Source: an uncultured Bacilli bacterium | GTDB lineage: Bacteria; Bacillota_I; Bacilli_A; RF39; UBA660 | Assembly (NCBI GenBank): GCA_947625085.1 | Contig: CANQMV010000001.1 | Coordinates: 3,722-67,721, forward strand | Length of the DNA: 64,000 bases | Reading direction: 5' to 3' | Part shown: positions 1 to 64,000 of the stretch, in pieces | Position numbering within the stretch: the first letter of the stretch is position 1 | Layout of the letters: every line of letters begins with the position of its first letter | The notes under the pieces: generated by a model | Told to the model about the DNA's origin: nothing | The model's input: the letters and a program-made list of their open reading frames with translations, nothing else | Databases searched by the model: none | Position numbers and translations under genes: made by a program

Positions 1-288
1 ATTGTTGAAGATGTTGATTTAATATTAGAAAAAATTCCTAAAGATAATGAATTAACTTATTATATATATGCTAAAAATGCTGATAATTATGGTTATTTAT
101 TTAATGTATTTAAATATAAATTAAATACTAAAAAGATATTAATTATTCATGATAAATCGGAATTACCTGAAAATTTAAATGGTTATCTTGTTTTATTTTC
201 AAATGATGATTTAATTTTAAATAGTATTTCTAAAGATTCTTTAGAAAAAATTAATGATTTGGTTTTTAAAGTAAATGAAAAAGTCTAA
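1..288 (+). CDS. 3' fragment of an unknown protein; the ORF enters from the left edge of the window and ends at TAA 286-288
   Basis: Frame 1 is open from base 1 with no stop until 286-288. It ends convergently with the reverse-strand gene at 291. Confidence 0.4.
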   Translation: MVEDVDLILEKIPKDNELTYYIYAKNADNYGYLFNVFKYKLNTKKILIIHDKSELPENLNGYLVLFSNDDLILNSISKDSLEKINDLVFKVNEKV

Positions 289-290
289 AT

Positions 291-1769
291 TTATAATTTT
301 ATTTTAGACTTTTCTTTTAGTTTATTTTCATGAATTATTTTATAATAAGTAAAATAATTATTATAACTTATATAATTTTTCATGATTTCATCAATTTTTT
401 TATCACCAGTTAAATAATAGTAAGTAGAGATAAAAGCTAATTTTTTTAAAATATCATTTGGTGAATTTTCTTTATTTTCAAAAATATCAATTAGAAAGAA
501 ATAACTTTCTAAATTTAAAAAATTATAACAGTCTTTATCAATTTCATCTTGATTTAATAAATTTAAAAAAGTATTTAAAAGTTTTTCAACTTGATTATCT
601 AAAAATAAATTTAAATTAGTATTATCAAGAGCATAAATTAATCGCATTTTGGTAACTTCTAATTCTAAATCTTCATAATCTTTAATTAGTTTATCTAATT
701 TATCAATATATAATAAGTAAAATAATAAAGCATCTTCATAATTGACTGTATAAATAAATTTAAAAATTCCTTGTTGAATTAGATTATTATCAATTTGAGG
801 TGGAGTTTTATTAGTAATTTGAATAATAAGATTAGCTAAGTCTTCATTTATTTTGAAATTAGCTAAAGAGATATTATCAAAAATCGCATATTGATTTAAA
901 TCTTTGATTAATTCATCAAAATCTTCACTGTTAATTTGCATAATATCATTATTTTCAAAATTATCTGGATTAAATTCTTCAACTTCTTCGTCATTTTCTA
1001 AATCTAAATCATCTTCTAAAAAATCATAATCATCATCAAAATCATTAAAAAAAGTTGGATTAGTTTTATAAAATTTAGAAGCATTTATTGTTGTAATATC
1101 AACTGGGTAATTATCTTGATATGGAATGATTTTTTCTTTTAAAATATTATTAAATTCAGCATGATAAGCTCTATATAATTCGGGTCTACTATATAATTTA
1201 CCTAAAAATTTATTTCGTAAATCCAGTAATAATTTTATTTCTTTTTGGATACTTTCTTTATTATCACTTTTTAAAAGTTTTAGATAAAGTTGTTCTAAAT
1301 AGAGTTCATTTTTATAATATTCTTTAAAAATATTAGCTAGTTTATTAATATTTAAGTATTTTTTTAAAGTTTTATCAACTCTTAACTCACGAAATTCTTC
1401 TTGAAAATCATTTATATTTTTAGAAATTTCAATTTCTTCTAAATAATTACTAAGGTCATCTAAACTTATATCATCTTCGATAGTAAGTTTCTTTAAATCG
1501 ATAGTTTTAAATAAAAATTGATAATCATTTAAGAAAACATCTAATTCAGTTTCTAAATTTTCATAATCCATAGTTATAATTATTCCATAATCATTTAATT
1601 CTTTTTGAAAATAAACATTATTTTTAAAAGATTTTATTAATAGTTTACAACTTACTAATAGTTTTTCTTTGGTAATTATTTTTTTATCATTTTCAATTAA
1701 AGTGGTTAAAACAAGCAAGGCAATATATGAAAATGGAATATTTGAAATAGTTTTTAAATTATTTTCCAT
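291..1769 (-). CDS. hypothetical protein with an Asp/Glu-rich acidic central segment
   Basis: 498-aa ORF. The second in-frame ATG at 1769 has a better SD (AAGGAGCGAGT-ATG). No recognisable catalytic motif. Long acidic stretch FNDFDDDYDFLEDDLDLENDEEVEEF. Divergent from uvrB. Confidence 0.55.
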   Translation of the reverse strand: MENNLKTISNIPFSYIALLVLTTLIENDKKIITKEKLLVSCKLLIKSFKNNVYFQKELNDYGIIITMDYENLETELDVFLNDYQFLFKTIDLKKLTIEDDISLDDLSNYLEEIEISKNINDFQEEFRELRVDKTLKKYLNINKLANIFKEYYKNELYLEQLYLKLLKSDNKESIQKEIKLLLDLRNKFLGKLYSRPELYRAYHAEFNNILKEKIIPYQDNYPVDITTINASKFYKTNPTFFNDFDDDYDFLEDDLDLENDEEVEEFNPDNFENNDIMQINSEDFDELIKDLNQYAIFDNISLANFKINEDLANLIIQITNKTPPQIDNNLIQQGIFKFIYTVNYEDALLFYLLYIDKLDKLIKDYEDLELEVTKMRLIYALDNTNLNLFLDNQVEKLLNTFLNLLNQDEIDKDCYNFLNLESYFFLIDIFENKENSPNDILKKLAFISTYYYLTGDKKIDEIMKNYISYNNYFTYYKIIHENKLKEKSKIKL

Positions 1770-2004
1770 ACTCGCTCCTTGGCTCATTATAATAACATTA
1801 CTTTAAAGTTATTTCAATACTTAATAGTAATAATAGATTAAAAAATGACCCTTGTCTTTTTCCTTGTCTTGTTAATAAAACCATGTTAAAATATATTATT
1901 GAAATTTATTTAATATTGTTGTTTTTTAGTAAAGTTAGTTTCAAGGTTCACATTTTAATAAATTCATGATTTTATGATTGAAAGTAGCAATAAAGGAGGT
2001 AGTT

Positions 2005-3960
2005 ATGTTTGAATTAGTATCTAAATATAAACCAAGTGGTGACCAGCCAAATGCAATTGAAGAATTAACAAATGGAATAAAGAATGGTGTTAAACATCAA
2101 GTTTTACTTGGAGCAACTGGTACTGGAAAAACGTTTACGATTGCAAATGTTATTAAAAATGTTAATAAACAAACACTTGTTCTTGCTCATAATAAAACTT
2201 TAGCAGGACAACTTTATAGTGAACTTAAAGAGTTATTTCCAAATAACCGAGTAGAATATTTTGTCTCTTACTACGATTATTATCAACCAGAAGCCTATGT
2301 TCCATCAAGTGATACCTATATTGAAAAAGATGCCTCAATAAACGATGAAATTGATGAATTAAGACATTCAGCTACCAGTGCTTTACTATCAAGAGATGAT
2401 GTTATTGTTGTTGCTAGTGTTTCTTGTATTTATGGAATTGGTGAAGTTGAAGAATATCGAAATAAAACCTTAACATTAAAAGTTTCAGAAACCTGTGACC
2501 GTAATCAAGTAATGTTAAAACTTGTTGATATGTTGTATGAACGAAATGAATTAGATTTCAAAAGAGGAACCTTTAGAGTTAGAGGAGATACTTTAGAAAT
2601 TATTCCTTCAAATGAACATGTTCATGCACTTAGAATAGAATTTTTTGGCGATGAAATTGAGCGAATTAGTGAAATTGATGCTTTAACTGGAGCCATTATT
2701 ACTAATAAAAAAAGTGTTACAATATTTCCAGCTAGCCACTTTGTAACTAACGAAGAAACTTTAAAAATTGCAGTTGATAACATCAAAGAAGAATTAAAAG
2801 AAAGAATAGAATACTTTAATCAAAATAATAAACCTTTAGAGGCCGAAAGAATTAGAGAGCGGACAAACTATGATATGGAAATGTTACTTGAAACGGGTTT
2901 TTGTCATGGAATTGAAAATTATTCAAGACATTTAGCGTTAAAAAAGGCCGGTGAAACGCCAACCTGTTTACTTGATTTTTTTAATAAAGATTTTTTATTA
3001 GTAATTGATGAAAGTCATGTTACTGTTCCTCAAATAAGAGGAATGTATAATGGAGATAGAGCTCGAAAGTTAAATTTGGTTGATTACGGATTTAGACTTC
3101 CAAGTGCCCTTGATAATCGACCATTAAAATTTAATGAATTTGAAAACAAAGTTAATCAAGTAATTTATGTATCTGCAACTCCCGGCGACTATGAACTTGC
3201 GCTTACTAATAATAAATTTATAGAACAAATTATAAGACCAACTGGACTTTTAGACCCAACGATTGAAATTCGAAAAACCGTTGGCCAAATTGATAATTTA
3301 GTTGGGGAAATTAATGAAAGAATCAATCAAAATGAACGAGTATTAGTTACAACATTAACTATTCGAATGGCTGAAGAATTAACTAATTATTTAAAACAAT
3401 TAGATATAAAAGTTGCTTATTTACATTCAGAAATTAAAACTCTTGAAAGAATGAAAATTATTCGTGATTTACGACTTGGTACTTATGATGTTTTAGTTGG
3501 AATTAATCTTCTTCGAGAAGGACTTGATATCCCAGAAGTTAGTTTAATTGCTATTCTTGACGCTGATAAAGAGGGCTTTTTAAGAAGTGAGCGAAGTTTA
3601 ATTCAAACGATTGGTCGGTGTGCAAGAAATGCAAATGGACATGTTATTTTATATGCTGATAAAATGACTGATAGTATGGAATATGCAATTAAAGAAACTA
3701 AAAGACGTCGAGAAATTCAAATTAAATATAATGAACTTCACAATATTACTCCTAAAACAATTATCAAAGAAATTAGAGATTTAATTTCTAATATTGATGA
3801 GGAAAGCAAAACTAAAAAGACGACGAAAATGACTAAACAAGAAAAAATTAAGACTATGCAACTACTTGAAGATGAAATGCGAGAAGCTGCTCATAATCTT
3901 GATTTTGAAAGAGCAATGGAATTAAGAGATATTTTATTTGAAATGAAAGCGGAAGATTAA
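2005..3960 (+). CDS. uvrB: excinuclease ABC subunit B
   Basis: Walker [10 protein letters not shown], a helicase C-terminal region, and a C-terminal UvrB/UvrC interaction motif (FERAMELRD). RBS AAGGAGGT at 1993-2000 before ATG 2005. Confidence 0.95.
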
Positions 3961-3961
3961 A

Positions 3962-4804
3962 ATGCGATTTTCTAAAATTTATGTTGAAATAACTAATAAA
4001 TGTAATTTAAATTGTTCGTTTTGTTCAAATGATAATCGTATACTTGAAGAAATGTCTACCTGCTCATTTGAAATAGTTTTAAAAAAAATAAAAAAGTATA
4101 CAAAATCAATTTATTTACATGTTAAAGGTGAACCTCTTCTTCATTCAAAACTTGATGAAATTTTAAATTTATGTTTTTTAAATAATATGAAAGTTAAAAT
4201 AACCACTAATGGAACGTTACTTGCTAATAAATATGCTATTTTATTAAAGTATGATAATATTAAACAAATAAATATATCTCTTCATTCTGAAAATAAAATG
4301 CCTGATTATTTTGAAAAAGTTTTTAAAGTATCTGAAATATTAAGTAAAAAGATTCCAATAGTTTATCGAATTTGGTTACTTGATAATTATCATTTAGATA
4401 AGTTATCCACTATAATTGTGGAAAAAATTATATCTTATTATCATTTAAACGATGATTTTAAAACGCAAGTTCTAAATTTAAAAAATATAAAAATTAAAGA
4501 TAATCTTTATCTTGATAAGGATAATGAATTTATTTGGCCAGATGAAGAAAAAGAAACGACCAAAAACATAGGAACTTGTCTTGGAACTAGAAGTCATATT
4601 GCAATTTTAGTAAATGGTGATGTTGTTCCTTGTTGTTTAGATAGTAAGGCTCATTTAAAATTAGGAAATATTTTTAAAGATGATTTAGAAACTATTTTAA
4701 ATACAAAATTATTTAAAGAATTAAATATGGGTTTTAGAAATAATAAATTAATAGCTCCATTATGTAAAAATTGTAATTATCGAAGTCAAAAATTTAGAAG
4801 GTAA
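3962..4804 (+). CDS. radical SAM protein with a C-terminal SPASM/twitch-like Cys cluster
   Basis: CNLNCSFC (CxxxCxxC) near the N-terminus. C-terminal CC...C-x2-C cysteines (VPCCLD, CKNCNY). The ATG lies 1 nt after the uvrB stop, implying translational coupling. Confidence 0.8.
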   Translation: MRFSKIYVEITNKCNLNCSFCSNDNRILEEMSTCSFEIVLKKIKKYTKSIYLHVKGEPLLHSKLDEILNLCFLNNMKVKITTNGTLLANKYAILLKYDNIKQINISLHSENKMPDYFEKVFKVSEILSKKIPIVYRIWLLDNYHLDKLSTIIVEKIISYYHLNDDFKTQVLNLKNIKIKDNLYLDKDNEFIWPDEEKETTKNIGTCLGTRSHIAILVNGDVVPCCLDSKAHLKLGNIFKDDLETILNTKLFKELNMGFRNNKLIAPLCKNCNYRSQKFRR

Positions 4805-4835
4805 TCGATTGTTAAAAGTTTGTTTTCTTTAATTA

Positions 4836-4864
4836 TTGAAAAATTAAACAAAACTTAGTATAAT
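4836..4864 (+). promoter_or_regulatory. sigma-A-type promoter: TTGAAA, 17-nt spacer, TATAAT
   Basis: TTGAAA at 4836-4841, a 17-nt spacer, TATAAT at 4859-4864. Sits upstream of the RBS and ATG at 4886. Confidence 0.5.
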
Positions 4865-4885
4865 CGTATAGAGAGAGGTTAGAAA

Positions 4886-5473
4886 ATGAAAATAGAAGTT
4901 AAATCATATTCAAATATAGCACTACTTATTAGTTCAATTGTCTTTTTTATCTTAGGAGCAGTAATGTTTACAAGACCTGATGCAATTGTTTTAGTTGTAT
5001 CTTATGTAATTGGGGGCTTAATTATTTTACTTGGAATATTTAATTGTATTAAAAATTATATTCAAGTAAAAAATGATAATAGAATTTCTTCTAAAGGAAT
5101 GGTTTTAGGAATAGTTTTAGTAGTAGTTGGTCTTGTTTTTATTTTTTTAGCAGGCGTAATTGAAGCCTTAGTTAGATTAGTAATTGGAGGTTGGATTTTA
5201 TTTAGTGGTATTAACCGATTAATAAATGCTTTATATCTTGATAAGAAAAGTGTTAATTTTTATGTTATGTTAGTTTTAGCTCTTTTACTTATTGGCGGAG
5301 GACTTTATACAATCTTAGAAACTAATTTAGTTTTTAAATATTTAGGAATAGTATTAATGGTTTACTCAACACTAGAAATAATTGGTTATATTTTTAATAA
5401 AAAAAATGATAATACCAAAACTTCTCCTAAAACAATAGAGGCTTCTATTGTAGAAGTAAAAAAAATTAAATAA
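4886..5473 (+). CDS. DUF308/HdeD-like multi-pass membrane protein
   Basis: Six hydrophobic helices with the paired-helix repeat pattern of the DUF308 family. RBS GAGAGAGG. Confidence 0.55.
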   Translation: MKIEVKSYSNIALLISSIVFFILGAVMFTRPDAIVLVVSYVIGGLIILLGIFNCIKNYIQVKNDNRISSKGMVLGIVLVVVGLVFIFLAGVIEALVRLVIGGWILFSGINRLINALYLDKKSVNFYVMLVLALLLIGGGLYTILETNLVFKYLGIVLMVYSTLEIIGYIFNKKNDNTKTSPKTIEASIVEVKKIK

Positions 5474-5559
5474 AACTAAAAGATAAAAATTACTTAAATT
5501 AATTATTAGTAGTAAAGTTACTAATAATTTTTTAAAATTTATAGTTATAGAGGTTTAGA

Positions 5560-5940
5560 ATGAATAATTTTAATTATTATATATTTAAATATTATTTAAA
5601 CTATTTTATTTTTATCTTGATACTTAAAAATATAAATTATCTTTTGGGAATTACTTTAAGTGATTTAGGTAGTATACCTATCGTTTTTATTCCTATTACT
5701 TATTTAACAATTAAATACTTAATTATTAATAAATTAAAAAAAACTAATTATACTAAGAAAGATATAATTTGGTATCTTTTAATTGGTTTTACAATTTTGA
5801 ATTTTCTTTTTAAAATGCCAATTATCTATGATATTTTGATAATTATTTTTCTTTTAGTACTAAAAGATAAAAAGCTGCAAGAGCAGACTATTATGGAAAA
5901 AAATATTAAAGAGTATTATAAGAATAAAAATAAAAAATAA
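5560..5940 (+). CDS. small hypothetical membrane protein
   Basis: 126 aa, three hydrophobic segments, RBS AGAGG. Confidence 0.45.
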   Translation: MNNFNYYIFKYYLNYFIFILILKNINYLLGITLSDLGSIPIVFIPITYLTIKYLIINKLKKTNYTKKDIIWYLLIGFTILNFLFKMPIIYDILIIIFLLVLKDKKLQEQTIMEKNIKEYYKNKNKK

Positions 5941-6039
5941 AATATGTAAATTATATCAAGAAAAATATATGAAAATTTCACCAAAAAAACATATTTTTTT
6001 ACTATTTTTGTGATATACTTAAAAGGTAGGAGAGAAAAG

Positions 6040-6969
6040 ATGAAAAAGGAGTTTAAGACCTTAAATGAGCAAGTTGAGATACTAAGAAATAAAGGATTAA
6101 TTATTAATGATGAAGAGTATGCTAAGACAGTTTTATTTAGAGAAAATTATTTCTTTTTAAATGGGTATCGTTACTTATTTATGCGTAGTAGTGTTGATAA
6201 AAGATATATAGAAGGATGTACTTTTGAAGAATTATATAGTTTATTTTTATTTGACCGAGAATTTAGAAATATTATTTTTAAAAATATTTTAATTATTGAA
6301 AATAATGTAAAATCGGTTATTAGTTACCAATTATCTCTTAAATATGGATATCGAGAAAAAGATTATTTAACCCCTAAAAATTTTACAACTAATAAAGAAA
6401 AAATTAAACAAGTTAATGATATCTTAAAAAAAATGAAAAGACAAATTAATATTAATGCTACTCAGCACTCGGCAACTATGCATTATGTTAATAATTATGG
6501 TTATATTCCCTTATGGGTTTTAGTTAAAGTTTTGTCTTTTGGAATTGTTGGAGAACTTTATTCTATTTTAAAAAAAGAAGACCAAATGGGAATAGCTGAA
6601 CTTTATAATGTCGATGTTGATGTATTAATAAATTATTTAACGATTTTATCTAATTATCGTAATTTATGTGCACATGAAGATATTGTTTATGAAAATAAAA
6701 CCCAAAGAAAGATTGCTGATAATAAATATCATAAGTTGCTTAATATTCCAATAATGGATGATGAATATATTTATGGAAAAGATGATTTATTTGCTTTAAT
6801 TATCATTATGAAACAAATGTTATCTAAAGAGGAATTTGCAAATTTGATAGAAGAAATTAGACATGTTTTAGCAAATTTAGAACTTAATTTACATACGATA
6901 AAAATAGATAAAGTATTAGATAGAATGGGATTTCCTAAAAATTATTATGAAATAAAAAATTTAGATTGA
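6040..6969 (+). CDS. Abi_2 (AbiD/AbiF-like) abortive-infection family protein
   Basis: Shares the N-terminal and central conserved blocks of the Abi_2 family (LNEQVEILRNKGLII, FFLNGYRYLF, LWVLVKVLSFG, YRNLCAHED). RBS AAAGGTAGGAGAG before ATG 6040. Confidence 0.75.
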   Translation: MKKEFKTLNEQVEILRNKGLIINDEEYAKTVLFRENYFFLNGYRYLFMRSSVDKRYIEGCTFEELYSLFLFDREFRNIIFKNILIIENNVKSVISYQLSLKYGYREKDYLTPKNFTTNKEKIKQVNDILKKMKRQININATQHSATMHYVNNYGYIPLWVLVKVLSFGIVGELYSILKKEDQMGIAELYNVDVDVLINYLTILSNYRNLCAHEDIVYENKTQRKIADNKYHKLLNIPIMDDEYIYGKDDLFALIIIMKQMLSKEEFANLIEEIRHVLANLELNLHTIKIDKVLDRMGFPKNYYEIKNLD

Positions 6970-7004
6970 TGGCATTTTAACATGGAAAGGAATGTGAGGT
7001 TTTA

Positions 7005-8135
7005 ATGAAAGATAAAAATAGAATTAATCAAGTAATTTATTTATTTGTTGCCTTTATTTTAGGTGGTTTATTAATGTATTATATTTCTCTTAATACTCCG
7101 GTTTTACAAAATATTACAAGTAATAGTTCAGGAAGTAGTAGTTCAAATAATACTTGTAGAGCTTGTAGTGGAACTGTGGTTGTTAATGATGGTTCGTTAT
7201 CAGCAAGTGTTGAAAAAATATATGATGCTGTTATGATGGTTCGAAATTATAAAGGAGAAACAATTCAATCTACTGGAAGTGGTTTCGTATATAAAACTGA
7301 TTCTAAATATGCCTATTTATTAACTAATCATCATGTTATAGATGGAGCTTCTAAAATAACTTTAATTAATAGTAAAGATGATGAAATTGAAGGTAAAGTT
7401 TTGGGAAGTGATATGTATTTAGACTTAGCAGTTGTAAGGCTTGATAAAGATAAAATAATAGATGTTGCTCCTATTGGAACTAGTGAAAATTCTAAACTTG
7501 GAGATACTGTATTTACGGTTGGTTCTCCTCTTGGTTATGAATATCGAGGAACTGTAACTGATGGAATTTTATCTGGAAAAGATAGATATGTAACAGTTAG
7601 CGTTTCTGGTAATAATGATTGGGTTATGAAAGTATTACAAACAAATGCTGCTGTAAATCCTGGTAATAGTGGTGGTCCTTTAGTAAATGCTCAAGGTGAA
7701 GTAATTGGCGTAATTTCTCTAAAATTAGTTGAAAATGAAGTTGAAAATATGGGATTTGCTATTCCTATTGAATATGCTATGAGTCATATTGATAGTTTAG
7801 AAAAAGGTGAAGCGATAGTTCGACCTATGCTTGGAATTACTATGGTAAATGTAACTGATACTTATACTTTATATCGAAGTGGTATCATGTTAGATAGTAG
7901 TATTACAGAAGGTGTGGTTGTTGTTGAAATTTCAAGTAATAGTGGAGCAAGCAATTCTGACTTAAAAAAAGGTGATGTAATTACAAAAGTCAATAACGAA
8001 AAGGTAAGTAACAGTGCTTATTTAAGATATGAATTATATAAATATAATGTTGGAGATACAATCACGATTACTTATTTAAGAGATGGTAAAGAAAAAACTA
8101 CTAAGATTACTTTAACTGAATATAAAGAAGATTAA
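7005..8135 (+). CDS. membrane-anchored S1C serine protease (HtrA/DegP family) with a C-terminal PDZ-like region
   Basis: N-terminal TM helix. Catalytic triad context TNHHVIDGA ... D ... GNSGGPL. Confidence 0.85.
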   Translation: MKDKNRINQVIYLFVAFILGGLLMYYISLNTPVLQNITSNSSGSSSSNNTCRACSGTVVVNDGSLSASVEKIYDAVMMVRNYKGETIQSTGSGFVYKTDSKYAYLLTNHHVIDGASKITLINSKDDEIEGKVLGSDMYLDLAVVRLDKDKIIDVAPIGTSENSKLGDTVFTVGSPLGYEYRGTVTDGILSGKDRYVTVSVSGNNDWVMKVLQTNAAVNPGNSGGPLVNAQGEVIGVISLKLVENEVENMGFAIPIEYAMSHIDSLEKGEAIVRPMLGITMVNVTDTYTLYRSGIMLDSSITEGVVVVEISSNSGASNSDLKKGDVITKVNNEKVSNSAYLRYELYKYNVGDTITITYLRDGKEKTTKITLTEYKED

Positions 8136-8182
8136 ATTAATGAAAATAAAAAGATAAGTTGAAAAAATAATCAATTTATCTT

Positions 8183-8821
8183 TTATTTTTCATTTGGAAT
8201 AAGTAAGATTTGTCCAACCATTATATCATCGGTTAATAAGTTATTTATTTTTTTAAGTTCAGCAAGTTCAATCTTATAATAATCAGCAATCTCTTTTAAA
8301 GTATCATTATCTTTAACAACATAAGGTCGATAGTTACTAGTTTCAGGAATAATTAAACTTTCGCCAATTTTTAACATATTATTATCTAAATTATTTACTT
8401 CTTTTAATTTCTCAACACTAATATTATAACGTTTGGCAATATTATATAAAGTATCACCTGGTTTTACAATATAAGTAATATCATTATTAGAAGTTTTAAC
8501 AGGAATTAATAATTGTTCACCAATTTTTAAAAGAGTTGTTCCTTGTTCATTAAAATTAACTAATTCTTCTAAAGAAAGTTCATATCTTTTAGCAATATTA
8601 TATAAACTATCTCCCGGTTTAATTGTATAAATTATATAATCACTTGGAGGAGATTGTTCTACTTTTTTATATGGTATTTTAAGTTCCTGACCGATTTTTA
8701 AAATATTGCTTTCTAAATTATTTAATATTTTTAAAATACCAACAGTTGTATTATATTTATCAGCAATATCATATAAGTTGTCTCCTTCTTTAACAATATA
8801 AATTTCTTCTTCCATGTTCAC
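8183..8821 (-). CDS. protein with four LysM repeats
   Basis: Four repeats of the YxVKxGDxLxxIAxxY...L..N motif. No signal peptide or catalytic domain is evident. Confidence 0.85.
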   Translation of the reverse strand: MNMEEEIYIVKEGDNLYDIADKYNTTVGILKILNNLESNILKIGQELKIPYKKVEQSPPSDYIIYTIKPGDSLYNIAKRYELSLEELVNFNEQGTTLLKIGEQLLIPVKTSNNDITYIVKPGDTLYNIAKRYNISVEKLKEVNNLDNNMLKIGESLIIPETSNYRPYVVKDNDTLKEIADYYKIELAELKKINNLLTDDIMVGQILLIPNEK

Positions 8822-8881
8822 CTCGTTTAATTATACGGGTAATAAACAAAAAGAATACTAAAAAATGAAAAGTATAAATAA

Positions 8882-9940
8882 TTATTTACACTTTTCATAT
8901 GGTAATTCATTGTTAAAAAACTTTTTAAAAGCAGAGATATAAGTAGTTGAATTTAATGGAATAAAATTTTTCGTTAAGAAATCTAATATTAGTTTTCTTT
9001 CTTCGAATGTTGTTTCAATTAACTCTCCGTTTACAGTAATTCCAAATCGATTATTTAATAAAGAGTCATATTGTAATTGTTGTTTAGGGAAAAATCTCAT
9101 TGAAAATAATGAAACTACATTTTTACTAAAGAATGTTCTATCCTCTTTATCAAAAATTTCATTGGCTTTTTTAATTAGTTCTTCAGGAGAATAAATAGTA
9201 TTTATATATAAATCAATACAATTAAAATTTTCTTTTTTCTCTTTAGCTATTTTAAAAATTTTATAAACATCATTAGTAATATTTTCTGCATTTTCTTTCA
9301 TTTCTTGACTCATTAAAAATTCTTGATACAAAGTAGGAAGATTTAGTCTCATATAATTAATTACACCATTGTATTTTAAATAATTCATACTTGTATTTTT
9401 AAATGTTAAAAATCTTTTGATAGAATATTTTGAATTAATACATTCTTCAATCAATTGTTTATATTTTTCTTTTTCTTTATCTGATAGTTTTGAAACTCTA
9501 TTAGAACTACTAACAGTTTTTTTCTTTTGAGTTATACTTGAATTTAATATATTGATAGTTAAATTATCATAAATTTTAGGATTTAAAATTATAATATCAG
9601 GTCTAAATTCGATAAAGTATTTATCAATATTTTCTTTTAAATAACTTAGAGGTAGATTTTGTCTATTTAAGTATTCATTTGCTTCTTCTTTAGATAATGT
9701 TAATAGTTTTTCGTATACTTTTCCATAATCAGGAATATCTTCTGATATTAGTATTTGTTCTTTTATATATTTTAATAAGCAAGCAACGTATTTTTGAACA
9801 GTTAGATTAAGTTTATGTGTTTCAATAACTCTTTCAACCCCTTGTTTACAAGGATTTTTAATATATAATTCATAAAGTGTTTTTAGAACTAAATCTGTTT
9901 TTTTAGCATTTGATGTAGGATTTGTTTTTTTATTTTCCAT
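8882..9940 (-). CDS. hypothetical protein; third cassette gene of the tRNA-Leu array
   Basis: 352-aa ORF with RBS AAAGGGGGA. Its own reverse-strand promoter is TTGATT at 9996-9991, a 17-nt spacer, and TATAAT at 9973-9968. Confidence 0.6.
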   Translation of the reverse strand: MENKKTNPTSNAKKTDLVLKTLYELYIKNPCKQGVERVIETHKLNLTVQKYVACLLKYIKEQILISEDIPDYGKVYEKLLTLSKEEANEYLNRQNLPLSYLKENIDKYFIEFRPDIIILNPKIYDNLTINILNSSITQKKKTVSSSNRVSKLSDKEKEKYKQLIEECINSKYSIKRFLTFKNTSMNYLKYNGVINYMRLNLPTLYQEFLMSQEMKENAENITNDVYKIFKIAKEKKENFNCIDLYINTIYSPEELIKKANEIFDKEDRTFFSKNVVSLFSMRFFPKQQLQYDSLLNNRFGITVNGELIETTFEERKLILDFLTKNFIPLNSTTYISAFKKFFNNELPYEKCK

Positions 9941-10296
9941 AATAGGTCCCCCTTTAAAAACGTTAGTATTATACTATAAAAAATTAAAAAAATCAAGAAA
10001 TATTTAACATATCGGTTTAATTACGTTTTAATTTTATGATTTTTTATTCGCATTTTTCGAATTTAGTATCTATCTGGTGCGAGTGACGTAGTTATCTACA
10101 ACTTTTTATAAACATAACTGATTTAAGTATCAATAAAAAAAATTACTTATTAGTTTTTTTTAAACATTTATATAATAAAAAAAGCAAGTTAGACGCATCC
10201 GACTTGCTCAGATGGAATCCGAATAATTAATCCCCTAGGTATTTTGACAAACATATCAAAATAACCTAAGGGATTATCCTTTTATATCAATATTCG

Positions 10297-10340
10297 AAAA
10301 AGTTTGAATAGATTCGTCAATGGTGTCCTAAAGGAAGAAG
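10297..10340. repeat. R_C: diverged third copy of the tRNA-Leu flank/att-like junction (ggtgtCCTAAAGGAAGAAG)
   Basis: AAAAGTTTGAATAGATTCGTCAATGGTGTCCTAAAGGAAGAAG aligns with R_B at 11608-11649. Confidence 0.5.
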
Positions 10341-10491
10341 TTCGACAAATTTTAATTTATCAAAAAAAACGATGGGTACCCCGGGCGAGATGAATTCTCA
10401 CATACTAAGTATGCTTACTGGCTATGCCAACACATCGTTATTCCCTCACAAGTATCCCATCTACAAATATATTATAACACAAAATTGTTTA

Positions 10492-11430
10492 TTATTCATA
10501 TTTTTTTTGATTTTTAAATTCTTCAATGTAAACTTGACTAATATATTCAATTGCTATATCACTATATTTATAAATTTTGCTTTTTGAATATTCAAATAAA
10601 TAACAATAATCTTGATTACTTTTTATGTTTTTTCTTTTACAAATATCTTGAAATTTATTTGGAGTAAATCCATGATTAGGTCCAAGAGATAGTTCCAAAG
10701 TTTCTTTTATTTTTTTTACTACATCAGTTGTAGTGTATGGATGCGTTTTTTCAATATCCTTTGGAACATTAATAACGGTTGCTAAATCTTTACTATCTTT
10801 TACAATTGTATATTTAATGTCCGCTTCAGATTCTTTTTTTGTAGAAATTAGTCTTAATGTTTGACCCAAAGATTCATCAGAATTTAACTCTTTTTTTAAT
10901 TTATCAAGTAATAATAAATTTGCTGGATTTAATATTAATGATGACACATCTTCATTATTGCCTGGATTCACTAGAGCAATATAAGGAGTTACTTTTTCAT
11001 TTAGATTATAATTAGGAAATTGTTTTTTAAAAAATTTATTATAATTTGTAAGACATCTTTGAAATGCAGGAGATAAAATATAATCATATTCAGGTAAAAT
11101 AAGGTGCGTAGCTTTGTTTCTTATATTTCTAATAAATGAAATATTATTTTTAGTTTTGTCTGTTGTGCTTGTAAAAATCTTTTCTACACATTCATCAAGT
11201 CCAATTGTTCTATTGGAATCATCCTTATAATTAATAACAGTAATGTCTTTTGCTTTATTAATAAGATATGCCTTTAATAACAATTCCCATGCATTACAGA
11301 TAAAAAAGCAAAAACCTTCTGTTCGATAATTTATAGTTGGTTTGTTAATAATTTCAATAGACATTAAGTACGCTTCTTCGGATTTATTCAATAGTGCATA
11401 AATATAATTACTTAACTCCTTCTCTGACAT
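10492..11430 (-). CDS. HEPN-like protein (Rx4H motif RNKATH); candidate RNase or abortive-infection effector
   Basis: R-x4-H in the block NIRNKATHLILPE. N-terminal helical block EGFCFFICNAWELLLKAYL. The start is taken at the third ATG, which follows RBS AAAAGGAG. Confidence 0.5.
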   Translation of the reverse strand: MSEKELSNYIYALLNKSEEAYLMSIEIINKPTINYRTEGFCFFICNAWELLLKAYLINKAKDITVINYKDDSNRTIGLDECVEKIFTSTTDKTKNNISFIRNIRNKATHLILPEYDYILSPAFQRCLTNYNKFFKKQFPNYNLNEKVTPYIALVNPGNNEDVSSLILNPANLLLLDKLKKELNSDESLGQTLRLISTKKESEADIKYTIVKDSKDLATVINVPKDIEKTHPYTTTDVVKKIKETLELSLGPNHGFTPNKFQDICKRKNIKSNQDYCYLFEYSKSKIYKYSDIAIEYISQVYIEEFKNQKKYE

Positions 11431-11522
11431 TAATACCATCTCCTTTTAATTTATTATTATATTATATAAATTTTAAAAATAATAAAATTATTTTCACATG
11501 TATATTGAGTTGCAATATACAA

Positions 11523-11649
11523 GTGCGTTTTCTAAATTGACAAATCTATCAATTAAATTTAAAAATATTATATCATAGATTCAAACATATTAAAACTCGA
11601 ACTATAAAAGTCCGAGTTTAATATCAATTTGGTGCCCTAAAGGAAGGAG
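11523..11649. repeat. R_B: roughly 80% identical copy of the tRNA-Leu downstream flank, including the last 6 nt of the tRNA (TGGTGC), followed by new sequence
   Basis: Aligns base by base with 12733-12858 and diverges exactly after TGGTGC. Contains a conserved extended -10 on the reverse strand (TATAAT 11572-11567). Confidence 0.7.
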
Positions 11650-11791
11650 TATGACAACTGTTTTATTTTAAATAGTCATCTAAATATTTTTTCCATTCTG
11701 GGGTATTTTCTTCATCAAATAAATGACATAAAAAATCTACAACTATTTGATGCCTATCTTTTGATTCAGTTATCCAAAACGCGTTAGCCTT

Positions 11792-12667
11792 TTAATTACA
11801 TTTTTTTATATACACACTCATTTTAGCATTTTCTAACATATCTTCAGTAATATTTCCAAGATATAAATATGGATTTTCATTATATTCCGGTTTATATAAT
11901 TTTCCTATACAGCTTAAAAAATCTTGAGAAAAACCAATACTTTTTAAGTATTCCAAATAATGACTAAGTTTATAAAATGGTAATTTACTAAAATTACTTT
12001 GAGTCAAATAATTCATAACTATCATCATATAACAAAGAAGATCGGTATTCCTAGAAGCTAAATATTCACCATCAGGTCCTATATTATATTTATTTTCAGA
12101 ACCAAAATAAAGCAAATTATTACCACATAATTTTAAATATTTAGAGTTAATTCCTTTTTCAAATAAACTTACACCATTTGAATCAATTATTTTTATTTCA
12201 TCGTCCATAGTTATAATAATATTATCTTCATGAAAATCACCAAAATGAAAATGATAAGGAAAAATTTGCAGATCTTTTATTCTTTCTAGAATGAATCCTA
12301 TCCTTTGTAAGACTTCAATTTTTTGTTTGAAATTTACGTTTGGGTTTGTTAAATAACTTTTTAAATTTAATCCTTCTATATATTTACTTAAGTATCCTAC
12401 TAAATATTGATCAATATATACTAATGACTCTGGTAATACTAATTCAGGTACAATCTCTGCAAATATACTTTTATATTCCATTAAAATTTGAATAGTTTTT
12501 AATCCTTGTGAAGAATAATAATTATATATATTCTTCATAATTTTCATTAACAATCTTTCTTTGCCTAATTCATAAAAATAAAATATTCCTTCACTTGTAG
12601 CAGAATTATCCGGTTTGAATCTTTCAAATGTAGATAATTGTTCTTTTTTTAAGAAGATACTATTCAT
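11792..12667 (-). CDS. protein kinase-like / aminoglycoside-phosphotransferase-like fold protein
   Basis: HFGDFHEDNIII resembles the HxDxxxxN catalytic loop. IIDSNG resembles the DFG-like metal-binding motif. RBS AAAGGAG. Confidence 0.5.
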   Translation of the reverse strand: MNSIFLKKEQLSTFERFKPDNSATSEGIFYFYELGKERLLMKIMKNIYNYYSSQGLKTIQILMEYKSIFAEIVPELVLPESLVYIDQYLVGYLSKYIEGLNLKSYLTNPNVNFKQKIEVLQRIGFILERIKDLQIFPYHFHFGDFHEDNIIITMDDEIKIIDSNGVSLFEKGINSKYLKLCGNNLLYFGSENKYNIGPDGEYLASRNTDLLCYMMIVMNYLTQSNFSKLPFYKLSHYLEYLKSIGFSQDFLSCIGKLYKPEYNENPYLYLGNITEDMLENAKMSVYIKKCN

Positions 12668-12732
12668 ATATTTCTCCTTTCTGATATTTATAATGAGTAT
12701 GTTATCATATTTGCCAATTGAAAAATTGGCAA

Positions 12733-12852
12733 GTGTGTTTTCTAAATTGACAAATAATCAATTTAGATTTGTGAAGTATTATAACATAAAATTAAACATT
12801 AAAAAACACGAACTATTTAAATAAATTAAAAAGTCCGAGTTTAATGTCAATC
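12733..12852. repeat. R_A: native flank of tRNA-Leu carrying the cassette promoter template
   Basis: Reverse-strand extended -10 TGTTATAAT at 12786-12778. Perfect palindrome TTGCCAATT-n4-AATTGGCAA at 12711-12732 lies just downstream of it. Confidence 0.65.
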
Positions 12853-12936
12853 TGGTGCTTGTGGAGGGAATCGAACCCTCACATCATAGATACACGATTT
12901 TGAGTCGTGCGCGTCTACCAATTCCGCCACACAAGC
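12853..12936 (-). tRNA. tRNA-Leu (anticodon CAA), type II with long variable arm, CCA encoded
   Basis: Reverse complement is GCTTGTGTGGCGGAATTGGTAGACGCGCACGACTCAAAATCGTG...GAGGGTTCGATTCCCTCCACAAGCACCA. It has a 7-bp acceptor stem, anticodon loop CTCAAAA, and T-loop TTCGATT. Confidence 0.9.
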
Positions 12937-13079
12937 AATACATATAGATTATAGCATAAAAAATTAAAAATAGAGCTTTTTTAAACTATTTTTTTCTAAA
13001 AATTATAAAATTCCAAAAAATGGTAAAAATTTTAATAATTAATTTTTAATATGATATACTTTAATTGGGTGGGTGCTAT

Positions 13080-13619
13080 ATGCAGAATTTCATTATTAAT
13101 TTAATGAATGAATTTGGTTATTTAGGAATATTTTCGTTTATTACCTTCGAAAACATATTTCCTCTTCCAAGAGAAGCAATTTTAACTTTTAGTTTTTATA
13201 TGGCAACATATTCATATCTTAAAATTTTTATAATTATTATTATAGCAACTTTTGGTAGTTTAACTGGGGCTATTATTTTATATTATGCAGGTAAAATATT
13301 TAATGAAGAACGACTTTTAATATTTACTAAAAGTAAATATAGAAAAATTTTGAAATTAAAAGAAAAAGATATCAAAAACTGTAAAGAATGGTTTTTACAA
13401 AGAGGAGAAAAATGCATTTTCTTTGGAAGATTTATTCCCTTTATTAGAAGTTTAATTTGGAATAGTATATTAATATTACTTGGTTTTTATATTGGCAAAA
13501 ATTGGCTCATTATAATAAAGATTTTAAAAACCTATACTATTGCAATATTAAGCATAATTTTAATTATTACAATAATATATTTTATAAGCGAAAACAACAG
13601 CAATAAACTGTTGTTTTAA
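13080..13619 (+). CDS. DedA/VTT-domain family membrane protein
   Basis: FENIFPLPREAIL block typical of DedA. Multiple TM segments. The ATG at 13080 is preferred over the upstream TTG. Confidence 0.75.
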   Translation: MQNFIINLMNEFGYLGIFSFITFENIFPLPREAILTFSFYMATYSYLKIFIIIIIATFGSLTGAIILYYAGKIFNEERLLIFTKSKYRKILKLKEKDIKNCKEWFLQRGEKCIFFGRFIPFIRSLIWNSILILLGFYIGKNWLIIIKILKTYTIAILSIILIITIIYFISENNSNKLLF

Positions 13620-13891
13620 TTATCTGATAATTTGGACATTAACTTAAGTTCTACTTCAAGACTTTGTTGATACTTTGAAAGTAAATCAAGTAATTCCTTT
13701 CGTTTTTTTGTATAAGTTTCTAATTTCTTTTTTTGAAACCAAAAAGGCTTCATTTTATCTAGATTTTCAATTTGTAATTTACATAACTTTATTTCTAAAA
13801 ATAATATCTCTAATAAATTAAAGGAATCATCAAGTTGACAATTTAAAGATAAATTTAAAATTTTTTTATTTAATTCTTCTACTTCTTCCAT
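13616..13891 (-). CDS. small hypothetical coiled-coil protein
   Basis: 91 aa, RBS GAGGTAGAAC. Confidence 0.45.
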   Translation of the reverse strand: MEEVEELNKKILNLSLNCQLDDSFNLLEILFLEIKLCKLQIENLDKMKPFWFQKKKLETYTKKRKELLDLLSKYQQSLEVELKLMSKLSDN

Positions 13892-14013
13892 GTTCTACCT
13901 CATCTGTTTGTTAAAAGTTATTATAACACAAAGTTAAAAAAATAATAACTGAAAATAGCATATAACTTTATAAACCACCTAAAATGTGAAAATTAAAGTG
14001 GTGGTAAATATAT

Positions 14014-14469
14014 ATGATTAATTTCGAAAAATTAAAAAATATCAGAGAAGATAATGATTTAGAACAAAAAGATATGGCAAGAATTTTAAAAGTTAAAAGA
14101 AGTACCTATTCTTTATGGGAGTTGGGAATAAATATAATCCCGCTTAATTATTTAATAGATTTTGCTGATTACTTTGATTATAATATAGATTATGTATTAG
14201 GATTATTAAAAGATAAGAAAAATAATAGGGTTGAAAAAGGAATTAATTTAATTATACTTGGTAATAATTTAAAAAAATTACGTTTAGAAAATAAATTATC
14301 TCAAGAAGATATGGGAAATATTCTGGGAGTATCGCAAGCTTGTATTGCTAAATATGAAAAAGGTAAAATATTAATTTCAACTTCAAATTTATATAAAATT
14401 TCTAAAAAGTTTAAAATTCCTATGAATGAATTATGTAATATGGATAAAAAGTTAATACCAAATAATTAA
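14014..14469 (+). CDS. XRE-family transcriptional regulator with two HTH_3 domains
   Basis: Two copies of the L...R......Q..(M/L)A.......(S/T)....E.G pattern. RBS GGTGGT. Confidence 0.8.
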   Translation: MINFEKLKNIREDNDLEQKDMARILKVKRSTYSLWELGINIIPLNYLIDFADYFDYNIDYVLGLLKDKKNNRVEKGINLIILGNNLKKLRLENKLSQEDMGNILGVSQACIAKYEKGKILISTSNLYKISKKFKIPMNELCNMDKKLIPNN

Positions 14470-15101
14470 TAACTCATTAAAGTTATACGTCTGCCATTGG
14501 TTCTAATAAAACCATCCTCTTTTAAATTTTTGATTTCTCGCATCATTGCACTTCGGTCAACTGATAAATAATCAGCAAGTTCTGTATAAGAAAAGGGGAG
14601 TAAAAAAATTCGATTAGGTTTATCATTAGCTAATAACTCAAAATAAGAGAGCAATTTATCCCGGATACTTCTTTTAGATAGAATTTCAAGTCTCTGATTT
14701 AATTCCACAATTTTAGAAGATAAAATTCTAAGTACATTATTAGTTAAAGTACAATGATAACTGCAACCTTTTTTACATCTTTTAACAAGATGTTCATAAT
14801 CAATAAATAAAATTTCACAATCACTTGTTGCAACTACCGAAATATCATTTCCAAGTCTTGAAAAAACTTCACCAAAAACTGAGTTTTCTTCAAGTTTTTC
14901 TATGATTGAACGATTTCCATTATAATCATATCTAATCATATTAGCTGTTCCTTTTAGCATAATTCCGATTGTTTTAACATTAATAATATTAGTAACAATT
15001 GTTCTATCCTTTTTAAATTGCATACGTCTTGCTTCAAAACACTTTAACATTTTAGTAATATCCTCATCGTTAATTCCTTCAAAAATAGATTTTACTTGCA
15101 T
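14466..15101 (-). CDS. Crp/Fnr-family transcriptional regulator
   Basis: N-terminal cNMP-binding beta-roll region and a C-terminal HTH (SYTELADYLSVDRSAMMREIKNL). Divergent from nrdDG. Confidence 0.85.
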   Translation of the reverse strand: MQVKSIFEGINDEDITKMLKCFEARRMQFKKDRTIVTNIINVKTIGIMLKGTANMIRYDYNGNRSIIEKLEENSVFGEVFSRLGNDISVVATSDCEILFIDYEHLVKRCKKGCSYHCTLTNNVLRILSSKIVELNQRLEILSKRSIRDKLLSYFELLANDKPNRIFLLPFSYTELADYLSVDRSAMMREIKNLKEDGFIRTNGRRITLMSY

Positions 15102-15166
15102 TTGACATACCTCTTTTCTTTATATTTTAAGACATTTAATCATTAATTTGATTATATTATAAAAAA

Positions 15167-15180
15167 GTTGCAATTGCAAC
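15167..15180. promoter_or_regulatory. perfect palindrome GTTGC-AATT-GCAAC (5-4-5, FNR/CRP format) centred about 42 bp upstream of the inferred nrdD transcription start
   Basis: TATAAT at 15204-15209. The palindrome centre at 15173/15174 gives class II activator spacing. Lies between the Crp/Fnr regulator gene and nrdD. Confidence 0.4.
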
Positions 15181-15232
15181 ATAAAAGGGATTTTTAATTT
15201 GTTATAATTTTGTATAGGAAAGGTAGTTAAAA

Positions 15233-17365
15233 ATGAAAATAGTAAAAAGAAATGGAAAAACTGTTGATTATGACCCAGAAAAAATAAGAATTGCTATTAA
15301 AAAGGCTAATAATGATGTTTCAGATGATGATATAGTAACGGATACGGAAATTAATAAAATTATTAAATATATTGAAAATTCTAATAAAAATAAAAAACGC
15401 TTATTAGTTGAAGATATTCAAGATATAATTGAAAAAAAATTGGTAGAATTAAATAAATATGAACTTGCTAAAGCTTATATGTTATATCGTTATGAAAGAG
15501 AACTAATTCGAAAAGCCAATACCACTGATGAATCAATTTTAACTTTAATAAAAAATAGTAATAAAGAAGTAATGGAAGAAAATTCTAATAAAAATGCTTT
15601 TGTTGCAGCCACGCAAAGAGATTTAATTGCCGGCGAAGTTTCTAAAGATTTAACTAAAAGAATCCTTTTACCTGAAAAGATTAGCCAAGCGCATGAGGAT
15701 GGTATTTTACATTTTCATGATGCCGATTATTTTTTACAGCCAATTTTTAATTGTTGTTTAATTAATATAGAAGATATGCTTGATAATGGAACGGTCATGA
15801 ATGGAAAATTAATTGAAAGCCCTAAAAGTTTTCAAGTTGCCTGTACAGTTTTAACTCAAATAATTGCTGCTGTTGCTTCAAGTCAATATGGTGGACAATC
15901 TGTTAATATTAAGCATTTAGGAAAATATTTAAAGAAAAGTGAAGATAAATTTCGAGCCAAATTAACAGCTAAATTCAAAGGAAAATTTACTAAAGGTGAA
16001 ATTGAAGAATTAGTTAAAGACCGCCTACAAGAAGAACTTTCAGCAGGAATTCAAACTATAAGTTATCAAATTAATACTTTAATGACTACTAATGGTCAAG
16101 CCCCTTTTGTTACAATTTTTATGTATTTAGATGAAACTGACCCTTATATAGAATATACAGCTAAAATTATTGAAGAATTACTTAATCAAAGATATCAAGG
16201 TATTAAAAATGAAAAAGGAGTATATATAACCCCGGCATTTCCTAAATTAATATATGTTTTAGATGAAAATAACTCTCTTCAAGGTGGAAAATATGATTAT
16301 TTAACGCATTTGGCTGTTAAATGTTCAAGTAAAAGATTATATCCTGATTATATAAGTGCTAAAAAAATGCGTGAAAATTATGAAGGTAATGTTTTTAGTC
16401 CAATGGGTTGTCGAAGTTTTTTGTCTCCTTATAAAGATGAATTTGGAAAATATAAATTTGAAGGTAGATTTAATCAAGGGGTTGTAAGTATTAATTTACC
16501 ACAAATTGCAATTATTGCTTCTCAAGACGAAGATAAATTTTTTAAACTTTTAGACGAGAGACTTGATTTATGTTATGAAGCTTTAATGTGTAGACACCAT
16601 GCTTTACTTGGAACATTATCAAATGTTTCTCCAGTACACTTTCAATATGGAGCAATTGCAAGACTTAAAAAAAATGAACCAATCGATAAATTATTGAAAA
16701 ATGGTTATTCAACTATTTCGTTAGGTTATATTGGAATTTATGAAATGACTAAACTAATGACAGGGGTTTCTCATACAGAGCCAGTTGGTAAAGAATTTGC
16801 AATGAAAGTAATGAAAATTATGAGAAATAAATGTGAAGAATGGAAAAAAGAAACTGGAATTGGATTTGGATTATATGGAACTCCAGCAGAATCGTTGTGT
16901 TATCGATTTGCAAGAATTGATAAAGAAAAATTTGGAGTTATTAAAGATGTAACTGATAAAGGTTATTATACTAATTCATATCATGTTGATGTAAGAGAAG
17001 AAATTGACGCTTTTTCTAAACTTAAATTTGAAAGTGATTTTCAAAAAATATCATCAGGTGGAGCTATTTCTTATGTAGAAATTCCTAATATGCAAAATAA
17101 TTTGGAAGCTTTAGAAGATTTAGTAAAATTTATTTATAATAATATTCAATATGCAGAATTTAATACGAAAAGTGATTATTGTCATGTTTGTTCCTTTGAT
17201 GGAGAAATAATTATTAATGATAATTTAGAATGGGAGTGTCCAAATTGTCATAATAAAGATAAAGATAAGATGAATGTTACTAGAAGAACCTGCGGTTACT
17301 TAGGGGAAAATTTTTGGAATGTTGGAAAGACTAAAGAAATTAAAGCCCGAGTTTTACATTTATAG
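15233..17365 (+). CDS. nrdD: anaerobic ribonucleoside-triphosphate reductase (class III)
   Basis: N-terminal ATP-cone (VKRNGKTVDYDPEKI). C-terminal Zn Cys cluster and glycine-radical motif RTCGYLG. Confidence 0.95.
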   Translation: MKIVKRNGKTVDYDPEKIRIAIKKANNDVSDDDIVTDTEINKIIKYIENSNKNKKRLLVEDIQDIIEKKLVELNKYELAKAYMLYRYERELIRKANTTDESILTLIKNSNKEVMEENSNKNAFVAATQRDLIAGEVSKDLTKRILLPEKISQAHEDGILHFHDADYFLQPIFNCCLINIEDMLDNGTVMNGKLIESPKSFQVACTVLTQIIAAVASSQYGGQSVNIKHLGKYLKKSEDKFRAKLTAKFKGKFTKGEIEELVKDRLQEELSAGIQTISYQINTLMTTNGQAPFVTIFMYLDETDPYIEYTAKIIEELLNQRYQGIKNEKGVYITPAFPKLIYVLDENNSLQGGKYDYLTHLAVKCSSKRLYPDYISAKKMRENYEGNVFSPMGCRSFLSPYKDEFGKYKFEGRFNQGVVSINLPQIAIIASQDEDKFFKLLDERLDLCYEALMCRHHALLGTLSNVSPVHFQYGAIARLKKNEPIDKLLKNGYSTISLGYIGIYEMTKLMTGVSHTEPVGKEFAMKVMKIMRNKCEEWKKETGIGFGLYGTPAESLCYRFARIDKEKFGVIKDVTDKGYYTNSYHVDVREEIDAFSKLKFESDFQKISSGGAISYVEIPNMQNNLEALEDLVKFIYNNIQYAEFNTKSDYCHVCSFDGEIIINDNLEWECPNCHNKDKDKMNVTRRTCGYLGENFWNVGKTKEIKARVLHL

Positions 17366-17372
17366 ATGAATT

Positions 17373-17897
17373 ATGAAATATGCTAAAATTAAAAAATATG
17401 ATGTTAGCAATGGAGTAGGAGTTAGAGTTAGTCTTTTTGTATCTGGTTGTACTCATCATTGTAAAGGTTGTTTTAATGCCGAAGCCTGGGATTTTAATTA
17501 TGGCACAGATTTTACTGAAGCAACAATTAAAGAAATAATTGCTACTTTAAAACCAGATTATATAAGAGGCCTATCAATTCTTGGTGGTGAACCATTTGAA
17601 CTTATTAATCAAGAAGGCTTGCTTCCGCTTTTAAAAAAAGTTCGGGAAGTTTATCAAGATAAAAAAGATATTTGGGCTTATTCAGGTTATTTATATGAAG
17701 AATTAAAAGAAATGAAGAACAAAGAAATAAAAGAAGTTTTAGAATTAATTGATGTTTTAGTTGATGGTAAATTTATTGAAGATTTAAAAGACCCTCTTTT
17801 ATATTTTAGAGGTTCTAGCAATCAAAGAATAATTGATATGAATAAAACTAGGAAAAGTAAAAAAGTGATTTTACACGAAAAAAATACGAGGAGATAA
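17373..17897 (+). CDS. nrdG: anaerobic ribonucleotide reductase activating protein (radical SAM)
   Basis: CTHHCKGCFN cluster. Immediately downstream of nrdD. Confidence 0.9.
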   Translation: MKYAKIKKYDVSNGVGVRVSLFVSGCTHHCKGCFNAEAWDFNYGTDFTEATIKEIIATLKPDYIRGLSILGGEPFELINQEGLLPLLKKVREVYQDKKDIWAYSGYLYEELKEMKNKEIKEVLELIDVLVDGKFIEDLKDPLLYFRGSSNQRIIDMNKTRKSKKVILHEKNTRR

Positions 17898-17902
17898 AAA
17901 TA

Positions 17903-18346
17903 ATGAAAACAAAAATTTTAGAAATTAAAAAATTAGATGAAGAGGCAGTTATTCCAAGCTATGGAACAGAATTTTCAGCTGGGGCTGACCTTTATGCTTT
18001 ATTAAAAGATGAATTAACTATTAATCCAGGAGAAATGTATATGGTTCCAACGGGACTTGCTATGGCAATTCCAGAAGGATATGTTGGACTTATTTATGCT
18101 AGAAGTTCTTTGGCAACCAAAAAAGGTCTTGCTCCTGCTAATAAGGTTGGAGTTATTGATGCTGATTATCGAGGGGAGATTAAAGTGGCTCTTTTCAATC
18201 ATTCTAAAGAACCTCAAACGATTCTTCCTAAAGAAAGAATTGCGCAGATAGTTTTTACCCCTTATTTAAAAGTAGATTTTAAGGAACAAAAAGAGTTGAA
18301 TGAAACGGTAAGAGGAGCAGGTGGATTTGGCTCAACTAATAAATAA
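17903..18346 (+). CDS. dut: dUTP diphosphatase
   Basis: Conserved dUTPase motifs (AGADL, GLIDADYRGE, RGAGGFGSTN). RBS GAGGAG. Confidence 0.9.
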   Translation: MKTKILEIKKLDEEAVIPSYGTEFSAGADLYALLKDELTINPGEMYMVPTGLAMAIPEGYVGLIYARSSLATKKGLAPANKVGVIDADYRGEIKVALFNHSKEPQTILPKERIAQIVFTPYLKVDFKEQKELNETVRGAGGFGSTNK

Positions 18347-18529
18347 AAATTTAGTTAAAAAGACGAAAAAATACAATGGAATATTAGAAGTTATTTTTAA
18401 AAAAATATGGTACTATATTCATAAGAGAACTTCCATTACTATTTTTTGGATTATATAGTATTTTAACATGAAGTTCTCTTTTGTATATTCAGCTAGAATT
18501 TTTTTATACTATACCAGTAAAAGTTATAA

Positions 18530-18558
18530 TTGACAAAAAGATTAAAGTGTGTTATAAT
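18530..18558 (+). promoter_or_regulatory. consensus sigma-A promoter: TTGACA, 17-nt spacer, TATAAT
   Basis: TTGACA at 18530-18535, TATAAT at 18553-18558. The RBS AAAGGGGGA and ATG 18590 follow. Confidence 0.55.
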
Positions 18559-18589
18559 TATCCCGCAACTTAAAAAGGGGGATATAATT

Positions 18590-21151
18590 ATGAATATTAG
18601 GTTGAATAGTAAAAAAAAGGTGATAAATAATAACATGCTTGGAGAAAACATATACTCTCCAGAAAGTAATGAAGTTACAATTTTAGCTATAAAACGTTTA
18701 TTTTTAAAACATAATCTAGAAATGCCTGCAACTTTAAATTATTTTTTTATCGATTTACCAAGTAATTTTATTGAAACGTTATTTTATATGACAGATAAAG
18801 ATTTCAATAAATATATTAAATTTCTTGAAATTTTATTTAAAAGACATCCTGAGGTGATAAAAAATTATGATAGAATTATCGAGATTAGTAAAATATTAAT
18901 TAATAATTTAAAATCAGATAATTTTAAAATCTTAAAAAATATATTAACTGAAACGGATATTATTAACAATCTAGATATAGTTGAATTTGTTAATGCTTTC
19001 TTTAGAATTAATGATAAAACTAAATTAAAAGCTATTGAAAAAATAATATTATCATGGAAATCATTAGTTTTAAAACTTAATATAGTCAGAGTTATAGGTT
19101 TAGTTAATGCTGTAACTAATAAAAATCAACTTGAAAATTTAACTCAAATTCTTTCTGACTACGAAATATTATCATCAAAAAGAGCTGAAACTTTTGTTGA
19201 GTATATTATGAGAAATCCTAAAAATAAAAATTTAGGAGTTTATATTGAAGCACTTAAAATTAAAAATTTAAGACAATCTCCAGATTGTATGCAATTACTT
19301 GAACGTTATGTTTTAAATGAAAATAAAAATGTACCAAGATTATTAGTAAAATTTACACCTCATGGCTATAATACTGAAGTAAGATTTGATGAAATATTAT
19401 TTATTTTAGAAAATAAAACTATGTTAAATTCTATTTATTTAAAAGAAGTATTAGATTTTGTTAAAACTTGTCAGCCTTCTTATTATAAATATTTAAATGA
19501 ACTTATTAGTTATAAAGAGGAAATTTCAGAACCTGTATTTTTGGAATTTTTCCGAGCAATCAAAAATATTAAAAATAAATATAAATTTAAATATATTTTC
19601 CAATTTTTACATATAGTAAGTTATTACAAGATAAATAGTATTATTGATATTAGATTAGCATTAAACAATATCTTAAAAACTAAAGATGAATTTCAAACTA
19701 AAAATTATCTAAGTTTTTTAGAAGAAGCAACTAAAACAAATAAAAATCTAAGCTTATATAATCTTGGGGATATGGTTTTAACTAATGGTATATTAAATTC
19801 CAAAGCTGATAATCAAGCCGAAACCTTAGCCTATGTAAGTAGAATTATAAAAAATTCAAAATATTGTTCACAAATTAAAGATACAATTTTAAGAAGCACT
19901 CAAATAGTTAATAAATACATATTACTTTTCTTAAGAATACCAAATATTTTAGAACATCCTGATTTCTTAAAAATATTAGAACAATTTACTTTAGTTAAAA
20001 CCGAAACTCAATTAAAAATTCTTGTAAAATTAGCAAGAAATCAAGAGTTATTACATCAAAGTAATTGTTTAAAAGTATTTGAAAAAGTAAAAAGATGTAT
20101 TAATAAAGCTCAAGAAGATACAATTTTAGATGATTTATTAGATAGCCATACAACTTTTTCTAAAGTTTTATATACAAATTATTCTAATACATTAGGTCTT
20201 GAAAAAATACTTGATTATATTTTAAGTGTAACTTCTAAGACTCGTCTTAAATATATTGTAAAATCAGTTAAATTTCCAAAACTTTTTGAAACTTTAAAAA
20301 TTGATTACTTATTAAATTCCTATATTTATACAAAAGATTGTCTTAATTTAGATTTTAAATTACAAGAAATAACTACATTTGTTAGCAATAATATAAAATA
20401 TAAAGATTTTGATTTAGCTTCACCTTTATTTAAAAAAGTAATAACTGGAATTGACTTAGCTGAACATAAATATCAAGTTAGAACTATTATTGAAAATGCA
20501 AGATATTTAAAAAATGGCAAAGACAATATGATTATTAATGCTATTTTATACTCTAATAATCGTTTAATGTGTAAGAATTTAATATACTTTTTAATTAATT
20601 ATAATATTATGGATATGGATAATCAAAAATTTAAATCTATATTAATAAAATTTTCAAAAGTTCAAAATGAAGAACAATTAGCTTGCATGCTTGATTTATT
20701 TAGAGATGAAAATATTTTAAATTCAGAATATATTACTAATTATCTTGATTTTATATTAAGATGTAAAAATAAAGTTCAACTTGCAGCAATTTTAGAAATT
20801 GCTAAGGAATCTCCTAACCTTAATTCTTCATATTTAATTGAAATAATGGAAAAAATTGTCCTACAAACTAATCCAGCTTTAATAAAAGCATTAGTAGTTG
20901 TTATTCTTAAATCTAAAGAACTTGGAGAAATTCCTAGTGTTATTTTAACTGGGGCATTATATCCTAATTGCAAAAGAAAAGTTTTAAAAGATTACGTAAG
21001 TGATGAAGAAAAACTTAATGCTTTAAGATATGTAAGAAGAGAAATTGGTAAAGTAAACCAAACTAGTGCTCAAGAAATTAATCAAATAATAAAAACCGAA
21101 GTAAAAAGACCATTAGTATATACTAAAAAACCAGTTAATAATAAAAAATAA
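18590..21151 (+). CDS. large hypothetical alpha-helical repeat protein (854 aa)
   Basis: Long ORF with a strong RBS and its own promoter. No catalytic motifs. Leucine-rich helical repeats. Confidence 0.65.
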   Translation: MNIRLNSKKKVINNNMLGENIYSPESNEVTILAIKRLFLKHNLEMPATLNYFFIDLPSNFIETLFYMTDKDFNKYIKFLEILFKRHPEVIKNYDRIIEISKILINNLKSDNFKILKNILTETDIINNLDIVEFVNAFFRINDKTKLKAIEKIILSWKSLVLKLNIVRVIGLVNAVTNKNQLENLTQILSDYEILSSKRAETFVEYIMRNPKNKNLGVYIEALKIKNLRQSPDCMQLLERYVLNENKNVPRLLVKFTPHGYNTEVRFDEILFILENKTMLNSIYLKEVLDFVKTCQPSYYKYLNELISYKEEISEPVFLEFFRAIKNIKNKYKFKYIFQFLHIVSYYKINSIIDIRLALNNILKTKDEFQTKNYLSFLEEATKTNKNLSLYNLGDMVLTNGILNSKADNQAETLAYVSRIIKNSKYCSQIKDTILRSTQIVNKYILLFLRIPNILEHPDFLKILEQFTLVKTETQLKILVKLARNQELLHQSNCLKVFEKVKRCINKAQEDTILDDLLDSHTTFSKVLYTNYSNTLGLEKILDYILSVTSKTRLKYIVKSVKFPKLFETLKIDYLLNSYIYTKDCLNLDFKLQEITTFVSNNIKYKDFDLASPLFKKVITGIDLAEHKYQVRTIIENARYLKNGKDNMIINAILYSNNRLMCKNLIYFLINYNIMDMDNQKFKSILIKFSKVQNEEQLACMLDLFRDENILNSEYITNYLDFILRCKNKVQLAAILEIAKESPNLNSSYLIEIMEKIVLQTNPALIKALVVVILKSKELGEIPSVILTGALYPNCKRKVLKDYVSDEEKLNALRYVRREIGKVNQTSAQEINQIIKTEVKRPLVYTKKPVNNKK

Positions 21152-21168
21152 TCAAAAATTAAAATGTC

Positions 21169-21209
21169 AAGAAGATAAATTTCAAATGTAAAATTTATCT
21201 TCTTTTTTG
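21169..21209 (+). terminator. rho-independent terminator (14-bp perfect stem plus T-run)
   Basis: AAGAAGATAAATTT-caaatgta-AAATTTATCTTCTT followed by TTTT. Confidence 0.6.
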
Positions 21210-21315
21210 TCTAATAATAGTTAAAAAAATTCTTTTGACGTTAAGTAAAAAATAAGAATTTAAATTTATTCTTGTCTTGGCATATAATATGATATAATGA
21301 GTTTAGGGTGATAAC

Positions 21316-22410
21316 GTGAGAGTAATTATAAGTGCTGGGGGAACAGGTGGACATATTTATCCAGCTTTAAGTATTATAAGAAAAATACAAGAAAATGATA
21401 AAAACGCGGAATTTTTATATATCGGAACAACCGACCGAATGGAACACGAAATAATTCCTAAAGAAAATATACCATATTTAGGAATTGAAATGAGTGGATT
21501 AAGTAAAAATGTCTCTAAAAGTTTAAAAAGTATTAAATGTTTATTAAAATCAGTTAGCCTTTTGAAAAAAGAAATAAAGAAATTTAATCCCGATATTGTT
21601 ATTGGAGTAGGTGGATATGTTACCTTCCCAGTTATTTATACGGCTAAAAAATTAGGATATAAAACTCTTATTCATGAACAAAACTCTATTCCTGGTAAAT
21701 CAAATAAACTATTAGCTAAATATGCTGATAAAATCGCGGTAAGTTTGCCTGGAAGTGTTAAATATTTTAATAGTAATAAAGTAGTAGTAACCGGAAATCC
21801 TAGAAGTAGCGAAGTTGTTTTAGCAACGCCTCTTAAAAAAAGCGAACTGGGATTTACTAAAGATAAAAAACTAGTTTTAATTGTTATGGGTTCTCTTGGG
21901 TCAATGACTATAAATAAAGAATTAGAAAAGATTATAGAAAAATTTCAAGGAAAAGAATATGAAGTTTTAATTGTAACAGGTAAGAATTATTATGATGACT
22001 TTAAAAAAATTAAAGTTAAAAACGTAAAAGTAGTTCCTTTTTTAAATAATATGTTGAATGTTTTAAAAATATGTGATTTAATAGTAACTCGTGCAGGAGC
22101 CTCGACAATATCTGAGATAACTGCGATTGGGTTACCTAGTATATTAGTTCCAAGTCCATATGTTGCGAATAATCATCAGTTTTATAATGCAATGGAACTA
22201 GTTAATAATAAGGCAAGTTTATTACTAGAAGAAAAAGACTTTAATGCTAATAATTTATTAGAAAAGATAGATTTAGTCTTAAATTCAAAACAATTACAAC
22301 AAGAAATGCATATTAATTCTTTAAAATTAGGTAATCAAAATAGTACTAATCTGATTTATCAGTTAATTTTAGAATTGGTAGGTAATTTATATGGAAAAGA
22401 TAATAAATGA
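21316..22410 (+). CDS. murG: undecaprenyldiphospho-muramoylpentapeptide beta-N-acetylglucosaminyltransferase
   Basis: GGTGGHIYPAL N-terminal motif, GTB fold. GTG start with RBS GGGTGAT. Confidence 0.95.
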   Translation: MRVIISAGGTGGHIYPALSIIRKIQENDKNAEFLYIGTTDRMEHEIIPKENIPYLGIEMSGLSKNVSKSLKSIKCLLKSVSLLKKEIKKFNPDIVIGVGGYVTFPVIYTAKKLGYKTLIHEQNSIPGKSNKLLAKYADKIAVSLPGSVKYFNSNKVVVTGNPRSSEVVLATPLKKSELGFTKDKKLVLIVMGSLGSMTINKELEKIIEKFQGKEYEVLIVTGKNYYDDFKKIKVKNVKVVPFLNNMLNVLKICDLIVTRAGASTISEITAIGLPSILVPSPYVANNHQFYNAMELVNNKASLLLEEKDFNANNLLEKIDLVLNSKQLQQEMHINSLKLGNQNSTNLIYQLILELVGNLYGKDNK

Positions 22411-23299
22411 AATAATGACTAAAAAGATTGGTGATGTTGAAGTTAATGCTAAATTATCTAAATATACAACTTATAAAGTTGGAGGGGTAGCTAAAATTAT
22501 AGTTCATCCTAAAAATTTAGATAAATTAGTTGAACTTATGGAAATTATCAATCGCGAAAATGTTAAATATTTTATTTTAGGTAATGGTAGTAATGTATTA
22601 TTTAGTGATAAAGAATATGAGGGTATTATCATTAAATTAGATAATTTTTCTGATATGGAAATAAATGATAATTTAGTTAGAGTTGGAGCAGGATATAGTT
22701 TAGTAAAACTTGCAAATGAGGTTTCTAAACTTGGACTTGGAGGCTTAGAATTTGCATCAGGAATTCCTGGTAGTATTGGTGGAGCAGTTTTTATGAATGC
22801 TGGTGCCTATAATGCTGATATGAAAAGTGTTGTTAAAAGTGTTAAAGTTTTAACTCCAGATTTAAAAGTAATAACCTTAACTAACTCAGAAATGGATTTT
22901 AAATATCGGGAAAGTTTTATTCAAGATAACCGTGGCTATATCTGCTTAGAAGTTATTTTAAAACTAAAACATGGTGATAAAGAAGCTTTACAAGAAGTTA
23001 TAAAAGATAGAAAATTAAAAAGAAAAAAGACTCAACCTTTAGAATATCCAAGTGCCGGTTCAGTTTTTAGAAATCCTGATGGATTATTTGCTGGTAAATT
23101 GATAGAAGATTTAAATTTAAAAGGCTATCAAATAGGGGGAGCTAAGATAAGTGAAAAACATGCTAACTTTATTATTAATACTGGTAATGCTAAGGCTTCA
23201 GATATAAAAGAAATTATTGATGTTATTAAAGAAAAAGTAAAAGATAAATATAATATTAATTTACGGGTTGAACAAAGATTAGTTAATTGGGATGATTAA
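22391..23299 (+). CDS. murB: UDP-N-acetylenolpyruvoylglucosamine reductase
   Basis: FAD-binding YTTYKVGG block and conserved GxxGG block. Overlaps the murG stop. Confidence 0.95.
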   Translation: MEKIINEIMTKKIGDVEVNAKLSKYTTYKVGGVAKIIVHPKNLDKLVELMEIINRENVKYFILGNGSNVLFSDKEYEGIIIKLDNFSDMEINDNLVRVGAGYSLVKLANEVSKLGLGGLEFASGIPGSIGGAVFMNAGAYNADMKSVVKSVKVLTPDLKVITLTNSEMDFKYRESFIQDNRGYICLEVILKLKHGDKEALQEVIKDRKLKRKKTQPLEYPSAGSVFRNPDGLFAGKLIEDLNLKGYQIGGAKISEKHANFIINTGNAKASDIKEIIDVIKEKVKDKYNINLRVEQRLVNWDD

Positions 23300-23977
23300 A
23301 TGAAAACTAAAAAGAATAAAAAGAAAAATAGAAAAATATTAGTAAAATTATTAATAATAATTATAGTAGTTTTATTAATTGTTTTATATGTTAATAAAGC
23401 TAGAGTTAAAAATATTTATGTAGTTGGAAATAATTATTTAAAAGACCAAGAAATTATTGAACTTGCTGGTCTTGAAAATTATCCTTATCTTTTTAAAATT
23501 TCAGTTAAATCAATTGAAAATAAAATAAAAATGAATGAATATATTTCATCTGTTAAAGTTACTAAAAATATTTTTGGTAAGGTTTCGATTGAAGTATTAG
23601 AATATAATATGCTTTTAAAAGGAGAAATTGATAATGTAATTTATTTATCAAATATGAAAACTCTTGCCAATGATAATAGAGTAGTTGCTCTTCCGGTTCT
23701 TATTAATTATACGCCTGATAATATTTTAAAAGAGTTTTTACAAAAATTAGATAAGATAGATAAAAACATTTTAGCAAAAATTTCCGAAATTTCTTATGAA
23801 CCTAATGAATATGATGATGATTTATTTTTATTTTGTATGAATGATGGAAATTACGTTTATATTACAACTAAAAGACTTAATAATATTAATAAATATGATG
23901 AAGTTTTAGTAGAACTTGAGGGTAAAAAAGGTATTTTGTATTTAGATAGTGGCAATCATTTTCAAGTTTTAGAATAA
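23300..23977 (+). CDS. divIB: cell-division protein DivIB/FtsQ (TM plus POTRA)
   Basis: Basic N-terminus, single TM, POTRA-like region. Synteny with murG-murB. Confidence 0.7.
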   Translation: MKTKKNKKKNRKILVKLLIIIIVVLLIVLYVNKARVKNIYVVGNNYLKDQEIIELAGLENYPYLFKISVKSIENKIKMNEYISSVKVTKNIFGKVSIEVLEYNMLLKGEIDNVIYLSNMKTLANDNRVVALPVLINYTPDNILKEFLQKLDKIDKNILAKISEISYEPNEYDDDLFLFCMNDGNYVYITTKRLNNINKYDEVLVELEGKKGILYLDSGNHFQVLE

Positions 23978-24067
23978 GTTATCTTACATAATATCTTTTT
24001 TATATTAAGAAATGTCTTAAATTCTATAAAAATAAAAATATATTATAATATGTGTGGTGATTTATCT

Positions 24068-25990
24068 ATGAATGATTTTACATTTTTAACTAATGAGCAA
24101 ATATTTGGAAAAAATTGTTTAGATATTTTTAAAAAATATGGGACAAAATGTGCAGTAACTGATTTTTCAATTTTATTAGGTGGTTTTATTTCTTCAGATT
24201 TTTATACAAAGGAAGGTAAGACTAGGAAGGATAGAAGTAGTTGGTGGTGGACAAAAACACCTGATTCTCATGGAGCAGTTTATATTGTTGATAGAGATGG
24301 GGAAAAGTTTTCTCCATCTGTTGAAATGCGAAATATTGGAGCAAGACCAGCTTTACCTTACTCTTCAATCAAAGCAATTTGTTCAAATGAATTTATAAAT
24401 GCAAAGGGGATTAAAGAAATTGAGTATGGTGAATATCCCCAGACAATTGTTGATGAAAATTATTCTCGTAATTTAGAAATGGCATATAAGAATGGAACAT
24501 TAAAAAAAACAGGTAAACAATATACAACTGATGATGAATTTAGTATATTAGCTGTTGATAATTTTAAACCAAGAACGCATATTGAGTATGAATATCGTGG
24601 AAATAAGTATATTCGTTTAATTGGCGGAAATGCCAATAAGTGTCTCCAAGTTTTGTCTGATGGGCAAATAGTTCATTTAGGAAATCCTTATTGGGTTCTA
24701 GTTGAACCAATAACTTGGTTAGTATCAGAAAACTCAAACATCGTTCTTTCTAAAAAAATATTATTTTCTGGAATCCAGTTTAAAAATAAAGGTTATTACG
24801 ATGGTGATTTTGAAAGAACAGATATAAAACAATTTTTAAATAATTACTTTTCAAAAGAAATAGTCCCTTCTAGAGTTTATCAACCAAATACTTTAGTAGA
24901 TAATAAAGAATCATTAAGAAAACAAAATCCTTATGATTTCAATTTTTCTTTCGTAAGTGAAGAAGATATAATAAAAGGAGCCATTGAAAGTAATATTGCC
25001 GTTTTTTTACATGGAAGACCAAGCGAAGGAAAATCAGCTAGAGTAAAACAATTAGACCCCGATTGTGGAATAATATATATGAGAAATGAAACTCCGGATA
25101 GTTTTAATGGAAAAAGTGTGTATAATGCTGCAACAGGAGATATGAAGGATATGCCACCAACGTGGTATTTAAAGGTAAAAGCGCGGTGTGAAGCAGAACC
25201 AAATAAAATTCATATTATCTTTTTTGATGAGCTTACAAATGCTCTTCCTTCAATTCAAGGTATGGCCTTTAATATAGTATTAGATGGAGAGGTAAATGGT
25301 AAATGGAAATTACCACCCAATGCTAGAATAGTAGCAGCAGGTAATGATTTAAATGATTCAATAGTAGCCTATCAAATGCCTGAACCATTATTTAATCGTT
25401 TCGCCCATGTTTATATTAATACAACAGTTGATAGTTGGTTAAAATGGGCAACTACTAAAAAAGAAAAAGCGGAAAGATTGGCTTATAAAGAAGAAGAACT
25501 AGAATTCAAAATTCATCCGGCAATTATTGCCTATATATCATATAAATCTTATATTGGACATGATGTTTTAAGAACTAAATATACGGGAGATAAACCTAAT
25601 GCTGACCCAAGAAAATGGGAGATGGCTAGTAAGGTACTCTATAAAACAAAACAACCAGAAATGTTAAGAGCATTGATTGGAGAAGCCTTAACTAAAGATT
25701 TTATAGCCTTTACCAAACAACAGGTAATAAGTGTAGAAGATGTAATAAAGCATAATTATTCAGCTAGAGATTTAGAAATGAATGTATCTCAAAAATTTGC
25801 AACTGCTGTAGGGTTATCATCGGTTGATTATTTAAATTTTGAAGTAGTAAGGAATTTTATGAAGCAACTTGGAGCAGAACCAAGAGCAGCCTTTGAATCA
25901 ATCTGGGCTCATGGTGATGAGAGAAGATTAGAAAAAATAGCCGAGTTAAAAATAGCTGATAGTTTATCAGAAGGAGAATTTAGAAAATGA
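24068..25990 (+). CDS. AAA+ ATPase of the MoxR/AAA_5 type with an unrecognised ~300-aa Trp-rich N-terminal domain
   Basis: Walker A GRPSEGKS, Walker B IIFFDELTNA, sensor AAGN. The N-terminal region contains SSWWWTKTP...GAVYIVDRDG...IGARPALPY with no recognised motif. GGTGAT SD sits before ATG 24068. Confidence 0.7.
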   Translation: MNDFTFLTNEQIFGKNCLDIFKKYGTKCAVTDFSILLGGFISSDFYTKEGKTRKDRSSWWWTKTPDSHGAVYIVDRDGEKFSPSVEMRNIGARPALPYSSIKAICSNEFINAKGIKEIEYGEYPQTIVDENYSRNLEMAYKNGTLKKTGKQYTTDDEFSILAVDNFKPRTHIEYEYRGNKYIRLIGGNANKCLQVLSDGQIVHLGNPYWVLVEPITWLVSENSNIVLSKKILFSGIQFKNKGYYDGDFERTDIKQFLNNYFSKEIVPSRVYQPNTLVDNKESLRKQNPYDFNFSFVSEEDIIKGAIESNIAVFLHGRPSEGKSARVKQLDPDCGIIYMRNETPDSFNGKSVYNAATGDMKDMPPTWYLKVKARCEAEPNKIHIIFFDELTNALPSIQGMAFNIVLDGEVNGKWKLPPNARIVAAGNDLNDSIVAYQMPEPLFNRFAHVYINTTVDSWLKWATTKKEKAERLAYKEEELEFKIHPAIIAYISYKSYIGHDVLRTKYTGDKPNADPRKWEMASKVLYKTKQPEMLRALIGEALTKDFIAFTKQQVISVEDVIKHNYSARDLEMNVSQKFATAVGLSSVDYLNFEVVRNFMKQLGAEPRAAFESIWAHGDERRLEKIAELKIADSLSEGEFRK

Positions 25991-26388
25991 ATAAAGAAAG
26001 ATTAAATTTATTAAAAAGTTATCTTAAAGCTGAAATATCTCCCTTATTAATTCCTGATATGCCTTCTTTCTTTTTTAATAATTCAGTGGTTCTAAAAGCT
26101 AATCTTGAAAGAAAAGAGTTAAATGGTCATTATGAAAATACCGAATTTTGTCCTCCAAATTGGTATAAAGAAATATTAGAAAAAAGTAAAACCAATTATG
26201 TTGTTTTGGTAATTGATAAACTAAATGAAATTGCAGAGGAAGACCAAACGAAATTTATTGAAATACTTAAATATAAAAAGATTAGTACATTTGAATTACC
26301 TAAAAATTGTTTGATTATTGTAACTTGTTCTGATTTTAGTAAGAATAAAATAAATGAAGAAGTGTATTCATTATTAGCACAAATTTAA
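25987..26388 (+). CDS. small hypothetical protein coupled to the ATPase (ATGA overlap)
   Basis: 133 aa. Its start overlaps the upstream stop by 4 nt. Confidence 0.55.
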   Translation: MNKERLNLLKSYLKAEISPLLIPDMPSFFFNNSVVLKANLERKELNGHYENTEFCPPNWYKEILEKSKTNYVVLVIDKLNEIAEEDQTKFIEILKYKKISTFELPKNCLIIVTCSDFSKNKINEEVYSLLAQI

Positions 26389-26397
26389 GAGGAGTTT

Positions 26398-27606
26398 ATG
26401 AATATTGAAACTATAAAAAGAAGATTATTAGTTAAGTATCCTTTCTTTGGAAGTATAGTAGCAAATTCTAATTTTGTTTCAGAACCAACAATAAAAACAG
26501 CCGCAACAGATGGGGAAACTATTTATTATAATCCAAATTTTCTTGAGGCTGTAGACTTTGACCAAAAGATATTTATATTTGCGCATGAAATATGTCATAT
26601 AGCCTTTAATCATATTTTAAGATGTGAAGATAAGGATAAAAGAATATGGAATATAGCAACCGATTCAGTTATAAATGCTTTTTTAAAACAAGATGGACTT
26701 CCTATAGTTGAAGGGGGAATTGATATTAAAGAAGCAATTAATTATGATGCCGAAGAAATGTACGAAAAACTTTTAGAAAATGAAAAAGCTAATAAATATG
26801 ATAATAATCAAGTTTCTAAAAATCAAAACGAAAATTGTGATGTTGGACATGATACCCATTCTATGTGGAATAAAAAACTTGAAAGTGAAGAAACCAAAAA
26901 ATTTACCGGGTTAGGTGAAAAAGAAGTCTTTAAACAAAATAAGATAGAAAGAAAAAAACAATTAGAAGAATTAAGAAAAGAATTAGTTAGTCAATCCCAT
27001 GGCTATGGTAGTGATATTAGTAGTGCTCTTAGAAATATAACTGATATTGGAACGGCTAATCAACTTATTGATTGGCGAAGATTGTTGAAAGAGGCAATTA
27101 AATATGATGTTGATTGGTCATATCAAAATGCTGAAATAGAAGATGGTATCGTAAGAGCCCATTTAGAAAGTATGCCAAGACCTGATACAGAAATTCTTTT
27201 AGATACAAGTGGTTCTATAGACGAAACCTTGCTTCGCAATTTTTTAAGAGAATGTAAAAATATATTACCAATTTCGAAAGTTAAGGTTGGGTGTTTTGAT
27301 ACCAAATTTTATGGTTTTACAGAAATAAATGATGTATCCGATATTGATAAATTAGTATTTCCTGGTGGTGGAGGAACAAACTTTGAGGTTCTGGTTAATG
27401 CATTTACAAAAAGAGTTGAAAATAAGATAATTTTTACAGATGGCGATGCATTGATGCCAAAAAGTCCAATAAATGCCATTTGGATAGTTTTTGGGGGCAG
27501 AAAGATTAAGCCAGTAGGAGGGAAAGTTATATATATAGATAATAACCAACTAAAAAAGTTAGATAATTATGAAATAACTAGTGAAGTAAGAGGAAAAACT
27601 AGATAA
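26398..27606 (+). CDS. DUF2201-type protein: N-terminal putative HExxH metallopeptidase domain plus C-terminal vWA-like domain (MIDAS DTSGS)
   Basis: AHEICHIAFNH (HExxH). LLDTSGSID (DxSxS MIDAS). RBS AAGAGGAG. Follows the ATPase in one operon. Confidence 0.7.
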   Translation: MNIETIKRRLLVKYPFFGSIVANSNFVSEPTIKTAATDGETIYYNPNFLEAVDFDQKIFIFAHEICHIAFNHILRCEDKDKRIWNIATDSVINAFLKQDGLPIVEGGIDIKEAINYDAEEMYEKLLENEKANKYDNNQVSKNQNENCDVGHDTHSMWNKKLESEETKKFTGLGEKEVFKQNKIERKKQLEELRKELVSQSHGYGSDISSALRNITDIGTANQLIDWRRLLKEAIKYDVDWSYQNAEIEDGIVRAHLESMPRPDTEILLDTSGSIDETLLRNFLRECKNILPISKVKVGCFDTKFYGFTEINDVSDIDKLVFPGGGGTNFEVLVNAFTKRVENKIIFTDGDALMPKSPINAIWIVFGGRKIKPVGGKVIYIDNNQLKKLDNYEITSEVRGKTR

Positions 27607-27611
27607 TTAAG

Positions 27612-27640
27612 ATTTAGAATAAAAAGTTCTAAATTTTTTT
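27612..27640 (+). terminator. rho-independent terminator closing the three-gene operon
   Basis: ATTTAGAA-taaaaag-TTCTAAAT followed by TTTTTTT. Confidence 0.6.
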
Positions 27641-27766
27641 ATAGAATAAGAAAACACCTTTCAAAATTCATATAAGAAACTCTAGTTGATAAATTCATAT
27701 TTTATTATCATAACTTTATAGACTTTTTATTAAAAAATTGATAAAATGCTATTAATGGGAGGCTAT

Positions 27767-28471
27767 ATGTATGATATTAGTTTAGATAATTTTCAAGGCC
27801 CAATGGATTTACTTTTACATTTAATTAAACAAAAGAAAATGAATATTTTAGATATTAAACTAGAAATTATTATTGATGAATATTTAAATTATATAAAACA
27901 CTTAGATGAGATGAATTTAAATATTGCCAGTAGTTATTTAGTTATGGCTTCTGAATTAATCGAGATAAAATCAAGAATGTTACTTCCAAGTTCAAATGAG
28001 GATTCTGAAGTAGAAGACTTAAAAGAAAATTTAGTTAATCGCTTAATAGAATATGAAAAATATAAAAATATTGTTCCTGTTTTTCAAGAATTAGAAACCG
28101 AAAGAAATAATTACAAAACCAAAAGTCCTAGTAATATTTTAGAATATAAAAAAGATGAAAAAATAACTAGTGAATTAAATGTTGATGATTTATTAACAGC
28201 TTATAAAAAGTTTTTAGAAAGATGTGAAGACGAAAAACCAATTAAAACTAAGATTACCAAGAAAGAAATTTCCATTGAAGGTGAAATGAAAAGAATTAAA
28301 GCCAAATTTCAAAATCAGAAAAAAATTAATTTTGTTGATTTATTTTTAAATAATGAAAAGAAATATGTAATTGCAACTTTTTTAGCTATTTTAGAAATGT
28401 CTTTTAAAAAAGAGATAAAAATTATTCAAGAAAATAATTTTGAAAATATTGTCTGTGAGGTAATAGAATGA
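27767..28471 (+). CDS. scpA: segregation and condensation protein A
   Basis: MYDISLDNFQGPMDLLLHLI kleisin N-terminus. RBS GGGAGG. Confidence 0.9.
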   Translation: MYDISLDNFQGPMDLLLHLIKQKKMNILDIKLEIIIDEYLNYIKHLDEMNLNIASSYLVMASELIEIKSRMLLPSSNEDSEVEDLKENLVNRLIEYEKYKNIVPVFQELETERNNYKTKSPSNILEYKKDEKITSELNVDDLLTAYKKFLERCEDEKPIKTKITKKEISIEGEMKRIKAKFQNQKKINFVDLFLNNEKKYVIATFLAILEMSFKKEIKIIQENNFENIVCEVIE

Positions 28472-29037
28472 ATTTAAAAGGAGTTTTAGAAGGAATATTA
28501 TTTGTTGTTGGAGATGATGGAGCAACTTTAAATGAATTAACAACCATTTTAGAAATATCAGAAAGCGAAGTTAAAAATTTAATTTTAGAATTAAAAAAAG
28601 ATTATGAACAAGCTGATCGAGGTTTAAGAATTAGTATTTTAGGTGATGCTTTTAAATTAACGACGAAAAAAGAACATAAAGTTTATTATGAGAAACTTTT
28701 AGAAAATCCTTTAAATAATACCTTATCCCTACCAGCTTTAGAAACTTTAGCAATTATTGCTTATAATGAACCAATTACTAGAGTTGAAGTTGATGAAATA
28801 AGAGGAGTATCATCAGCCCCAATGATACGTAAGTTAGTTGCCAAAGGTTTATTAAAAGAAGCTGGTAAAAGTGATTTACCTGGAAGACCAATTCTTTATA
28901 AAACAACAAGTGAATTTTTAGATTATTTTAATTTAGAATCTTTAACTGATTTACCAAAAATTGATGAGGTAAGAGAAGTTATAGACGAAGTTGATTTATA
29001 TGATTCTCGTTATAAAGAAGATGTTGATATAATATAA
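28468..29037 (+). CDS. scpB: segregation and condensation protein B
   Basis: Winged-helix ScpB blocks (LEAILFV, ALETLAIIAYNEPITR). Overlaps scpA. Confidence 0.9.
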   Translation: MNLKGVLEGILFVVGDDGATLNELTTILEISESEVKNLILELKKDYEQADRGLRISILGDAFKLTTKKEHKVYYEKLLENPLNNTLSLPALETLAIIAYNEPITRVEVDEIRGVSSAPMIRKLVAKGLLKEAGKSDLPGRPILYKTTSEFLDYFNLESLTDLPKIDEVREVIDEVDLYDSRYKEDVDII

Positions 29038-29040
29038 AAA

Positions 29041-29071
29041 GTTATCCACAATTTTGGTGGATAACTTTTTT
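29041..29071. terminator. bidirectional terminator hairpin (GTTATCCAC/GTGGATAAC) shared by scpB and the convergent tRNA-Gln
   Basis: 9-bp perfect stem flanked by an A-run and a T-run. Each stem arm also matches the DnaA-box consensus TTATCCACA. Confidence 0.65.
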
Positions 29072-29080
29072 AACTAATTA

Positions 29081-29154
29081 TGGTTGCCCCAGTTAGGTTC
29101 GAACTAACGCTCATAGAGTCAGAGTCTACTGCCTTACCACTTGGCTATGGGGCA
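29081..29154 (-). tRNA. tRNA-Gln (anticodon CUG)
   Basis: Reverse complement is TGCCCCATAGCCAAGTGGTAAGGCAGTAGACTCTGACTCTATGAGCGTTAGTTCGAACCTAACTGGGGCAACCA. It has a U1-A72 pair, anticodon loop CTCTGAC, T-loop TTCGAAC, and CCA. Confidence 0.85.
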
Positions 29155-29231
29155 AGTACTAATAAATTATACTAAAGATATTTTAAAAAAGCAACTTGGA
29201 AATTTAGTTTAATTAAGTTATAATAAGTTAG

Positions 29232-29444
29232 ATGTTTATGAAAAAAATGTTGATAAAATTAATTCGCACTTATCAAAAAATTCCTGGTAATTTTCATTAT
29301 AATTGTAAATTTATACCAACTTGTTCCGAATATGCAATTGAAGCTATCGAACGTTATGGAGCAGTTAAAGGGCTAATAATTTCCTTAAAAAGACTTATTC
29401 GTTGTAATCCTTTTTCAAAAGGAGGATATGACCCTTTAAAATAA
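29232..29444 (+). CDS. yidD: membrane protein insertion efficiency factor YidD
   Basis: [30 protein letters not shown] core. Confidence 0.8.
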
Positions 29445-29452
29445 AAAAATGT

Positions 29453-30355
29453 TTATTCACTATAAACACTTTTATCATATGTATGTTCAGAAGTATCTAA
29501 TTTAAGCATTTCCTTTGAAGTTATCAAAAAGAAAGTATATTCTAAAGACTCAGTTCCATCTTGACGAATTGGGTCATCCCAAGTCAAATCAAGATTATAC
29601 CATTTATTATCTAAATAAACATAATTCCATACATGATTGTCACTTGAAATTTTATAATTTTTAACCCCAAACTTTTCTAAAAATAACATCATACTATCGG
29701 TATAACCACCACATAAAGCATAACCTTCAATTAAAGCTCCATAAGCAGTATCTGATTTATATTTAATAATATTATTATCACTTCTTTCTTTATCGTATTT
29801 AGTATGATTAATAATATAATTATGAATGGTTCTAATTTTTTCTTTTAAAGTCATATCGTCTTTAATATTTTCTTTTATTATTTCATCAACTTTATAATCT
29901 AAAATTATTTGCATTTCTTTAGTATAATTACGATTTATATTTAAAGTAACTTTTCCTAAAGAATCAATTTCAGTTTGTAAATCTTTAAAACCATTATATG
30001 GATGAACAAAATTATTAATATTAGAAATAGTTACTTGATTATTAGCAATATCAGTTACATCATTAATACAATTTTCATATTCCTTACTACAATAAAAAGT
30101 AAAATTATCCATTCCACTGTTAATAACCGTATAATAAATGTTTAATATATCTTGTTTATTAGTAGGATTAAAATTTTTAGTATTAGAAACGTATTTGAAA
30201 CTATAATTTCTTGAATAAGCATTATTTTGAAGTTGAGTTGGGACTTGTTCATTTTTATTAAAATAATGATTATAACATGTTAAAATTTCCTCTTTATAGC
30301 AAAGTGTTAAAGAAAATAAAGTTAAAATTATTAAAATATATATAACTTTTTTCAC
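29453..30355 (-). CDS. secreted transglutaminase-like cysteine protease superfamily protein
   Basis: Signal peptide. Cys-His-Asp core (ALCGGYT ... HVWNYV ... DLTWDD). GTG start with RBS GAGGGTGA. Confidence 0.7.
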   Translation of the reverse strand: MKKVIYILIILTLFSLTLCYKEEILTCYNHYFNKNEQVPTQLQNNAYSRNYSFKYVSNTKNFNPTNKQDILNIYYTVINSGMDNFTFYCSKEYENCINDVTDIANNQVTISNINNFVHPYNGFKDLQTEIDSLGKVTLNINRNYTKEMQIILDYKVDEIIKENIKDDMTLKEKIRTIHNYIINHTKYDKERSDNNIIKYKSDTAYGALIEGYALCGGYTDSMMLFLEKFGVKNYKISSDNHVWNYVYLDNKWYNLDLTWDDPIRQDGTESLEYTFFLITSKEMLKLDTSEHTYDKSVYSE

Positions 30356-30427
30356 AAGTCTTCACCCTCTTATATTCTATCATAAAAATTTCAAAAAAAT
30401 ACAAAAAAAGTAACATTTTAAATGTTA

Positions 30428-30691
30428 CTAATTCATTTTGTTTACAGATTTTGTTAATCGAGACTTTAATCTTGCTGCTTTATTTTTATGAACGATATTA
30501 ATATCTTGTGCTTTATCGATATTTCTTAAAGTTGTATTTAAAAGTTCTTTACTTTCTTCTTTGTTACCATCTTTAATAGTTTTTTCTAATTTTTTAATAG
30601 AATTTTTCATTCTTGAATCTACTAAAATATTTTCTTCACATTTTCTAGCATTAGTTAATACACGTTTTTTAGCACTTTTAATATTTGGCAT
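30428..30691 (-). CDS. rpsT: 30S ribosomal protein S20
   Basis: MPNIKSAKKR N-terminus. 87 aa, basic. Confidence 0.9.
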   Translation of the reverse strand: MPNIKSAKKRVLTNARKCEENILVDSRMKNSIKKLEKTIKDGNKEESKELLNTTLRNIDKAQDINIVHKNKAARLKSRLTKSVNKMN

Positions 30692-30799
30692 CTTGTCACC
30701 TCTTTCTTAAAACACATATATAATAGCAAATTTTTACCTTAAAAGTCAATAATTATTAGTATTTTTAGCAAAATAATCCATACTATTTATGGTGATTTT

Positions 30800-31798
30800 A
30801 TGCATAAAGTTGATTTAGCTAAGTATAATGTTCGGTCGGATTTAATTATTGAACATGATTCTTCAGACTATATTAAAGAAAGTTATCAAGATTCTAATGT
30901 TAAAGTTGATTATATAAGATTAGATAAAAAAAATCTTTTAAATAAAAAAGAAGGCGATTATATTACAATTAGTTTTGAAGATATAACTGATAGTAGTAAT
31001 TTCTCTAAAGTTTTAAAAGTTTTAAATAAAGAGTTAAAACGAATTTTTACTTTAAGTAAAATTGAGAATGATGCTAAATGTCTAATAATAGGTCTTGGTA
31101 ATAAAAAATCAACTCCAGACGCCCTTGGAAGTGAAGTTTTACAAAATATAATTGTAACTAGACATTTATATGAAATAGGGGATGTTGATTTTAAATATCG
31201 AAATGTAGCAATTTTTGAACCTAATGTAATTGGTAATACGGGAATTGAATCTAAAGATTTAATCTTTAGTGTTATTAAAACAATTAAACCAGATTTTGTA
31301 ATTACAATTGATTCTTTGGCGGCTTTAAGTTTAGATAGAGTTCAAAAAACTATTCAAATAACTAATACGGGAATTGAACCTGGCTCAGGAATTGGTAATG
31401 CTCGAGGGGAAATATCTAAAAATACAATTGGAATTCCTGTTATTGCAATTGGAGTTCCAACGGTTGTTTCCAGTGCAGTTATTGTAAATGATACTTTAAA
31501 CTATTTATTAAAAAAAATAAGTTATCATAAAAATAATTATCAAAAAGATAAATTAGTATCAAAATATAATATTAATTATTTAAAAGAAGAAAAAGAATTG
31601 AGTGCTCTTGAAAAAAGAGAAGTTTTAGGATTAGTTGGGTCTTTAAGTGAAGAGGAAGTTAAAGAATTAATTTTTGAAGTCTTAAATCCTATTGGTTATA
31701 ATTTAATAGTAACAACTAAAGAAATTGATTATACAATTAGAGAATTTGGAAAATTAATTGGTGATTCTTTAAATGAAATTCTTCATGAGAAAAATTAG
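30800..31798 (+). CDS. gpr: germination protease (spore SASP endopeptidase)
   Basis: N-terminal YNVRSDLIIE block and conserved GLGN motif typical of Gpr. Confidence 0.8.
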   Translation: MHKVDLAKYNVRSDLIIEHDSSDYIKESYQDSNVKVDYIRLDKKNLLNKKEGDYITISFEDITDSSNFSKVLKVLNKELKRIFTLSKIENDAKCLIIGLGNKKSTPDALGSEVLQNIIVTRHLYEIGDVDFKYRNVAIFEPNVIGNTGIESKDLIFSVIKTIKPDFVITIDSLAALSLDRVQKTIQITNTGIEPGSGIGNARGEISKNTIGIPVIAIGVPTVVSSAVIVNDTLNYLLKKISYHKNNYQKDKLVSKYNINYLKEEKELSALEKREVLGLVGSLSEEEVKELIFEVLNPIGYNLIVTTKEIDYTIREFGKLIGDSLNEILHEKN

Positions 31799-31919
31799 TT
31801 AATAAAACCATTATTTATTTTAAAATAGGTAATGGTTTTATTTTAAGGCAAAATTATTAATTTTATATGCAATTTTCTTAATTAATGTTATAATAATAAT
31901 GTTTTACAAGGAGGTTGTT

Positions 31920-33227
31920 ATGTTTGAAAGTTTAGGAGATAGATTACAAAAAGTTCTTCATAAAGCTAAAGGTTATGGCAAAATTACAGAAGAAAACATA
32001 AGTGAAATGGTTAAAGAAGTAAGAGTTGCTTTACTAGAAGCTGATGTTAATTATAAAGTTGTTAAAGAATTTACCTCTAAAGTTAAAGAAAAGGCTTTAG
32101 GAGTTGAAGTTTTAAATAGTTTAAAACCAGGTGAAGTATTTGTTAAAATTGTTAATGATGAATTAACAGAACTTTTAGGTGGTGAAAGTGAAGATTTAAA
32201 TTTAAAAGGAAATCCTGCAATTTTAATGTTAGTTGGATTACAAGGAAGTGGAAAAACGACAACTATTGGTAAACTTGCTAATTTACTTCGTAAAAAATAT
32301 CATAAAAAACCATTATTAGTTGCCTGTGATATTTATAGACCAGCAGCGATTGACCAATTAAAACAAATTGGTCTTGAACTTGGCATGTTTGTTTATGAAA
32401 AAGGTCTTTCTAACCCGGTTGAAACTTCAAAAGAAGCGATTAAATATGCTAAAGACAATAATTATGATTATGTTTTAATTGATACGGCTGGACGTCTTCA
32501 TATAGATTCTGATTTAATGGATGAACTTGTTAATATTAAAGAAGCAGTTAACCCAGATGAAATTATGTTAGTAATTGATGCTATGATGGGTCAAGATGCC
32601 ATTAATGTTATAACGGGCTTTAATGAAGCCATAAAATTAACAGGAGTTGTTTTAACTAAACTTGATGGTGATACAAGAGGTGGAGTTGCGCTTTCAGTTA
32701 GACATTTAACTAATGTTCCAATTAAATTTATGGGAACCAGTGAAAAAATGGATGGATTAGAATTATTTGACCCTAAAAGAATGGCTGGAAGAATTCTTGG
32801 AATGGGAGATATTGTTTCTTTAGTTGAAAAAGCTAGTGAAGTAATTGATGAAAAAGAAGCCAGTAATTCTTTAAAAAAACTTCAAAAAGGTAAATACGAT
32901 TTAGATGATTTTTTAAATCAAATGAAACAACTTCGCAAAATGGGCCCCCTTGAAAATTTAATAAAATTAATTCCGGGAGCAAGTAAAATGGGACTTAATA
33001 AAATTCAAATTGACCCTAAACAACTGGCGAGAATAGAAGCCATTATTCTTTCTATGACTATTTTAGAACGAAAAAATCCTTCAATTATTAAAGCAAGTAG
33101 AAAAACGAGAATAGCTAAAGGGTCTGGAGTTAGTGTTATGGAAGTAAATAAACTTTTAGAACAATTTGAAAATTATAAAAAACTAGTTAAAAGTGCTATG
33201 AATGGTAATTTAAAGTTACCTTTTTAG
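31920..33227 (+). CDS. ffh: signal recognition particle protein Ffh
   Basis: NG domain GLQGSGKTTT and DTAGR motifs. Met-rich M domain. RBS AAGGAGG. Confidence 0.95.
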   Translation: MFESLGDRLQKVLHKAKGYGKITEENISEMVKEVRVALLEADVNYKVVKEFTSKVKEKALGVEVLNSLKPGEVFVKIVNDELTELLGGESEDLNLKGNPAILMLVGLQGSGKTTTIGKLANLLRKKYHKKPLLVACDIYRPAAIDQLKQIGLELGMFVYEKGLSNPVETSKEAIKYAKDNNYDYVLIDTAGRLHIDSDLMDELVNIKEAVNPDEIMLVIDAMMGQDAINVITGFNEAIKLTGVVLTKLDGDTRGGVALSVRHLTNVPIKFMGTSEKMDGLELFDPKRMAGRILGMGDIVSLVEKASEVIDEKEASNSLKKLQKGKYDLDDFLNQMKQLRKMGPLENLIKLIPGASKMGLNKIQIDPKQLARIEAIILSMTILERKNPSIIKASRKTRIAKGSGVSVMEVNKLLEQFENYKKLVKSAMNGNLKLPF

Positions 33228-33236
33228 AGGTGAAGT

Positions 33237-33998
33237 ATGCAAATAGAACTTAAAGATTTATCTGTTGAAGTAAACGATAAAGAAATTTTAAAAAATTTTA
33301 ATTTAAAGATTAATAAAGGGGAAATCCATGCAATTATGGGACCAAATGGAGTTGGTAAATCAACTTTATCAAAAGTTATTATGGGTTATCCTGATTATAA
33401 TATTTTAAATGGTGATATTTTAGTTGATAATAATTCAATTTTAAATTTACCAATTAATATGCGAAGTAAATTAGGTATCTTTTTAGTTTATCAAAATCCA
33501 ATTAGTATTGAAGGAGTCAATGAAAGTGAATTAATTAAAGCCAGTGTTGACCAAAATAGATTAGAAAAATTAAGTTTATATGACTTTATTTTAGAACTTG
33601 AAGATAAAGCTTCTGATTTAGAAATGGATAAAAAAATGCTTCATCGAAGTTTTAATTTAGGTTTTTCAGGTGGCGAAAAGAAAAAAAATGAAATTCTATG
33701 GGCTTTAATGTTAAAACCCAAATTTATAATTTTAGATGAATTAGATTCAGGACTTGATGTTGATAGTCTAAAGATAGTAACAGAGGCTTTAAATAAATAT
33801 TTAAAAGAAAATAAAGAAACAAGTGTTTTAATTATTACCCATTATACAAGAATTCTTGATTATATAAAACCAGATTTTGTTCATAAAATGCAAGATGGAA
33901 AAATTGCTTTAAGTGGAACCTTTAAACTTGCTAAATTAATTGAAAAGTATGGTTATAATCAGTCATTTGATATAAAAGGAGAGACTGATTTTGAATAA
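33237..33998 (+). CDS. sufC: Fe-S cluster assembly ATPase SufC
   Basis: ABC ATPase with GPNGVGKST, LSGGEKKK signature, and ILDELDSGLD. Confidence 0.9.
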   Translation: MQIELKDLSVEVNDKEILKNFNLKINKGEIHAIMGPNGVGKSTLSKVIMGYPDYNILNGDILVDNNSILNLPINMRSKLGIFLVYQNPISIEGVNESELIKASVDQNRLEKLSLYDFILELEDKASDLEMDKKMLHRSFNLGFSGGEKKKNEILWALMLKPKFIILDELDSGLDVDSLKIVTEALNKYLKENKETSVLIITHYTRILDYIKPDFVHKMQDGKIALSGTFKLAKLIEKYGYNQSFDIKGETDFE

Positions 33999-34683
33999 AA
34001 TACTTATGGATACTAGAAATTATCATTTAATAATAAAAAAAGATGAAGTTTATTTTCTTACTAATGAAGAAGATTTAGAAAATTTAGTAATTGATGTTAA
34101 AGAAAATACTAAATCAACAATTTATTTATTATTTAAAAATCTAAAATCCAAAATTTATATTAATTTAGAGGCTAATGCTTTTTTAACTGTTAATAGTTTA
34201 GCCCTTGATTCTAGTATTGATATTTATTCTAATTTAAAACCTTCAAGTACCCTTTATTATGTTAATAGTATTATAACTAACAAAGATTCAATTAATAATA
34301 TTGAAATAAAAGAAGAAAGTAATGCTTCTTGTAATTTTTATATTCAAGGAATTAATTTAGCAAATAAAAAACTTTATTTTAGAGTTGATGGAATAATTAA
34401 GAAAAATTGTTGTAATGTTTATTTAAATGAAAATACTCAAATTATTAATATTTTAGATGGAGATAGTAAAATTATTCCTAATTTAATGGTTTCTTTAAAA
34501 GATGTTTCAGCTATTCATTCAGCTTATATTGGAACTTTTAATAAAGAAGCACTTTGGTATTTAAATTCTAGGGGATTATCTGATACTAGTGCCAAAAAAA
34601 TATTAATTAAAGCATTTTTATTAAAAAATATGCAATTAAATGAATTAGAAGAAAATTTTAATGAGTTTTTAACTTTAATTTAA
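33991..34683 (+). CDS. short SufB/SufD-family protein (230 aa)
   Basis: C-terminal block ALWYLNSRGLSDTSAKKILIKAF matches the SufB/D C-terminal consensus. TTG start with RBS AAGGAGAG. Confidence 0.55.
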   Translation: MNKILMDTRNYHLIIKKDEVYFLTNEEDLENLVIDVKENTKSTIYLLFKNLKSKIYINLEANAFLTVNSLALDSSIDIYSNLKPSSTLYYVNSIITNKDSINNIEIKEESNASCNFYIQGINLANKKLYFRVDGIIKKNCCNVYLNENTQIINILDGDSKIIPNLMVSLKDVSAIHSAYIGTFNKEALWYLNSRGLSDTSAKKILIKAFLLKNMQLNELEENFNEFLTLI

Positions 34684-34696
34684 AAAAGGAGGTGAT

Positions 34697-35902
34697 TTGA
34701 TGAATCGAGATGATTTTAAAATGTTTTTAAATAATCCTGATTTAATTTATTTTGATAATGGAGCAACTACTTTTAAACCTAATCAAGTAATTAATGCTGT
34801 TGTTGATTATTATACTAAATATACAGCTAATGCTCATCGAGGAGATTATGATATTAGTAATAAGGTTGATACTTTTTATGAAGATACTAGAAGAGTAGTT
34901 AAAGATTTTATAAATGCTAAAGATGAATCAGAGATAATTTTTACTAAAGGAACAACTGATAGTATGAATATGATTGTCTTTTCTTTTATGAAATATTATT
35001 TACAAAAAGGTGATGAAGTTTTAATTACTAAAGCTGAACATGCTAGTAATGTCTTACCATGGTTTGAACTTGAAAAAGAAATAGGAATAGTTGTTAAATT
35101 TATTCCTTTAGATAGTAATTATAAAGTAACTTTAGAAAATATTCAAAAAGTAGTAACTAAAAAAACCAAAGTGATATCTTTAGCATATGTTACTAATGTA
35201 ATAGGTGATATAAGACCAATTCATGAAATTTCCAAATTTGCTCATCAATATGGAATGTTATTAGTTGTAGATGGAGCTCAAAGTGTTCCTCATATGAAAA
35301 CCGATGTATTAGCTGATGATATTGACTTTTTAGCTTTTTCTGGACATAAAATGTTAGCTCCAACCGGAATTGGGGTTTTATATGGCAAAAGAAGATACTT
35401 AGAAGTTATGAAACCTTTAGAATATGGAGGAGGAATGAATGCTCGTTTCGAAAGTACAAAAGATTTAGAATATAAAGAACTTCCTCTTCGACTTGAAGCT
35501 GGTACTATGAATATTGCTGGGGTTTTAGGACTTAAAGCTGCAATTTTATATTTAAAAAATATTGGTCTTGAAAAAATACATAAATACGAACAAGAATTAA
35601 AAAAATATTTATTAGAAAGACTTAAAGAAGTTTCTAATATTACAGTTTATAATGAAAAAAGCGAAGCGGGAATTGTTACCTTTAATATTAATAATATTTT
35701 TTCAGAAGATACATCAAGATACCTAAATCATTATAAAATTTGTGTTCGAGCTGGAAATCATTGTACTAAAATGATAAAAGATGATTTAGGGGTTAAAAAT
35801 ACTTGTCGAATTAGTTTATATTTTTATAATACTAAAGAAGAAGTTGATAAATTAATTGAAGTTTTACAAAATAGTGATAAAATATATGAAATTATTTTAT
35901 AA
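34697..35902 (+). CDS. sufS: cysteine desulfurase (class V aminotransferase, SufS-like)
   Basis: PLP Lys motif SGHKM. Active-site Cys context in RAGNHCT. Confidence 0.85.
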   Translation: MMNRDDFKMFLNNPDLIYFDNGATTFKPNQVINAVVDYYTKYTANAHRGDYDISNKVDTFYEDTRRVVKDFINAKDESEIIFTKGTTDSMNMIVFSFMKYYLQKGDEVLITKAEHASNVLPWFELEKEIGIVVKFIPLDSNYKVTLENIQKVVTKKTKVISLAYVTNVIGDIRPIHEISKFAHQYGMLLVVDGAQSVPHMKTDVLADDIDFLAFSGHKMLAPTGIGVLYGKRRYLEVMKPLEYGGGMNARFESTKDLEYKELPLRLEAGTMNIAGVLGLKAAILYLKNIGLEKIHKYEQELKKYLLERLKEVSNITVYNEKSEAGIVTFNINNIFSEDTSRYLNHYKICVRAGNHCTKMIKDDLGVKNTCRISLYFYNTKEEVDKLIEVLQNSDKIYEIIL

Positions 35903-35942
35903 ATAAATTTAAATAAAGTTAAAAATAAAAGTTGGAGATAAT

Positions 35943-36380
35943 ATGGATAATAATTTTAAAAGAGAATTAATGATAGATAATTGTAATAATCCTTATCATA
36001 AAAGAAAAATAGAAACGAAAGATTTTATTAAGGCTAATACTAATAATGAATCTTGTATTGACAATATTGATTTATATGTTAAAGTAGAAAATGATGTGAT
36101 AGTTGATGCATATTTTGATGGCGAAGCTTGTGCGGTTACAACTAGTGCAACTAGTATCATGTTAAGAAAAATTATTGGGAAAAGTTTAGAAGAGGCAAGA
36201 GTTATTATGCGGGAATATTTTAAAATGATAAATGAAGAAGATTATCAAGATGAGGTTTTAGGCGAACTTAATATTTATCAAGATATATCAAAACAACCAA
36301 GTAGAAAGAAATGCGCATTATTACCTTTTCAAACTTTAGAAAAGACCTTTAAGATATATGAAAGTGAGAGTTGTAAATGA
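35943..36380 (+). CDS. sufU: SUF-system NifU-like Fe-S scaffold (SufU)
   Basis: Three conserved Cys contexts (CIDNIDL, GEACAVT, KKCALL). Confidence 0.75.
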   Translation: MDNNFKRELMIDNCNNPYHKRKIETKDFIKANTNNESCIDNIDLYVKVENDVIVDAYFDGEACAVTTSATSIMLRKIIGKSLEEARVIMREYFKMINEEDYQDEVLGELNIYQDISKQPSRKKCALLPFQTLEKTFKIYESESCK

Positions 36381-37036
36381 AAACAAAAGATTTATTTCAA
36401 ATAGGTGATAGTATTGCTCATGATTATATTATAAATTATGAGTATCCTTATCAAGTTTTACCTAATATTAAAGATATTATAATCGAAATAGGTAAAAATT
36501 TAGGTGATGGGTATTATTTACTTAAAGAAAATGTTTGGGTTTCCAAAAGTGCTAAACTAGCTGATACGGTTTTTATAAATGGGCCATGTATTATTGATGA
36601 AAATGCTGAAATTAGACCATCAGCTTTTATAAGAGGAAATGCCATTATTGGTAAAAATAGTGTTTTAGGTAATTCATGTGAAATAAAAAATGCTATTTTA
36701 TATGATAATGTTCAAGTCCCCCATTTTAATTATGTTGGCGATTCAATTTTAGGAAATTATGCTCATATGGGAGCAGGAAGTATCACTTCTAATGTTAAAA
36801 GTGATAAAAGCCTTGTTGTTATAAAAAATGGTTTAGAAACTTATGAAACTAAATTAAAAAAAGTTGGAGCTTTTTTAGGTGATTATGTTGAAGTTGGCTG
36901 CAATAGTGTTTTAACTCCGGGAACAATTATTTTACCTCATACTAATATTTATCCGTTAGTAATGGTTCGAGGAGTAATTAAGGCCTCATCAATAGTAAAA
37001 AGTATGGATAATATTGTTTTAAAGGAGAATAGGTAA
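36377..37036 (+). CDS. left-handed beta-helix (hexapeptide-repeat) acetyltransferase-like protein
   Basis: Tandem [LIV]-G-x-x-x-x hexapeptides. Overlaps the sufU stop and abuts glmM. Confidence 0.55.
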   Translation: MKTKDLFQIGDSIAHDYIINYEYPYQVLPNIKDIIIEIGKNLGDGYYLLKENVWVSKSAKLADTVFINGPCIIDENAEIRPSAFIRGNAIIGKNSVLGNSCEIKNAILYDNVQVPHFNYVGDSILGNYAHMGAGSITSNVKSDKSLVVIKNGLETYETKLKKVGAFLGDYVEVGCNSVLTPGTIILPHTNIYPLVMVRGVIKASSIVKSMDNIVLKENR

Positions 37037-38379
37037 TGGGAAAGTTATTTGGAACTGATGGAGTAAGGGGCCTAGTTGGAAGCGAATTAACTGTTAATTT
37101 AGCTATGAAAATTGGAGCTAGTGTTGCTAGAGTTTTAAAAGAAGAATTACAAAAATCAAAATTAACATTTTTAGTAGGATGTGATACTAGAATATCAAAA
37201 GATATGTTAGCAAATGCTTTGATTGCTGGTTTTTTAAGCGAGGGACATGATATCCTTAATTTAGGAGTTATTCCAACTCCTGCTGTTTCTTATTTAATAA
37301 AAAAATATAATGCCGATGGTGGCTTTGTTATTTCCGCAAGTCATAATAAAAGTGAATATAATGGCATTAAAGTTTTTGATAGTGAAGGTTTTAAATTAAA
37401 AGATGAACTTGAAGATAAAGTAGAAAAATTACTTTTAGATGATAATTTTGCTTATAATACTAAAATAAATGATGTTGGAGTAATGATAGAAAGAGATGCC
37501 GAAGATGATTATGTTGACTTTTTAAAAAGTACTGTAAACATTGAAAAAATTCCTTTTAAAATTGCGATTGATACTAGTAATGGAGCAACTTCTGTAACTG
37601 CTAAAAAGTTATTTTCAAAGTTTGAGGTTGATTTTTCTTTAATAAATTGTAATCCCGATGGTTATAATATTAATCTTAACTGTGGTTCTACGCATTTAGA
37701 AAGTTTAAAAGAATATGTTTTAAAAAATAAATGTGATTTAGGAATTGCTTATGATGGTGATGGTGATAGGGCTTTATTTATTTCGGAAAAAGGAGAAGAG
37801 ATAGATGGGGATTATATTTTAGCAATTTGTAGTAAATATATGAAGTTAGATAGTATTGTTGGAACTGTTATGTCTAATTTAGGTCTTATTAAATATGCCT
37901 CTCTTAATAATTTAAATTTTGTATCAACTAAAGTAGGGGACCGCTTTGTATTAGAAGAAATGCTTAAAAATAACTATTCATTAGGTGGAGAACAAAGTGG
38001 TCATATTATTTTTAAAGATTATTTAAATACTGGAGATGGCGAATTAACGTCTTTAAAATTATTAGAAATAATGACAAAGGAAAATCAAAAATTAGGAACC
38101 CTTAAAAATATTATGCGAAAATATCCCCAAGTTTTAGTTAATTTAGAAGTAACAAGAGAAGTTCGAGATAATTTTTCTAATATTGAAGAAATTCAAACTA
38201 AGATTCATGAATATGAAAATATTTTAGGAAGTAATGGGCGAATTGTTGTTCGTAAAAGTGGAACTGAAAATTTAATTAGAATAATGATTGAAGGGGAAGA
38301 TATAAAAGAAATTACTGATTATGCAAATAGTCTTGCCCAATATATTAAAGAGGTATTAAAAACAAAGAGTAGCAGTTAA
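37036..38379 (+). CDS. glmM: phosphoglucosamine mutase
   Basis: GTDGVRG N-terminus and the active-site Ser block SASHNKSEYNGIK. Confidence 0.9.
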   Translation: MGKLFGTDGVRGLVGSELTVNLAMKIGASVARVLKEELQKSKLTFLVGCDTRISKDMLANALIAGFLSEGHDILNLGVIPTPAVSYLIKKYNADGGFVISASHNKSEYNGIKVFDSEGFKLKDELEDKVEKLLLDDNFAYNTKINDVGVMIERDAEDDYVDFLKSTVNIEKIPFKIAIDTSNGATSVTAKKLFSKFEVDFSLINCNPDGYNINLNCGSTHLESLKEYVLKNKCDLGIAYDGDGDRALFISEKGEEIDGDYILAICSKYMKLDSIVGTVMSNLGLIKYASLNNLNFVSTKVGDRFVLEEMLKNNYSLGGEQSGHIIFKDYLNTGDGELTSLKLLEIMTKENQKLGTLKNIMRKYPQVLVNLEVTREVRDNFSNIEEIQTKIHEYENILGSNGRIVVRKSGTENLIRIMIEGEDIKEITDYANSLAQYIKEVLKTKSSS

Positions 38380-38539
38380 TGCTATTTTTTGCTTTTTATA
38401 TAAAAAAGTTATATAAAATTAAACTAGCCAATTTTTATAGCTAAATATTTTTAGAATTAGGAGAATAAAGTTTAGAAATTTATAATTTTATTTTTGCTCT
38501 TACAGTTTAGTCAAGAGGTATAAAAATTTTTGTTTAGTT

Positions 38540-38589
38540 CTTGTTTTACTTATTATTGCTTAATCTTGTTTTACTTATTATTGCTTAAT
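38540..38589. repeat. perfect 25-bp tandem duplication (CTTGTTTTACTTATTATTGCTTAAT x2) in the upstream region of the 38634 operon
   Basis: Two identical adjacent copies at 38540-38564 and 38565-38589. Confidence 0.85.
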
Positions 38590-38633
38590 CATAAAATTTA
38601 TTGTATAATACAAATATCGTAGTGGAGGAAATT

Positions 38634-39125
38634 ATGGATTTTATAAAGAAAAATAAATATGTAATTATAGTAGTGGTTATTTTTTTAGCTTTAGTAGTAA
38701 TTACAGCTGAGGCTAAAGCCTTTTTAGTTCCCGATGAAGGAAAAGCGGTTTATGGAAATCGTTTAGATGATATTGATAAACATAAGATTGAGGAAAGTTT
38801 TTATGATGATGCTATTTCCAAATTAAAAGAAAATGATAAAGTTATTGATGTTAGTTATAAACTTCATGGTAAAATTATTAATTTTATGATTACAGTTAAT
38901 AATGATGTAAGTATAAATGATGCTAAAACTATTGCTAATAGTGTAGTTCCTTTATTTAAAAATGATGAATTAAATTATTATACATTACAAGTTTATGTTT
39001 TAAAAGAAGATGAAACTTTAAATAATTTTCCAATTATAGGTTATAAGGGTACCGAAAGTAAAGAGTTAGTGTTTACTAAAGATAGAGAAATAACTGTTGA
39101 TGAGGAAACTAAAGATGAAGAATAA
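38634..39125 (+). CDS. hypothetical membrane-anchored protein
   Basis: N-terminal TM. RBS GGAGGAAATT. Confidence 0.5.
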   Translation: MDFIKKNKYVIIVVVIFLALVVITAEAKAFLVPDEGKAVYGNRLDDIDKHKIEESFYDDAISKLKENDKVIDVSYKLHGKIINFMITVNNDVSINDAKTIANSVVPLFKNDELNYYTLQVYVLKEDETLNNFPIIGYKGTESKELVFTKDREITVDEETKDEE

Positions 39126-41166
39126 AAAGAAATTATTGATTTTTATCATTTTAGTTGCCCTTTTAGTATTTATTGCCTTATTTTTTATCTATTATTACCG
39201 AGAATCTAGTCTGCTAACTTCTGATGATAAAAAATGGATTAGTGAAAATGGCAGTAAGATGATTGATATTGAAGTTTTTAATGATGTTGCCGTTTATGGA
39301 ATGAATGGAAGTGGCATAGTTTTTGATTTTTTAGATTATGTAACTAAAGAAACTGATTTAAAATTTAATAAAATCCCTTATTTAAAAAGTGAAGGAACTA
39401 AAAATAGTTCTTATAAAATCGAGATTATTGATGGTAGCAGAAATTTAGATTCTAACCAATTATTTTTATTCGAAGATAGTTATGTTGCTGTTTCTAAAAA
39501 TAGTACAATTAAAATAAGTAAAATTCCTGATTTTTCTAATTATACGTTAGGTGTTTTAGGAACTGAAGAATCTAATATTAGTTATTATTTAAAAAGTGCT
39601 ACTAATGTAACTTATAAACCATATGTAAGTATGGAAGCCCTTTTTAAAGGTTTAGATGAAAATGAAGTAAATATGATAATTGTACCTAATATGTTATCTC
39701 TTGAAAATACAATTAGTAATGATAAATATTATTTAAATTACTTTTTTACAGATATTACTAAAAAGGTGGTTTTAACTTTAGATAATAATAACAAGCAATT
39801 AAACAAAATTCTAACTAAATATTTTAATTATTGGATGAATGAATATTATGTAAGTGAATATAATAAATTACTTTTAAATTACTATATTGAAAAGAAAAAT
39901 ATCAATGATAAAACGAGAGCGGATTTATTAAGTAAAACTTATGTATATGGTTATGTTGAAAATACTCCTTATGAAATTACTAAAGGTTCAAAAATTACTG
40001 GAATTGCAGCTGAATATATAAATCGATTAGTAAGACTTACGGATATTGATTTTTCATATCGAAAGTATAAGTCTTTAAGTGAATTAAATAAAGCAATCGA
40101 AAATGGCGAAGTAGATATTTATTTTGATTATATTGGTAATCCAAATTCTAAATATTTAAAAACCGTTTCAACTTTTATTGAAAATTATGTGGTTTTAGGA
40201 AGAACTGAAGATGATTATGTAGTTTCCTCTTTTGAAGGTTTAAAAGGCAATAATGCTTATATGCTTGAAAATAATAAATACTTATATAACTATATTAAAT
40301 CTAGTGCAATGGTTAATACCAATTTAGCTAAAAATATTAAAGACCTTACTAAAAAAGCTAAAGAAAATAAAGCCTTAATTATTCTTGATAAAGAAGTATA
40401 TTCATATTATCGTAATAAAGAGTTAAAAGATTTTGAAGTTATTTATTCAGATATTATGAGTAATGATTATTCATTTATGGTTAAAAGTGATAATAGTTCT
40501 TTTTATAGTTTATTTAATTATGTTATTAATACTAATTCTTATTATAAATATCGTAATAGTGGTTTAAATAATTTAAATTTATCTTTCTTTGAAACTTCTA
40601 GTTTTGAAGAAGTATACTTGTTAGTTTTAGCAATTATTTTAATTCCTGTTATTTCTTTAGTTATTATCTTTGTAATAATTAAAAATCGTCATAAATTAAA
40701 ACTTGTTAAAAAGGAAGATAGAAAGAAATATACAGATATGTTAACGTCTCTTAAGAATCGTAATTATTTAAATTTACAAATTGATTCATGGAATTTAAAT
40801 AAAGTTTATCCTCAAGCAATTGTGGTTGTTGATATTAATAATTTAAAATATATAAATGATAATTATGGTCGTGAAAAAGGTGATGCTTTAATTGTTAAAA
40901 CAGCTAGTATTTTAGTAAATACTCAACTTGAAAATAGTGAAATAATTAGAAGTGATGGAACAGAGTTTATTATTTATTTAGTAGGTTATAGTGAAGCCCA
41001 AATTGATGTTTATTTGAAAAAAATGCGTAAAGAATTAACTGAATTACCATATGGTTTTGGAGCCTCAGTTGGTTCAAGTATGATATTTGATAATATAAAA
41101 ACAATAGATGATGCTATAAATGAAGCCATGATTGATATGCAAAGTGATAAAGAAAGTTATCGTTAA
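39115..41166 (+). CDS. membrane signalling protein with large extracytoplasmic region and a degenerate GGDEF domain (RSDGTEF in place of RxGGDEF)
   Basis: N-terminal TM, a second TM near residue 500, then GGDEF-like blocks (LTSLKNRNY, DINNLKYINDNYGREKGD, RSDGTEF). Confidence 0.6.
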   Translation: MKNKKKLLIFIILVALLVFIALFFIYYYRESSLLTSDDKKWISENGSKMIDIEVFNDVAVYGMNGSGIVFDFLDYVTKETDLKFNKIPYLKSEGTKNSSYKIEIIDGSRNLDSNQLFLFEDSYVAVSKNSTIKISKIPDFSNYTLGVLGTEESNISYYLKSATNVTYKPYVSMEALFKGLDENEVNMIIVPNMLSLENTISNDKYYLNYFFTDITKKVVLTLDNNNKQLNKILTKYFNYWMNEYYVSEYNKLLLNYYIEKKNINDKTRADLLSKTYVYGYVENTPYEITKGSKITGIAAEYINRLVRLTDIDFSYRKYKSLSELNKAIENGEVDIYFDYIGNPNSKYLKTVSTFIENYVVLGRTEDDYVVSSFEGLKGNNAYMLENNKYLYNYIKSSAMVNTNLAKNIKDLTKKAKENKALIILDKEVYSYYRNKELKDFEVIYSDIMSNDYSFMVKSDNSSFYSLFNYVINTNSYYKYRNSGLNNLNLSFFETSSFEEVYLLVLAIILIPVISLVIIFVIIKNRHKLKLVKKEDRKKYTDMLTSLKNRNYLNLQIDSWNLNKVYPQAIVVVDINNLKYINDNYGREKGDALIVKTASILVNTQLENSEIIRSDGTEFIIYLVGYSEAQIDVYLKKMRKELTELPYGFGASVGSSMIFDNIKTIDDAINEAMIDMQSDKESYR

Positions 41167-42002
41167 TGAAAAAATTTAAAGCATATTTAAAAAGAATTAT
41201 AAATTTAATTAGGCTAGAGGAAATGAATATATTACCAGGACATCTAGCCTTTAATATCATTATAATGATTGTCCCTATTTTTTCAGTCATTGGTGTTTTA
41301 GGCTCTAATATTGGAATAAATCAAATAATGGCTTTACTATCTAATAATGTTCCAGATGCAGTTATGACGTTTCTAAAATCAGCTTTAGAAATAAAAAGTG
41401 GCAGTTTTAATTTATTCTTATTTATTATTTTTAGTTTATGGATGGCATCAGGTGGTTGTAGGGCAATAATATCAGCAAGTGATATGCTATATAAAATAAA
41501 AGTTAAAAATGAAGTTAGAAATTTAATTAAATCTTTTCTAATGGTTATTATTCTTTTTCTTTTAATTGGTTTTATTGTAATTGTACCCGTTTTAGGAGAT
41601 ATGATAATAAAATTTTTAGCTAGTATTATTAATGAAAAAATTATGTTAGTAATTACGAATTTATATCATTTATTAAAGTATCCTTTATCAATTATTTTGA
41701 TGTTTATTTTAATAAAAACTTTATATATTATTTCTCCAAGTATCCAGATTAATCATCGATTTATGAATAATGGAGCTTGGTTTACAACCATTTCTTGGTT
41801 TTTAGCAACTAGAATTTATTCTTTTCATTTAAATAATTATAGTAATTACAATCTTTATTATGGAAGTTTATCAAATATTTTAATTTTATTTGTTTGGGTT
41901 TATTTACTTGCTTATTTATTTACGATTGGTTTAGCCCTTAATGCTGATAATTATATGATTTCTTCCAAAAATAATAAAGAATTATTAAAAAAAGATGCAT
42001 AA
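41166..42002 (+). CDS. YihY/BrkB family membrane protein
   Basis: LPGHLAFNIIIMIVP motif and six TM helices. Confidence 0.8.
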   Translation: MKKFKAYLKRIINLIRLEEMNILPGHLAFNIIIMIVPIFSVIGVLGSNIGINQIMALLSNNVPDAVMTFLKSALEIKSGSFNLFLFIIFSLWMASGGCRAIISASDMLYKIKVKNEVRNLIKSFLMVIILFLLIGFIVIVPVLGDMIIKFLASIINEKIMLVITNLYHLLKYPLSIILMFILIKTLYIISPSIQINHRFMNNGAWFTTISWFLATRIYSFHLNNYSNYNLYYGSLSNILILFVWVYLLAYLFTIGLALNADNYMISSKNNKELLKKDA

Positions 42003-42028
42003 GATTTAAAGTTATGTATCTTTTTTCA

Positions 42029-43291
42029 TTAATTAAGAATATTTATTCGGTCAATTTTTTCTAAATAACTACTATCATTTAAAATACTTACTAAAACTTT
42101 CATGTTATTTTTACTTCCTGATGCATGAATAATATAATCTTTATTATCTAATTTACCAAGATATAGCATGACATGACCAGGTTGATATAAAAGAGCAGGT
42201 TCTTTATTTTTTATAATATCTAATTTTTCATTTTTACTTTTATCTTTTAAAGAAATAATTTCGCCAACACTTTTATTTTGTTCTTTAGTATTTCTTGGAA
42301 AATTAAAACCAAAAGTTCGGTAAATATTAGAAACGTAACTTGAACAATCAACATTTTGGTCCATTCCTCCCCAAGAATAAGGAGTATTTTCATATTTAAA
42401 AGCCTGAATTATAACATTTCTTTTAGTGTAATCTAAATAACCAATATGCGCTTTATCTCTTGAAATAGTTACTATTTCTTTTGTTAGATTATTATCTTTA
42501 TCTAATGTTGGAATTGCAACTTCGTATCCATTTTCATTAGTTTTTAAAAATGGTAATTTAACACTCATATCAAGAATTTTTTCATTTATTTTTAAACTTG
42601 ATTCAGTTATTATTACAAAATCTTTATTATTAAGAAAGAAATTTTCATCATCAAGAGTAAGTAAAGCAATATTTTCTTTTTTAACCCAACCAGCATAAGC
42701 ATTTGTTAAAACAAAATACCAATTTTTATCTTTACTTTCATGTAAAATTAATACTTTAGTATTAAGAAGTAATTCACTTTCTTGCAAATTATCAAAATTT
42801 TTCTCATTCTTTTCATCAAAAAAGTGAATATCTGTTGGAAATGATTTTAAATTAGTTCGATTTATAGTAAGTCCGGATTTAATTTCTTTAATATCTTTAA
42901 CATTTGCAATATCTTGATTTTCAATAATCATGGCAATATCATTTTTAGTTACTAATTTATCGTCATTATATTTAGGAAGTGTTGGTATTTGATAAGAATT
43001 GATATAATTTAAAATTTCTTCTTTTTTAAGACTTTTTATATTATTAAGGTCAAACATTGACTCAGATTTTGTAAAAATTTCAGCATTCATTTCGGAAATT
43101 TCATTGTAATTTTCTAAAATAATATTATCCATATTTTCTATAAAAACTTTAGCATTTTCAGGAATAGTTTCAATGTAATTACTTGGATATGAACTAACTT
43201 CTTCTTGATTTTTAGTTAAGTCTTTTTTAAAACAACCAGTAAGGCTAAAAGTAACTAGTAAAATAATTAAAAAATTAATTGTTTTTTTCAA
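42029..43291 (-). CDS. lipoprotein NlpC/P60 (C40) family peptidase
   Basis: TTG start gives lipobox signal MKKTINFLIILLVTFSLTGC. Catalytic Cys context VDCSSYV. His context GHVMLYLG. Confidence 0.8.
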   Translation of the reverse strand: MKKTINFLIILLVTFSLTGCFKKDLTKNQEEVSSYPSNYIETIPENAKVFIENMDNIILENYNEISEMNAEIFTKSESMFDLNNIKSLKKEEILNYINSYQIPTLPKYNDDKLVTKNDIAMIIENQDIANVKDIKEIKSGLTINRTNLKSFPTDIHFFDEKNEKNFDNLQESELLLNTKVLILHESKDKNWYFVLTNAYAGWVKKENIALLTLDDENFFLNNKDFVIITESSLKINEKILDMSVKLPFLKTNENGYEVAIPTLDKDNNLTKEIVTISRDKAHIGYLDYTKRNVIIQAFKYENTPYSWGGMDQNVDCSSYVSNIYRTFGFNFPRNTKEQNKSVGEIISLKDKSKNEKLDIIKNKEPALLYQPGHVMLYLGKLDNKDYIIHASGSKNNMKVLVSILNDSSYLEKIDRINILN

Positions 43292-43405
43292 AATTATCAC
43301 CTATTTTTATTTTATACTTAAATATGGAAATTATCAAATAATATTATAATTGTAAAATTTTAAGTTTTATGATATAGTATTTCTGCAAGTTAAGTGGGTG
43401 ATAGT

Positions 43406-44821
43406 ATGCAAGTACCAAATTATGAAGAGGCAAGAATTAGAAGCCGACAAGAGGTTTTGGTTAAAAGTTTTAATTTAGATAAGGATTATGAAAAAATTGG
43501 CCTAGGAAAGAAATTTTTTATAAAAACTTATGGTTGTCAAATGAATGAACATGATAGTGAAAATATTAAAGGAATGCTAAAGGCAATGTCATTTACTGAA
43601 AGTTTGACAATGGAAAAAGCCGATTTTATTATTTTAAATACTTGTTCTATTAGAGAAAATGCTCATAATAAAGCGTTTGGTATGTTAGGAAGAATTAAAC
43701 ATTTAAAAGAAAAAAGACCAGAGTTAGTTGTTGCTTTATGTGGTTGCATGGCTCAAGAAGTTGGAGTTATCGAAGAAATTTTAAAAAAATATCGCTTTGT
43801 AAATTTTGTCTTTGGAACAAATAACCTAAATGATTTACCTCGACTATTAACGGAAAGTTTTAAAGATATTAAAAAAACTTTAAATATTGAAGTTTATAGT
43901 AAAGAAGGGGATATTATTGAAGATATGCCTGTTGTTCGCGAAAGTAAATATAAAGCTTATGTTAATATTATATATGGCTGTGATAAATTTTGTACTTATT
44001 GTATAGTTCCTTACACAAGAGGCGGCCAAAGAAGTAGACGGAAAGAAGATATTTTAAAAGAAGTTCGGGAATTAGTTAAAGATGGTTATCAAGAAGTAAC
44101 TTTACTTGGGCAAAATGTTAATGCTTATGGAAAAGATTTGTATACTGATTATGAACTGGCTGATTTATTAGTTGATGTTAGTAAGACTAATATTCCAAGA
44201 ATTCGTTTTTTAACAAGTCATCCTTGGGATTTTACTGAAAAATTAGTTGAAGTTATAAAAAATCATGATAATATTTTAAATTTTGTTCATTTACCAGTTC
44301 AATCAGGAAGTAATCGAATTTTAAAATTGATGGGACGACGTTATACCAAAGAATCTTATAAAAAGTTATATGATAAATTAAGAAGTATCCCAAATATTAG
44401 TATTACAACGGATATTATTGTAGGTTTTCCGGGAGAGACTAAAGAAGATTTTGAAGAGACACTCGAACTTGTCAATTATTGTAAATATGACAGTGCCTTT
44501 ACATTTATTTACTCCCCAAGAGAAAATACGCCAGCTAGTAAACTTCCAGATAATACTAGTTTAGAAGCAAAAGAAGAACGTTTATATCAATTAAATGAAC
44601 TTATTAATAAATATTCTAAGGAGTCTAATTTAAAAATGGTTGGCAACGTTTATGAGGTTTTAACTGAAGGATATTCAACTAAAGAAGGAATGCTTTTTGG
44701 TTATACAGAAACAAACAAACTAGTTAATTTTAAAGGGCCAACTGCTGCAATTGGGAAAATTGTTAAAGTAAAAATTCTTGAAGCTAAAAGTTTTAGTTTA
44801 GATGGTGAGATAGTTGAATAA
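43406..44821 (+). CDS. miaB: tRNA methylthiotransferase MiaB family (radical SAM, with TRAM domain)
   Basis: Three N-terminal MTTase Cys residues, radical SAM CDKFCTYC, C-terminal TRAM. A ymcA-like gene lies downstream, as in the B. subtilis ymcB-ymcA arrangement. Confidence 0.8.
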   Translation: MQVPNYEEARIRSRQEVLVKSFNLDKDYEKIGLGKKFFIKTYGCQMNEHDSENIKGMLKAMSFTESLTMEKADFIILNTCSIRENAHNKAFGMLGRIKHLKEKRPELVVALCGCMAQEVGVIEEILKKYRFVNFVFGTNNLNDLPRLLTESFKDIKKTLNIEVYSKEGDIIEDMPVVRESKYKAYVNIIYGCDKFCTYCIVPYTRGGQRSRRKEDILKEVRELVKDGYQEVTLLGQNVNAYGKDLYTDYELADLLVDVSKTNIPRIRFLTSHPWDFTEKLVEVIKNHDNILNFVHLPVQSGSNRILKLMGRRYTKESYKKLYDKLRSIPNISITTDIIVGFPGETKEDFEETLELVNYCKYDSAFTFIYSPRENTPASKLPDNTSLEAKEERLYQLNELINKYSKESNLKMVGNVYEVLTEGYSTKEGMLFGYTETNKLVNFKGPTAAIGKIVKVKILEAKSFSLDGEIVE

Positions 44822-45149
44822 TAAAGAAGAAATACTTGCTAAAGTAGATGAGATTATTAATTTTATAAAAGAAAATAAAACTTATCAAGATTACTTAAAG
44901 GCTAAAGATATTTTAAATAATGAAAGTAATTTAATGGAATTAATTAATCATATTAAAAATTATCAAAAATTAATTGTTAATAAAAAAATAAATTCCAAAG
45001 ATGGTGAAAAGAAAATTAAAGAGTGTTTAGATATTTTAAATGAAGAACCAATTTATTTACAATTTATTGAATTACAAAAAGAAGTTAATAATATGCTAAT
45101 AATTTTTGAAAATAAAATTAATAAATATTTTGAAGATGTATTTAATTAG
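44814..45149 (+). CDS. YlbF/YmcA (RicA)-like protein
   Basis: Small helical protein in the position of B. subtilis ymcA after miaB. Confidence 0.5.
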   Translation: MNNKEEILAKVDEIINFIKENKTYQDYLKAKDILNNESNLMELINHIKNYQKLIVNKKINSKDGEKKIKECLDILNEEPIYLQFIELQKEVNNMLIIFENKINKYFEDVFN

Positions 45150-45156
45150 GTGGTTT

Positions 45157-45627
45157 ATGAGTGAAAATCTAGTAAAAATTTTAAAATTTGAAGACCAACT
45201 TGCAGATTTATTTGAAAATGGAATTGATACAACTAATACTAAAGGAGAAGAAATTGTGTTAGAAATTTCTAAATTATTAAAAAAGGCAAGTAATGATGAT
45301 TTATTATATCTCCTTTTAAATTGTAATTATATTCATAAAGTAATTGATGTAACAACATATTTTAAAAAATATAAAATTAATAAGAAAAATCTTGCAAGTG
45401 AGAAAAATTATAAGGAAACTTTTGAAAAATTAAGTTTATTTGTTGAAAGAATTCATGAAGCTTCTGTTTGTGAAAGTGAATATCTTTTTATCTGTTCAAA
45501 ATGTGATGTCGATAATATTGCTTCTTTTTTACTTAAAAATATGTCTAATGAAGATATAATGTCACTTTCAAATGCAAGTGATGATTGGAATTATAAATTA
45601 TTTCTTTTTGAAAATTTAAAAGCTTAA
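45157..45627 (+). CDS. hypothetical protein
   Basis: ORF with RBS AGGTGG before ATG 45157. Confidence 0.45.
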   Translation: MSENLVKILKFEDQLADLFENGIDTTNTKGEEIVLEISKLLKKASNDDLLYLLLNCNYIHKVIDVTTYFKKYKINKKNLASEKNYKETFEKLSLFVERIHEASVCESEYLFICSKCDVDNIASFLLKNMSNEDIMSLSNASDDWNYKLFLFENLKA

Positions 45628-45638
45628 TTTTTCTTATT

Positions 45639-45713
45639 GTCCTCATAGTATAAAGGATAGTACGGATTCCTCCTAAGAATTAAATGTAGGTTCGATTCCT
45701 ACTGGGGACGCCA
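45639..45713 (+). tRNA. tRNA-Arg (anticodon CCU)
   Basis: GTCCTCATAGTATAAAGGATAGTACGGATTCCTCCTAAGAATTAAATGTAGGTTCGATTCCTACTGGGGACGCCA. Anticodon loop CTCCTAA. Confidence 0.9.
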
Positions 45714-45965
45714 TATTGTATATAAAGAGCTGAAAATCAGTTCTTTTTTTATTAAAAATATTAGTTTAAATTAAAAAGGTGAAATTTGTTCACCTTTAAA
45801 CCTTTCTAAAACCTCGTTTTATAAGCTTTTTAAAAAAAACTTCTTTTTCTTAAAAAATAAAAAAAAGAGTATAGATTATTATTAGAGGTTAAGAATAACC
45901 TCATATTTCATGAAAAGGAGGTTTGATATCATGATATTAGAAGAAAAATGGAAAGGAGGATTTAG

Positions 45966-47036
45966 ATGTCAACAAAGATGTTAGAGAAAAAAAGAGCCTT
46001 AAAACCAGGGGAAATGTTAAGACTTTCTTATGATGAATGTTTTAAAATAATGTTTGGAGACCCTTCAAATATTGAAATATTAACTTTTTTTCTATCTAAA
46101 TTATTAGGAATTAGTTATGAAGAATTAGAAAACCATGTTACTTTATTACCTTTAAAAACACCTAATAATACAATAGGAGAGAAAATTACAGAACGAGATA
46201 TTGTAGCTAAAGCCGAAGTTGATAAAGTAAAAAAAATAATTTTAGAAGTAAATATAGATACGGAACATAAACTAAGTGTATCTGTAATTGAAAGAAATAT
46301 TTTGTATTTAGATGATGTATCTTCAAATGGAATAATAAGTAAAGATGAGTATGATAATTTACCAGATACAATCTTAATTAATCTAAATAATTTCTTTGTA
46401 AATACAAGAGAGAAAGTAATCGATGAATATATGTACCGCAATCAAGAAGGTGATATTTTAACAACCAGACATAAAATTATAAATATCAATATTGAAAAAT
46501 GCTACAAACTCTGGTATTATAAGGATTATGAAGGATTAAGTGAAAAAGAAAAAGCAATAGTAATTAGTGCTGCTGCACTTTGGATAGAAAAAAAAGAAGA
46601 ATTTAGTGATTGCTTAAAAGATTTAAAGACGAAACCTGAAATAAAGAAATTAATGGAAAAGGTGGTATTTAATATGTGTGAAGATGAAGAATTAGTAAGA
46701 AGATTCTATCGGACTGAAGAAAGCGATAAAAAATTAAGAGAAGCAATTATAAGAGAAAGGCGAGCAGAGGGTTTGGCCGAAGGACGTAAAGAAGGATTAG
46801 CTGAAGGCCTACAAGAAGGTTTAATTGAAGGACGTGAAAAAGGTTTAATTGAGGGACGTGAAAAAGGTTTAATTGATGGTCGCAAAGAAGGAATTACTAT
46901 TGGTAAAGAAGAAGCAAAACGAGAAATGGTTTTAAAATTATATAATAATGAAGTAGATATTAATACTATAAAAAAAATAACAGATTTAGAACTTACAGAA
47001 ATAGAAAAAATTATAAATGATGTAAAGACTAAGTAA
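45966..47036 (+). CDS. Rpn/YhgA-like PD-(D/E)XK recombination-promoting nuclease / putative transposase
   Basis: N-terminal FKIMFGDPSNIEILTFFLSKLL. D...E.Q/K-like block DIVAKAEVD...ILEVNIDTEH. C-terminal EGxxEG repeats (GLAEGRKEGLAEGLQEGLIEGREKGLIEGREKGLIDGRKEG). Confidence 0.8.
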   Translation: MSTKMLEKKRALKPGEMLRLSYDECFKIMFGDPSNIEILTFFLSKLLGISYEELENHVTLLPLKTPNNTIGEKITERDIVAKAEVDKVKKIILEVNIDTEHKLSVSVIERNILYLDDVSSNGIISKDEYDNLPDTILINLNNFFVNTREKVIDEYMYRNQEGDILTTRHKIININIEKCYKLWYYKDYEGLSEKEKAIVISAAALWIEKKEEFSDCLKDLKTKPEIKKLMEKVVFNMCEDEELVRRFYRTEESDKKLREAIIRERRAEGLAEGRKEGLAEGLQEGLIEGREKGLIEGREKGLIDGRKEGITIGKEEAKREMVLKLYNNEVDINTIKKITDLELTEIEKIINDVKTK

Positions 47037-47196
47037 TTTAATAAAAATTTAAATTTTAAAGGTTATGAAATAAAACTCATTACCTTTTTTAATTTAATGT
47101 AACTTTAAATAAAAGCTTATTAAAGAAAACAACTTTTTAAGGAAATTTCTTGATAATAAAATGAAATTTTGCTATTATTTCTTTGGAGGCAAAGTT

Positions 47197-47907
47197 ATGA
47201 CTGACAAAAGAGATATCTTAAACCGACAAAAAAGAATTATTAAAAATTTAAAAACTTTTTTAGATAGTAATTTAACAGAAATGGATTATTTTCAAGTTGA
47301 AGGTGAAAATTTAATAACTTTGAAAGAATATCTAATTGAAACTAGAAAAAAATTTCTTGAATATCAAAGTTTAATTGAAGAACCATTAAAACAAATTCAA
47401 ACTAAAAATTCTTCAATTATAAATATTATTCCTGATTATATAAACGAATATTTAAGATTATACATATTAAATTATGAAAATATTAAAGAGCCTTTAAAAG
47501 TAACGAAAATTGAAGATTTAAAGATGTTTATAGTAGATTATGATAAGGATTCATTACAATTTAATACTAGATTAGAAAGGTATAAATTTAATAGAAACCT
47601 AGATAAAGTAAACTATTTATATGATGAATTAGATAAAATATGGGAAATAGCTAATAACTTTTATTTTGATTTTAATATTTCATCCGTAAGTAAATTTTTA
47701 ATGTACCTTATGAATTATTTTTATGATGAAAATGCTGGTTATATTAGATTAGATATATCTTTACCTCGAGTTTTTGATGTTAGAGTTCAAAATGATGATG
47801 TCGAACTAATAGATAGAAAAGAAGGTTTTCTAAATAAAGATTTAATTAGTCAAATTGATAAAGAAAAACTATTAACTAAAATTTTTATTCCAACTAAAAC
47901 AAAATAA
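47197..47907 (+). CDS. hypothetical protein
   Basis: ORF with RBS TGGAGG. No recognised motifs. Confidence 0.45.
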   Translation: MTDKRDILNRQKRIIKNLKTFLDSNLTEMDYFQVEGENLITLKEYLIETRKKFLEYQSLIEEPLKQIQTKNSSIINIIPDYINEYLRLYILNYENIKEPLKVTKIEDLKMFIVDYDKDSLQFNTRLERYKFNRNLDKVNYLYDELDKIWEIANNFYFDFNISSVSKFLMYLMNYFYDENAGYIRLDISLPRVFDVRVQNDDVELIDRKEGFLNKDLISQIDKEKLLTKIFIPTKTK

Positions 47908-47942
47908 TTCAATTTATAAAGTAAGTAAATTGAATTATTTTT
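47906..47942. terminator. bidirectional terminator hairpin (AATTCAATTTA/TAAATTGAATT) between convergent genes
   Basis: 11-bp perfect stem, 9-nt loop, flanking T-run and A-run. Confidence 0.6.
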
Positions 47943-47946
47943 ATTA

Positions 47947-49704
47947 TTAATTAATATTAACAAACCAAATTTTAGAAATATTGGTATTATTACTTTCAGG
48001 AGTAGGATTAGGTTTTTCTATTTTTACCATAGTAGGTAATTTAAAAGCAGGACCAAAAACATAACAATAGCCAGGTTGAATAATTTGTAAGCGTTTATTA
48101 ATTTCATTAGTCATAAAAGGAATTAAATTTTTAATGTAATCTAAATCTTTAGGATGAGACATTTTAAAAATCAAAAAATTATTTACTTGAGATAAAGATG
48201 TTTCGGATAATTCAGTAGGTCTTTGAGAAATTAAACCTAAAAGAATACCATATTTACGACCTTCTTTACTTATTCTTTCAAAAATATTATAACCTAGTAA
48301 ATTAACATCATTATCATTTTGAACATATCTGTGTGCTTCTTCAAGAATAATATTAATAGGAAAACTAGCTCTCGGTTTTAAAGTTTTTAAAACATCAAAG
48401 AACATTTTAGAAATAATTTTAACGATTGTTTTAGCAAATCTATCATCAACATAATTAATATTAAAATTAATAATTTGGGCCTTTTTATTATTTTTAGTAA
48501 GAAGTTCATTAACAAAACTTTCTTTACTAATATAATTTGGATAATCAAAATAATTATTATATTCACTATTAACAAGAGCATGAATACGAACTTTTAAAAG
48601 ATTATTATTATCATAAACTTTTTCACTTTTAAATAAACCTTCACTGATAAGAGCAAAATCAATTGCATTTTCTAAATCTTTTAAAGTATAAGTAACATTA
48701 TTAAATACAGTATCTTCTTTGGTTTCTAATAAAAATTTTGTAAAAAAGTCAGTTAAAAGTTCCATTTCTCGAAGTTTACCATCGGCATCAATAATTAAAC
48801 AATGTTTTAAAGCCCTATTATAACCAGGTTGAGATAAAATTGTATTTAAATTTAAATCAGGTGTTTTATAAAAAGCTAAAATTGAAAAAACTTGGTCTCT
48901 TATTTGAACAGATGGTCTACCACTTAAAAGAATATCCATAATAGCTCTTGCTATAATATCATTCTTAATTTTTAAAATATTTTCATTTTCTTGTTTAAAA
49001 ATAGTAACAAGTTGAAGAGCTTTTTCAATTATTTTTAACTGGTCAGGAGTTGTGGCATTTAATAAAATTGCTAAATCATCTACATCTAAAAGATGAGGAG
49101 GAATTCTTAAAATATTTTCCCTTTCATCTAAATTAGTCGTATAACTTTTATAAGAAATATAAGGATTAATGGTTTCTAAATTTAAAAAGGCATTATGATA
49201 TTCTCCATAAGTATCAAAGATAAAAATATTGGCATTATAAGGAATGGTATTCGAATTTTGAAATAAATTTTGAATTATTTTAGCAATTGACCAAGATTTA
49301 CCAGAACCCGTACCACCTAAAACAGCAAAATGTGAACTAAAAAAGTTGTTAAGGTCAAAGTTAATTTTAATATTTTCATAAATTGGGCTATAACCTAAAT
49401 ATACAGTTTTACTTATTTGGTTATCTTGACTTAAAATATGGATAGCTTTATTTTCATCTATTAAAAATATTTTAGAATTAAAACTTGGTTTAGTTGTAAT
49501 TCCATATATAAAATTATTATCTATAACTTCTCCAACTAAATTACAATAAACTAAATTATCTTTAATATTTATTATTTCACCAATAATAATTTTTTTATCT
49601 TGGAATAAAACATATCTATTCATTAAATTAGTAGTATCTAAAACATTATTTTCAATTTTAAATACAATATCATTTTCATTAATTTCAATTATTTTTCCTA
49701 TCAT
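47947..49704 (-). CDS. HerA-like DUF87 P-loop ATPase with an N-terminal HAS-barrel-like region
   Basis: Walker A AVLGGTGSGKS. Walker B/DExH-like ILEEAHRY. FtsK/HerA-type architecture. RBS GGAGAT. Confidence 0.7.
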   Translation of the reverse strand: MIGKIIEINENDIVFKIENNVLDTTNLMNRYVLFQDKKIIIGEIINIKDNLVYCNLVGEVIDNNFIYGITTKPSFNSKIFLIDENKAIHILSQDNQISKTVYLGYSPIYENIKINFDLNNFFSSHFAVLGGTGSGKSWSIAKIIQNLFQNSNTIPYNANIFIFDTYGEYHNAFLNLETINPYISYKSYTTNLDERENILRIPPHLLDVDDLAILLNATTPDQLKIIEKALQLVTIFKQENENILKIKNDIIARAIMDILLSGRPSVQIRDQVFSILAFYKTPDLNLNTILSQPGYNRALKHCLIIDADGKLREMELLTDFFTKFLLETKEDTVFNNVTYTLKDLENAIDFALISEGLFKSEKVYDNNNLLKVRIHALVNSEYNNYFDYPNYISKESFVNELLTKNNKKAQIINFNINYVDDRFAKTIVKIISKMFFDVLKTLKPRASFPINIILEEAHRYVQNDNDVNLLGYNIFERISKEGRKYGILLGLISQRPTELSETSLSQVNNFLIFKMSHPKDLDYIKNLIPFMTNEINKRLQIIQPGYCYVFGPAFKLPTMVKIEKPNPTPESNNTNISKIWFVNIN

Positions 49705-49846
49705 ACTTATCTCCTATTATAAGTTTAACATAATGTTTAAAGAAGATACAATAAAAATATTAATTTATATTAAATAAATTAAGAATAGTTTATTAAAAAA
49801 TTGTTAAAACTAAAAATGAAAGCCAAGATTATTTTCATAATTTATC

Positions 49847-50338
49847 TTAATTTAAATAATCTTTAATTTTTAAATATTCTTTTTTTAAAATTTCTTCAAT
49901 TCCTTTTTTATTATTAGCCGGCGAAGTACTAGGTAACGAAATAACAGTAATTTTAATTTTATTTTTAAAAAATTTTTGATATAGATTATAAGCTTTTTTA
50001 CCAGTTGTAAAGATTACTTTTATTTTAGCAGTTTTTAAAATTGGTGTTAAATCAACAGGAATTGGATTTTTAATTGTTGTATCACTTGAACCTTCTATTT
50101 CACATTGTTCAATAACGTCATAAAGAGCAATATGGTATTTCTTTAAAAAAATTTTTTTCTTTTCAATCGTATTTAAATTTTCTTCATTAAAAATTTCTTC
50201 CATGAGAGACCAAAATCTATTTCTTGGATTAGCGTAATAAAAATTAAGTTCTCGAGATTTGACTGAAGGAATGCTTCCTAAAATTAAAATTTTAGAATCT
50301 TTATCATAAAAAGGTTTAATAGTATGAGTTACAATCAT
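49847..50338 (-). CDS. uracil-DNA glycosylase superfamily protein (Mug/TDG or HDG family-6 like)
   Basis: ILILGSIPSVKS...YYANPRNRFW parallels E. coli Mug VVFCGINPGLSS...FAHPANRFW. The first motif has a non-polar residue (GSIPS). Confidence 0.65.
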   Translation of the reverse strand: MIVTHTIKPFYDKDSKILILGSIPSVKSRELNFYYANPRNRFWSLMEEIFNEENLNTIEKKKIFLKKYHIALYDVIEQCEIEGSSDTTIKNPIPVDLTPILKTAKIKVIFTTGKKAYNLYQKFFKNKIKITVISLPSTSPANNKKGIEEILKKEYLKIKDYLN

Positions 50339-50543
50339 TTAAATCACCAATTTTAGTATAAACATTTTTTTACAAAAAAACAATTGCTAAAAACTAGCAA
50401 AAAAATAAAAGACTTGTTTGAATAATTTATTATTGGTTCGAGGATAATATTACTAGATAGATTTAGAAAAAGATGTAAAGTCTATCTGATAATCTATCTT
50501 GACAATTTATAGATATCATATAACAATGAAAGGAGCAGTTTAT

Positions 50544-51395
50544 ATGAAAAAAAAGATTTTGTCAGGAACACTTTTTTTATTAGCAATATTTGGTTTATTT
50601 TTAGGAACAACTTCTGTAAATGCTCTTACAACTTTTGGTAAAGTTACTGTTCTTAGTGAAGGAACTTCAAGTATTGACAATAATTCAACAGCTAATGTTA
50701 CGGTTAAATATACGTCTGGTAATTTAAAATGGTATCCAAAAGACCCTGATGTAAATAGAAATTTTGATGGATATTGGATTGGTATTCGAATTGATGCTCC
50801 AGAAGGAAGAGCCGAAGGGGCTAAATATCAAAGAGGTGGCGTTAGTGTTAAATTTGATGATGTAAAAGATGGCCAAGATTACGTTAATGCTTGGGTTGGA
50901 GTAACCGAAGAACGTCTTGCGCAAATAAAAGCCGCTGGAACCCCATATACATTAATTGTTTATGATTTTGACTGGGATGCTGATGGAAATTATGATGACC
51001 AAAAAATCACAATTCAAATAGACCCTGACCAAATTTCGCTAGAAAAAATTCCTGAAACTCATGCTAAAGTAACTGTTAATAGTATAGTTGGTAATAGAGT
51101 ATTTACAGTTGAAAAAGGTAAATCACTTAATGAATATTTATCAAAAGAAGAAAAAGAAGCATTAAATGAATTACAAGTTGCACCTAAAGGTAAAAAATTT
51201 ATTGGTTTATTTAAAGGTGAAACTCAGTTTAGTCTTGATGAAAAAATAAATACAGATATTACATTAACAGCTAGATTTGAAGATATAGCAAAAGATGAAT
51301 CTCCAAAACTTGGAGTTACTGATTCTATGCTTTTTGTATCAATTATAACATTACTTTCAATGACAGGTATTATAACTATTAAAAAAATGATATAG
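50544..51395 (+). CDS. secreted cell-wall-anchored protein, candidate class B sortase substrate (SPKLG sorting-like motif)
   Basis: Signal peptide. C-terminal SPKLG plus hydrophobic segment plus KKMI tail. A sortase gene is immediately downstream. Confidence 0.55.
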   Translation: MKKKILSGTLFLLAIFGLFLGTTSVNALTTFGKVTVLSEGTSSIDNNSTANVTVKYTSGNLKWYPKDPDVNRNFDGYWIGIRIDAPEGRAEGAKYQRGGVSVKFDDVKDGQDYVNAWVGVTEERLAQIKAAGTPYTLIVYDFDWDADGNYDDQKITIQIDPDQISLEKIPETHAKVTVNSIVGNRVFTVEKGKSLNEYLSKEEKEALNELQVAPKGKKFIGLFKGETQFSLDEKINTDITLTARFEDIAKDESPKLGVTDSMLFVSIITLLSMTGIITIKKMI

Positions 51396-51524
51396 TAAAA
51401 AAAGTGTTTAAATGAAGTAGTTAAGGTACTACTTCATTTTTAAAATATTAGGAGTTAGTCTGAAAAATAATTATTTTCATAACTATGTGTGTCTTGAATG
51501 AAGTGAAAGGAATGTGTTGTTAAA

Positions 51525-52307
51525 ATGAAAAAGAAAAAGAAAAAAAATAATCATAAAGTTCTTAAATTAATTGCTTTAAGTATTTTAACAATTATTTTTG
51601 TATTAGGAAGTAGTTATATAATTTATATTATGGCAGGCCGAATTAAAGCTTTAAAAATAAATTCCAATATTTTAGACCAAGTAAAAATCAGTGAATCTGA
51701 AATAAAAGAATCTAAAAAAGCTAAATTAATCTTACAATTAGAAGAATTGAAAAAAGAAAATAATGATATTGTTGGATGGATAGAAATTAAAGATACAAAT
51801 ATAAATTTTCCGGTTTTACAAACAGATAACAATGATTATTATTTAAATCATAGTTATAAAAAGGAGTATTCAGAGGTTGGTAGTATTTATTTAGATAAAG
51901 ATGTGAATTTAGATACTAGTTCTAATTATTTAGTTTATGGACATCGAACTAAAACTAAACTTATGTTTGAAGATTTACTTAAATATGCTAATGAAGATTT
52001 TTACTTAAGTCATAAAGAAATTAAATTTACAACTTTAAAAGAAGTTGCAACTTATGAAATATTGGCAGTTTTTTATTCAGAAATTTATAATAAAACTGAT
52101 GAAAATGTTTTTCGTTATTATTATTTTATTAATGCTTTAAATGAAGAAGAATATAATGATTTTGTTAATAATGCTAAAAAACTAAGTATCTATGAAACCG
52201 GAGTAACAGCTAGTTATAATGACCAATTATTAACGCTTTCAACTTGTGAATATTCTAAGCCCAATGGAAGGTTTGTTGTAGTTGCTAAAAAAGTCTTAAG
52301 TAATTAA
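51525..52307 (+). CDS. srtB: class B sortase
   Basis: N-terminal TM. Conserved His (YGH) and catalytic LTLSTCEY. N-terminal block IVGWIEIKDTNINFPV. Confidence 0.85.
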   Translation: MKKKKKKNNHKVLKLIALSILTIIFVLGSSYIIYIMAGRIKALKINSNILDQVKISESEIKESKKAKLILQLEELKKENNDIVGWIEIKDTNINFPVLQTDNNDYYLNHSYKKEYSEVGSIYLDKDVNLDTSSNYLVYGHRTKTKLMFEDLLKYANEDFYLSHKEIKFTTLKEVATYEILAVFYSEIYNKTDENVFRYYYFINALNEEEYNDFVNNAKKLSIYETGVTASYNDQLLTLSTCEYSKPNGRFVVVAKKVLSN

Positions 52308-52417
52308 TTTATAAAATTGAATAGACCATGGTCTATTTTTTTGTTGTAATAATATTAAAATTTGATTGACTTATAATAAATATTAAATATAATATAATTT
52401 GTAGTCTGTTAATCAAT

Positions 52418-52492
52418 GTTCTCATCGTATAATGGATAGTACAAATCCCTCCGAAGGATTAAATGTAGGTTCGATTCCTACTGAGAACACCA
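52418..52492 (+). tRNA. tRNA-Arg (anticodon CCG)
   Basis: GTTCTCATCGTATAATGGATAGTACAAATCCCTCCGAAGGATTAAATGTAGGTTCGATTCCTACTGAGAACACCA. Anticodon loop CTCCGAA. Confidence 0.9.
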
Positions 52493-52639
52493 AATAAAAT
52501 AAAAATAAAATTATAAAAATAAAATTCTTGAATTGTTAATTAAAAAGGCAAGGTTACTTTTAAAAATTCGTGATGTTAATCATTAGTTAAAATGATACCA
52601 TTTTTAAAAATTCGTGATTGACATTAAAATACTCGTATG

Positions 52640-52762
52640 TTAAGCTATCTCTACCGGAGGATTTTCCTTGTCAGGTCGATAGTTAGGATTTGATCGAAAG
52701 ATTAAGTGTACTGTTTGGTGCATCAACCTAATTGGGGAAGGACGTAAAGTCCTTTTTCTATG
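52640..52762 (+). ncRNA. candidate small structured RNA ending in an intrinsic terminator (GGACGTAAAGTCC plus T5)
   Basis: Relatively GC-rich segment with local hairpins (TCGAT...ATCGA, C-GAAA-G). Not followed by a + strand gene. A 17-mer TTTTAAAAATTCGTGAT is duplicated upstream at 52558 and 52604. Confidence 0.3.
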
Positions 52763-53516
52763 GCAAAAAAATCTTATAATCTAAAAAAGCTAAATTTTTT
52801 AATAAATTACTATCTTCGTTTAACTTAAAAGTTAAAAAATTAGTATCAAGAGTTTTTCTTCTTACAGTTCCAGCTACTAAATCAGCTGCTTGAACAACAT
52901 AACTATGATTTGATTTCTGATAAGTTAAATCAATTTCTAAATCATTAAATAAAATAGGTTCATAAGAAGTTCCATAATTAAAATTGGTTATTCCATGTTT
53001 CAATTCTTCAAAAAGACCATTTCGTAAATTATAATAACCATTACTTTTAGTCGATTGTTCATCAATGTTTAAAACTAATTTAACCTTTTTATAAGGATTC
53101 ATCTTTTTCTTTTCAATTAAATTAGTGATTACTTCTTTAATAAATCTTCGAATTGCATAGTCAGTGTATCGACCTTTAGAAGCTTTATCATTTATAATAT
53201 ATGGATAAATTTTTTTATTTTCAATAATACAAGCTATTACAAAATATTTTTTTATATAATTAATAATTCTTCTTTTATCGTTTTTAGATAAATTGTTATG
53301 TTTTAATTCTGGGCAATTATTTTTACAAATTTTATTTTGACAATAATTGCATTTAATACTATCAACTATACTTCTATATTGAGTAATAAACTTGTCTTTT
53401 TCTTCTTTACTTAAAAAAACAACTCCACCTAAAACTAAAATTTCTTCATTAGTTGATAATTTTCCGGAATCATCTAAATTTATATATAGGGTTTGAACAA
53501 ATTCTTTTTCTTGCAT
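52758..53516 (-). CDS. DUF3800-like protein
   Basis: N-terminal LYINLDDSGK and C-terminal VVQAADLVAG resemble the DUF3800 signature blocks. RBS AAGAAAGGAC. Confidence 0.5.
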   Translation of the reverse strand: MQEKEFVQTLYINLDDSGKLSTNEEILVLGGVVFLSKEEKDKFITQYRSIVDSIKCNYCQNKICKNNCPELKHNNLSKNDKRRIINYIKKYFVIACIIENKKIYPYIINDKASKGRYTDYAIRRFIKEVITNLIEKKKMNPYKKVKLVLNIDEQSTKSNGYYNLRNGLFEELKHGITNFNYGTSYEPILFNDLEIDLTYQKSNHSYVVQAADLVAGTVRRKTLDTNFLTFKLNEDSNLLKNLAFLDYKIFLP

Positions 53517-53644
53517 TAATAGTCCTTTCTTAAAATAGTAATAATTATTATATATAATTTTTTTTAAAATTCAACTTTTTTCTAATTAAAATAAAAAAAT
53601 ATTAAAAACTAAGTAATTGTGTTATACTAATATTACAAGGAGAA

Positions 53645-54520
53645 ATGAATATGAAAAGTAAAGTTTATTTTACAAAGGATTTAACAAGTGATGGATTATT
53701 AAAAATTTATCGAGCTTTAAATCCAAATTTACAAGGTAAAGTTGGGGTAAAAATTCATTCAGGAGAAGCTGGTAATCAAAATTACTTACGACCAGATTTT
53801 ATGAAAGAGTTAGTGGATTTGGTTAATGGAACCATTATTGAATGTAATACGGCTTATGATGGGGAGAGAAATGAAACGGTTAAACATCAAAAACTTATGG
53901 AAAGCCATGAATGGACAAAATATTTTAAGGTTGATATTTTAGATAGTGAAGGAGAATTAGAACTACCTGTAAAAAATGGTAAGTATTTAAAAACTAATTA
54001 TGTTGGTGCTAAACTTGCTAATTATGATTCTATTTTAGTATTGTCACATTTTAAAGGTCATCCGATGGGTGGCTTTGGTGGAGCTTTGAAAAATATTTCA
54101 ATTGGCTTAGCCTCAAGTCATGGTAAAGCGGTAATTCATGGAGCGGGAGAAGCCGAGAAAATTTGGAGTTCTAATCATGATTCTTTTTTAGAATCAATGG
54201 CTGAAGCTGCTAGTAGTGTAATGGATTATGAAAAATCTAATATTGCTTTTATAAATGTTATGAAAAATATGTCAGTTGACTGTGATTGTTGCAGTGTGGC
54301 TGCTGACCCTAAAATAAAGGATATTGGAATTTTAGCATCCCTTGACCCAGTTGCATTAGATAAGGCTTGTCTTGATTTAGTTTATAATTCTAATGACCCA
54401 GGTAAAGCTGATTTAATTGAAAGAATAGAATCTCGAAATGGAACTTTAACTGTTACAAAAGCAGCAGAACTTGGAGTCGGTGTTCTTGAATATGAATTAA
54501 TAGATATTGATAAAAACTAA
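53645..54520 (+). CDS. DUF362 domain protein
   Basis: KVYFT...GKVGVKIHSGEAGNQNYLRPDFMKELV matches the DUF362 N-terminal consensus. C-terminal CDCC cluster. Confidence 0.7.
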   Translation: MNMKSKVYFTKDLTSDGLLKIYRALNPNLQGKVGVKIHSGEAGNQNYLRPDFMKELVDLVNGTIIECNTAYDGERNETVKHQKLMESHEWTKYFKVDILDSEGELELPVKNGKYLKTNYVGAKLANYDSILVLSHFKGHPMGGFGGALKNISIGLASSHGKAVIHGAGEAEKIWSSNHDSFLESMAEAASSVMDYEKSNIAFINVMKNMSVDCDCCSVAADPKIKDIGILASLDPVALDKACLDLVYNSNDPGKADLIERIESRNGTLTVTKAAELGVGVLEYELIDIDKN

Positions 54521-54561
54521 AAAATTGCTAGCAATAATGTTAGCAATTTTCTTTTTGAAAA

Positions 54562-55404
54562 TTATAAATTTTCTAAATCTTTAATATAGTTTAATAAATC
54601 ATTACGATATTTTTTATTATTTAATCCAAAATATATATTGGCTTTTAAAAAGCCTAATTTACTTCCAATGTCAAAAGTAATTTCATTATAAAGTAATATT
54701 CTAATTTCCTTATAACAATTTAAAACAGCTTTTGGTAATTGTAACTCTCCATTATAATATTTTAAACTTTTTTTAATTTCAAAAATTTTGGTATCAAGAA
54801 TAAATCTTCCTTGAATAACATCATGACTTGGTAATTTTTCTGTTTTATAAACAATATCGTCTATAATATTATCGTTTTTATATTTAATAATTCCAAAGTG
54901 TGGTAATTCATTATCAGGTAAAGTTCTAGCAGACATTATCATACTATTTGTTTTTTCAGATAATTCAATCATTCTTTTTAAAATAGGTGGGTCGGAAATA
55001 ACTAAATCATCGCCATACATGACGGCAAAAGTTTCATTTTGAAAAAATTTACGAGCTGAGTATAAAGCTCCATAAGTTCCTTTTTCTTTTTGTAATACAT
55101 AATGAAAAGTCATATTTTTAGTAATTTTCTCAATATCTTCAAGTAATTCTAATTTTTCTTGATTATTTTTAACTTGTTCTTTTAATTTAGTATCATTTTT
55201 GAAAAAATGTTTTAGTAAATTAATGTTTTTTGGAGAAACCACAAATATTATTTCTTTAATACCACTTAAATAGGCTTCTTTGACTTGATAAAAAATAGTT
55301 GGAGTATCAATAATTGGTAACATTTCTTTAGTAACACTTTTAGTAATTGGTAAAAGTCTTGTTCCCATTCCACCAATTACAATCACACATTTTTTTATTT
55401 TCAT
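54562..55404 (-). CDS. galU: sugar-1-phosphate nucleotidyltransferase (UTP-glucose-1-phosphate uridylyltransferase-like)
   Basis: GGMGTRLLPITK nucleotide-binding motif. RBS AAGAGGTG before ATG. Confidence 0.75.
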   Translation of the reverse strand: MKIKKCVIVIGGMGTRLLPITKSVTKEMLPIIDTPTIFYQVKEAYLSGIKEIIFVVSPKNINLLKHFFKNDTKLKEQVKNNQEKLELLEDIEKITKNMTFHYVLQKEKGTYGALYSARKFFQNETFAVMYGDDLVISDPPILKRMIELSEKTNSMIMSARTLPDNELPHFGIIKYKNDNIIDDIVYKTEKLPSHDVIQGRFILDTKIFEIKKSLKYYNGELQLPKAVLNCYKEIRILLYNEITFDIGSKLGFLKANIYFGLNNKKYRNDLLNYIKDLENL

Positions 55405-55898
55405 AAGCACCTCTTTTTAATTATAATATAAAATTAAAACTTATAAAAGTTACAGAAGTAATTTTATTATCAAAGAAGCAAATTTATTATAAGAATGAGT
55501 AAATTTATTATAAGAAAATATGTTTAAAATTATCAAAATTAACTTCGATTAAATGGAATAGAAAATGTCGAATATTTCGAAACCCTTAATAATTGGGAAA
55601 TTTCAAAAAAGATAAATATGTAAACTAAATAAAAATAATTTATTAAAGTAATTTAAAAATTAACTTTATTATTTAAAAAGAAATGTTTATTTTAAGCATA
55701 TTTTACTTATTAAAATTGTTGATTAATTTGTCGAATATTTTGTTTAGTATATAGAATTTAGAATGATTAAGTATAGATATTAAAAAAATATCATTATTTA
55801 AATAAAAGAATTGAAAACGGCTTACCTTTAATAATTTACTAATTTTACTAATTTACATCTTAAACTATAAATGATATACTTACAATAGGAGATGAAAT

Positions 55899-56489
55899 AT
55901 GATGAAATTAATAAGAAAATATATTAATGAAATTAGTCTTTATACTTTAATTATTCTTTTGTACGTGATTGAATTTTATATTTATCGTTGTATTTATTTT
56001 ACAGTAGGAGTAAATATTAATTATAACTTAGTTTCCTCATTAGTAATTATTTCTTTAGCTTTAATAATTTTCAATTTTATAATTTCATTAATTGATGTTA
56101 AGAAAAAAAAGTCTAAAGAGGATTTAAAAAGGAGAATTGATTTAGTTTTTAAAAGTAAGATTTTTTTAATTCCTTTTTATATTTGGAATTTGTATTTGTT
56201 AATTGCAATTAGTTTAAAATTTATAGTTTTACCTGGAGTGGATTTATTTTTATTTATTCCATTTGTATCAGTTGTTTGGAGTTATGGAATAATGCTTACA
56301 ACCTCAATTCCAGGAGTAATCTCAATTTTAACTTTTTATAAGGGAAAAAAGAATAGTTTGCCATTGGAAACTCTTTACATAATTTTACAATTTATTTTAG
56401 GAATTGACATAATTTCTTATATAGTATTTTACATCATAAATAGTAAATCTTTAAAACCAAAAGAGAAAATTGTTAAAGTAAAATATTAA
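55899..56489 (+). CDS. hypothetical polytopic membrane protein
   Basis: Five or six hydrophobic helices. RBS TAGGAGATG. Confidence 0.5.
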   Translation: MMKLIRKYINEISLYTLIILLYVIEFYIYRCIYFTVGVNINYNLVSSLVIISLALIIFNFIISLIDVKKKKSKEDLKRRIDLVFKSKIFLIPFYIWNLYLLIAISLKFIVLPGVDLFLFIPFVSVVWSYGIMLTTSIPGVISILTFYKGKKNSLPLETLYIILQFILGIDIISYIVFYIINSKSLKPKEKIVKVKY

Positions 56490-56528
56490 CTTTAAAATTA
56501 TAGATAAATTATAATATTTTGCAATTTA

Positions 56529-56561
56529 GAATTAGAAATTAAAAATCTAATTCTTTTTTTT
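56529..56561 (+). terminator. rho-independent terminator (GAATTAGA/TCTAATTC plus T8)
   Basis: 8-bp stem, 9-nt loop, TTTTTTTT. Confidence 0.7.
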
Positions 56562-56589
56562 GTATAAATTTACCAGATTAGCAAATAAT

Positions 56590-57048
56590 ATGAATGGTGA
56601 TAATGTGGAAAAAAAATTATATAACAAATTAGTTATGAATCATAAACCTAAGGAAAAACGAGGGCAGAATGCGTTTATTGCCTTTGTTGTTGGAGGGTTA
56701 ATGGGGGTAATTGGCCAACTTTTAGTGGAATTTTATTCTTATTATTTAGATATTTCTTCAAGTGATGCTTCAGTTTTTATGATAGTAACGCTTATTTTCT
56801 TTGCAAGTTTATTTACTGCTTTAGGATTTTTTGATAAATGGGTTAATTTTGCAAGGTGTGGGCTTATTATTCCAATTACTGGATTTGCCCATTCGATGAC
56901 AAGTGCTGCTATTGAATACAAAAAAGAAGGTTTTGTAACTGGGCTTGGAGCTAATATGTTTAAGTTAGCTGGGACTGTTATATTATATGGAGTAGTTTCG
57001 GCTTATATCTTTGGATTTATAAGACTTATTATTATGGGAGGCGCTTAA
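56590..57048 (+). CDS. spoVAC: stage V sporulation protein AC
   Basis: NKLVMNHKPKEKRGQNAFIAFVVGG aligns with the B. subtilis SpoVAC N-terminus. IPITGFAHS block. Confidence 0.75.
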   Translation: MNGDNVEKKLYNKLVMNHKPKEKRGQNAFIAFVVGGLMGVIGQLLVEFYSYYLDISSSDASVFMIVTLIFFASLFTALGFFDKWVNFARCGLIIPITGFAHSMTSAAIEYKKEGFVTGLGANMFKLAGTVILYGVVSAYIFGFIRLIIMGGA

Positions 57049-57049
57049 T

Positions 57050-58045
57050 ATGACAACTAAATATAAGAATGTTTATATAAATGATGTTGCAACAGTTGTT
57101 GGACCTTATGAATATAAAGGACCTTTGTCTAAGCGATTTGATAAACATTATGAAGATATGTATTTTGGATGTGATAGTTTAGAATGTGCTGAAGTAAAAC
57201 TTATGAGTGATAGTATTGATTTAGTTTTAAAAAAGGCTAAACAGGAAAAAAGTGATGTTGACCTTTTTATAGCCGGCGATTTGCAAAATCAAATTACTGC
57301 TAGTTGTTATACTGCTTTAAAATTAGAACGACCTTTTTTAGGAATTTATAGTGCTTGTGCTACCAATACAGAAGGTTTACTACTTGGGGCTAACTTTATT
57401 GAAAGTAAAATGGCTGACAATGTTTTAGTTTCAGTTAGTAGTCATAATATGGTATCAGAGAAACAATTTCGAAATCCTACGGAATATGGGGGACCAAAGC
57501 CAGGGACTGCTACATTTACAGCAACTGGTGGAGCAAGTTGTTTATTAACAAATAAAAAGGGAAAAGTTAAAATTGAAAGTTCAACTATTGGTATACCTAT
57601 TGACATGGCTCAAACTGACCCTTTACATATGGGAAGTGTTATGGCTCCGGCGGCTGCTTATACTATAAATAAACATTTAAGTGATTTAGATAGGACTGTT
57701 GATGATTATGATTTAATTTTAACAGGCGATTTAGGTATTTTTGGAAAAGAAATATTAAGAGATTATATTAAAAGTGAGTATAGCATTGATTTAAAAGATA
57801 AATATAATGATTGTGGTGTAATGCTTTATGATTTAAAAAAACAAAAGGAAGTTCAAGCAGGTGGTTCAGGTCCGGTTTGTAGTGCGTTAGTTGTTTATTC
57901 AGATATTATTAAAAAACTTGAAGAAGGACAATTGAAACGAGTTTTATATGTTGCAACAGGGGCTTTATTTAATCCAACAATGGTTTTTCAAAAAGAAAAT
58001 ATTTTAAGTATTGCTCATGCAATTAGTTTGGAGAGTGTTCTATGA
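57050..58045 (+). CDS. spoVAD: stage V sporulation protein AD
   Basis: Size (331 aa) and thiolase-like fold blocks. Position between spoVAC and spoVAEB. RBS GGAGG. Confidence 0.75.
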   Translation: MTTKYKNVYINDVATVVGPYEYKGPLSKRFDKHYEDMYFGCDSLECAEVKLMSDSIDLVLKKAKQEKSDVDLFIAGDLQNQITASCYTALKLERPFLGIYSACATNTEGLLLGANFIESKMADNVLVSVSSHNMVSEKQFRNPTEYGGPKPGTATFTATGGASCLLTNKKGKVKIESSTIGIPIDMAQTDPLHMGSVMAPAAAYTINKHLSDLDRTVDDYDLILTGDLGIFGKEILRDYIKSEYSIDLKDKYNDCGVMLYDLKKQKEVQAGGSGPVCSALVVYSDIIKKLEEGQLKRVLYVATGALFNPTMVFQKENILSIAHAISLESVL

Positions 58046-58392
58046 TTTATATTTATTCATTTTTATTTGCTGGATTTGTTTGTTTAATTGCTCAGTTAAT
58101 TCTTGATAATACTAAACTAACTCCTGGGCATATTACTAGTATGTTTGTAATAATTGGTTCAGCTCTTGATATTTTTAATATTTATGATTTAATTGTTGCT
58201 CATGTTGGAGCTGGAGCTTTAGTTCCAATTACTTCATTTGGTCATTTATTAATTCATGGAGGGTTAGTTCGGGCAAGTGAAGTTGGTTATATGGGACTTG
58301 CAATGGGAGTATTTGATTTAACTGCTTCTGGTATAACTTCAGCAATTTTCTTTGCCTTTATCTTTTCTTTATTCTTTAGACCAAAAGATTAA
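58042..58392 (+). CDS. spoVAEB: stage V sporulation protein AE (SpoVAEB)
   Basis: 116-aa membrane protein with VPITSFGH block. Overlaps the spoVAD stop. Confidence 0.75.
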   Translation: MIYIYSFLFAGFVCLIAQLILDNTKLTPGHITSMFVIIGSALDIFNIYDLIVAHVGAGALVPITSFGHLLIHGGLVRASEVGYMGLAMGVFDLTASGITSAIFFAFIFSLFFRPKD

Positions 58393-58614
58393 TTTGTTTT
58401 TTACATTTAAAAAACAGAGTTTGAAATAAAAAAATTTTCAAGCTTTGTTTTATTTTTATATAAAAAATACATTATTTTTAATAATATAGTGTATATTTTA
58501 ATATTAGGAAAGTTTTCTAAAATTTAATACAATTTATAATTGACAATAATTACTCTTTTGTTATAATATTAAAAAGCAACAGAGATAATTTATAAAAAAA
58601 TTGGAGAGTGTTTT

Positions 58615-64000: not shown

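Follow-up and report, generated by a model that had tools for sequence, protein, structure and literature searches.

The window analyzed here, a stretch of 64,000 nucleotides from a genome with a G+C content of about 23%, comes from an uncultured gut bacterium and carries a tandem array of small units behind a leucine tRNA gene (Table 1). In keeping with the initial annotation, tRNA-Leu(CAA) is followed by three minus-strand ORFs, the middle one spanning 10492–11439, with its cargo feature annotated at 10492..11430; equally, no integrase could be found in the locus or among the other window ORFs scanned. The count of three gene cassettes, in contrast, does not hold: the array comprises two single-gene cassettes and one unit devoid of an ORF. 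The first cassette bears a kinase-like gene, and the second a PDC-S19 HEPN/REase gene together with a conserved structured RNA. The final bases of the tRNA gene, GCACCA (12853–12858), form the proximal junction of the array, and the order of elements at a junction is motif J, CACCA, GATTGAT and a hairpin. The locus appears to be a compact hotspot of gene swapping and not a row of ordinary neighboring genes.

Table 1. Features of the array, listed from the tRNA gene outward (window coordinates)
Feature	Position	Strand	Basis
tRNA-Leu(CAA), encoded CCA	12853..12936	-	ARAGORN; Rfam tRNA model, 61.7 bits
RA, left-end module of cassette 1	12668..12852	-	Alignment with RB, z=22; hairpin -9.6 kcal/mol, z=-4.2
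291-aa protein-kinase-like protein, cargo of cassette 1	11792..12667	-	Weak profile matches
Cassette 1 non-coding tail	11663..11791	-	Read from sequence
Junction 2, motif J (AACAGTTGTCATACTCCTTCCTTTAGG) + GCACCA, right end of cassette 1	11630..11662	-	J profile, E=1.3e-15
RB, left-end module of cassette 2	11440..11629	-	Alignment with RA; hairpin z=-5.7, flagged terminator-like
PDC-S19-type protein, cargo of cassette 2	10492..11430	-	Pfam, PADLOC
Structured RNA-like element of cassette 2	10362..10481	-	Conserved with gene; ends in T-run
Junction 3, motif J' (AAAATTTGTCGAACTTCTTCCTTTAGG) + ACACCA, right end of cassette 2	10321..10353	-	J profile, E=5.7e-12
ORF-less unit, degenerate module RC, ~215 nt	10108..10320	-	Sequence reading
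Junction 4 (RD), degenerate	10046..10107	-	Repeat family; L002 match
352-aa all-alpha protein, rare family	8882..9940	-	AF2 model, pLDDT 85

The description of the first gene as kinase-like is sustained by weak matches, with its profile recovering protein kinases from the PDB at E=1.6e-4 and PADLOC returning PD-T4-6 at E=1e-5, while a Pfam scan gave no family above threshold. Only 6 homologues were detected among 5.8 billion proteins, and their alignment displays an invariant GDxHExN...IKIxDxNG motif. The HEPN-like character attributed to the middle gene is confirmed by an N-terminal DUF3644 (HEPN) domain (Pfam PF12358, 1.3e-42), which is followed by a C-terminal EC042_2821 restriction-endonuclease-like domain (PF18740, 2.3e-11), the whole matching the PADLOC candidate system PDC-S19 at E=9.4e-68. 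Its 403 homologues, many of them at 79–100% identity, are found in varied genomic contexts, and the RNA-like element accompanies the gene in every context, even where the copies are only 78–82% identical at the DNA level. This element has its own extended -10 box (TGTGTTATAAT, 10471–10481) and is predicted to fold into a three-way junction of about 90 nt, with compensatory changes in 4 of the 32 predicted pairs across six sequences; an Rfam scan of it yielded no match at E<=1.

The two cargo genes are preceded by related left-end modules. RA, which flanks the tRNA gene, is made up of GATTGAC, a long hairpin (12797–12846), an extended -10 box (TGTTATAAT, within 12771–12786), a leader with an inverted repeat and the block TTTAGAAAACACACTTG (12730–12764), and a second hairpin (12711–12732). 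Its counterpart RB has AATTGAT, a hairpin (11587–11624), a -10 box (TGATATAAT, within 11561–11575), a leader block (11520–11554) and a second hairpin (11500–11520). Their alignment spans about 130 columns and scores 108, where dinucleotide shuffles reach 24 +/- 3.7 (z=22), and a C/T change from RA to RB in the 5' arm of the hairpin is, as read from the sequence, matched by G/A in the 3' arm. At the right ends, TGGTGC (11630–11635) and TGGTGT (10321–10326) copy the last nucleotides of tRNA-Leu and then pass, on the plus strand, into a common non-tRNA sequence (CCTAAAGGAAG), as had been described; the 17-mer CTTCCTTTAGGRCACCA occurs exactly twice in the 64 kb against 0.08 expected, and the 25-mer CACCARATTGAYATTAAACTCGGAC twice against 0 expected. 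RB and RC have in common the 33-nt motif J, located upstream of CACCA and ending in it (z=6.8). Both the RA/RB and J alignments are thus far above what AT-rich DNA would give by chance. The further claim, that a diverged copy of the tRNA flank stands ahead of each gene, is true of RB but not of RC, which has no recognizable copy (z=-0.1 against RA) and whose significant similarity to RB is motif J. Among 17 junctions the hairpin starts about 11 nt past CCA in 15, its stem variants (ACTCG/CGAGT, ATTCG/CGAAT and ACTTG/CAAGT) all preserve pairing, and a GA (or AA) dinucleotide directly follows CCA in most. The likeness of J itself to tRNA 3' ends is only suggestive, the observed score being reached by 19 of 300 shuffles.

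Toward the distal side, RC does not lie directly ahead of the 352-aa gene as was thought, since the ORF-less unit and the junction RD intervene. The former contains a long hairpin (10221–10279) centered on TTGAT..TTTGTCAA, a motif common to RA and RB, and a terminator (10177–10207); similar ORF-less units are present in the contigs L098, L102 and L115. RD, which lies directly upstream of the 352-aa gene and had been overlooked, shows a J2-type motif, AAAAAGTTGTAGATAACTAC..GCACCA (10075–10107), then GATAGATAC and a hairpin ATTCG/CGAAT (10046–10062) that is weak (z=-1.8). Its 17-mer AAGTTGTAGATAACTAC matches the corresponding junction of the sister species (L002) at 16 of 17 bases. The promoter part of RD resembles RA (z=6.2), although this might reflect a shared promoter consensus, because the tRNA's own promoter resembles RD too (23 nt, 91%). 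RD is probably the distal end of the array. The 352-aa protein belongs to a family with 48 relatives among 1.84 billion representatives, and its AF2 model matched no PDB fold at E<0.8. In L002, three tandem paralogues of this family (30–33% identity) adjoin the same LysM gene with no adjacent tRNA; the gene had been taken for a third cassette of the same kind, but the genomic setting of its relatives suggests that it is probably a native downstream neighbor of tRNA-Leu rather than cassette cargo.

In related genomes, four further tRNA genes are followed by the same cassettes. DNA of the PDC-S19 cassette (window 11641->10321) is 95–97% identical to that following tRNA-Arg(TCT) in L099 and L100; the gene with its RNA (11501->10348) is 92.7% identical to that following tRNA-Glu(TTC) in L102, and copies at 78–82% identity follow tRNA-Thr(GGT) in L109 and tRNA-Met(CAT) in L117. 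In L121 the same downstream sequence is preceded by a J-like ...GTACCA in place of a tRNA, which places the left boundary exactly after ACCA; on the right, the high-identity DNA common to the window, L098 and L099 stops exactly at 10321. A homologue of the kinase-like gene lies behind tRNA-Met(CAT) in L115 with the same kind of leader and J. More generally, the left module with TTTAGAAAACACACTTG is found ahead of three cargos, namely the kinase-like gene (window, L115), the PDC-S19 gene (window, L098, L099) and a gene for a 240-aa membrane protein (L099), and the J profile finds J after all three of these genes. The repeat of about 120 bp, previously regarded as the native flank of the tRNA, is therefore better read as the conserved left end (hairpin, promoter and leader) of each element rather than as native chromosomal DNA, for homologous sequence follows tRNA-Arg(TCT), tRNA-Glu(TTC) and tRNA-Met(CAT) elsewhere, and a divergent variant follows tRNA-Thr(GGT) in another contig.

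Cassette content also varies between close relatives. A contig from another sample (L001) matches the window at 1174 of 1174 nt through the whole of cassette 1, beyond which, starting inside the junction hairpin, its sequence is unrelated. In L002, tRNA-Leu and the core are accompanied by a different gene, of 254 aa and on the opposite strand, and by a J2-type junction carrying another copy of the core. Of the flanks expected to be fixed, L002 keeps tRNA-Leu, but an APH-like gene occupies the place of the DedA flank and the whole block from tRNA-Leu to the dUTPase gene is inverted. Three context comparisons (RB with L001, L099b with L099c, and L099b with L098a) break inside the hairpin loop and not at CCA, so that the crossover is placed only approximately. 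All loci compared are metagenomic contigs; some have little length or coverage, and repeats are places where an assembly can be broken or wrongly joined.

A link to phages emerges from temperate-phage contigs in IMG/VR (L127/L124, L125, L126 and, more weakly, L128), which display the same junction architecture just downstream of their lysis genes. In L127 and L128 the junction falls between the endolysin gene and a gene for a serine recombinase, 0.5–0.7 kb upstream of the latter (Resolvase domain, PF00239, E=6e-28); this adjacency comes from only these two related contigs, in both of which the gene is cut by the contig end. The arm of L126 can be aligned over about 80 nt with the sequence that follows tRNA-Met in L115, starting where ACCA meets GATTGAT (z=18.9), and the L127 site aligns with junction 2 at RB (z=6.6) and with L099b (z=8.3). 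The phage contigs have a G+C fraction of 0.25–0.30, low like that of the window. As the number of pattern matches in IMG/VR (4) is about that expected by chance, it is the extended alignments and the location of the site that support the phage link.

These patterns can be most readily accommodated, with a probability of roughly 60%, by the tandem accretion, at the 3' CCA end of tRNA-Leu(CAA), of small integrative cassettes that have no recombinase of their own and depend on one supplied in trans. Each cassette begins with GATTGAT and a hairpin able to double as a terminator, continues through a promoter and structured leader into a single cargo gene, and ends in motif J, weakly similar to a tRNA 3' end and terminating in CACCA. 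Abutting cassettes rebuild the arrangement of J-CACCA, GATTGAT and hairpin seen at the phage site between endolysin and serine recombinase. A cassette circle with such an attP-like junction may be inserted by an enzyme—most likely a large serine recombinase of a phage or transposon, cutting at or beside the step from CCA to GA—directly behind either the CCA of a tRNA gene or the pseudo-CCA of a cassette already in place. Newer arrivals would thus push older ones away from the tRNA, cassettes could be lost or swapped at the same junctions, and the promoter in each would allow its cargo to be expressed independently. The initial proposal of repeated site-specific insertion or cassette exchange at a tRNA 3' end is in this respect strengthened by the same cassette with the same ends behind other tRNAs, by the differing cassette content of the other strain and the sister species, and by the homology of the junction to a site adjoining a phage serine-recombinase gene. 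It is established that CIMEs, decayed elements with retained att sites, build up in tandem at tRNA 3' ends, and that serine recombinases need only 2 bp of identity, some having low target specificity (PMC5704250). No recombinase gene was found in the window or in any bacterial array examined, so present-day mobility of the cassettes is only a possibility; the excision and integration chemistry and the acting enzyme are inferred. Canonical large serine integrases recombine attP x attB only, and a strict enzyme of this kind poorly explains the arrays, whose internal junctions resemble intact attP sites; block inheritance or a more permissive enzyme could account for them instead. If accretion is the correct reading, the locus would be a small hotspot of exchangeable accessory genes, probably for defense.

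Those same attP-like internal junctions, which a strict enzyme would not make singly, might instead point to decayed prophage ends, with cassettes and junction repeats delivered together at the tRNA, the phage body later deleted and no independent cassette movement. The interval between lysis genes and attP/int in temperate phages commonly holds accessory genes ("morons"); it is precisely there, from lysin to integrase, that the phage contigs have the junction architecture, and phages themselves vary at the site, the gene after it in L125 differing from that in L127 and L126. We nevertheless consider this account unlikely: no phage gene remnants were recognized in the window array, L099, L102 or L115, a protein-based scan of 2.9 million viral contigs uncovered no PDC-S19 relative, and a single cassette (92–97% identity) stands behind three anchors with different neighbors (cassette 1 in the window, tRNA-Arg in L099 and tRNA-Glu in L102), which fits unit-wise movement better than block inheritance. 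Rather improbable, too, is homologous recombination or gene conversion after DNA uptake, in which the terminator, promoter and leader modules, being ordinary regulatory DNA, serve as homology, the tRNAs are just conserved anchors and there is no dedicated recombinase. The modules do extend over about 130 nt, with similarity along their whole length and no sharp identity boundary; they hold plausible promoters and terminators, and context breakpoints fall at various places within the hairpin, but such a process cannot put the same module right after the CCA of several differing tRNA genes. Nor does it sit well with a left boundary that is base-precise after ACCA in independent contexts, with the retention of J at every right end without evident regulatory role, or with the homology to a site beside a phage recombinase gene.

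The hairpins themselves raise a third alternative, that the post-CCA structure is recognized as folded single-stranded DNA, as in attC or IS200/IS605 ends, by an integron-like or HUH-type enzyme encoded elsewhere. Single-gene cassettes mostly in one orientation, imperfect hairpins kept by compensatory changes, the lack of a long target duplication and three breakpoints at the boundary of loop and 3' arm (e.g., between ...TTTTATAG and TTCGAG) speak for it. This is very improbable, however, given that neither an intI nor a HUH transposase gene lies next to the array, the stems depart from the integron R''/R' consensus (GTTRRRY), each cassette has promoters of its own, the hairpin is also explicable as an intrinsic terminator, and the sole recombinase found beside a homologous site belongs to the serine type, whose substrate is double-stranded DNA. 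That the similarities arose by chance in AT-rich intergenic DNA among three ordinary neighboring genes can be rejected, for even with about 23% G+C, promoter-like hits at background (42 found against 37 expected) and an RA/RC comparison that alone is not significant, the repeat statistics (RA/RB z=22, J z=6.8, motif counts of 2 against 0–0.08 expected) and the same motifs bounding the same cassettes in independent contigs are incompatible with it.

The array is best read as a variant of the already known tandem accretion at tRNA 3' ends, with an inferred mechanism. Closest in form are CIMEs, the cis-mobilizable elements defined in PMC5704250, and tandem accretion at Firmicutes tRNA genes (e.g., ICESt1-related islands and the tRNA-Lys islands of S. 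agalactiae): these too are without integration and transfer genes, keep att-type ends, and lie head to tail at a tRNA 3' end with att repeats between them, newcomers being expected to insert at an att site. Unlike CIMEs, the present cassettes are far smaller (1.2–1.3 kb, one gene or none), share conserved ends round unrelated cargos as a cassette family, sit behind at least four or five tRNA isoacceptors, and abut CCA itself without a duplicated stretch of the local tRNA, and the related autonomous element found here is a phage that encodes a serine recombinase, in place of an ICE or IME and its tyrosine integrase. The tycheposons of Prochlorococcus likewise place cargo at a small set of tRNA genes, with successive integrations yielding tandem elements split by partial tRNA copies and degraded remnants building islands, but by definition they carry their own tyrosine (in some, large serine) recombinase, usually with replication genes and multi-gene cargo (bioRxiv 10.1101/2020.12.28.424599), as against the recombinase-less array, single-gene cargo and only weakly tRNA-like separator seen here. 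With integron arrays the locus shares single-gene cassettes mostly in one orientation, imperfect hairpin-forming sites and content varying among close relatives; it differs in having a tRNA gene as anchor, no adjacent intI gene or attI site, a promoter-like region in each cassette and hairpins off the attC core-site consensus.

The large-serine-recombinase elements (phage serine integrases and TnpX of Tn4451/Tn4453) offer a parallel in the serine-recombinase gene adjoining the homologous phage junction, the base-precise boundary without long target duplication, and the GA (or AA) after CCA at most junctions. For TnpX-type enzymes the crossover takes place at a GA dinucleotide, and insertion is into sites similar to the joint of the circular form. 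Serine recombinases are not known to target tRNA 3' ends habitually. The cassettes differ from such elements in encoding no recombinase and in having attP-like internal junctions, unexpected from a strict attP x attB reaction. Serine recombinases mostly insert within genes (PMC5704250). A parallel might also be struck with the pdif modules of Acinetobacter plasmids in that both are small, recombinase-less units bounded by short sites, although no dif-like site was recognized in the present locus, which is anchored at a tRNA gene of the chromosome. Those modules carry one or a few genes, lack a recombinase gene, occur in many contexts and are bounded on plasmids by short, inverted XerC/XerD recombination sites.

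A minor irregularity is the tail of cassette 1, which has 43 codons in frame with the kinase-like stop codon. No homologue supports a coding role for it, P0001 and P0002 ending where the 291-aa ORF ends, and in L115 motif J comes directly after the kinase-like stop codon; the tail may be a remnant of an earlier cargo.

The DNA downstream of tRNA-Leu(CAA) in the window has four junctions, with two gene cassettes and one unit lacking an ORF between them and a 352-aa gene beyond the last junction. With a G+C content of about 23%, the window includes genes for sporulation proteins and for an anaerobic ribonucleotide reductase; the nearest NrdD among 185,579 species genomes, where the window's own species is absent, is 90% identical and comes from an uncultured 'Bacilli' MAG of the rabbit gut (L002, hereafter the sister species). 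Read along the minus strand, the tRNA ends in GCACCA; next come GATTGAC and a long hairpin, then an extended -10 box, a leader and the 291-aa ORF of cassette 1 (kinase-like). This tRNA flank, RA, whose leader bears two small inverted repeats upstream of the 291-aa ORF, recurs as RB at the left end of cassette 2 (PDC-S19, a PADLOC candidate single-gene defence system): over about 130 columns the two score 108, against 24 +/- 3.7 for dinucleotide shuffles (z=22), and two diagnostic oligomers each occur exactly twice in the 64 kb, where 0 and 0.08 occurrences are expected. Chance similarity of the repeats is ruled out by the shuffle controls, and profiles derived from the junctions recover all these sites, those of the comparison contigs described below included, and no others in the window. 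The initial annotation had seen three single-gene cassettes here, each preceded by a diverged copy of the tRNA-Leu flank. Its observation is real but needs correction in view of the fourth junction and of the two gene cassettes with an ORF-less unit: the RA/RB copy holds, as does the sharing of motif J by RB and RC (z=6.8), but what follows J at RC is unlike the tRNA flank (RA versus RC, z=-0.1). The fourth junction, RD, was absent from its list; its 17-mer AAGTTGTAGATAACTAC differs by one base (16 of 17 matching) from the equivalent junction in the sister species.

Features of the window and of comparison contigs, with positions on each contig
Feature	Contig	Positions	Strand	Remarks
tRNA-Leu(CAA)	window	12853-12936	minus	array features all downstream, same strand
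Motif J, first copy	window	11630-11662	minus	33 nt, ends GCACCA; 3' of 291-aa ORF, then RB
Motif J, second copy	window	10321-10353	minus	3' of the PDC-S19 ORF; motif shared by RB and RC
Fourth junction (RD)	window	10046-10107	minus	J2-type motif, GCACCA, GATAGATAC, short hairpin
ORF-less unit	window	10108-10320	minus	
Long hairpin of ORF-less unit	window	10221-10279		near-perfect
Terminator of ORF-less unit	window	10177-10207		separate from hairpin
Promoter of 352-aa gene	window	9968-9990		
Promoter of tRNA-Leu	window	12948-12970		
Open frame past kinase-like stop	window	11663-11791	minus	43 codons, in frame, open up to J
RNA-like element	window	10362-10481	minus	about 90 nt
RNA-like element	L098	1126-1250		
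RNA-like element	L099	8970-9094		
RNA-like element	L102	8981-9105		
RNA-like element	L109	7979-8103		
RNA-like element	L103	~7975-8090		
RNA-like element	L117	~6975-7065		
DedA/VTT gene	window	13080-13619	plus	5' of tRNA-Leu
APH-family phosphotransferase gene	L002	5245-6375		376 aa; 5' of tRNA-Leu
Inverted pair, first	window / L002	12824-17997 / 5039-12463		
Inverted pair, second	window / L002	5003-9022 / 20840-13767		
Abi_2/AbiD gene	window	6010-6969	plus	2 kb past array
tRNA-Arg(CCT) and following genes	window	45639-49704		
tRNA-Arg(CCG) and DUF3800 gene	window	52418-53516		gene on opposite strand
Intergenic core match	L088	7335-7400	minus	
DUF3800-I RNA, first	L102	5025-5150	minus	RF02969
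DUF3800-I RNA, second	L102	7334-7476	minus	weaker

A scan with a promoter consensus is uninformative at 23% G+C. Between the promoter regions of tRNA-Leu and the 352-aa gene, 21 of 23 nt agree (TTTTTAATTTTTTAT..TATAAT), which probably reflects a strong house promoter consensus; caution is in order, as not every AT-rich promoter similarity in this genome amounts to homology. ORF-less units like that of the window also occur on three other contigs (L098, L102, L115), with AAAACGTACTT..AAGTGCGTTTTTAT and GTCAAGGAAACTTGCATAAAATAAAAA in common, and may represent decayed cassettes or small-RNA cassettes. The RC-RD interval and the tail of L001, a contig from another sample, gave no matches against all loci.

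The 352-aa gene, previously counted as the third cassette, is excluded from that role by synteny with the sister species. There, three tandem paralogues (30-33% identity) lie downstream of dUTPase, next to the LysM orthologue, and no tRNA accompanies them; on the simplest view, the family is resident beside LysM, and the inserted array ends distally at RD. Among 1.84 billion representatives, the 352-aa protein, which is all-alpha, has 48 relatives, and a Foldseek search of its model against the PDB finds no fold match. The block from tRNA-Leu to dUTPase lies in the opposite orientation in the sister species, being inverted relative to the block with the 352-aa family, LysM, HtrA and Abi_2, and one inversion breakpoint falls on the 3' side of tRNA-Leu, where the array is located. 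The 5' side, where a check for a fixed DedA flank had been suggested, is variable: DedA in the window gives way to the APH-like gene in the sister species, with a 91-aa ORF and a double-HTH XRE gene common to both beyond that position. The Abi_2/AbiD gene (Pfam 2e-41, PADLOC AbiD 4e-61) lies in a stretch orthologous in the sister species and therefore appears resident, outside the array.

The phenomenon is more general than could be seen from the window, as becomes apparent from metagenomic contigs, from which all the evidence here derives. PDC-S19 proteins at 95-99% identity are found in different gene neighbourhoods. The window segment 11641 to 10321 is 95.7% identical in DNA to L099 7782-9108, a copy that starts in the last bases of tRNA-Arg(TCT) and ends in J-GCACCA; beyond it, L099 has another module and a cassette for a 240-aa membrane protein, which carries a J of its own. 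The PDC-S19 gene with its RNA (window 11501 to 10348) recurs at 92.7% identity behind tRNA-Glu(TTC) on L102. More diverged versions stand behind tRNA-Thr(GGT) (82%, L109, flanked by an 80-nt direct repeat starting GCACCA/GCATCA) and behind tRNA-Met(CAT) (78%, L117). The sequence downstream of the latter recurs identically on L121, after a J-like ...GTACCA and with no tRNA there, which fixes the left boundary immediately after ACCA. In one lineage (L103-L108) the PDC-S19 gene keeps a fixed place, flanked by NUDIX and RNase HII genes, and there is no tRNA in the vicinity. The kinase-like cassette likewise has a 57% homologue behind tRNA-Met(CAT) on L115, with the leader block TTTAGAAAACACACTTG as in the window and a J ending in GGGTACCA followed directly by AATTGAT. 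Closer to the window, L001 shares 1174 identical nt, which run from within RA through cassette 1 and J to nt 34 of the next junction, before passing into unrelated DNA; a third sample (L097) has the same arrangement of tRNA, RA and cassette 1; and the sister species has tRNA-Leu and the same core, but its next gene is another one, encoding 254 aa on the opposite strand, beyond which come a J2-type junction, where the core occurs a second time, and a PP2C-like gene. The hotspot interpretation offered earlier thus withstands its own test of universal conservation of the three genes, the content of L001 and L002 being different.

No recombinase gene turned up in the array itself, among the further window ORFs that were scanned or in related arrays (by Pfam, the cassette ORFs lack a recombinase domain), as the initial annotation had stated for an integrase, and tblastn with a phage serine recombinase finds nothing in the window or the bacterial arrays. 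A gapped junction pattern led to three AT-rich IMG/VR phage contigs (L124/L127, L125 and L126), in all of which the site lies just downstream of holin and endolysin genes. The raw number of pattern matches in IMG/VR is about that expected by chance, so that homology is argued from extended alignments and not from pattern counts: the phage site on L126 aligns with L115 downstream of tRNA-Met for about 80 nt from ACCA-GATTGAT onward (z=18.9), that on L127 with the RB junction (z=6.6) and with junction L099b (z=8.3), and the J-like part of L125 resembles a tRNA-Met 3' end. On L127 the endolysin gene is followed by the site (~3300-3390), an 89-aa ORF and, 0.7 kb past the site, a gene at 4001 whose product has a Resolvase domain in its first 130 residues (PF00239, E=6e-28). 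L128 encodes a 90% identical recombinase and has a weaker J-like site about 0.5 kb upstream (J-profile E=0.066; alignment with L099b not significant, z=0.9). The link to a recombinase rests on these two related phage contigs, IMGVR_UViG_3300029573_000342 (L127) and 3300045988_181812 (L128), on both of which the recombinase gene is truncated by the contig end. The usual location of attP in temperate phages is the stretch from the lysis genes to the integrase gene. By homology and by this lysis-to-integrase position, the cassette junctions look like attP of serine-recombinase phages; the internal ones look like whole attP sites, and the tRNA-proximal ones, judged by sequence, look like B-P' hybrids in which the phage arm matches from ACCA-GA onward. 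Three earlier searches of IMG/VR, with the exact RA/RB core, with the J 17-mer and with the hairpin arms as patterns, gave chance matches only, and phage and plasmid collections contained nothing relevant when queried by blastn with the RB module. A decayed prophage 'moron' end may be weighed here as a rival, between this phage-site homology on the one hand and, on the other, the finding of no relative of the PDC-S19 protein among viral contigs. No ICE, IME or prophage adjoins the array in the 64-kb window.

The anatomy of the junctions bears on two further rivals. Context breakpoints fall either exactly after ACCA (tRNA-proximal ends; L117 versus L121) or inside the hairpin loop (RB versus L001, L099b versus L099c, L099b versus L098a); at distal junctions the hairpin retains its 5' arm. 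As to a rival in which homologous exchange takes place among shared regulatory modules, the loop breakpoints speak for it and the base-fixed ones against it. The hairpin starts about 11 nt past CCA at 15 of 17 junctions, is strongest at tRNA-proximal ones (z=-3 to -7) and keeps its pairing through the stem variants ACTCG/CGAGT, ATTCG/CGAAT and ACTTG/CAAGT, and likewise, on direct reading of the sequence, through the C/T-G/A change between RA and RB. It is flagged as terminator-like, and transcription of the tRNA or of the upstream cassette probably ends there; that it is conserved across cassettes would also suit a recombination role, as a hairpin-directed single-stranded-DNA system would have it, yet unlike integron attC its arms are AAACTCGGAC and GTTCGAGTTT, in which, by eye, GTTCGAG misfits the GTTRRRY of the R''/L''-L'/R' boxes (RYYYAAC...GTTRRRY). 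The locus further differs from an integron in having no intI recombinase, there or in the other window ORFs scanned, and in being anchored on a tRNA gene. Unlike in a classical tRNA-targeting element, the distal repeat is no copy of the 3' part of the local tRNA: J matches tRNA-Leu in GCACCA only, and tRNA 3' ends in general weakly (19 of 300 shuffles as good, p~0.06). J was rejected as a detectable partial tRNA, there being no ARAGORN call and no Rfam match at E<=1.

The best-supported interpretation is tandem accretion of recombinase-less integrative cassettes at the CCA end of the tRNA, in which a recombinase supplied in trans would insert the cassettes. Accretion of non-autonomous elements in tandem at a tRNA is in itself known, and the array is a variant of it. 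It resembles the tandem tRNA insertions of tycheposons (bioRxiv 10.1101/2020.12.28.424599) and the logic of cis-mobilizable elements (CIMEs) described for streptococcal islands (PMC5704250), with cassettes bounded by att-type ends (J-CACCA and GATTGAT-hairpin) homologous to the phage site between lysin and serine recombinase and devoid of integration or transfer genes, their past possession and loss being an assumption. It differs from both in that its cassettes are single-gene and self-promoted, with conserved ends around unrelated cargos, and in the use of at least 4-5 tRNA isoacceptors, the base-precise CCA boundary and the serine-recombinase phage link. The likeness to att sites of large serine recombinases extends to the adjacency of the phage site to the recombinase gene (L127, and similarly L128); the dyad symmetry around CCA-GA expected of serine-integrase att sites is not obvious by eye. 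Serine recombinases need identity over 2 bp only; some, that of Tn4451 among them, show low specificity for their targets and do without a directionality factor (PMC5704250). An enzyme of this kind would fit the use of many tRNAs and the GA or AA after CCA. There are three difficulties: attP-like internal junctions are not expected in arrays built by an enzyme strictly confined to attP x attB, the link to a recombinase comes from two truncated genes in related phage contigs, and the evidence is all from metagenomic contigs.

Going further, these units might form a distinct class of non-autonomous, single-gene, self-promoted cassettes whose abutting ends rebuild a phage attP, which would parasitise phage or transposon serine recombinases and insert base-precisely after the CCA of many tRNAs and after each other; this reading has roughly three chances in ten. 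Were it so, low-GC gut Firmicutes would own an integron-like, tRNA-anchored platform for swapping defence and other accessory genes with no integrase dedicated to the task. Provided that the cassettes remain mobile, this lineage exchanges single genes of this kind at tRNA ends by means of ~200 bp of shared ends and with no recombinase gene, which would explain the near-identical PDC-S19 copies at different sites across uncultured gut Firmicutes and would connect phage integrases with how the host's own defence hotspots are assembled. The att site being short, base-precise and apparently tolerant of many tRNA targets, it could serve, with its recombinase, as an integration tool.

Turning to the cargo, the cassette 2 protein matches PADLOC PDLC04952 (PDC-S19) at E=9.4e-68 over residues 11-303, and PF12358 (DUF3644, HEPN) and PF18740 (EC042_2821, REase-like) above the Pfam cut-offs; the HEPN assignment made earlier is thereby borne out as DUF3644, and by sequence the protein qualifies as a full-length PDC-S19 candidate defence protein. 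DUF3644 is a HEPN domain (PMC3710099), and in HEC-08, a different DUF3644 protein, defence depends on its Rx4-6H histidine (bioRxiv 10.1101/2024.01.29.577857). The kinase-like protein of cassette 1 is rare: a search of 5.8 billion proteins yields 6 homologues. An alignment of 7 sequences shows GDxHExN and IKIxDxNG to be invariant, the profile matches protein kinases in the PDB (E=1.6e-4), and there is a weak match to PD-T4-6 and none to a Pfam family at cut-off. Its AF2 model (pLDDT 55) is too poor for structure search. A 334-aa ancestral kinase with a premature stop was rejected, as the 91% and 57% homologues stop at the same residue and the tail of longer homologues is unrelated. The frame beyond the stop is excluded from the protein by the homologues and may be what is left of the 3' end of a former cargo, since exchanged for another within one and the same cassette frame. 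The L097 copy from the third sample has a ~61-nt deletion (L097 ~232 versus window 11844-11904) and is called as a 270-aa protein; this may be an assembly artefact (contig coverage ~2x) or a pseudogenised allele. In PADLOC and Pfam scans, the cargo of related arrays consists almost entirely of orphans.

All PDC-S19 genes examined, those with DNA identity down to 78-82% and those not located behind a tRNA included, are followed by a structured RNA-like element. It has its own extended -10 box, a T-run in most copies (lost on L117, where the closing stem is kept) and a predicted three-way junction with compensatory changes in 4 of 32 predicted pairs, and it matches no Rfam family. It could be a regulatory or antitoxin-like partner of the HEPN/REase gene, and its conservation offers a concrete lead on the regulation of an uncharacterised HEPN/nuclease candidate defence protein.

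A few observations lie apart from the array. Scanning JGI metagenomes with the core gave 8 matches, all chance save possibly that on L088 (Ga0074193_1000001, 833 kb, 26% G+C): an intergenic ...CTCACCAAAGACATTACATTGATATTAAACTCGGACTTTCTGAGT... with a 20-nt exact core match, a hairpin and a downstream terminator and no tRNA within 10 kb, which may be a distant relative of the junctions or a coincidence. Within the window, tRNA-Arg(CCT) is followed by genes for a PD-(D/E)XK 'transposase' (PDDEXK_2, Rpn-like), a 248-aa orphan and a HerA-type ATPase, and tRNA-Arg(CCG) by a DUF3800 gene; the J and core motifs are absent at both sites. On L102, a DUF3800-I RNA (47.5 bits, above the gathering score) lies beside a DUF3800 gene after tRNA-Lys(CTT), and a second one near an IS-type DDE transposase gene; this locus is another case of an accessory gene and a non-coding RNA behind a tRNA in these genomes.

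Follow-up and report, generated by a model that had tools for sequence, protein, structure and literature searches.

Two copies of a ~170-nt repeat in this DNA appear to be joints between single-gene cassettes that are stacked behind tRNA genes in a very AT-rich clade of uncultured gut Bacilli. Our best reading, held with slightly better than even confidence, is that the repeat is a shared insulated promoter joint in which a conserved box (P3) is the point of reassortment and a hairpin (P4) is an RNA stem-loop on the cargo side. The sequence anatomy of the joint, its conservation, covariation, context statistics and breakpoints were observed directly and are described below.

Anatomy of the array

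The window, by which we mean the whole stretch of 64,000 nt that was analysed, contains the two repeats on its minus strand. They begin at CACCA (the tRNA-Leu 3' end at 12857-12853 and a second copy at 11634-11630) and include a terminator hairpin. Their features, in the direction of the minus strand, are as follows.

12853-12936, minus strand: tRNA-Leu(CAA) (ARAGORN; Rfam tRNA, 61.7 bits), whose 3' end GCACCA (12858-12853) is array junction 1
12801-12842, minus strand: P1 copy 1, terminator hairpin AAACTCGGAC-n19-GTTCGTGTTT and then a T run, directly 3' of the tRNA (sequence)
12778-12786, minus strand: P2 copy 1, extended -10 TGTTATAAT (sequence, conservation)
12741-12767, minus strand: IR-A copy 1, TCTAAATTGA-n7-TCAATTTAGA, predicted 5'-proximal leader stem-loop (inverted-repeat search, folding)
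12733-12752, minus strand: P3 copy 1, box TGTCAATTTAGAAAACACAC, point of adapter/cargo reassortment (sequence match, breakpoints)
12711-12732, minus strand: P4 copy 1, TTGCCAATT-TTTC-AATTGGCAA, doubly compensated variant of the family consensus, 38.1 bits
11792-12667, minus strand: cargo 1, 291-aa protein-kinase-like protein, with the Shine-Dalgarno (SD) sequence AAAGGAG at 12680-12674
11630-11646, minus strand: endA copy 1, CTTCCTTTAGGGCACCA, pseudo-tRNA end closing cassette 1 (junction 1)
11593-11619, minus strand: P1 copy 2, terminator hairpin AAACTCGGAC-TTTTATA-GTTCGAGTTT (terminator scan)
11567-11575, minus strand: P2 copy 2, extended -10 TGATATAAT (sequence)
11535-11554, minus strand: IR-A copy 2, weaker, AATTGATA-n4-TGTCAATT (folding)
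11523-11542, minus strand: P3 copy 2, box TGTCAATTTAGAAAACGCAC (sequence match)
11495-11525, minus strand: P4 copy 2, CACTTGTATATTG-CAACT-CAATATACATGTG, C-G to U-A variant, 71.5 bits
10492-11430, minus strand: cargo 2, DUF3644 (HEPN-like) and EC042_2821 nuclease-like protein, PADLOC PDC-S19
10362-10479, minus strand: second part of cargo 2, TGTTATAAT (10479-10471) and a ~95-nt structured RNA candidate with a terminal terminator
10321-10337, minus strand: endA copy 2, CTTCCTTTAGGACACCA
10075-10320, minus strand: unit 3, gene-less, two hairpins and a terminator, recurring in about 20 loci
10102-10075, minus strand: endB, ...GTTGTAGATAACTACGTCACTCGCACCA, end of unit 3

The kinase-like protein showed a weak match to PD-T4-6 and no Pfam match. 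Cargo 2 is 98.7% identical (protein) in the related locus L102, which also has the structured RNA candidate, as does L020; similarity to L102 ends exactly at 10321. Another related sequence, L119, ends at the same motif as endA copy 1. The only sequence that the unit ends share with tRNA-Leu is CACCA, while endA and endB are conserved among themselves, and ARAGORN detected no tRNA fragments at either. Beyond endB lie a P1-like remnant and then a chromosomal 352-aa gene. When positions 9900-13000 were searched against Rfam 15 with gathering and permissive thresholds (E up to 5), only the tRNA matched meaningfully. Rfam thus assigned neither the leader nor the sRNA candidate to a family, and an sRNA-like cassette that was searched as well had no match.

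The joint across genomes

The box TGTCAATTTAGAAAAC(A/G)CAC was found in 115 stretches, which represent about 84 species-level genomes and come almost entirely from uncultured gut Bacilli. The order of the module is a tRNA or pseudo-tRNA end (...CACCA), P1, TGnTATAAT (P2), the box P3, P4, a ribosome-binding site and an unrelated gene, with consensus and conservation drawn from 67 modules. P1 directly follows 52 of the 97 tRNA genes in these loci, across 14 anticodon types, and is preceded by CACCA in 92/116 cases. Many loci hold arrays of the form tRNA-[P1 P2 P3 P4 ORF end]xn; with tandem units directly 3' of a tRNA gene, they are located like tRNA-targeting integrative elements and tycheposon-like islands. 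Our literature search returned no description of such arrays, and a full-text search found the box sequence in no paper. Plasmid and phage collections gave spurious AT-rich matches only, and the single match in IMG/VR, within a coding region, was due to chance.

Predicted promoter and terminator of the joint

An extended -10 in each repeat was part of the original prediction. The first is present at 12786-12778, and the second (11575-11567) is one base longer than had been described, with an overlooked T giving the full TGnTATAAT. This motif is enriched in the window (23 sites vs 10.5 ± 3.2 expected), the majority of sites lying upstream of genes. Among the 67 related modules TG, T1, A2 and T6 are each at least 90% conserved, above their flanks, and no conserved -35 was found. 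Copies that bear the promoter (n = 46) have a called gene on the same strand in 30 cases and on the opposite strand in two; the remaining copies mostly have no ORF of at least 70 aa. The motif, its conserved positions and the same-strand gene downstream are those of a sigma-70 type extended -10, which upholds the promoter call. P1 copy 1 is homologous to P1 copy 2, which the terminator scan had flagged, and P1 is strongly conserved across the 67 modules. As an intrinsic terminator, P1 would end the upstream transcript, and P2, as a -35-less extended -10, would restart transcription downstream of it.

Two other promoters were considered. One, on the reverse strand with TTGACA in the P3 complement, was rejected, as its -10 is not conserved and is missing in copy 1. 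The other, a forward TTGTCA-18-(C/T)ATATT promoter within P3-P4, was rated low because it leaves the spacer conservation and the copies with inverted cargo unexplained; it may serve sense copies that have no P2.

The hairpin P4

Both palindromes described earlier are present on the minus strand, one perfect (9-4-9, 12732-12711) and one with a 13-5-13 arrangement and a single T/T mismatch (11525-11495), and both are followed by start codons, at 12667 and 11430 (the first ATG of the latter ORF is at 11439). Perfect inverted repeats of at least 9 bp are not rare in the window (24 observed vs 10.2 ± 3.2 in shuffles), so that a palindrome by itself is weak evidence. What is decisive is that the two occupy the same place after the same box and recur in more than 120 related copies elsewhere. 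Set against the family consensus TTGCATATTG-n5-CAATATGCAA, the window palindromes are diverged variants of one family-wide hairpin.

The inner eight pairs of P4 are 90% paired across 122 distinct copies, and double (compensatory) changes were seen in seven of them, C-G to U-A 16 times and U-A to A-U nine times. The covariation score was 0.132, vs 0.074 in shuffles (0/500) and at most 0.034 in slid controls, for an alignment that had been fitted to the structure model. A cruder, independent test gave a weak result, in which the arm native to the copy gave better pairing than the consensus arm in 36 copies and poorer pairing in 26; the 3' arm is degraded in many copies. Counts of G-U vs A-C pairs were uninformative about the folding strand, as the 51:20 excess vanishes given base composition and transition bias. 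The leaders in the window each fold as two hairpins, IR-A and P4 (z = -4.6 and -2.0). Our results suggest that P4 is a base-paired structure, maintained by compensatory change and travelling with the cargo gene, and not an operator.

The placement of box and palindrome in the 5' leader behind a promoter, made in the original prediction, is supported, but the prediction went on to propose that each palindrome is a private operator, through which a dedicated dimeric DNA-binding protein, possibly the cassette's own product, gates that cassette. The window palindromes do differ in sequence at matching positions, and in close orthologues the variant is conserved (91% protein identity for L119, 98.7% for L102), although at more than 90% identity this is expected from descent alone. 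The related copies contradict the proposal, and we regard it as very improbable. The 5' arm TTGCATATTG is identical in 63/130 copies, ahead of unrelated genes; the variants are compensatory; and the loops measure 3-9 nt, a variation that would be incompatible with a dimeric operator, so that the fixed half-site and spacing of a dimeric-repressor operator are not found in the P4 copies. A 57%-identical kinase-like homologue (L117) has a different P4 variant, and box and hairpin, in copies that lack the promoter, also stand at the 3' ends of convergent genes. Neither the kinase-like nor the HEPN protein has an HTH or other recognisable DNA-binding domain, and no cognate DNA-binding gene was found in or beside the cassette.

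In a sense cassette, P4 would be a 5'-UTR stem-loop clear of the ribosome-binding site, and we infer that it serves insulation or RNA stability. Blocking of the ribosome-binding site by P4 was rejected, as the 3' arm stops 3-20 nt ahead of the SD. The leader would then consist of the 5'-proximal stem-loop IR-A and the second stem-loop P4, just ahead of the ribosome-binding site.

The box P3 and the inverted repeat IR-A

The conserved box reported earlier, TTTGTCAATTTAGAAAAC(A/G)CAC, is present on the minus strand at 12754-12733 and 11544-11523. When as many as three mismatches are allowed the window has no further match, and none would be expected by chance. Its invariance among the related copies is partly an artefact of their having been retrieved by searching with P3. 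In 15 unselected modules the box is exact in five and has one to three mismatches in nine. IR-A is a third inverted repeat, absent from the original prediction, and its 3' arm lies within the conserved box. Its left arm was found upstream of P3 in 82/112 copies vs 21/448 controls, with an arm spacing of -2 to 15 nt that varies with the class of adapter (the promoter-side segment of the joint), and an upstream partner for the TCAATTTA of P3 is kept even in unrelated adapters. Heptamers of the form ATTGAYA repeat in both direct and inverted orientation, at 15.3 per kb in modules vs 1.3 per kb overall, and occupy four registered places. A U-tract alone is insufficient to account for the 20-nt conservation of P3, the kept TCAATTTA partner and the recurrence of ATTGAYA, which points to a function in recombination or to a partner protein. 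In some modules a gene is driven although P3-P4 is missing, so the pair would be dispensable for expression.

A protein partner could be one trans-acting regulator (e.g., a KilA-N or XRE protein) that binds P3, IR-A and ATTGAYA as a shared operator and places all cassettes under common control. On the predicted transcript P3 occupies about +17 to +37, a usual position for an operator, and the two orientations of the heptamers are in line with such binding. A KilA-N gene (PF04383) is part of an adapter directly ahead of P3-P4 in many genomes, with 5 nt between its end and P3 in at least 12 of them, and the sRNA-like cassette begins with a P3-like TGTCAAGGAAACTTGCATA. However, the spacing of the IR-A arms shifts with adapter class, P3-P4 is also found in places that offer nothing to regulate, beside a convergent gene and without a promoter, and the KilA-N gene is absent from the window. 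We therefore consider common control through a shared operator unlikely.

The joint read on the opposite strand

On the opposite strand the consensus reads CACACGCATATTG-loop-CAATATGCAAGTGTG, then the T-rich P3 complement TTTTCTAAATT, that is, a stem with G-C pairs and a T-rich run as in an intrinsic terminator. A terminator scan flags the region of P4 copy 1 (12706-12737, plus strand). In 30 of the copies that have no promoter the gene is convergent and ends about 52-62 nt after the start of P3. The P4 hairpins of these 30 are stronger (-11 vs about -7 kcal/mol), and 11 of them carry an extra CACAC/GTGTG helix. Placement at a gene's 3' end was thus seen in the 30 related copies but not in the window, where both cargos are sense. 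With inverted cargo, where the promoter is absent, P4 together with TTTTCTAAATT would serve as the intrinsic terminator of the gene. In sense cassettes the reversed P4 and P3 would halt antisense transcripts short of the promoter and the tRNA.

Mosaic arrays and possible recombination sites

Where similarity between genomes is lost, the breakpoints cluster at CACCA (-6 to +16) and around P3 (-12 on its left side, +28 to +34 on its right), and the arrays are therefore mosaics of adapter and cargo segments. The adapter comprises P1-P2, sometimes with a KilA-N gene, and the cargo P4, a gene in either orientation and CACCA. Variant P4 5' arms go with the cargo behind KilA-N adapters (L020, L053). 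P3 and the CACCA junction would be the two sites at which segments are exchanged between genomes. Like promoter activity, termination and a stability role, the mechanism of this exchange, homologous or site-specific, is a prediction from sequence.

It is possible, although in our view rather doubtful, that P3, IR-A and the ATTGAYA heptamers, perhaps with a folded P4, form one site-specific recombination site that alternates with CACCA/GATTGATA. A recombinase encoded elsewhere would excise, insert and shuffle segments there, as at an integron attC, and effects of promoter and hairpin on expression would be secondary; the proposal is compatible with a promoter joint. It would fit the position of the breakpoints at exactly CACCA and P3, the occurrence of the same cargo behind different tRNAs and different adapters, and the start of the cargo directly after the P4 3' arm in either orientation. 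P3-P4 is retained even without a promoter, the excess of ATTGAYA is at fixed positions in the modules, and the conserved box next to a covarying, TT-bulged hairpin is reminiscent of sites that are read as folded single strands. In addition, L119 is a 1203-nt assembly contig that spans exactly one period, from P1 to CACCA.

Several results speak against a site-specific recombination site. A scan of ORFs of at least 150 aa for the HxxR...GH motif, which is not a profile search, gave no recombinase in the 64-kb window. No recombinase recurs in the 115 loci, which hold one tyrosine recombinase and three Mob_Pre genes, none adjoining P3-P4. Breaks inside conserved blocks are also expected from homologous recombination, and the integron R-box consensus is absent. 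Circular or empty-site junctions were not recovered, and both metagenome pattern scans were empty. When empty sites or alternative occupancy were sought, exact look-up of the flanking 352-aa protein gave no match and that of a 91-aa protein gave only a 609-nt contig. A relaxase/oriT reading of the reverse-strand ...AGTGTG/TT, which we take to be like MobV nick regions, was rejected, as none of the three Mob_Pre genes adjoins P3-P4.

In its widest form, which we put forward only tentatively, the recombination proposal would make the window two units of a previously undescribed cassette-shuffling system in ~84 species of uncultured gut Bacilli. Arrays of single defence or accessory genes would be built behind many different tRNA genes from interchangeable adapters and cargo, joined alternately at CACCA/GATTGATA and at the P3 box together with the hairpins on either side. 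The joining factor would have its gene elsewhere (candidates are the KilA-N adapter protein and a housekeeping recombinase), and the palindromes would be the folded part of the recombination site.

Comparison with known systems

Integrons resemble these arrays in their tandem, mostly single-gene cassettes, in their accessory or defence-type cargo (here GNAT and defence candidates), and in an imperfect palindrome between cassettes that has covarying arms, a conserved flank and a stem bulge. They differ in having the intI tyrosine recombinase beside the array, whereas none was found here by motif scan or by recurrence in the loci. The attC R''/R' boxes (RYYYAAC/GTTRRRY) are not matched by AGAAAAC and GTTTTCT, on inspection of the P3-P4 consensus. 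Integrons start at attI and have promoterless cassettes served by one Pc, whereas the arrays here start at a tRNA 3' end and carry a terminator and TGnTATAAT in every joint. Their single junction type contrasts with the two that alternate here, CACCA and P3, and only the arrays described here have cargo in both orientations. To our knowledge, integrons have not been reported in Firmicutes.

Correia elements (Neisseria), REP/BIME and the BOX/RUP elements of pneumococci are short, abundant, structured intergenic repeats that alter their neighbours' transcription and mRNA ends. The joint is likewise short, abundant, structured and intergenic, but no terminal inverted repeats or target-site duplication were seen, and it always lies at cassette joints with its orientation fixed relative to the tRNA. 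The pdif modules of Acinetobacter plasmids are flanked by Xer sites, with the recombinase encoded elsewhere. They share with our arrays small single-function modules, short palindromic boundaries and alternating sites; the arrays are instead chromosomal and tRNA-linked, and P3/P4 are unlike the 11-6-11 dif consensus, as judged by eye.

Integrase-less CIMEs accrete in streptococci. As in our arrays, many units of CIMEs and tycheposons lack a recombinase of their own, and the cargo is of niche or defence type; the partial tRNA 3' ends, or imitations of them, that separate their successive units may have a counterpart in the unit ends here. In tycheposons and tRNA-targeting integrative islands, cargo accumulates beside tRNA genes (bioRxiv 10.1101/2020.12.28.424599). 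Unlike these, our units are about 1.2 kb with one gene each, have only CACCA in common with a real tRNA, and have a second junction at P3. At least 14 tRNA types are followed by the same downstream module, and no associated tyrosine recombinase/integrase or replication module was found. Promoter reuse in prokaryotes places the same promoter and leader before many non-homologous genes, within a genome and across species (PMC3575422). One promoter-leader sequence also fronts non-homologous genes here, but what recurs is a defined module of terminator, promoter, box and hairpin that is linked to tRNA ends and cassettes, and part of it doubles as a putative terminator for inverted genes.

Significance

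Our results point to a standardised joint with which at least 84 species attach unrelated single genes downstream of tRNA genes; many of these cargo genes are anti-phage candidates, such as PDC-S19/HEPN and the kinase-like protein. They also indicate that palindromes at matching positions in paralogous leaders are not necessarily operators, even when their sequences differ. Should exchange prove to be purely homologous, the joint would still be a natural insulated expression cassette (terminator, -35-less promoter, two-stem-loop leader and reverse terminator), and the module could find further use in uncultured low-GC bacteria. Were the joints genuine recombination sites, they would represent integron-like gene capture in a branch of Firmicutes, where we know of no integrons. 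Its logic would differ from that of integrons, as sites of two kinds alternate and each joint has its own terminator and promoter, and it would help to explain the exchange of defence genes among gut Bacilli with reduced genomes.

Anatomy of the array in the window

All array features of the window (G+C content 24.8%) lie on the − strand and are listed below. P1 denotes a terminator hairpin, P2 an extended −10, P3 a conserved 20-base box, P4 a hairpin, IR-A an inverted repeat whose 3' arm falls inside P3, and endA a pseudo-tRNA unit end (...CACCA).

Features of the tRNA-linked array
12936..12853, − strand: tRNA-Leu(CAA), 3' end GCACCA, P1 directly after
12842-12801, − strand: P1 copy 1, terminator hairpin AAACTCGGAC...GTTCGTGTTT plus T run
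12786-12778, − strand: P2 copy 1, extended −10 TGTTATAAT
12767-12741, − strand: IR-A copy 1, perfect 10-7-10 inverted repeat
12752-12733, − strand: P3 copy 1, box TGTCAATTTAGAAAACACAC, includes the IR-A 3' arm
12732-12711, − strand: P4 copy 1, perfect palindrome TTGCCAATT-TTTC-AATTGGCAA
3' of P4 copy 1, − strand: SD, then ATG of a 291-aa kinase-like ORF
11646-11630, − strand: endA copy 1, CTTCCTTTAGGGCACCA, after the kinase-like ORF and a gene remnant
11619-11593, − strand: P1 copy 2, flagged by the terminator scan
11575-11567, − strand: P2 copy 2, TGATATAAT
11542-11523, − strand: P3 copy 2
11525-11495, − strand: P4 copy 2, 13-5-13 near-palindrome
3' of P4 copy 2, − strand: DUF3644/EC042_2821 (HEPN-like) ORF
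10337-10321, − strand: endA copy 2, closes the HEPN-like unit
end at 10075, − strand: gene-less unit 3, ends ...GCACCA, followed by a P1-like remnant and a chromosomal gene

The −10 elements, box and palindromes of the original prediction were correct as described, with IR-A missing from its list. Its second −10 was placed at the right site with a partial motif; the full TGnTATAAT occupies 11575-11567.

Between the kinase-like ORF and endA lies the 3'-end remnant of another gene (...LCHLFDEENTPEWKKYLDDYLK*; 11650-11790, − strand), also kept in the 91% orthologous cassette (L119, 1040-1170), which suggests that an older cargo was exchanged for the present one within the same frame. Unit 3 (10150-10320, − strand) has no ORF; it carries a hairpin (TAATCCCTTAGGT...ACCTAGGGGATTA) and a terminator (GCAAGT...ACTTGC plus seven T), and about 20 of the fetched loci share its first ~100 nt (84–92% identity). 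An Abi_2/AbiD abortive-infection gene (6010-6969, + strand) lies 3 kb past the array, which gives the whole neighbourhood the look of a defence island. No P1 module accompanies the window's other three tRNAs. Downstream of tRNA-Arg(CCG) (52493-52780, + strand), the motif AAAAATTCGTGAT occurs twice, and there is a stretch of higher G+C content that ends in a terminator-like hairpin (GGACGTAAAGTCC plus T run) and may represent a further small RNA.

The module family across genomes

Searching a one-genome-per-species collection with the box pattern TGTCAATTTAGAAAACNCAC matched 115 stretches, or about 84 genomes once about six chance matches were removed. Nearly all carriers were 'uncultured Bacilli' MAGs (rabbit, human, mouse, and deer gut), together with Clostridium sp. 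CAG:433. The box was not found in plasmid and phage collections, the box region has no Rfam family, and the box sequence was absent from the searchable literature. The consensus of the aligned copies reads ...CACCA, P1 GATTGATAGGAAACTCGGAC-loop-GTTCGAGTTTT, P2 AAAATGTTTAAATTTATGATATAAT, ATTTATAGTTTAAATTGATATATT, P3 TGTCAATTTAGAAAACACAC, P4 TTGCATATTG-ACAAC-CAATATGCA(TGTG), SD, and a variable gene. P1 directly follows 52/97 tRNA genes of the loci (14 anticodon types), CACCA precedes P1 in 92/116 cases, and a single tRNA is commonly followed by several stacked units. Among the cargo are GNAT acetyltransferases, DUF2513 and DUF7736 proteins, and many unknowns; the window's HEPN-like cargo scores as defence candidate PDC-S19 (9e-68), and its kinase-like cargo has a weak match to PD-T4-6 (1e-5). 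Logan contig L119 (1203 nt), an independently assembled contig 93.7% identical to the window, starts inside P1 and ends exactly at ...GGGCACCA, and therefore represents one array period; this fits either a free unit or a break in the assembly at repeats.

The window has more TGnTATAAT sites than expected (23 vs 10.5). Across 67 promoter-type modules, the TG and −10 positions T1, A2, and T6 are conserved to at least 90%, and the −35 region, which overlaps the P1 T run, shows no consensus. A same-strand gene of 70 aa or more starts about 50–130 nt downstream in 30/46 promoter-bearing copies, an opposite-strand ORF being nearest in only 2/46. The conserved motif and the same-strand genes support the extended −10 call, and P2 is probably active as a promoter. 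In the HEPN orthologue (L102, 5620-5660), a perfect TGATATAAT lies between P4 and SD; relative to it, the window (11440-11470) has a 9-nt deletion that removes the TG. Given this promoter-like stretch, the HEPN cassette may have a second, cargo-borne promoter, and its gene may also be transcribed from 3' of the palindrome.

P4 as one hairpin family

Perfect 9-bp palindromes are not rare in the window (24 vs 10.2 in shuffles), so the case for P4 rests on position and related copies. An identical 5' arm (TTGCATATTG) precedes unrelated genes in 63/130 copies. With a covariance model based on 12 copies, we aligned 125 matches. In this alignment, itself fitted to the model, the inner 8-bp helix is 90% paired (122 distinct sequences), and both-side changes occur in 7/8 pairs (C-G to U-A 16 times, U-A to A-U 9 times, G-C to A-U or U-A 6 times). 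The covariation score was 0.132 vs 0.074 in shuffles (0/500 as high; related copies are not independent) and at most 0.034 in slid controls. Copies with T in place of C as the 5' base have A as its partner in 16/24 cases, against 13/about 96 for copies with C. A cruder independent pairing test gave only 36 vs 26; the 3' arm is decayed in many copies, and only 55% of copies pair the outer CACAC/GTGTG helix. Of the two window hairpins, copy 2 is the C-G to U-A variant, and copy 1 is doubly compensated (GCATATTG/CAATATGC to GCCAATT(G)/(C)AATTGGC), most clearly in its 91% orthologue (TTGCCCATTGT-n6-ACAATTGGCAA).

The differing palindromes had been read as each cassette being gated by its own dimeric DNA-binding protein. 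Only six homologues of the kinase-like protein were detected. Of these, the 91% orthologue shares the window's P4 variant, a 57% homologue (L117) lies behind a diverged P3 and another P4 variant (TTGTACATTGA...TCAATGAAT), and a 45% homologue has no module. The HEPN orthologue (98.7%) has the same arms as the window and a different loop. Domain searches found no DNA-binding domain in either window cargo protein. Loop lengths across the copies vary from 3 to 9 nt. On these grounds we reject this reading; a private dimeric regulator for each cassette is very unlikely.

Adapters, cargo, and orientation

Megablast between all loci showed that high-identity segments start or stop at CACCA (offsets −6 to +16), with a second breakpoint at P3 (left ends −12, right ends +28 to +34). 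Between the window HEPN unit and L102, a 96.7% match begins just 5' of P3 and stops exactly at the A of CACCA (10321), although L102 runs on. In at least 10 genome pairs, a KilA-N segment (PF04383) always reaches from CACCA as far as the P4 5' arm. Different tRNAs and P1/P2 variants can precede one and the same cargo (L090/L110; L059/L066; L004/L046/L050). Behind the KilA-N adapter (L020, L053), P4 has variant 5' arms together with 3' arms that compensate for them; P4 therefore belongs to the cargo, with the exchange point in or just before P3. Two segment types thus make up the arrays. Adapters (CACCA to P3) comprise P1-P2, P1-promoter-KilA-N, P1-terminator, or P1-promoter-small gene-terminator, and cargo comprises P4, a gene in either orientation, and a pseudo-tRNA end.

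The gene for the ~290-aa KilA-N protein is the most recurrent array gene (12 loci in clustering: L003, L004, L005, L013, L050, L063, L075, L093, L103, and others). It always lies in the adapter (CACCA, long-loop P1, TGATAAAAT, gene), with P3 5 nt past the stop codon. The window lacks this gene, whose product is a candidate for a partner that acts on the module in trans.

Promoter-less P3-P4 copies fall largely in classes where a second terminator succeeds P1. In 30 such copies a convergent gene ends about 52–62 nt after the P3 start, at the foot of P4; their hairpin is stronger (mean −11 vs about −7 kcal/mol), and 11/30 have the outer helix. A stem followed by a T-rich run is the textbook intrinsic terminator. 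Read on the opposite strand, P4 and P3 form a terminator-like stem followed by TTTTCTAAATT, and the terminator scan flags window copy 1 on that strand. In sense cassettes, P4 is the second of two predicted leader stem-loops and ends 3–20 nt before SD, leaving it uncovered. P4 would then be a 5'-UTR hairpin for sense cargo and the gene's terminator for antisense cargo.

Small-RNA candidates

A TGTTATAAT promoter and a ~95-nt structured RNA candidate ending in a terminator (GATGGGATACTTGTGAGGG...CCCATCGTTTTTTTT) lie at 10362-10479 (− strand). The candidate is 97–99% identical in two other genomes (L020, 1291-1420; L102, 4552-4659), placed 3' of the HEPN/PDC-S19 gene in the window and L102 and alone directly after P3-P4 in L020; it has no Rfam match, and its fold z is only −1.6. 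A recurrent gene-less cassette comprises a short P1, a terminator (AAAACGACTTGTCAAAAAGTCGTTTTT), TGTTATTAT, and a ~120-nt sRNA-like sequence with two hairpins and a terminator; at its start the cassette has TGTCAAGGAAACTTGCATAAAATAAAAAAGG, a shortened P3-P4 5' arm. This cassette (L014, L015, L018, L024, L031, L063, L070 (1099-1330), L078, L080, L084, L115, and L117 (2500-2700)) likewise has no Rfam match.

Conservation of P3 and overall interpretation

P3 is conserved beyond the need for a U-tract, partly due to searching with P3; of 15 unselected modules, 5 carry it exactly and 9 with 1–3 mismatches. Its TCAATTTA has an upstream partner in 82/112 copies vs 21/448 controls, at a spacing that varies with adapter class. 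The heptamer ATTGAYA occurs at 15.3 per kb in modules vs 1.3 per kb. It or its complement holds four registered positions (just after CACCA, in the IR-A left arm, inverted at the P3 start, and at the P4 top; window examples 12851-12845, 12762-12756, and 12752-12746). Together they hint at a recombination function or a protein that binds the module. Against this, a motif scan of the window found no recombinase, none recurs near the arrays, and searches for empty sites or circles found none.

Among known systems, the closest are integron cassette arrays, tRNA-linked islands of the tycheposon kind (bioRxiv 10.1101/2020.12.28.424599), and reused promoters (PMC3575422). The arrays described here lack the defining features of integrons and integrase-borne islands. 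A new site-specific cassette system marked by this module is the less likely reading, but its probability is substantial. On balance, with moderate confidence, we favour reading the feature as the shared terminator-promoter-leader joint of tRNA-linked cassette arrays, in which P4 would be a conserved cargo-side stem-loop and P3 the point of reassortment.

Follow-up and report, generated by a model that had tools for sequence, protein, structure and literature searches.

The window analysed here is a 64,000-nt stretch of DNA from an uncultured Bacilli bacterium (RF39; UBA660; assembly GCA_947625085.1, contig CANQMV010000001.1, positions 3,722-67,721 of the forward strand), in which three tightly packed genes, all on the + strand, form a cassette of ~3.6 kb. 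The first gene, ORF A (24068..25990), encodes a 640-aa protein with an N-terminal variable-domain module (the N-module), a linker, an ATPase of the AAA_5/MoxR neighbourhood and a helical C-terminal domain. It is followed by ORF B (25987..26388), which encodes a 133-aa protein that is a degenerate, P-loop-less paralog of the ORF A AAA core, and by ORF C (26398..27606), whose 402-aa product combines a DUF2201_N putative zinc metallopeptidase domain with a DUF2201 vWA-like domain. An in-frame ATG upstream of ORF A (24050) is unlikely to be its start, because the ORF A homologs begin with MNxFTFLT. As an earlier note on this DNA had described, the ORFs are co-directional and coupled: ORF A and ORF B overlap in an ATGA, with GAAGGAGAA just before it, and a gap of 9 nt (GAGGAGTTT) separates ORF B from ORF C. 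Translational coupling links the three genes, which always occur as a set, and their homolog clusters mark all three proteins as products of real conserved genes. No hydrophobic segment was found in any of them, nor a transmembrane segment or signal peptide in ORF A, and the three proteins are predicted to be cytoplasmic. The note had also placed a terminator at the end of the trio. Downstream of the ORF C stop codon there is a 12-bp AU-rich hairpin (27609-27637) followed by U7, together forming a likely intrinsic terminator of the cassette (27609..27641, + strand). The hairpin has an energy of -8.6 kcal/mol (z = -3.1 relative to 200 shuffled sequences, of which one folds as stably), but a consensus scan based on G+C did not list it, and as a terminator it is plausible although weak by consensus rules.

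The cassette is flanked by murG, murB and divIB (POTRA) on one side and by scpA and scpB on the other. Among reference genomes that include the upstream sequence, the seven closest (L007-L012 and L014) have the order murG-murB-divIB-scpA-scpB with no trio, and their short divIB-scpA spacer, which carries a -10-like GATATAAT, is followed by the ATGTATGAT of scpA. Since divIB adjoins scpA in these genomes, the trio is an insertion between divIB and scpAB, as had been claimed, and relative to them the inserted segment runs from the divIB stop to the probable scpA start at the ATG at 27767 (23978..27766). Its GC content (29.6%) is modestly higher than that of the window (24.8%). The trio was found near ScpA in none of 79 ScpA-anchored loci, and homologous trios occupy at least seven other contexts; the distribution is thus variable and not strictly syntenic. 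Most of the sampled trio loci are solitary cassettes amid housekeeping genes, outside recognisable defence islands, while some adjoin genes for TnpB, RhuM, HipA, an integrase, a serine recombinase or a DDE transposase. At one locus (L088) the trio is followed by HTH regulator, serine recombinase and RhuM genes, and at another (L090) an integrase lies nearby. Beside the trio of the window we found neither phage structural genes nor genes for an integrase or recombinase. No client gene was identified as a conserved neighbour, and the ORF of ~311 aa downstream is not conserved.

The C-terminal half of ORF A contains an AAA+ alpha/beta core (24965..25417, + strand; residues ~300-450), in which the motifs named by the earlier note are all present and hold up under profile and structure tests: Walker A GRPSEGKS (25013-25036; residues 316-323), Walker B FFDE (25220-25231; residues 385-388) and sensor-1 AAGN (25334-25345; residues 423-426), together with an FNRF (25391-25402), all on the + strand. 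Full-length homologs reach ~70% identity, the family comprises 5,985 representatives at the 50% clustering level, and Walker A and Walker B are intact in 116 of 116 close homologs. The MoxR/AAA_5 label given to this protein needs qualification, since a Pfam search returned no AAA_5 match at E<0.1 for the ORF A of the window, but among 18 relatives AAA_5 was matched by 14 (best 5.6e-07), AAA_3 by six and bpMoxR by two, all at E<=1, and PHROG 1297 ('ATPase') matches ORF A itself at 2e-41. Among solved structures, dynein, NorQ, CbbQ and midasin come nearest, with an E-value of only 0.33 for CbbQ in the PDB profile search; the ORF A model has the helix-2-insert and pre-sensor-1 beta-hairpins, and its fold is nearest the dynein/midasin/MoxR group. 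A vWA/MIDAS partner, ORF C, lies two genes downstream of ORF A in every trio examined. Because of the PHROG 1297 match, the AAA_5 matches in 14 of 18 relatives and the fold, we assign the C-terminal half of ORF A to a divergent AAA_5/MoxR-neighbourhood ATPase.

The small protein of the earlier note is indeed a conserved 133-aa ORF (369 clusters), which profile comparison now refines to a relative of its upstream neighbour. When the ORF B profile was aligned by hhalign with the ORF A module profile, residues 7-133 of ORF B fell on residues 300-448 of ORF A with a probability of 98.2-98.8% (E = 5e-14), and BLASTP picked out the same region at E = 0.014. In ORF B the Walker A segment is deleted, the DE of Walker B is changed to DK or EN, and neither the sensor-1 Asn nor the Arg is present. 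A Pfam search of ORF B gave noise matches only and no VMAP match. ORF B is also found in two divergent DGR-linked trios (L105 and L106). These features show ORF B to be a P-loop-less, catalytically degenerate paralog of the AAA core of ORF A.

The reading of ORF C as an HExxH and vWA protein of DUF2201 type was borne out, with both Pfam domains above their cut-offs (DUF2201_N, PF13203, 2.6e-31, 109.7 bits against 23.2; DUF2201, PF09967, 7.2e-11, 42.7 bits against 26.4) and a match to PHROG 1314 at 5.6e-62. The HExxH motif reads HEICH (26584-26598, + strand; residues 63-67) and the MIDAS motif DTSGS (27202-27216, + strand; residues 269-273). ORF C pairs a zinc-peptidase-like HExxH domain with a vWA domain whose MIDAS motif is intact. 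Among 12 homologs, the MIDAS motif is preserved in all and HExxH in 10; in the other two the catalytic Glu is replaced by Val, and therefore proteolysis is not a universal output of the family.

The N-module of ORF A (24068..24880, + strand; residues 1-271) is a single compact domain and the candidate sensor. It had been called novel and unrecognised, but it is not wholly so: it appears to be a distant relative of DUF6273, scoring 22.6 bits in the full protein and 25.4 bits when scanned alone against a cut-off of 23.5. This match takes in only model positions 126-168 of 172, that is, the C-terminal third, 5 of 54 relatives match DUF6273 at E<=0.001, and the fold match is weak. The module occurs in N-C, N-N-C, N-C-N and N-only architectures, which marks it as mobile. 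Among 116 close homologs the most variable stretch of the family is residues 67-90, with an entropy of 2.5-2.7 bits compared to a mean of 0.57, and these residues coincide with the VR of DGRs carried by relatives. The mobile architectures, the hypervariable segment and the DGR targeting described below argue against a housekeeping fold.

In at least nine loci an Avd-TR-RT array lies immediately upstream of the trio. The loci with a DGR next to the trio are L088, L089, L091, L094, L097, L099, L100, L105 and L106; at L099 an RT stands beside the trio with no Avd match, whereas at L088 and L091 Avd, TR, RT and VR are all present. When 14 TR/VR pairs were pooled, 157 of 392 template adenines were mutated compared to 31 of 818 other bases, and in the L105 pair the figures were 20 of 37 adenines and 0 of 71 other bases. 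Wherever an RT of at least 53% identity had downstream DNA available, the N-module protein came next, and the Avd-RT-A-B-C order holds down to ~30% trio identity. The N-module is a genuine DGR target in these relatives, which gives strong independent support to the idea of a sensor-like fusion. A single DGR-linked copy of the trio (n = 1) was found on an IMG/VR viral contig.

The copy in the window carries the equivalent of this VR as AVYIVDRDGEKFSPSVEMRNIGARPALPY (24275..24361, + strand; codons 70-98), in line with its position in relatives (codons 70-98 in L088, beginning at codon 70 in L091). Within the 64 kb we found no TR-like repeat, RT or Avd. The 3' flank of the VR reads ATTGGAGCAAGACCAG where the GC-rich IMH-like element of relatives reads GGTGGGGCTCGCCCAG, and the 5' boundary CGCGCGCG is gone; at two other loci without a DGR (L001 and L085) both GC-rich flanks are kept. 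The VR flanks in this copy have thus decayed, and given their loss and the missing DGR, the specificity of its sensor is probably frozen and not currently diversifying.

One explanation of these data is that the trio serves a specific client protein as a chaperone or maturation system of the MoxR type, with the N-module as the client-recognition domain and no role in conflict. The strict conservation of Walker A and Walker B, the many loci amid housekeeping genes and the closeness of the fold to NorQ and CbbQ, which both pair with vWA/MIDAS proteins, all suit such a system, but a trio that is missing from this site in the seven closest genomes, varies in position elsewhere and has no conserved client gene alongside does not, and a hypervariable, DGR-mutagenised recognition domain is hard to square with a fixed housekeeping client. 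NorQ-NorD, CbbQ-CbbO and RavA-ViaA serve fixed clients in housekeeping maturation or as activases, and, unlike the trio, they lack a variable N-terminal domain and a dead AAA paralog, and their vWA partners carry no peptidase; the sequence similarity of classical MoxR-vWA pairs to the trio is also very low, as the CbbQ E-value indicates. We consider a chaperone or maturation role of this kind quite improbable.

Closer parallels exist in the VMAP ternary systems (Kaur et al. 2020, PMC7159879; Doré et al. 2024, PMC10907252), which share with the trio a MoxR-type AAA+ protein, a vWA/MIDAS domain, a peptidase, a DGR-diversified binding domain, a set of three core genes and a proposed logic of sensor, ATPase transducer and effector. 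The two differ in where the variable domain lies (in the trio it is fused to the ATPase N-terminus, the VR lying close to the 5' end; in VMAP systems it stands at the C-terminus of the vWA protein), in the peptidase (a DUF2201_N zincin on the vWA protein versus a trypsin or caspase on VMAP), in the third gene (a degenerate AAA paralog versus VMAP) and in their hosts (small, low-GC gut Bacilli versus multicellular cyanobacteria, actinobacteria or Chromatiales). Unlike the DGR-associated VMAP systems, the copy in the window has no DGR. The CLec-AAA fusions of CPR bacteria (Paul et al. 2017, as described in PMC10907252) likewise place a DGR-diversified domain and an AAA ATPase in one polypeptide. 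As far as that description goes, they are set apart by a C-terminal variable region, by a different RT clade and by different host phyla, and it mentions no DUF2201 or degenerate AAA partner. We regard the trio as a novel form of the DGR-linked MoxR-vWA systems (Kaur 2020, Doré 2024), found here in gut Bacilli, for which we infer a conflict function.

Relatives of two of the proteins also occur in phages. N4-like phages carry an ATPase-DUF2201 dyad (PHROGs 1297 and 1314; e.g., genes 39 and 42 of Pectobacterium phage Horatius), in which the ATPase is homologous near full length to that of the trio (E = 1.5e-25 against the module profile) and a DUF2201_N and DUF2201 protein is encoded near it, but the ATPase is only 25-28% identical to that of the trio and lacks the N-module, and the intervening small ORFs are not B-like. 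The ATPase is also present in PA5oct-like jumbo phages. The DUF6273 targets of gut phages (tentaclins, Mtd-like; PMC10743442, bioRxiv 10.1101/2024.10.15.618418) are DGR targets that resemble the N-module around the VR (WW..., ...G.RP); they are virion receptor-binding proteins with Ig-like domains, whereas the N-module is fused to a cytoplasmic ATPase. Together with the PHROG families to which the ATPase module and DUF2201 protein belong, the viral contig, the neighbours at L088 and L090 and the typical use of DUF6273 in DGR-diversified phage receptor-binding proteins, the phage dyad and the jumbo-phage ATPase favour the view that the trio is a module derived from a phage or other mobile element and serving that element (superinfection exclusion, host takeover or counter-defence), the copy in the window being domesticated or a stranded remnant. 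Against this, the trio of the window is flanked by murG, murB and divIB and by scpA and scpB, with no phage or recombinase genes adjoining, most contexts are chromosomal housekeeping neighbourhoods, the matches in known phages are distant and lack the N-module and ORF B, and the trio proteins are predicted to be cytoplasmic, unlike receptor-binding proteins. We judge this origin and role unlikely.

We lean towards the trio being a horizontally acquired, self-contained accessory cassette that would act as a cytoplasmic sensor-transducer-effector conflict system of the anti-invader or abortive-infection type. The candidate system proposed in the earlier note is supported, in that no result named there as a refutation was obtained, while a defence or signalling role itself stays putative. 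By analogy with NorQ-NorD, CbbQ-CbbO and RavA-ViaA and with the DGR-linked MoxR-vWA ternary systems (Kaur 2020, Doré 2024), the ligand of the N-module would be cytoplasmic, e.g., a protein of a phage or other mobile element, and its binding would switch the ATPase ring. ORF B may be built into the ring or sit on it as a cap, with a regulatory, non-catalytic role, and the ring would contact ORF C at the MIDAS-bearing vWA domain and free or activate the peptidase, which would then act on invader or host proteins. All catalytic motifs of ORF A and ORF C are intact in the copy in the window. Some observations sit against a defence role: the ATPase-DUF2201 dyad occurs without the N-module or ORF B in lytic N4-like phages, where host defence makes no sense; the PADLOC-DB 2.0 models gave 0 matches to ORF A, B or C at E<=0.1 and an NCBIfam search of the three proteins gave 0 matches; the copy in the window is without a DGR, TR or IMH-like element; and the loci lie mostly outside defence islands.

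A variable ligand-binding domain fused to an NTPase transducer would also fit a DGR-tunable cytoplasmic sensor with a signalling or regulatory function, responding to metabolites or to host- or gut-derived ligands and not to invaders. Regulatory DGR targets reportedly have precedent in the literature, such a role having been proposed for cyanobacterial DGR targets. We found no DNA-binding, kinase or second-messenger domain in any of the trio proteins, the output domain is a peptidase-vWA, and the patchy, cassette-like distribution suits conflict systems better, which leaves this reading very improbable.

The conflict-system reading has a more far-reaching form, which we offer only tentatively: the family could be an intracellular immune receptor, widespread in gut Bacilli and programmed by a retroelement. 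A cytoplasmic, hypervariable binding domain, which a dedicated DGR clade rewrites, would be joined directly to an AAA+ motor, and once an invader protein is bound the motor would carry out defence by means of the dead-paralog subunit and the vWA-metallopeptidase. If true, this would reveal anticipatory, antibody-like sensing in bacteria that are unicellular and have reduced genomes, and copies without a DGR, including that of the window, would be 'fixed-specificity' alleles spread by horizontal transfer. DGR-diversified MoxR-vWA systems, proposed to be antigen-sensing immune systems, have so far come mainly from multicellular cyanobacteria, actinobacteria and purple sulfur bacteria. DUF2201 and DUF6273 also gain a functional lead from the trio, as does the ATPase-DUF2201 dyad of N4-like phages. 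The trio would be a tractable model for asking which ligand a DGR-diversified intracellular sensor recognises, how ligand binding is coupled to a vWA-peptidase through an AAA+ ring, and what a P-loop-less AAA paralog does within such a ring, given a large family from gut Bacilli, three compact genes, proteins predicted to be cytoplasmic, and natural variants that occur both with and without a DGR.

The three ORFs of the cassette were located on the plus strand of the window as ORF A (24068-25990, 640 aa), which joins an N-terminal module (N-module) to an ATPase, ORF B (25987-26388, 133 aa) and ORF C (26398-27606, 402 aa). An in-frame ATG at 24050 was considered as the start of ORF A and judged unlikely, since homologs open with MNxFTFLT. 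ORFs A and B overlap by ATGA, with GAAGGAGAA just before the overlap, while the gap between ORFs B and C is 9 nt long (GAGGAGTTT). An AU-rich hairpin of 12 bp followed by U7 (27609-27641; -8.6 kcal/mol, z = -3.1) lies 3' of ORF C; this hairpin was not listed by a G+C-based terminator consensus scan. The cassette is flanked on its upstream side by murG, murB and divIB (FtsQ-type POTRA) and on its downstream side by scpA and scpB. These observations confirmed the earlier note's description of three coupled same-strand ORFs with a closing hairpin between divIB and scpAB, and every motif that it named was found in its place. None of the three proteins contains a hydrophobic segment, which makes the system cytoplasmic. 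The mechanical start of the scpA ORF is at 27746; alignment with relatives (ATGTATGAT = MYD...) points instead to the ATG at 27767, with GGGAGG in front of it, as the real start.

We examined the neighborhood of the trio in a ScpA-anchored comparison of 79 loci, with one genome per species and neighbors located by tblastn. The order murG-murB-divIB-scpA-scpB, with a short divIB-scpA spacer containing a -10-like GATATAAT, was shared by all of the seven closest genomes for which upstream sequence was available (ScpA 66-77% identical), and a trio near scpA was found in 0 of the 79 loci. The trio is thus not a standard occupant of this position, and since divIB and scpA are adjacent in relatives that lack it, the ~3.8 kb comprising the window's trio and spacers (23978-27766) is an insertion into the divIB-scpA spacer. 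The insert has a GC content of 29.6% compared to 24.8% for the window, and no repeat, target-site duplication, integrase or transposase was found at its junctions. With identical internal spacing, the trio recurs in no fewer than seven further contexts: next to an integrase and genes for TnpB, RhuM and HipA (loci L001 and L090), next to DDE transposases (L004), between an upstream diversity-generating retroelement (DGR) and downstream genes for HTH regulators, a serine recombinase and RhuM (L088), and as a solitary cassette amid housekeeping genes (L085, L176, L178 and L180). A ~311-aa ORF located after ORF C in several loci was considered as a fourth conserved gene and rejected, as it is not conserved from one context to the next and the window lacks it. 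In the close relative L008, a small tandem duplication (7900-8130) takes in the 3' end of divIB, the spacer and the 5' start of scpA, at the same junction where the window carries the trio; this junction is possibly prone to recombination, or else the duplication could be an insertion or excision scar.

The N-terminal ~270 residues of ORF A were confidently modeled as one compact domain (pLDDT 91.5, pTM 0.89). Among 150 ORF A representatives, we found N-C, N-N-C, N-C-C, N-C-N, N-N and N-only architectures, and some representatives carry the ATPase module behind other N-termini, so that the N-module behaves as a mobile one. Its link to a known family is weak: DUF6273 scored 22.6 bits with the full protein and 25.4 bits with the N-module scanned alone (Pfam cut-off 23.5), and the match is confined to the last third of the model, at ORF A residues 51-96. 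A search of the N-module against BFVD gave no significant match. DUF6273 has been described as a C-type-lectin-like domain bearing the variable region (VR) of gut-phage DGR targets (PMC10743442; bioRxiv 10.1101/2024.10.15.618418), a lectin fold not being confirmed for the N-module. In a comparison of 116 close homologs, variability along ORF A was highest at residues 67-90, which reach 2.5-2.7 bits compared to a mean of 0.57 bits for the protein and 0.30 bits for the ATPase module; this peak does not depend on the presence of a DGR. A further DUF6273-domain protein is encoded at 17408-17929 of L180, ~6 kb downstream of that locus's trio, and one member of alignment A3 also bears ankyrin repeats (Pfam Ank families); the N-module family is thus used in several other architectures in these genomes.

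Homologous trios in relatives are directly associated with DGRs. In L088/L089, genes for bAvd and a reverse transcriptase (RT) directly precede the trio. The template repeat (TR) of L088 is an 84-nt repeat (8605-8688) between avd and RT, and its second copy, the VR (10209-10292), lies within the ATPase gene, where it spans codons 70-98. The same arrangement was found in L091, an independent IMG/VR contig, where TR-to-VR changes affected 10 of 24 adenines versus 1 of 50 other bases (p = 2e-5) and where the VR is followed by a conserved GC-rich element, GGTGGGGCTCGCCCAG. When metagenome contigs were scanned using the trio-linked RT as query, all RTs that were at least 53% identical to it and had DNA downstream of them preceded an N-module protein. 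The order Avd-RT-A-B-C was found in L094, L097, L100, L105 and L106, and L099 has the order RT-A-B-C with no Avd match found. The trios of L105 and L106 are only ~30% identical to that of the window, and in L105 the TR and VR differ at 20 of 37 adenines versus 0 of 71 other bases (p = 5e-12). Pooling 14 TR/VR pairs, 157 of 392 template adenines differed, versus 31 of 818 other bases. L097 (8098-12992) has two N-module-ATPase genes in tandem, separated by a B-like gene; both contain a VR of their own, and the two VRs match a single TR, so that one DGR has two targets within one system. The DGR RT gene of L100 (3529-6475) is interrupted by a ~1.9 kb insert, possibly a mobile element or intron, RT residues 1-224 being encoded at 3529-4200 and residues 222-340 at 6119-6475. 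Taken together, the hypervariability of residues 67-90 and the DGR targeting in relatives indicate that the Trp-rich module of the earlier note (WWWTK...GARPALPY) is a hypervariable binding-type domain rewritten by a dedicated DGR lineage. The note's interpretation was therefore supported and sharpened, in that the N-module is a DGR target in relatives and the trio an insertion.

In the 64 kb of the window, a repeat search found no TR/VR-type direct repeats, a homology search found no RT or Avd homologs, and there were no further short copies of the VR-equivalent DNA. The GC-rich sequences on either side of the VR in DGR-served copies have decayed in the window, CGCGCGCGTCGT being replaced by GGAGCAGTTTAT and GGTGGGGCTCGCCCAG by ATTGGAGCAAGACCAG. 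The trios of L001 and L085 are without a DGR yet have kept the GC-rich sequences flanking the VR. A DGR elsewhere in the window's genome could possibly act in trans on this copy; the loss of the VR flanks in the window argues against it. We infer that the window's copy is a 'frozen' allele, and the absence of a DGR lowers the individual interest of this copy.

An AAA+ module makes up the C-terminal 355 residues of ORF A. Pfam AAA_5 did not match the window's ORF A at E<0.1, the sequence being too divergent, and a direct sequence search of ORF A against solved structures gave no match, while a profile search gave only weak matches to NtrC, McrB, CbbQ and RNF213. Assignment to the AAA_5/MoxR neighborhood is nevertheless supported, by a modest margin, by a match of ORF A to PHROG 1297 'ATPase' (2e-41), by AAA_5 matches in 14 of 18 ORF A relatives (best 5.6e-07) and by an AlphaFold model of the module (pLDDT 88) showing two beta-hairpins, one following strand 2 and one preceding the sensor-1 strand. 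Weaker matches to Sigma54_activat, AAA_3 and bpMoxR were also found among the relatives, and Walker A and B were retained in all 116 close homologs. The linker that joins the N-module to the ATPase varies in length within the family; in the ORF A homologs P0013 and P0068 it holds 2-4 tandem copies of a ~21-aa peptide (TSVEQTQNLEGKEPVRKQNPS).

The small protein of the earlier note does exist and is more precisely a paralog of the AAA core of ORF A. A profile of 120 ORF B sequences aligned end-to-end with ORF A residues 300-448 (hhalign 98.2-98.8%, E = 5e-14), and BLASTP of ORF B against ORF A gave the same register (E = 0.014). The helix-2-insert region is strongly conserved between the two (LNGHYEN..FCPPxWY against FNGKSVYN..MPPTWY). 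In ORF B the P-loop segment is deleted, the Walker B DE is changed to DK or EN, and neither the sensor-1 Asn nor the FNRF Arg is present, losses that predict a catalytically dead AAA subunit. ORF B is kept at 133 aa in 369 clusters and was found even in trios only ~30% identical to that of the window. Its profile found nothing in the PDB, and searches of the trio proteins with PADLOC and NCBIfam gave no matches.

ORF C is a typical DUF2201 family member, matching DUF2201_N ('putative metallopeptidase'; E = 2.6e-31) and the vWA-like DUF2201 (E = 7e-11), both above the Pfam cut-off, with HEICH (residues 63-67) and a DTSGS motif of MIDAS type (residues 269-273). Against the PDB, only a non-significant match to the HExxH region of MJ1213 (E = 0.12) was obtained. 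ORF C also matches PHROG 1314 over its full length (5.6e-62); the label of that family, 'HNH endonuclease', conflicts with a DUF2201 metallopeptidase-vWA protein and looks wrong for at least part of the family. All 12 trio loci compared keep the MIDAS motif unchanged, while the Glu of HExxH is replaced by Val (HVICH) in two homologs with an intact MIDAS (L004, 10340-11731, and L085, 12343-13872), suggesting that the putative peptidase may be non-catalytic in some lineages. The missing catalytic Glu speaks against a simple protease-effector picture. So does the fact that lytic N4-like phages carry the ATPase-DUF2201 dyad but neither the N-module nor ORF B, from which it follows that the dyad is an older, general-purpose module and that the sensor was grafted onto it. 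In phage Horatius, the small ORFs that separate the ATPase gene from the DUF2201 gene are not B-like, nor are those adjoining the ATPase of PA5oct, and a large PA5oct neighbor annotated as a homing endonuclease (L175, 6394-7890), considered as a DUF2201 protein, proved unrelated.

The three genes were shown to be co-translated and co-inherited, and their domains combine a variable binding domain fused to an AAA_5-type motor, a dead motor paralog and a vWA/MIDAS-zincin-like protein. In NorQ-NorD, CbbQ-CbbO and RavA-ViaA, AAA rings act via a MIDAS-bearing vWA partner. By analogy with these pairs, the ATPase would be gated when the N-module binds its ligand, ORF B would serve as a regulatory, non-hydrolyzing subunit within the ring or as its cap, and the ring would remodel ORF C, freeing its peptidase or its vWA-mediated binding. 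This mechanism also draws on the DGR-linked MoxR-vWA ternary systems, in which the concept of a DGR-diversified sensor with MoxR, vWA and peptidase components was already published (PMC7159879, PMC10907252). A putative defense or conflict role is slightly favored over the rival mobile-element, chaperone and signaling roles.

The trio differs from the published DGR-MoxR-vWA systems in that its variable domain is the N-terminus of the ATPase and not part of the vWA protein, its vWA partner is of the DUF2201 type with its own zincin domain, its third gene is a degenerate AAA paralog in place of VMAP, and its hosts are low-GC gut Bacilli, whereas the published systems are from multicellular lineages. 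CLec-AAA fusions are mentioned as DGR targets for CPR bacteria in PMC10907252. Full-text searches of open-access literature on DUF2201, on DUF6273 and on DGRs together with MoxR or AAA turned up no account of the trio architecture. Since the family is common (5,985 representatives at 50% clustering), it is an attractive experimental model.

Elsewhere in the window, an 873-aa ORF of 21% GC (18530-21151, plus strand) lies directly upstream of murG. It has no Pfam match; weak homologs (22-26% identity) occupy the same pre-murG position in the relatives L008, L009 and L012, and one is located elsewhere in L010, so this is apparently a conserved protein specific to the lineage. Two sets of repeats are unrelated to the trio: four tandem ~111-nt copies at 8214-8801 with a spacing of 150-171 nt, and two tRNA-gene-like 89-nt copies, 82% identical, at 45638-45726 and 52417-52505.
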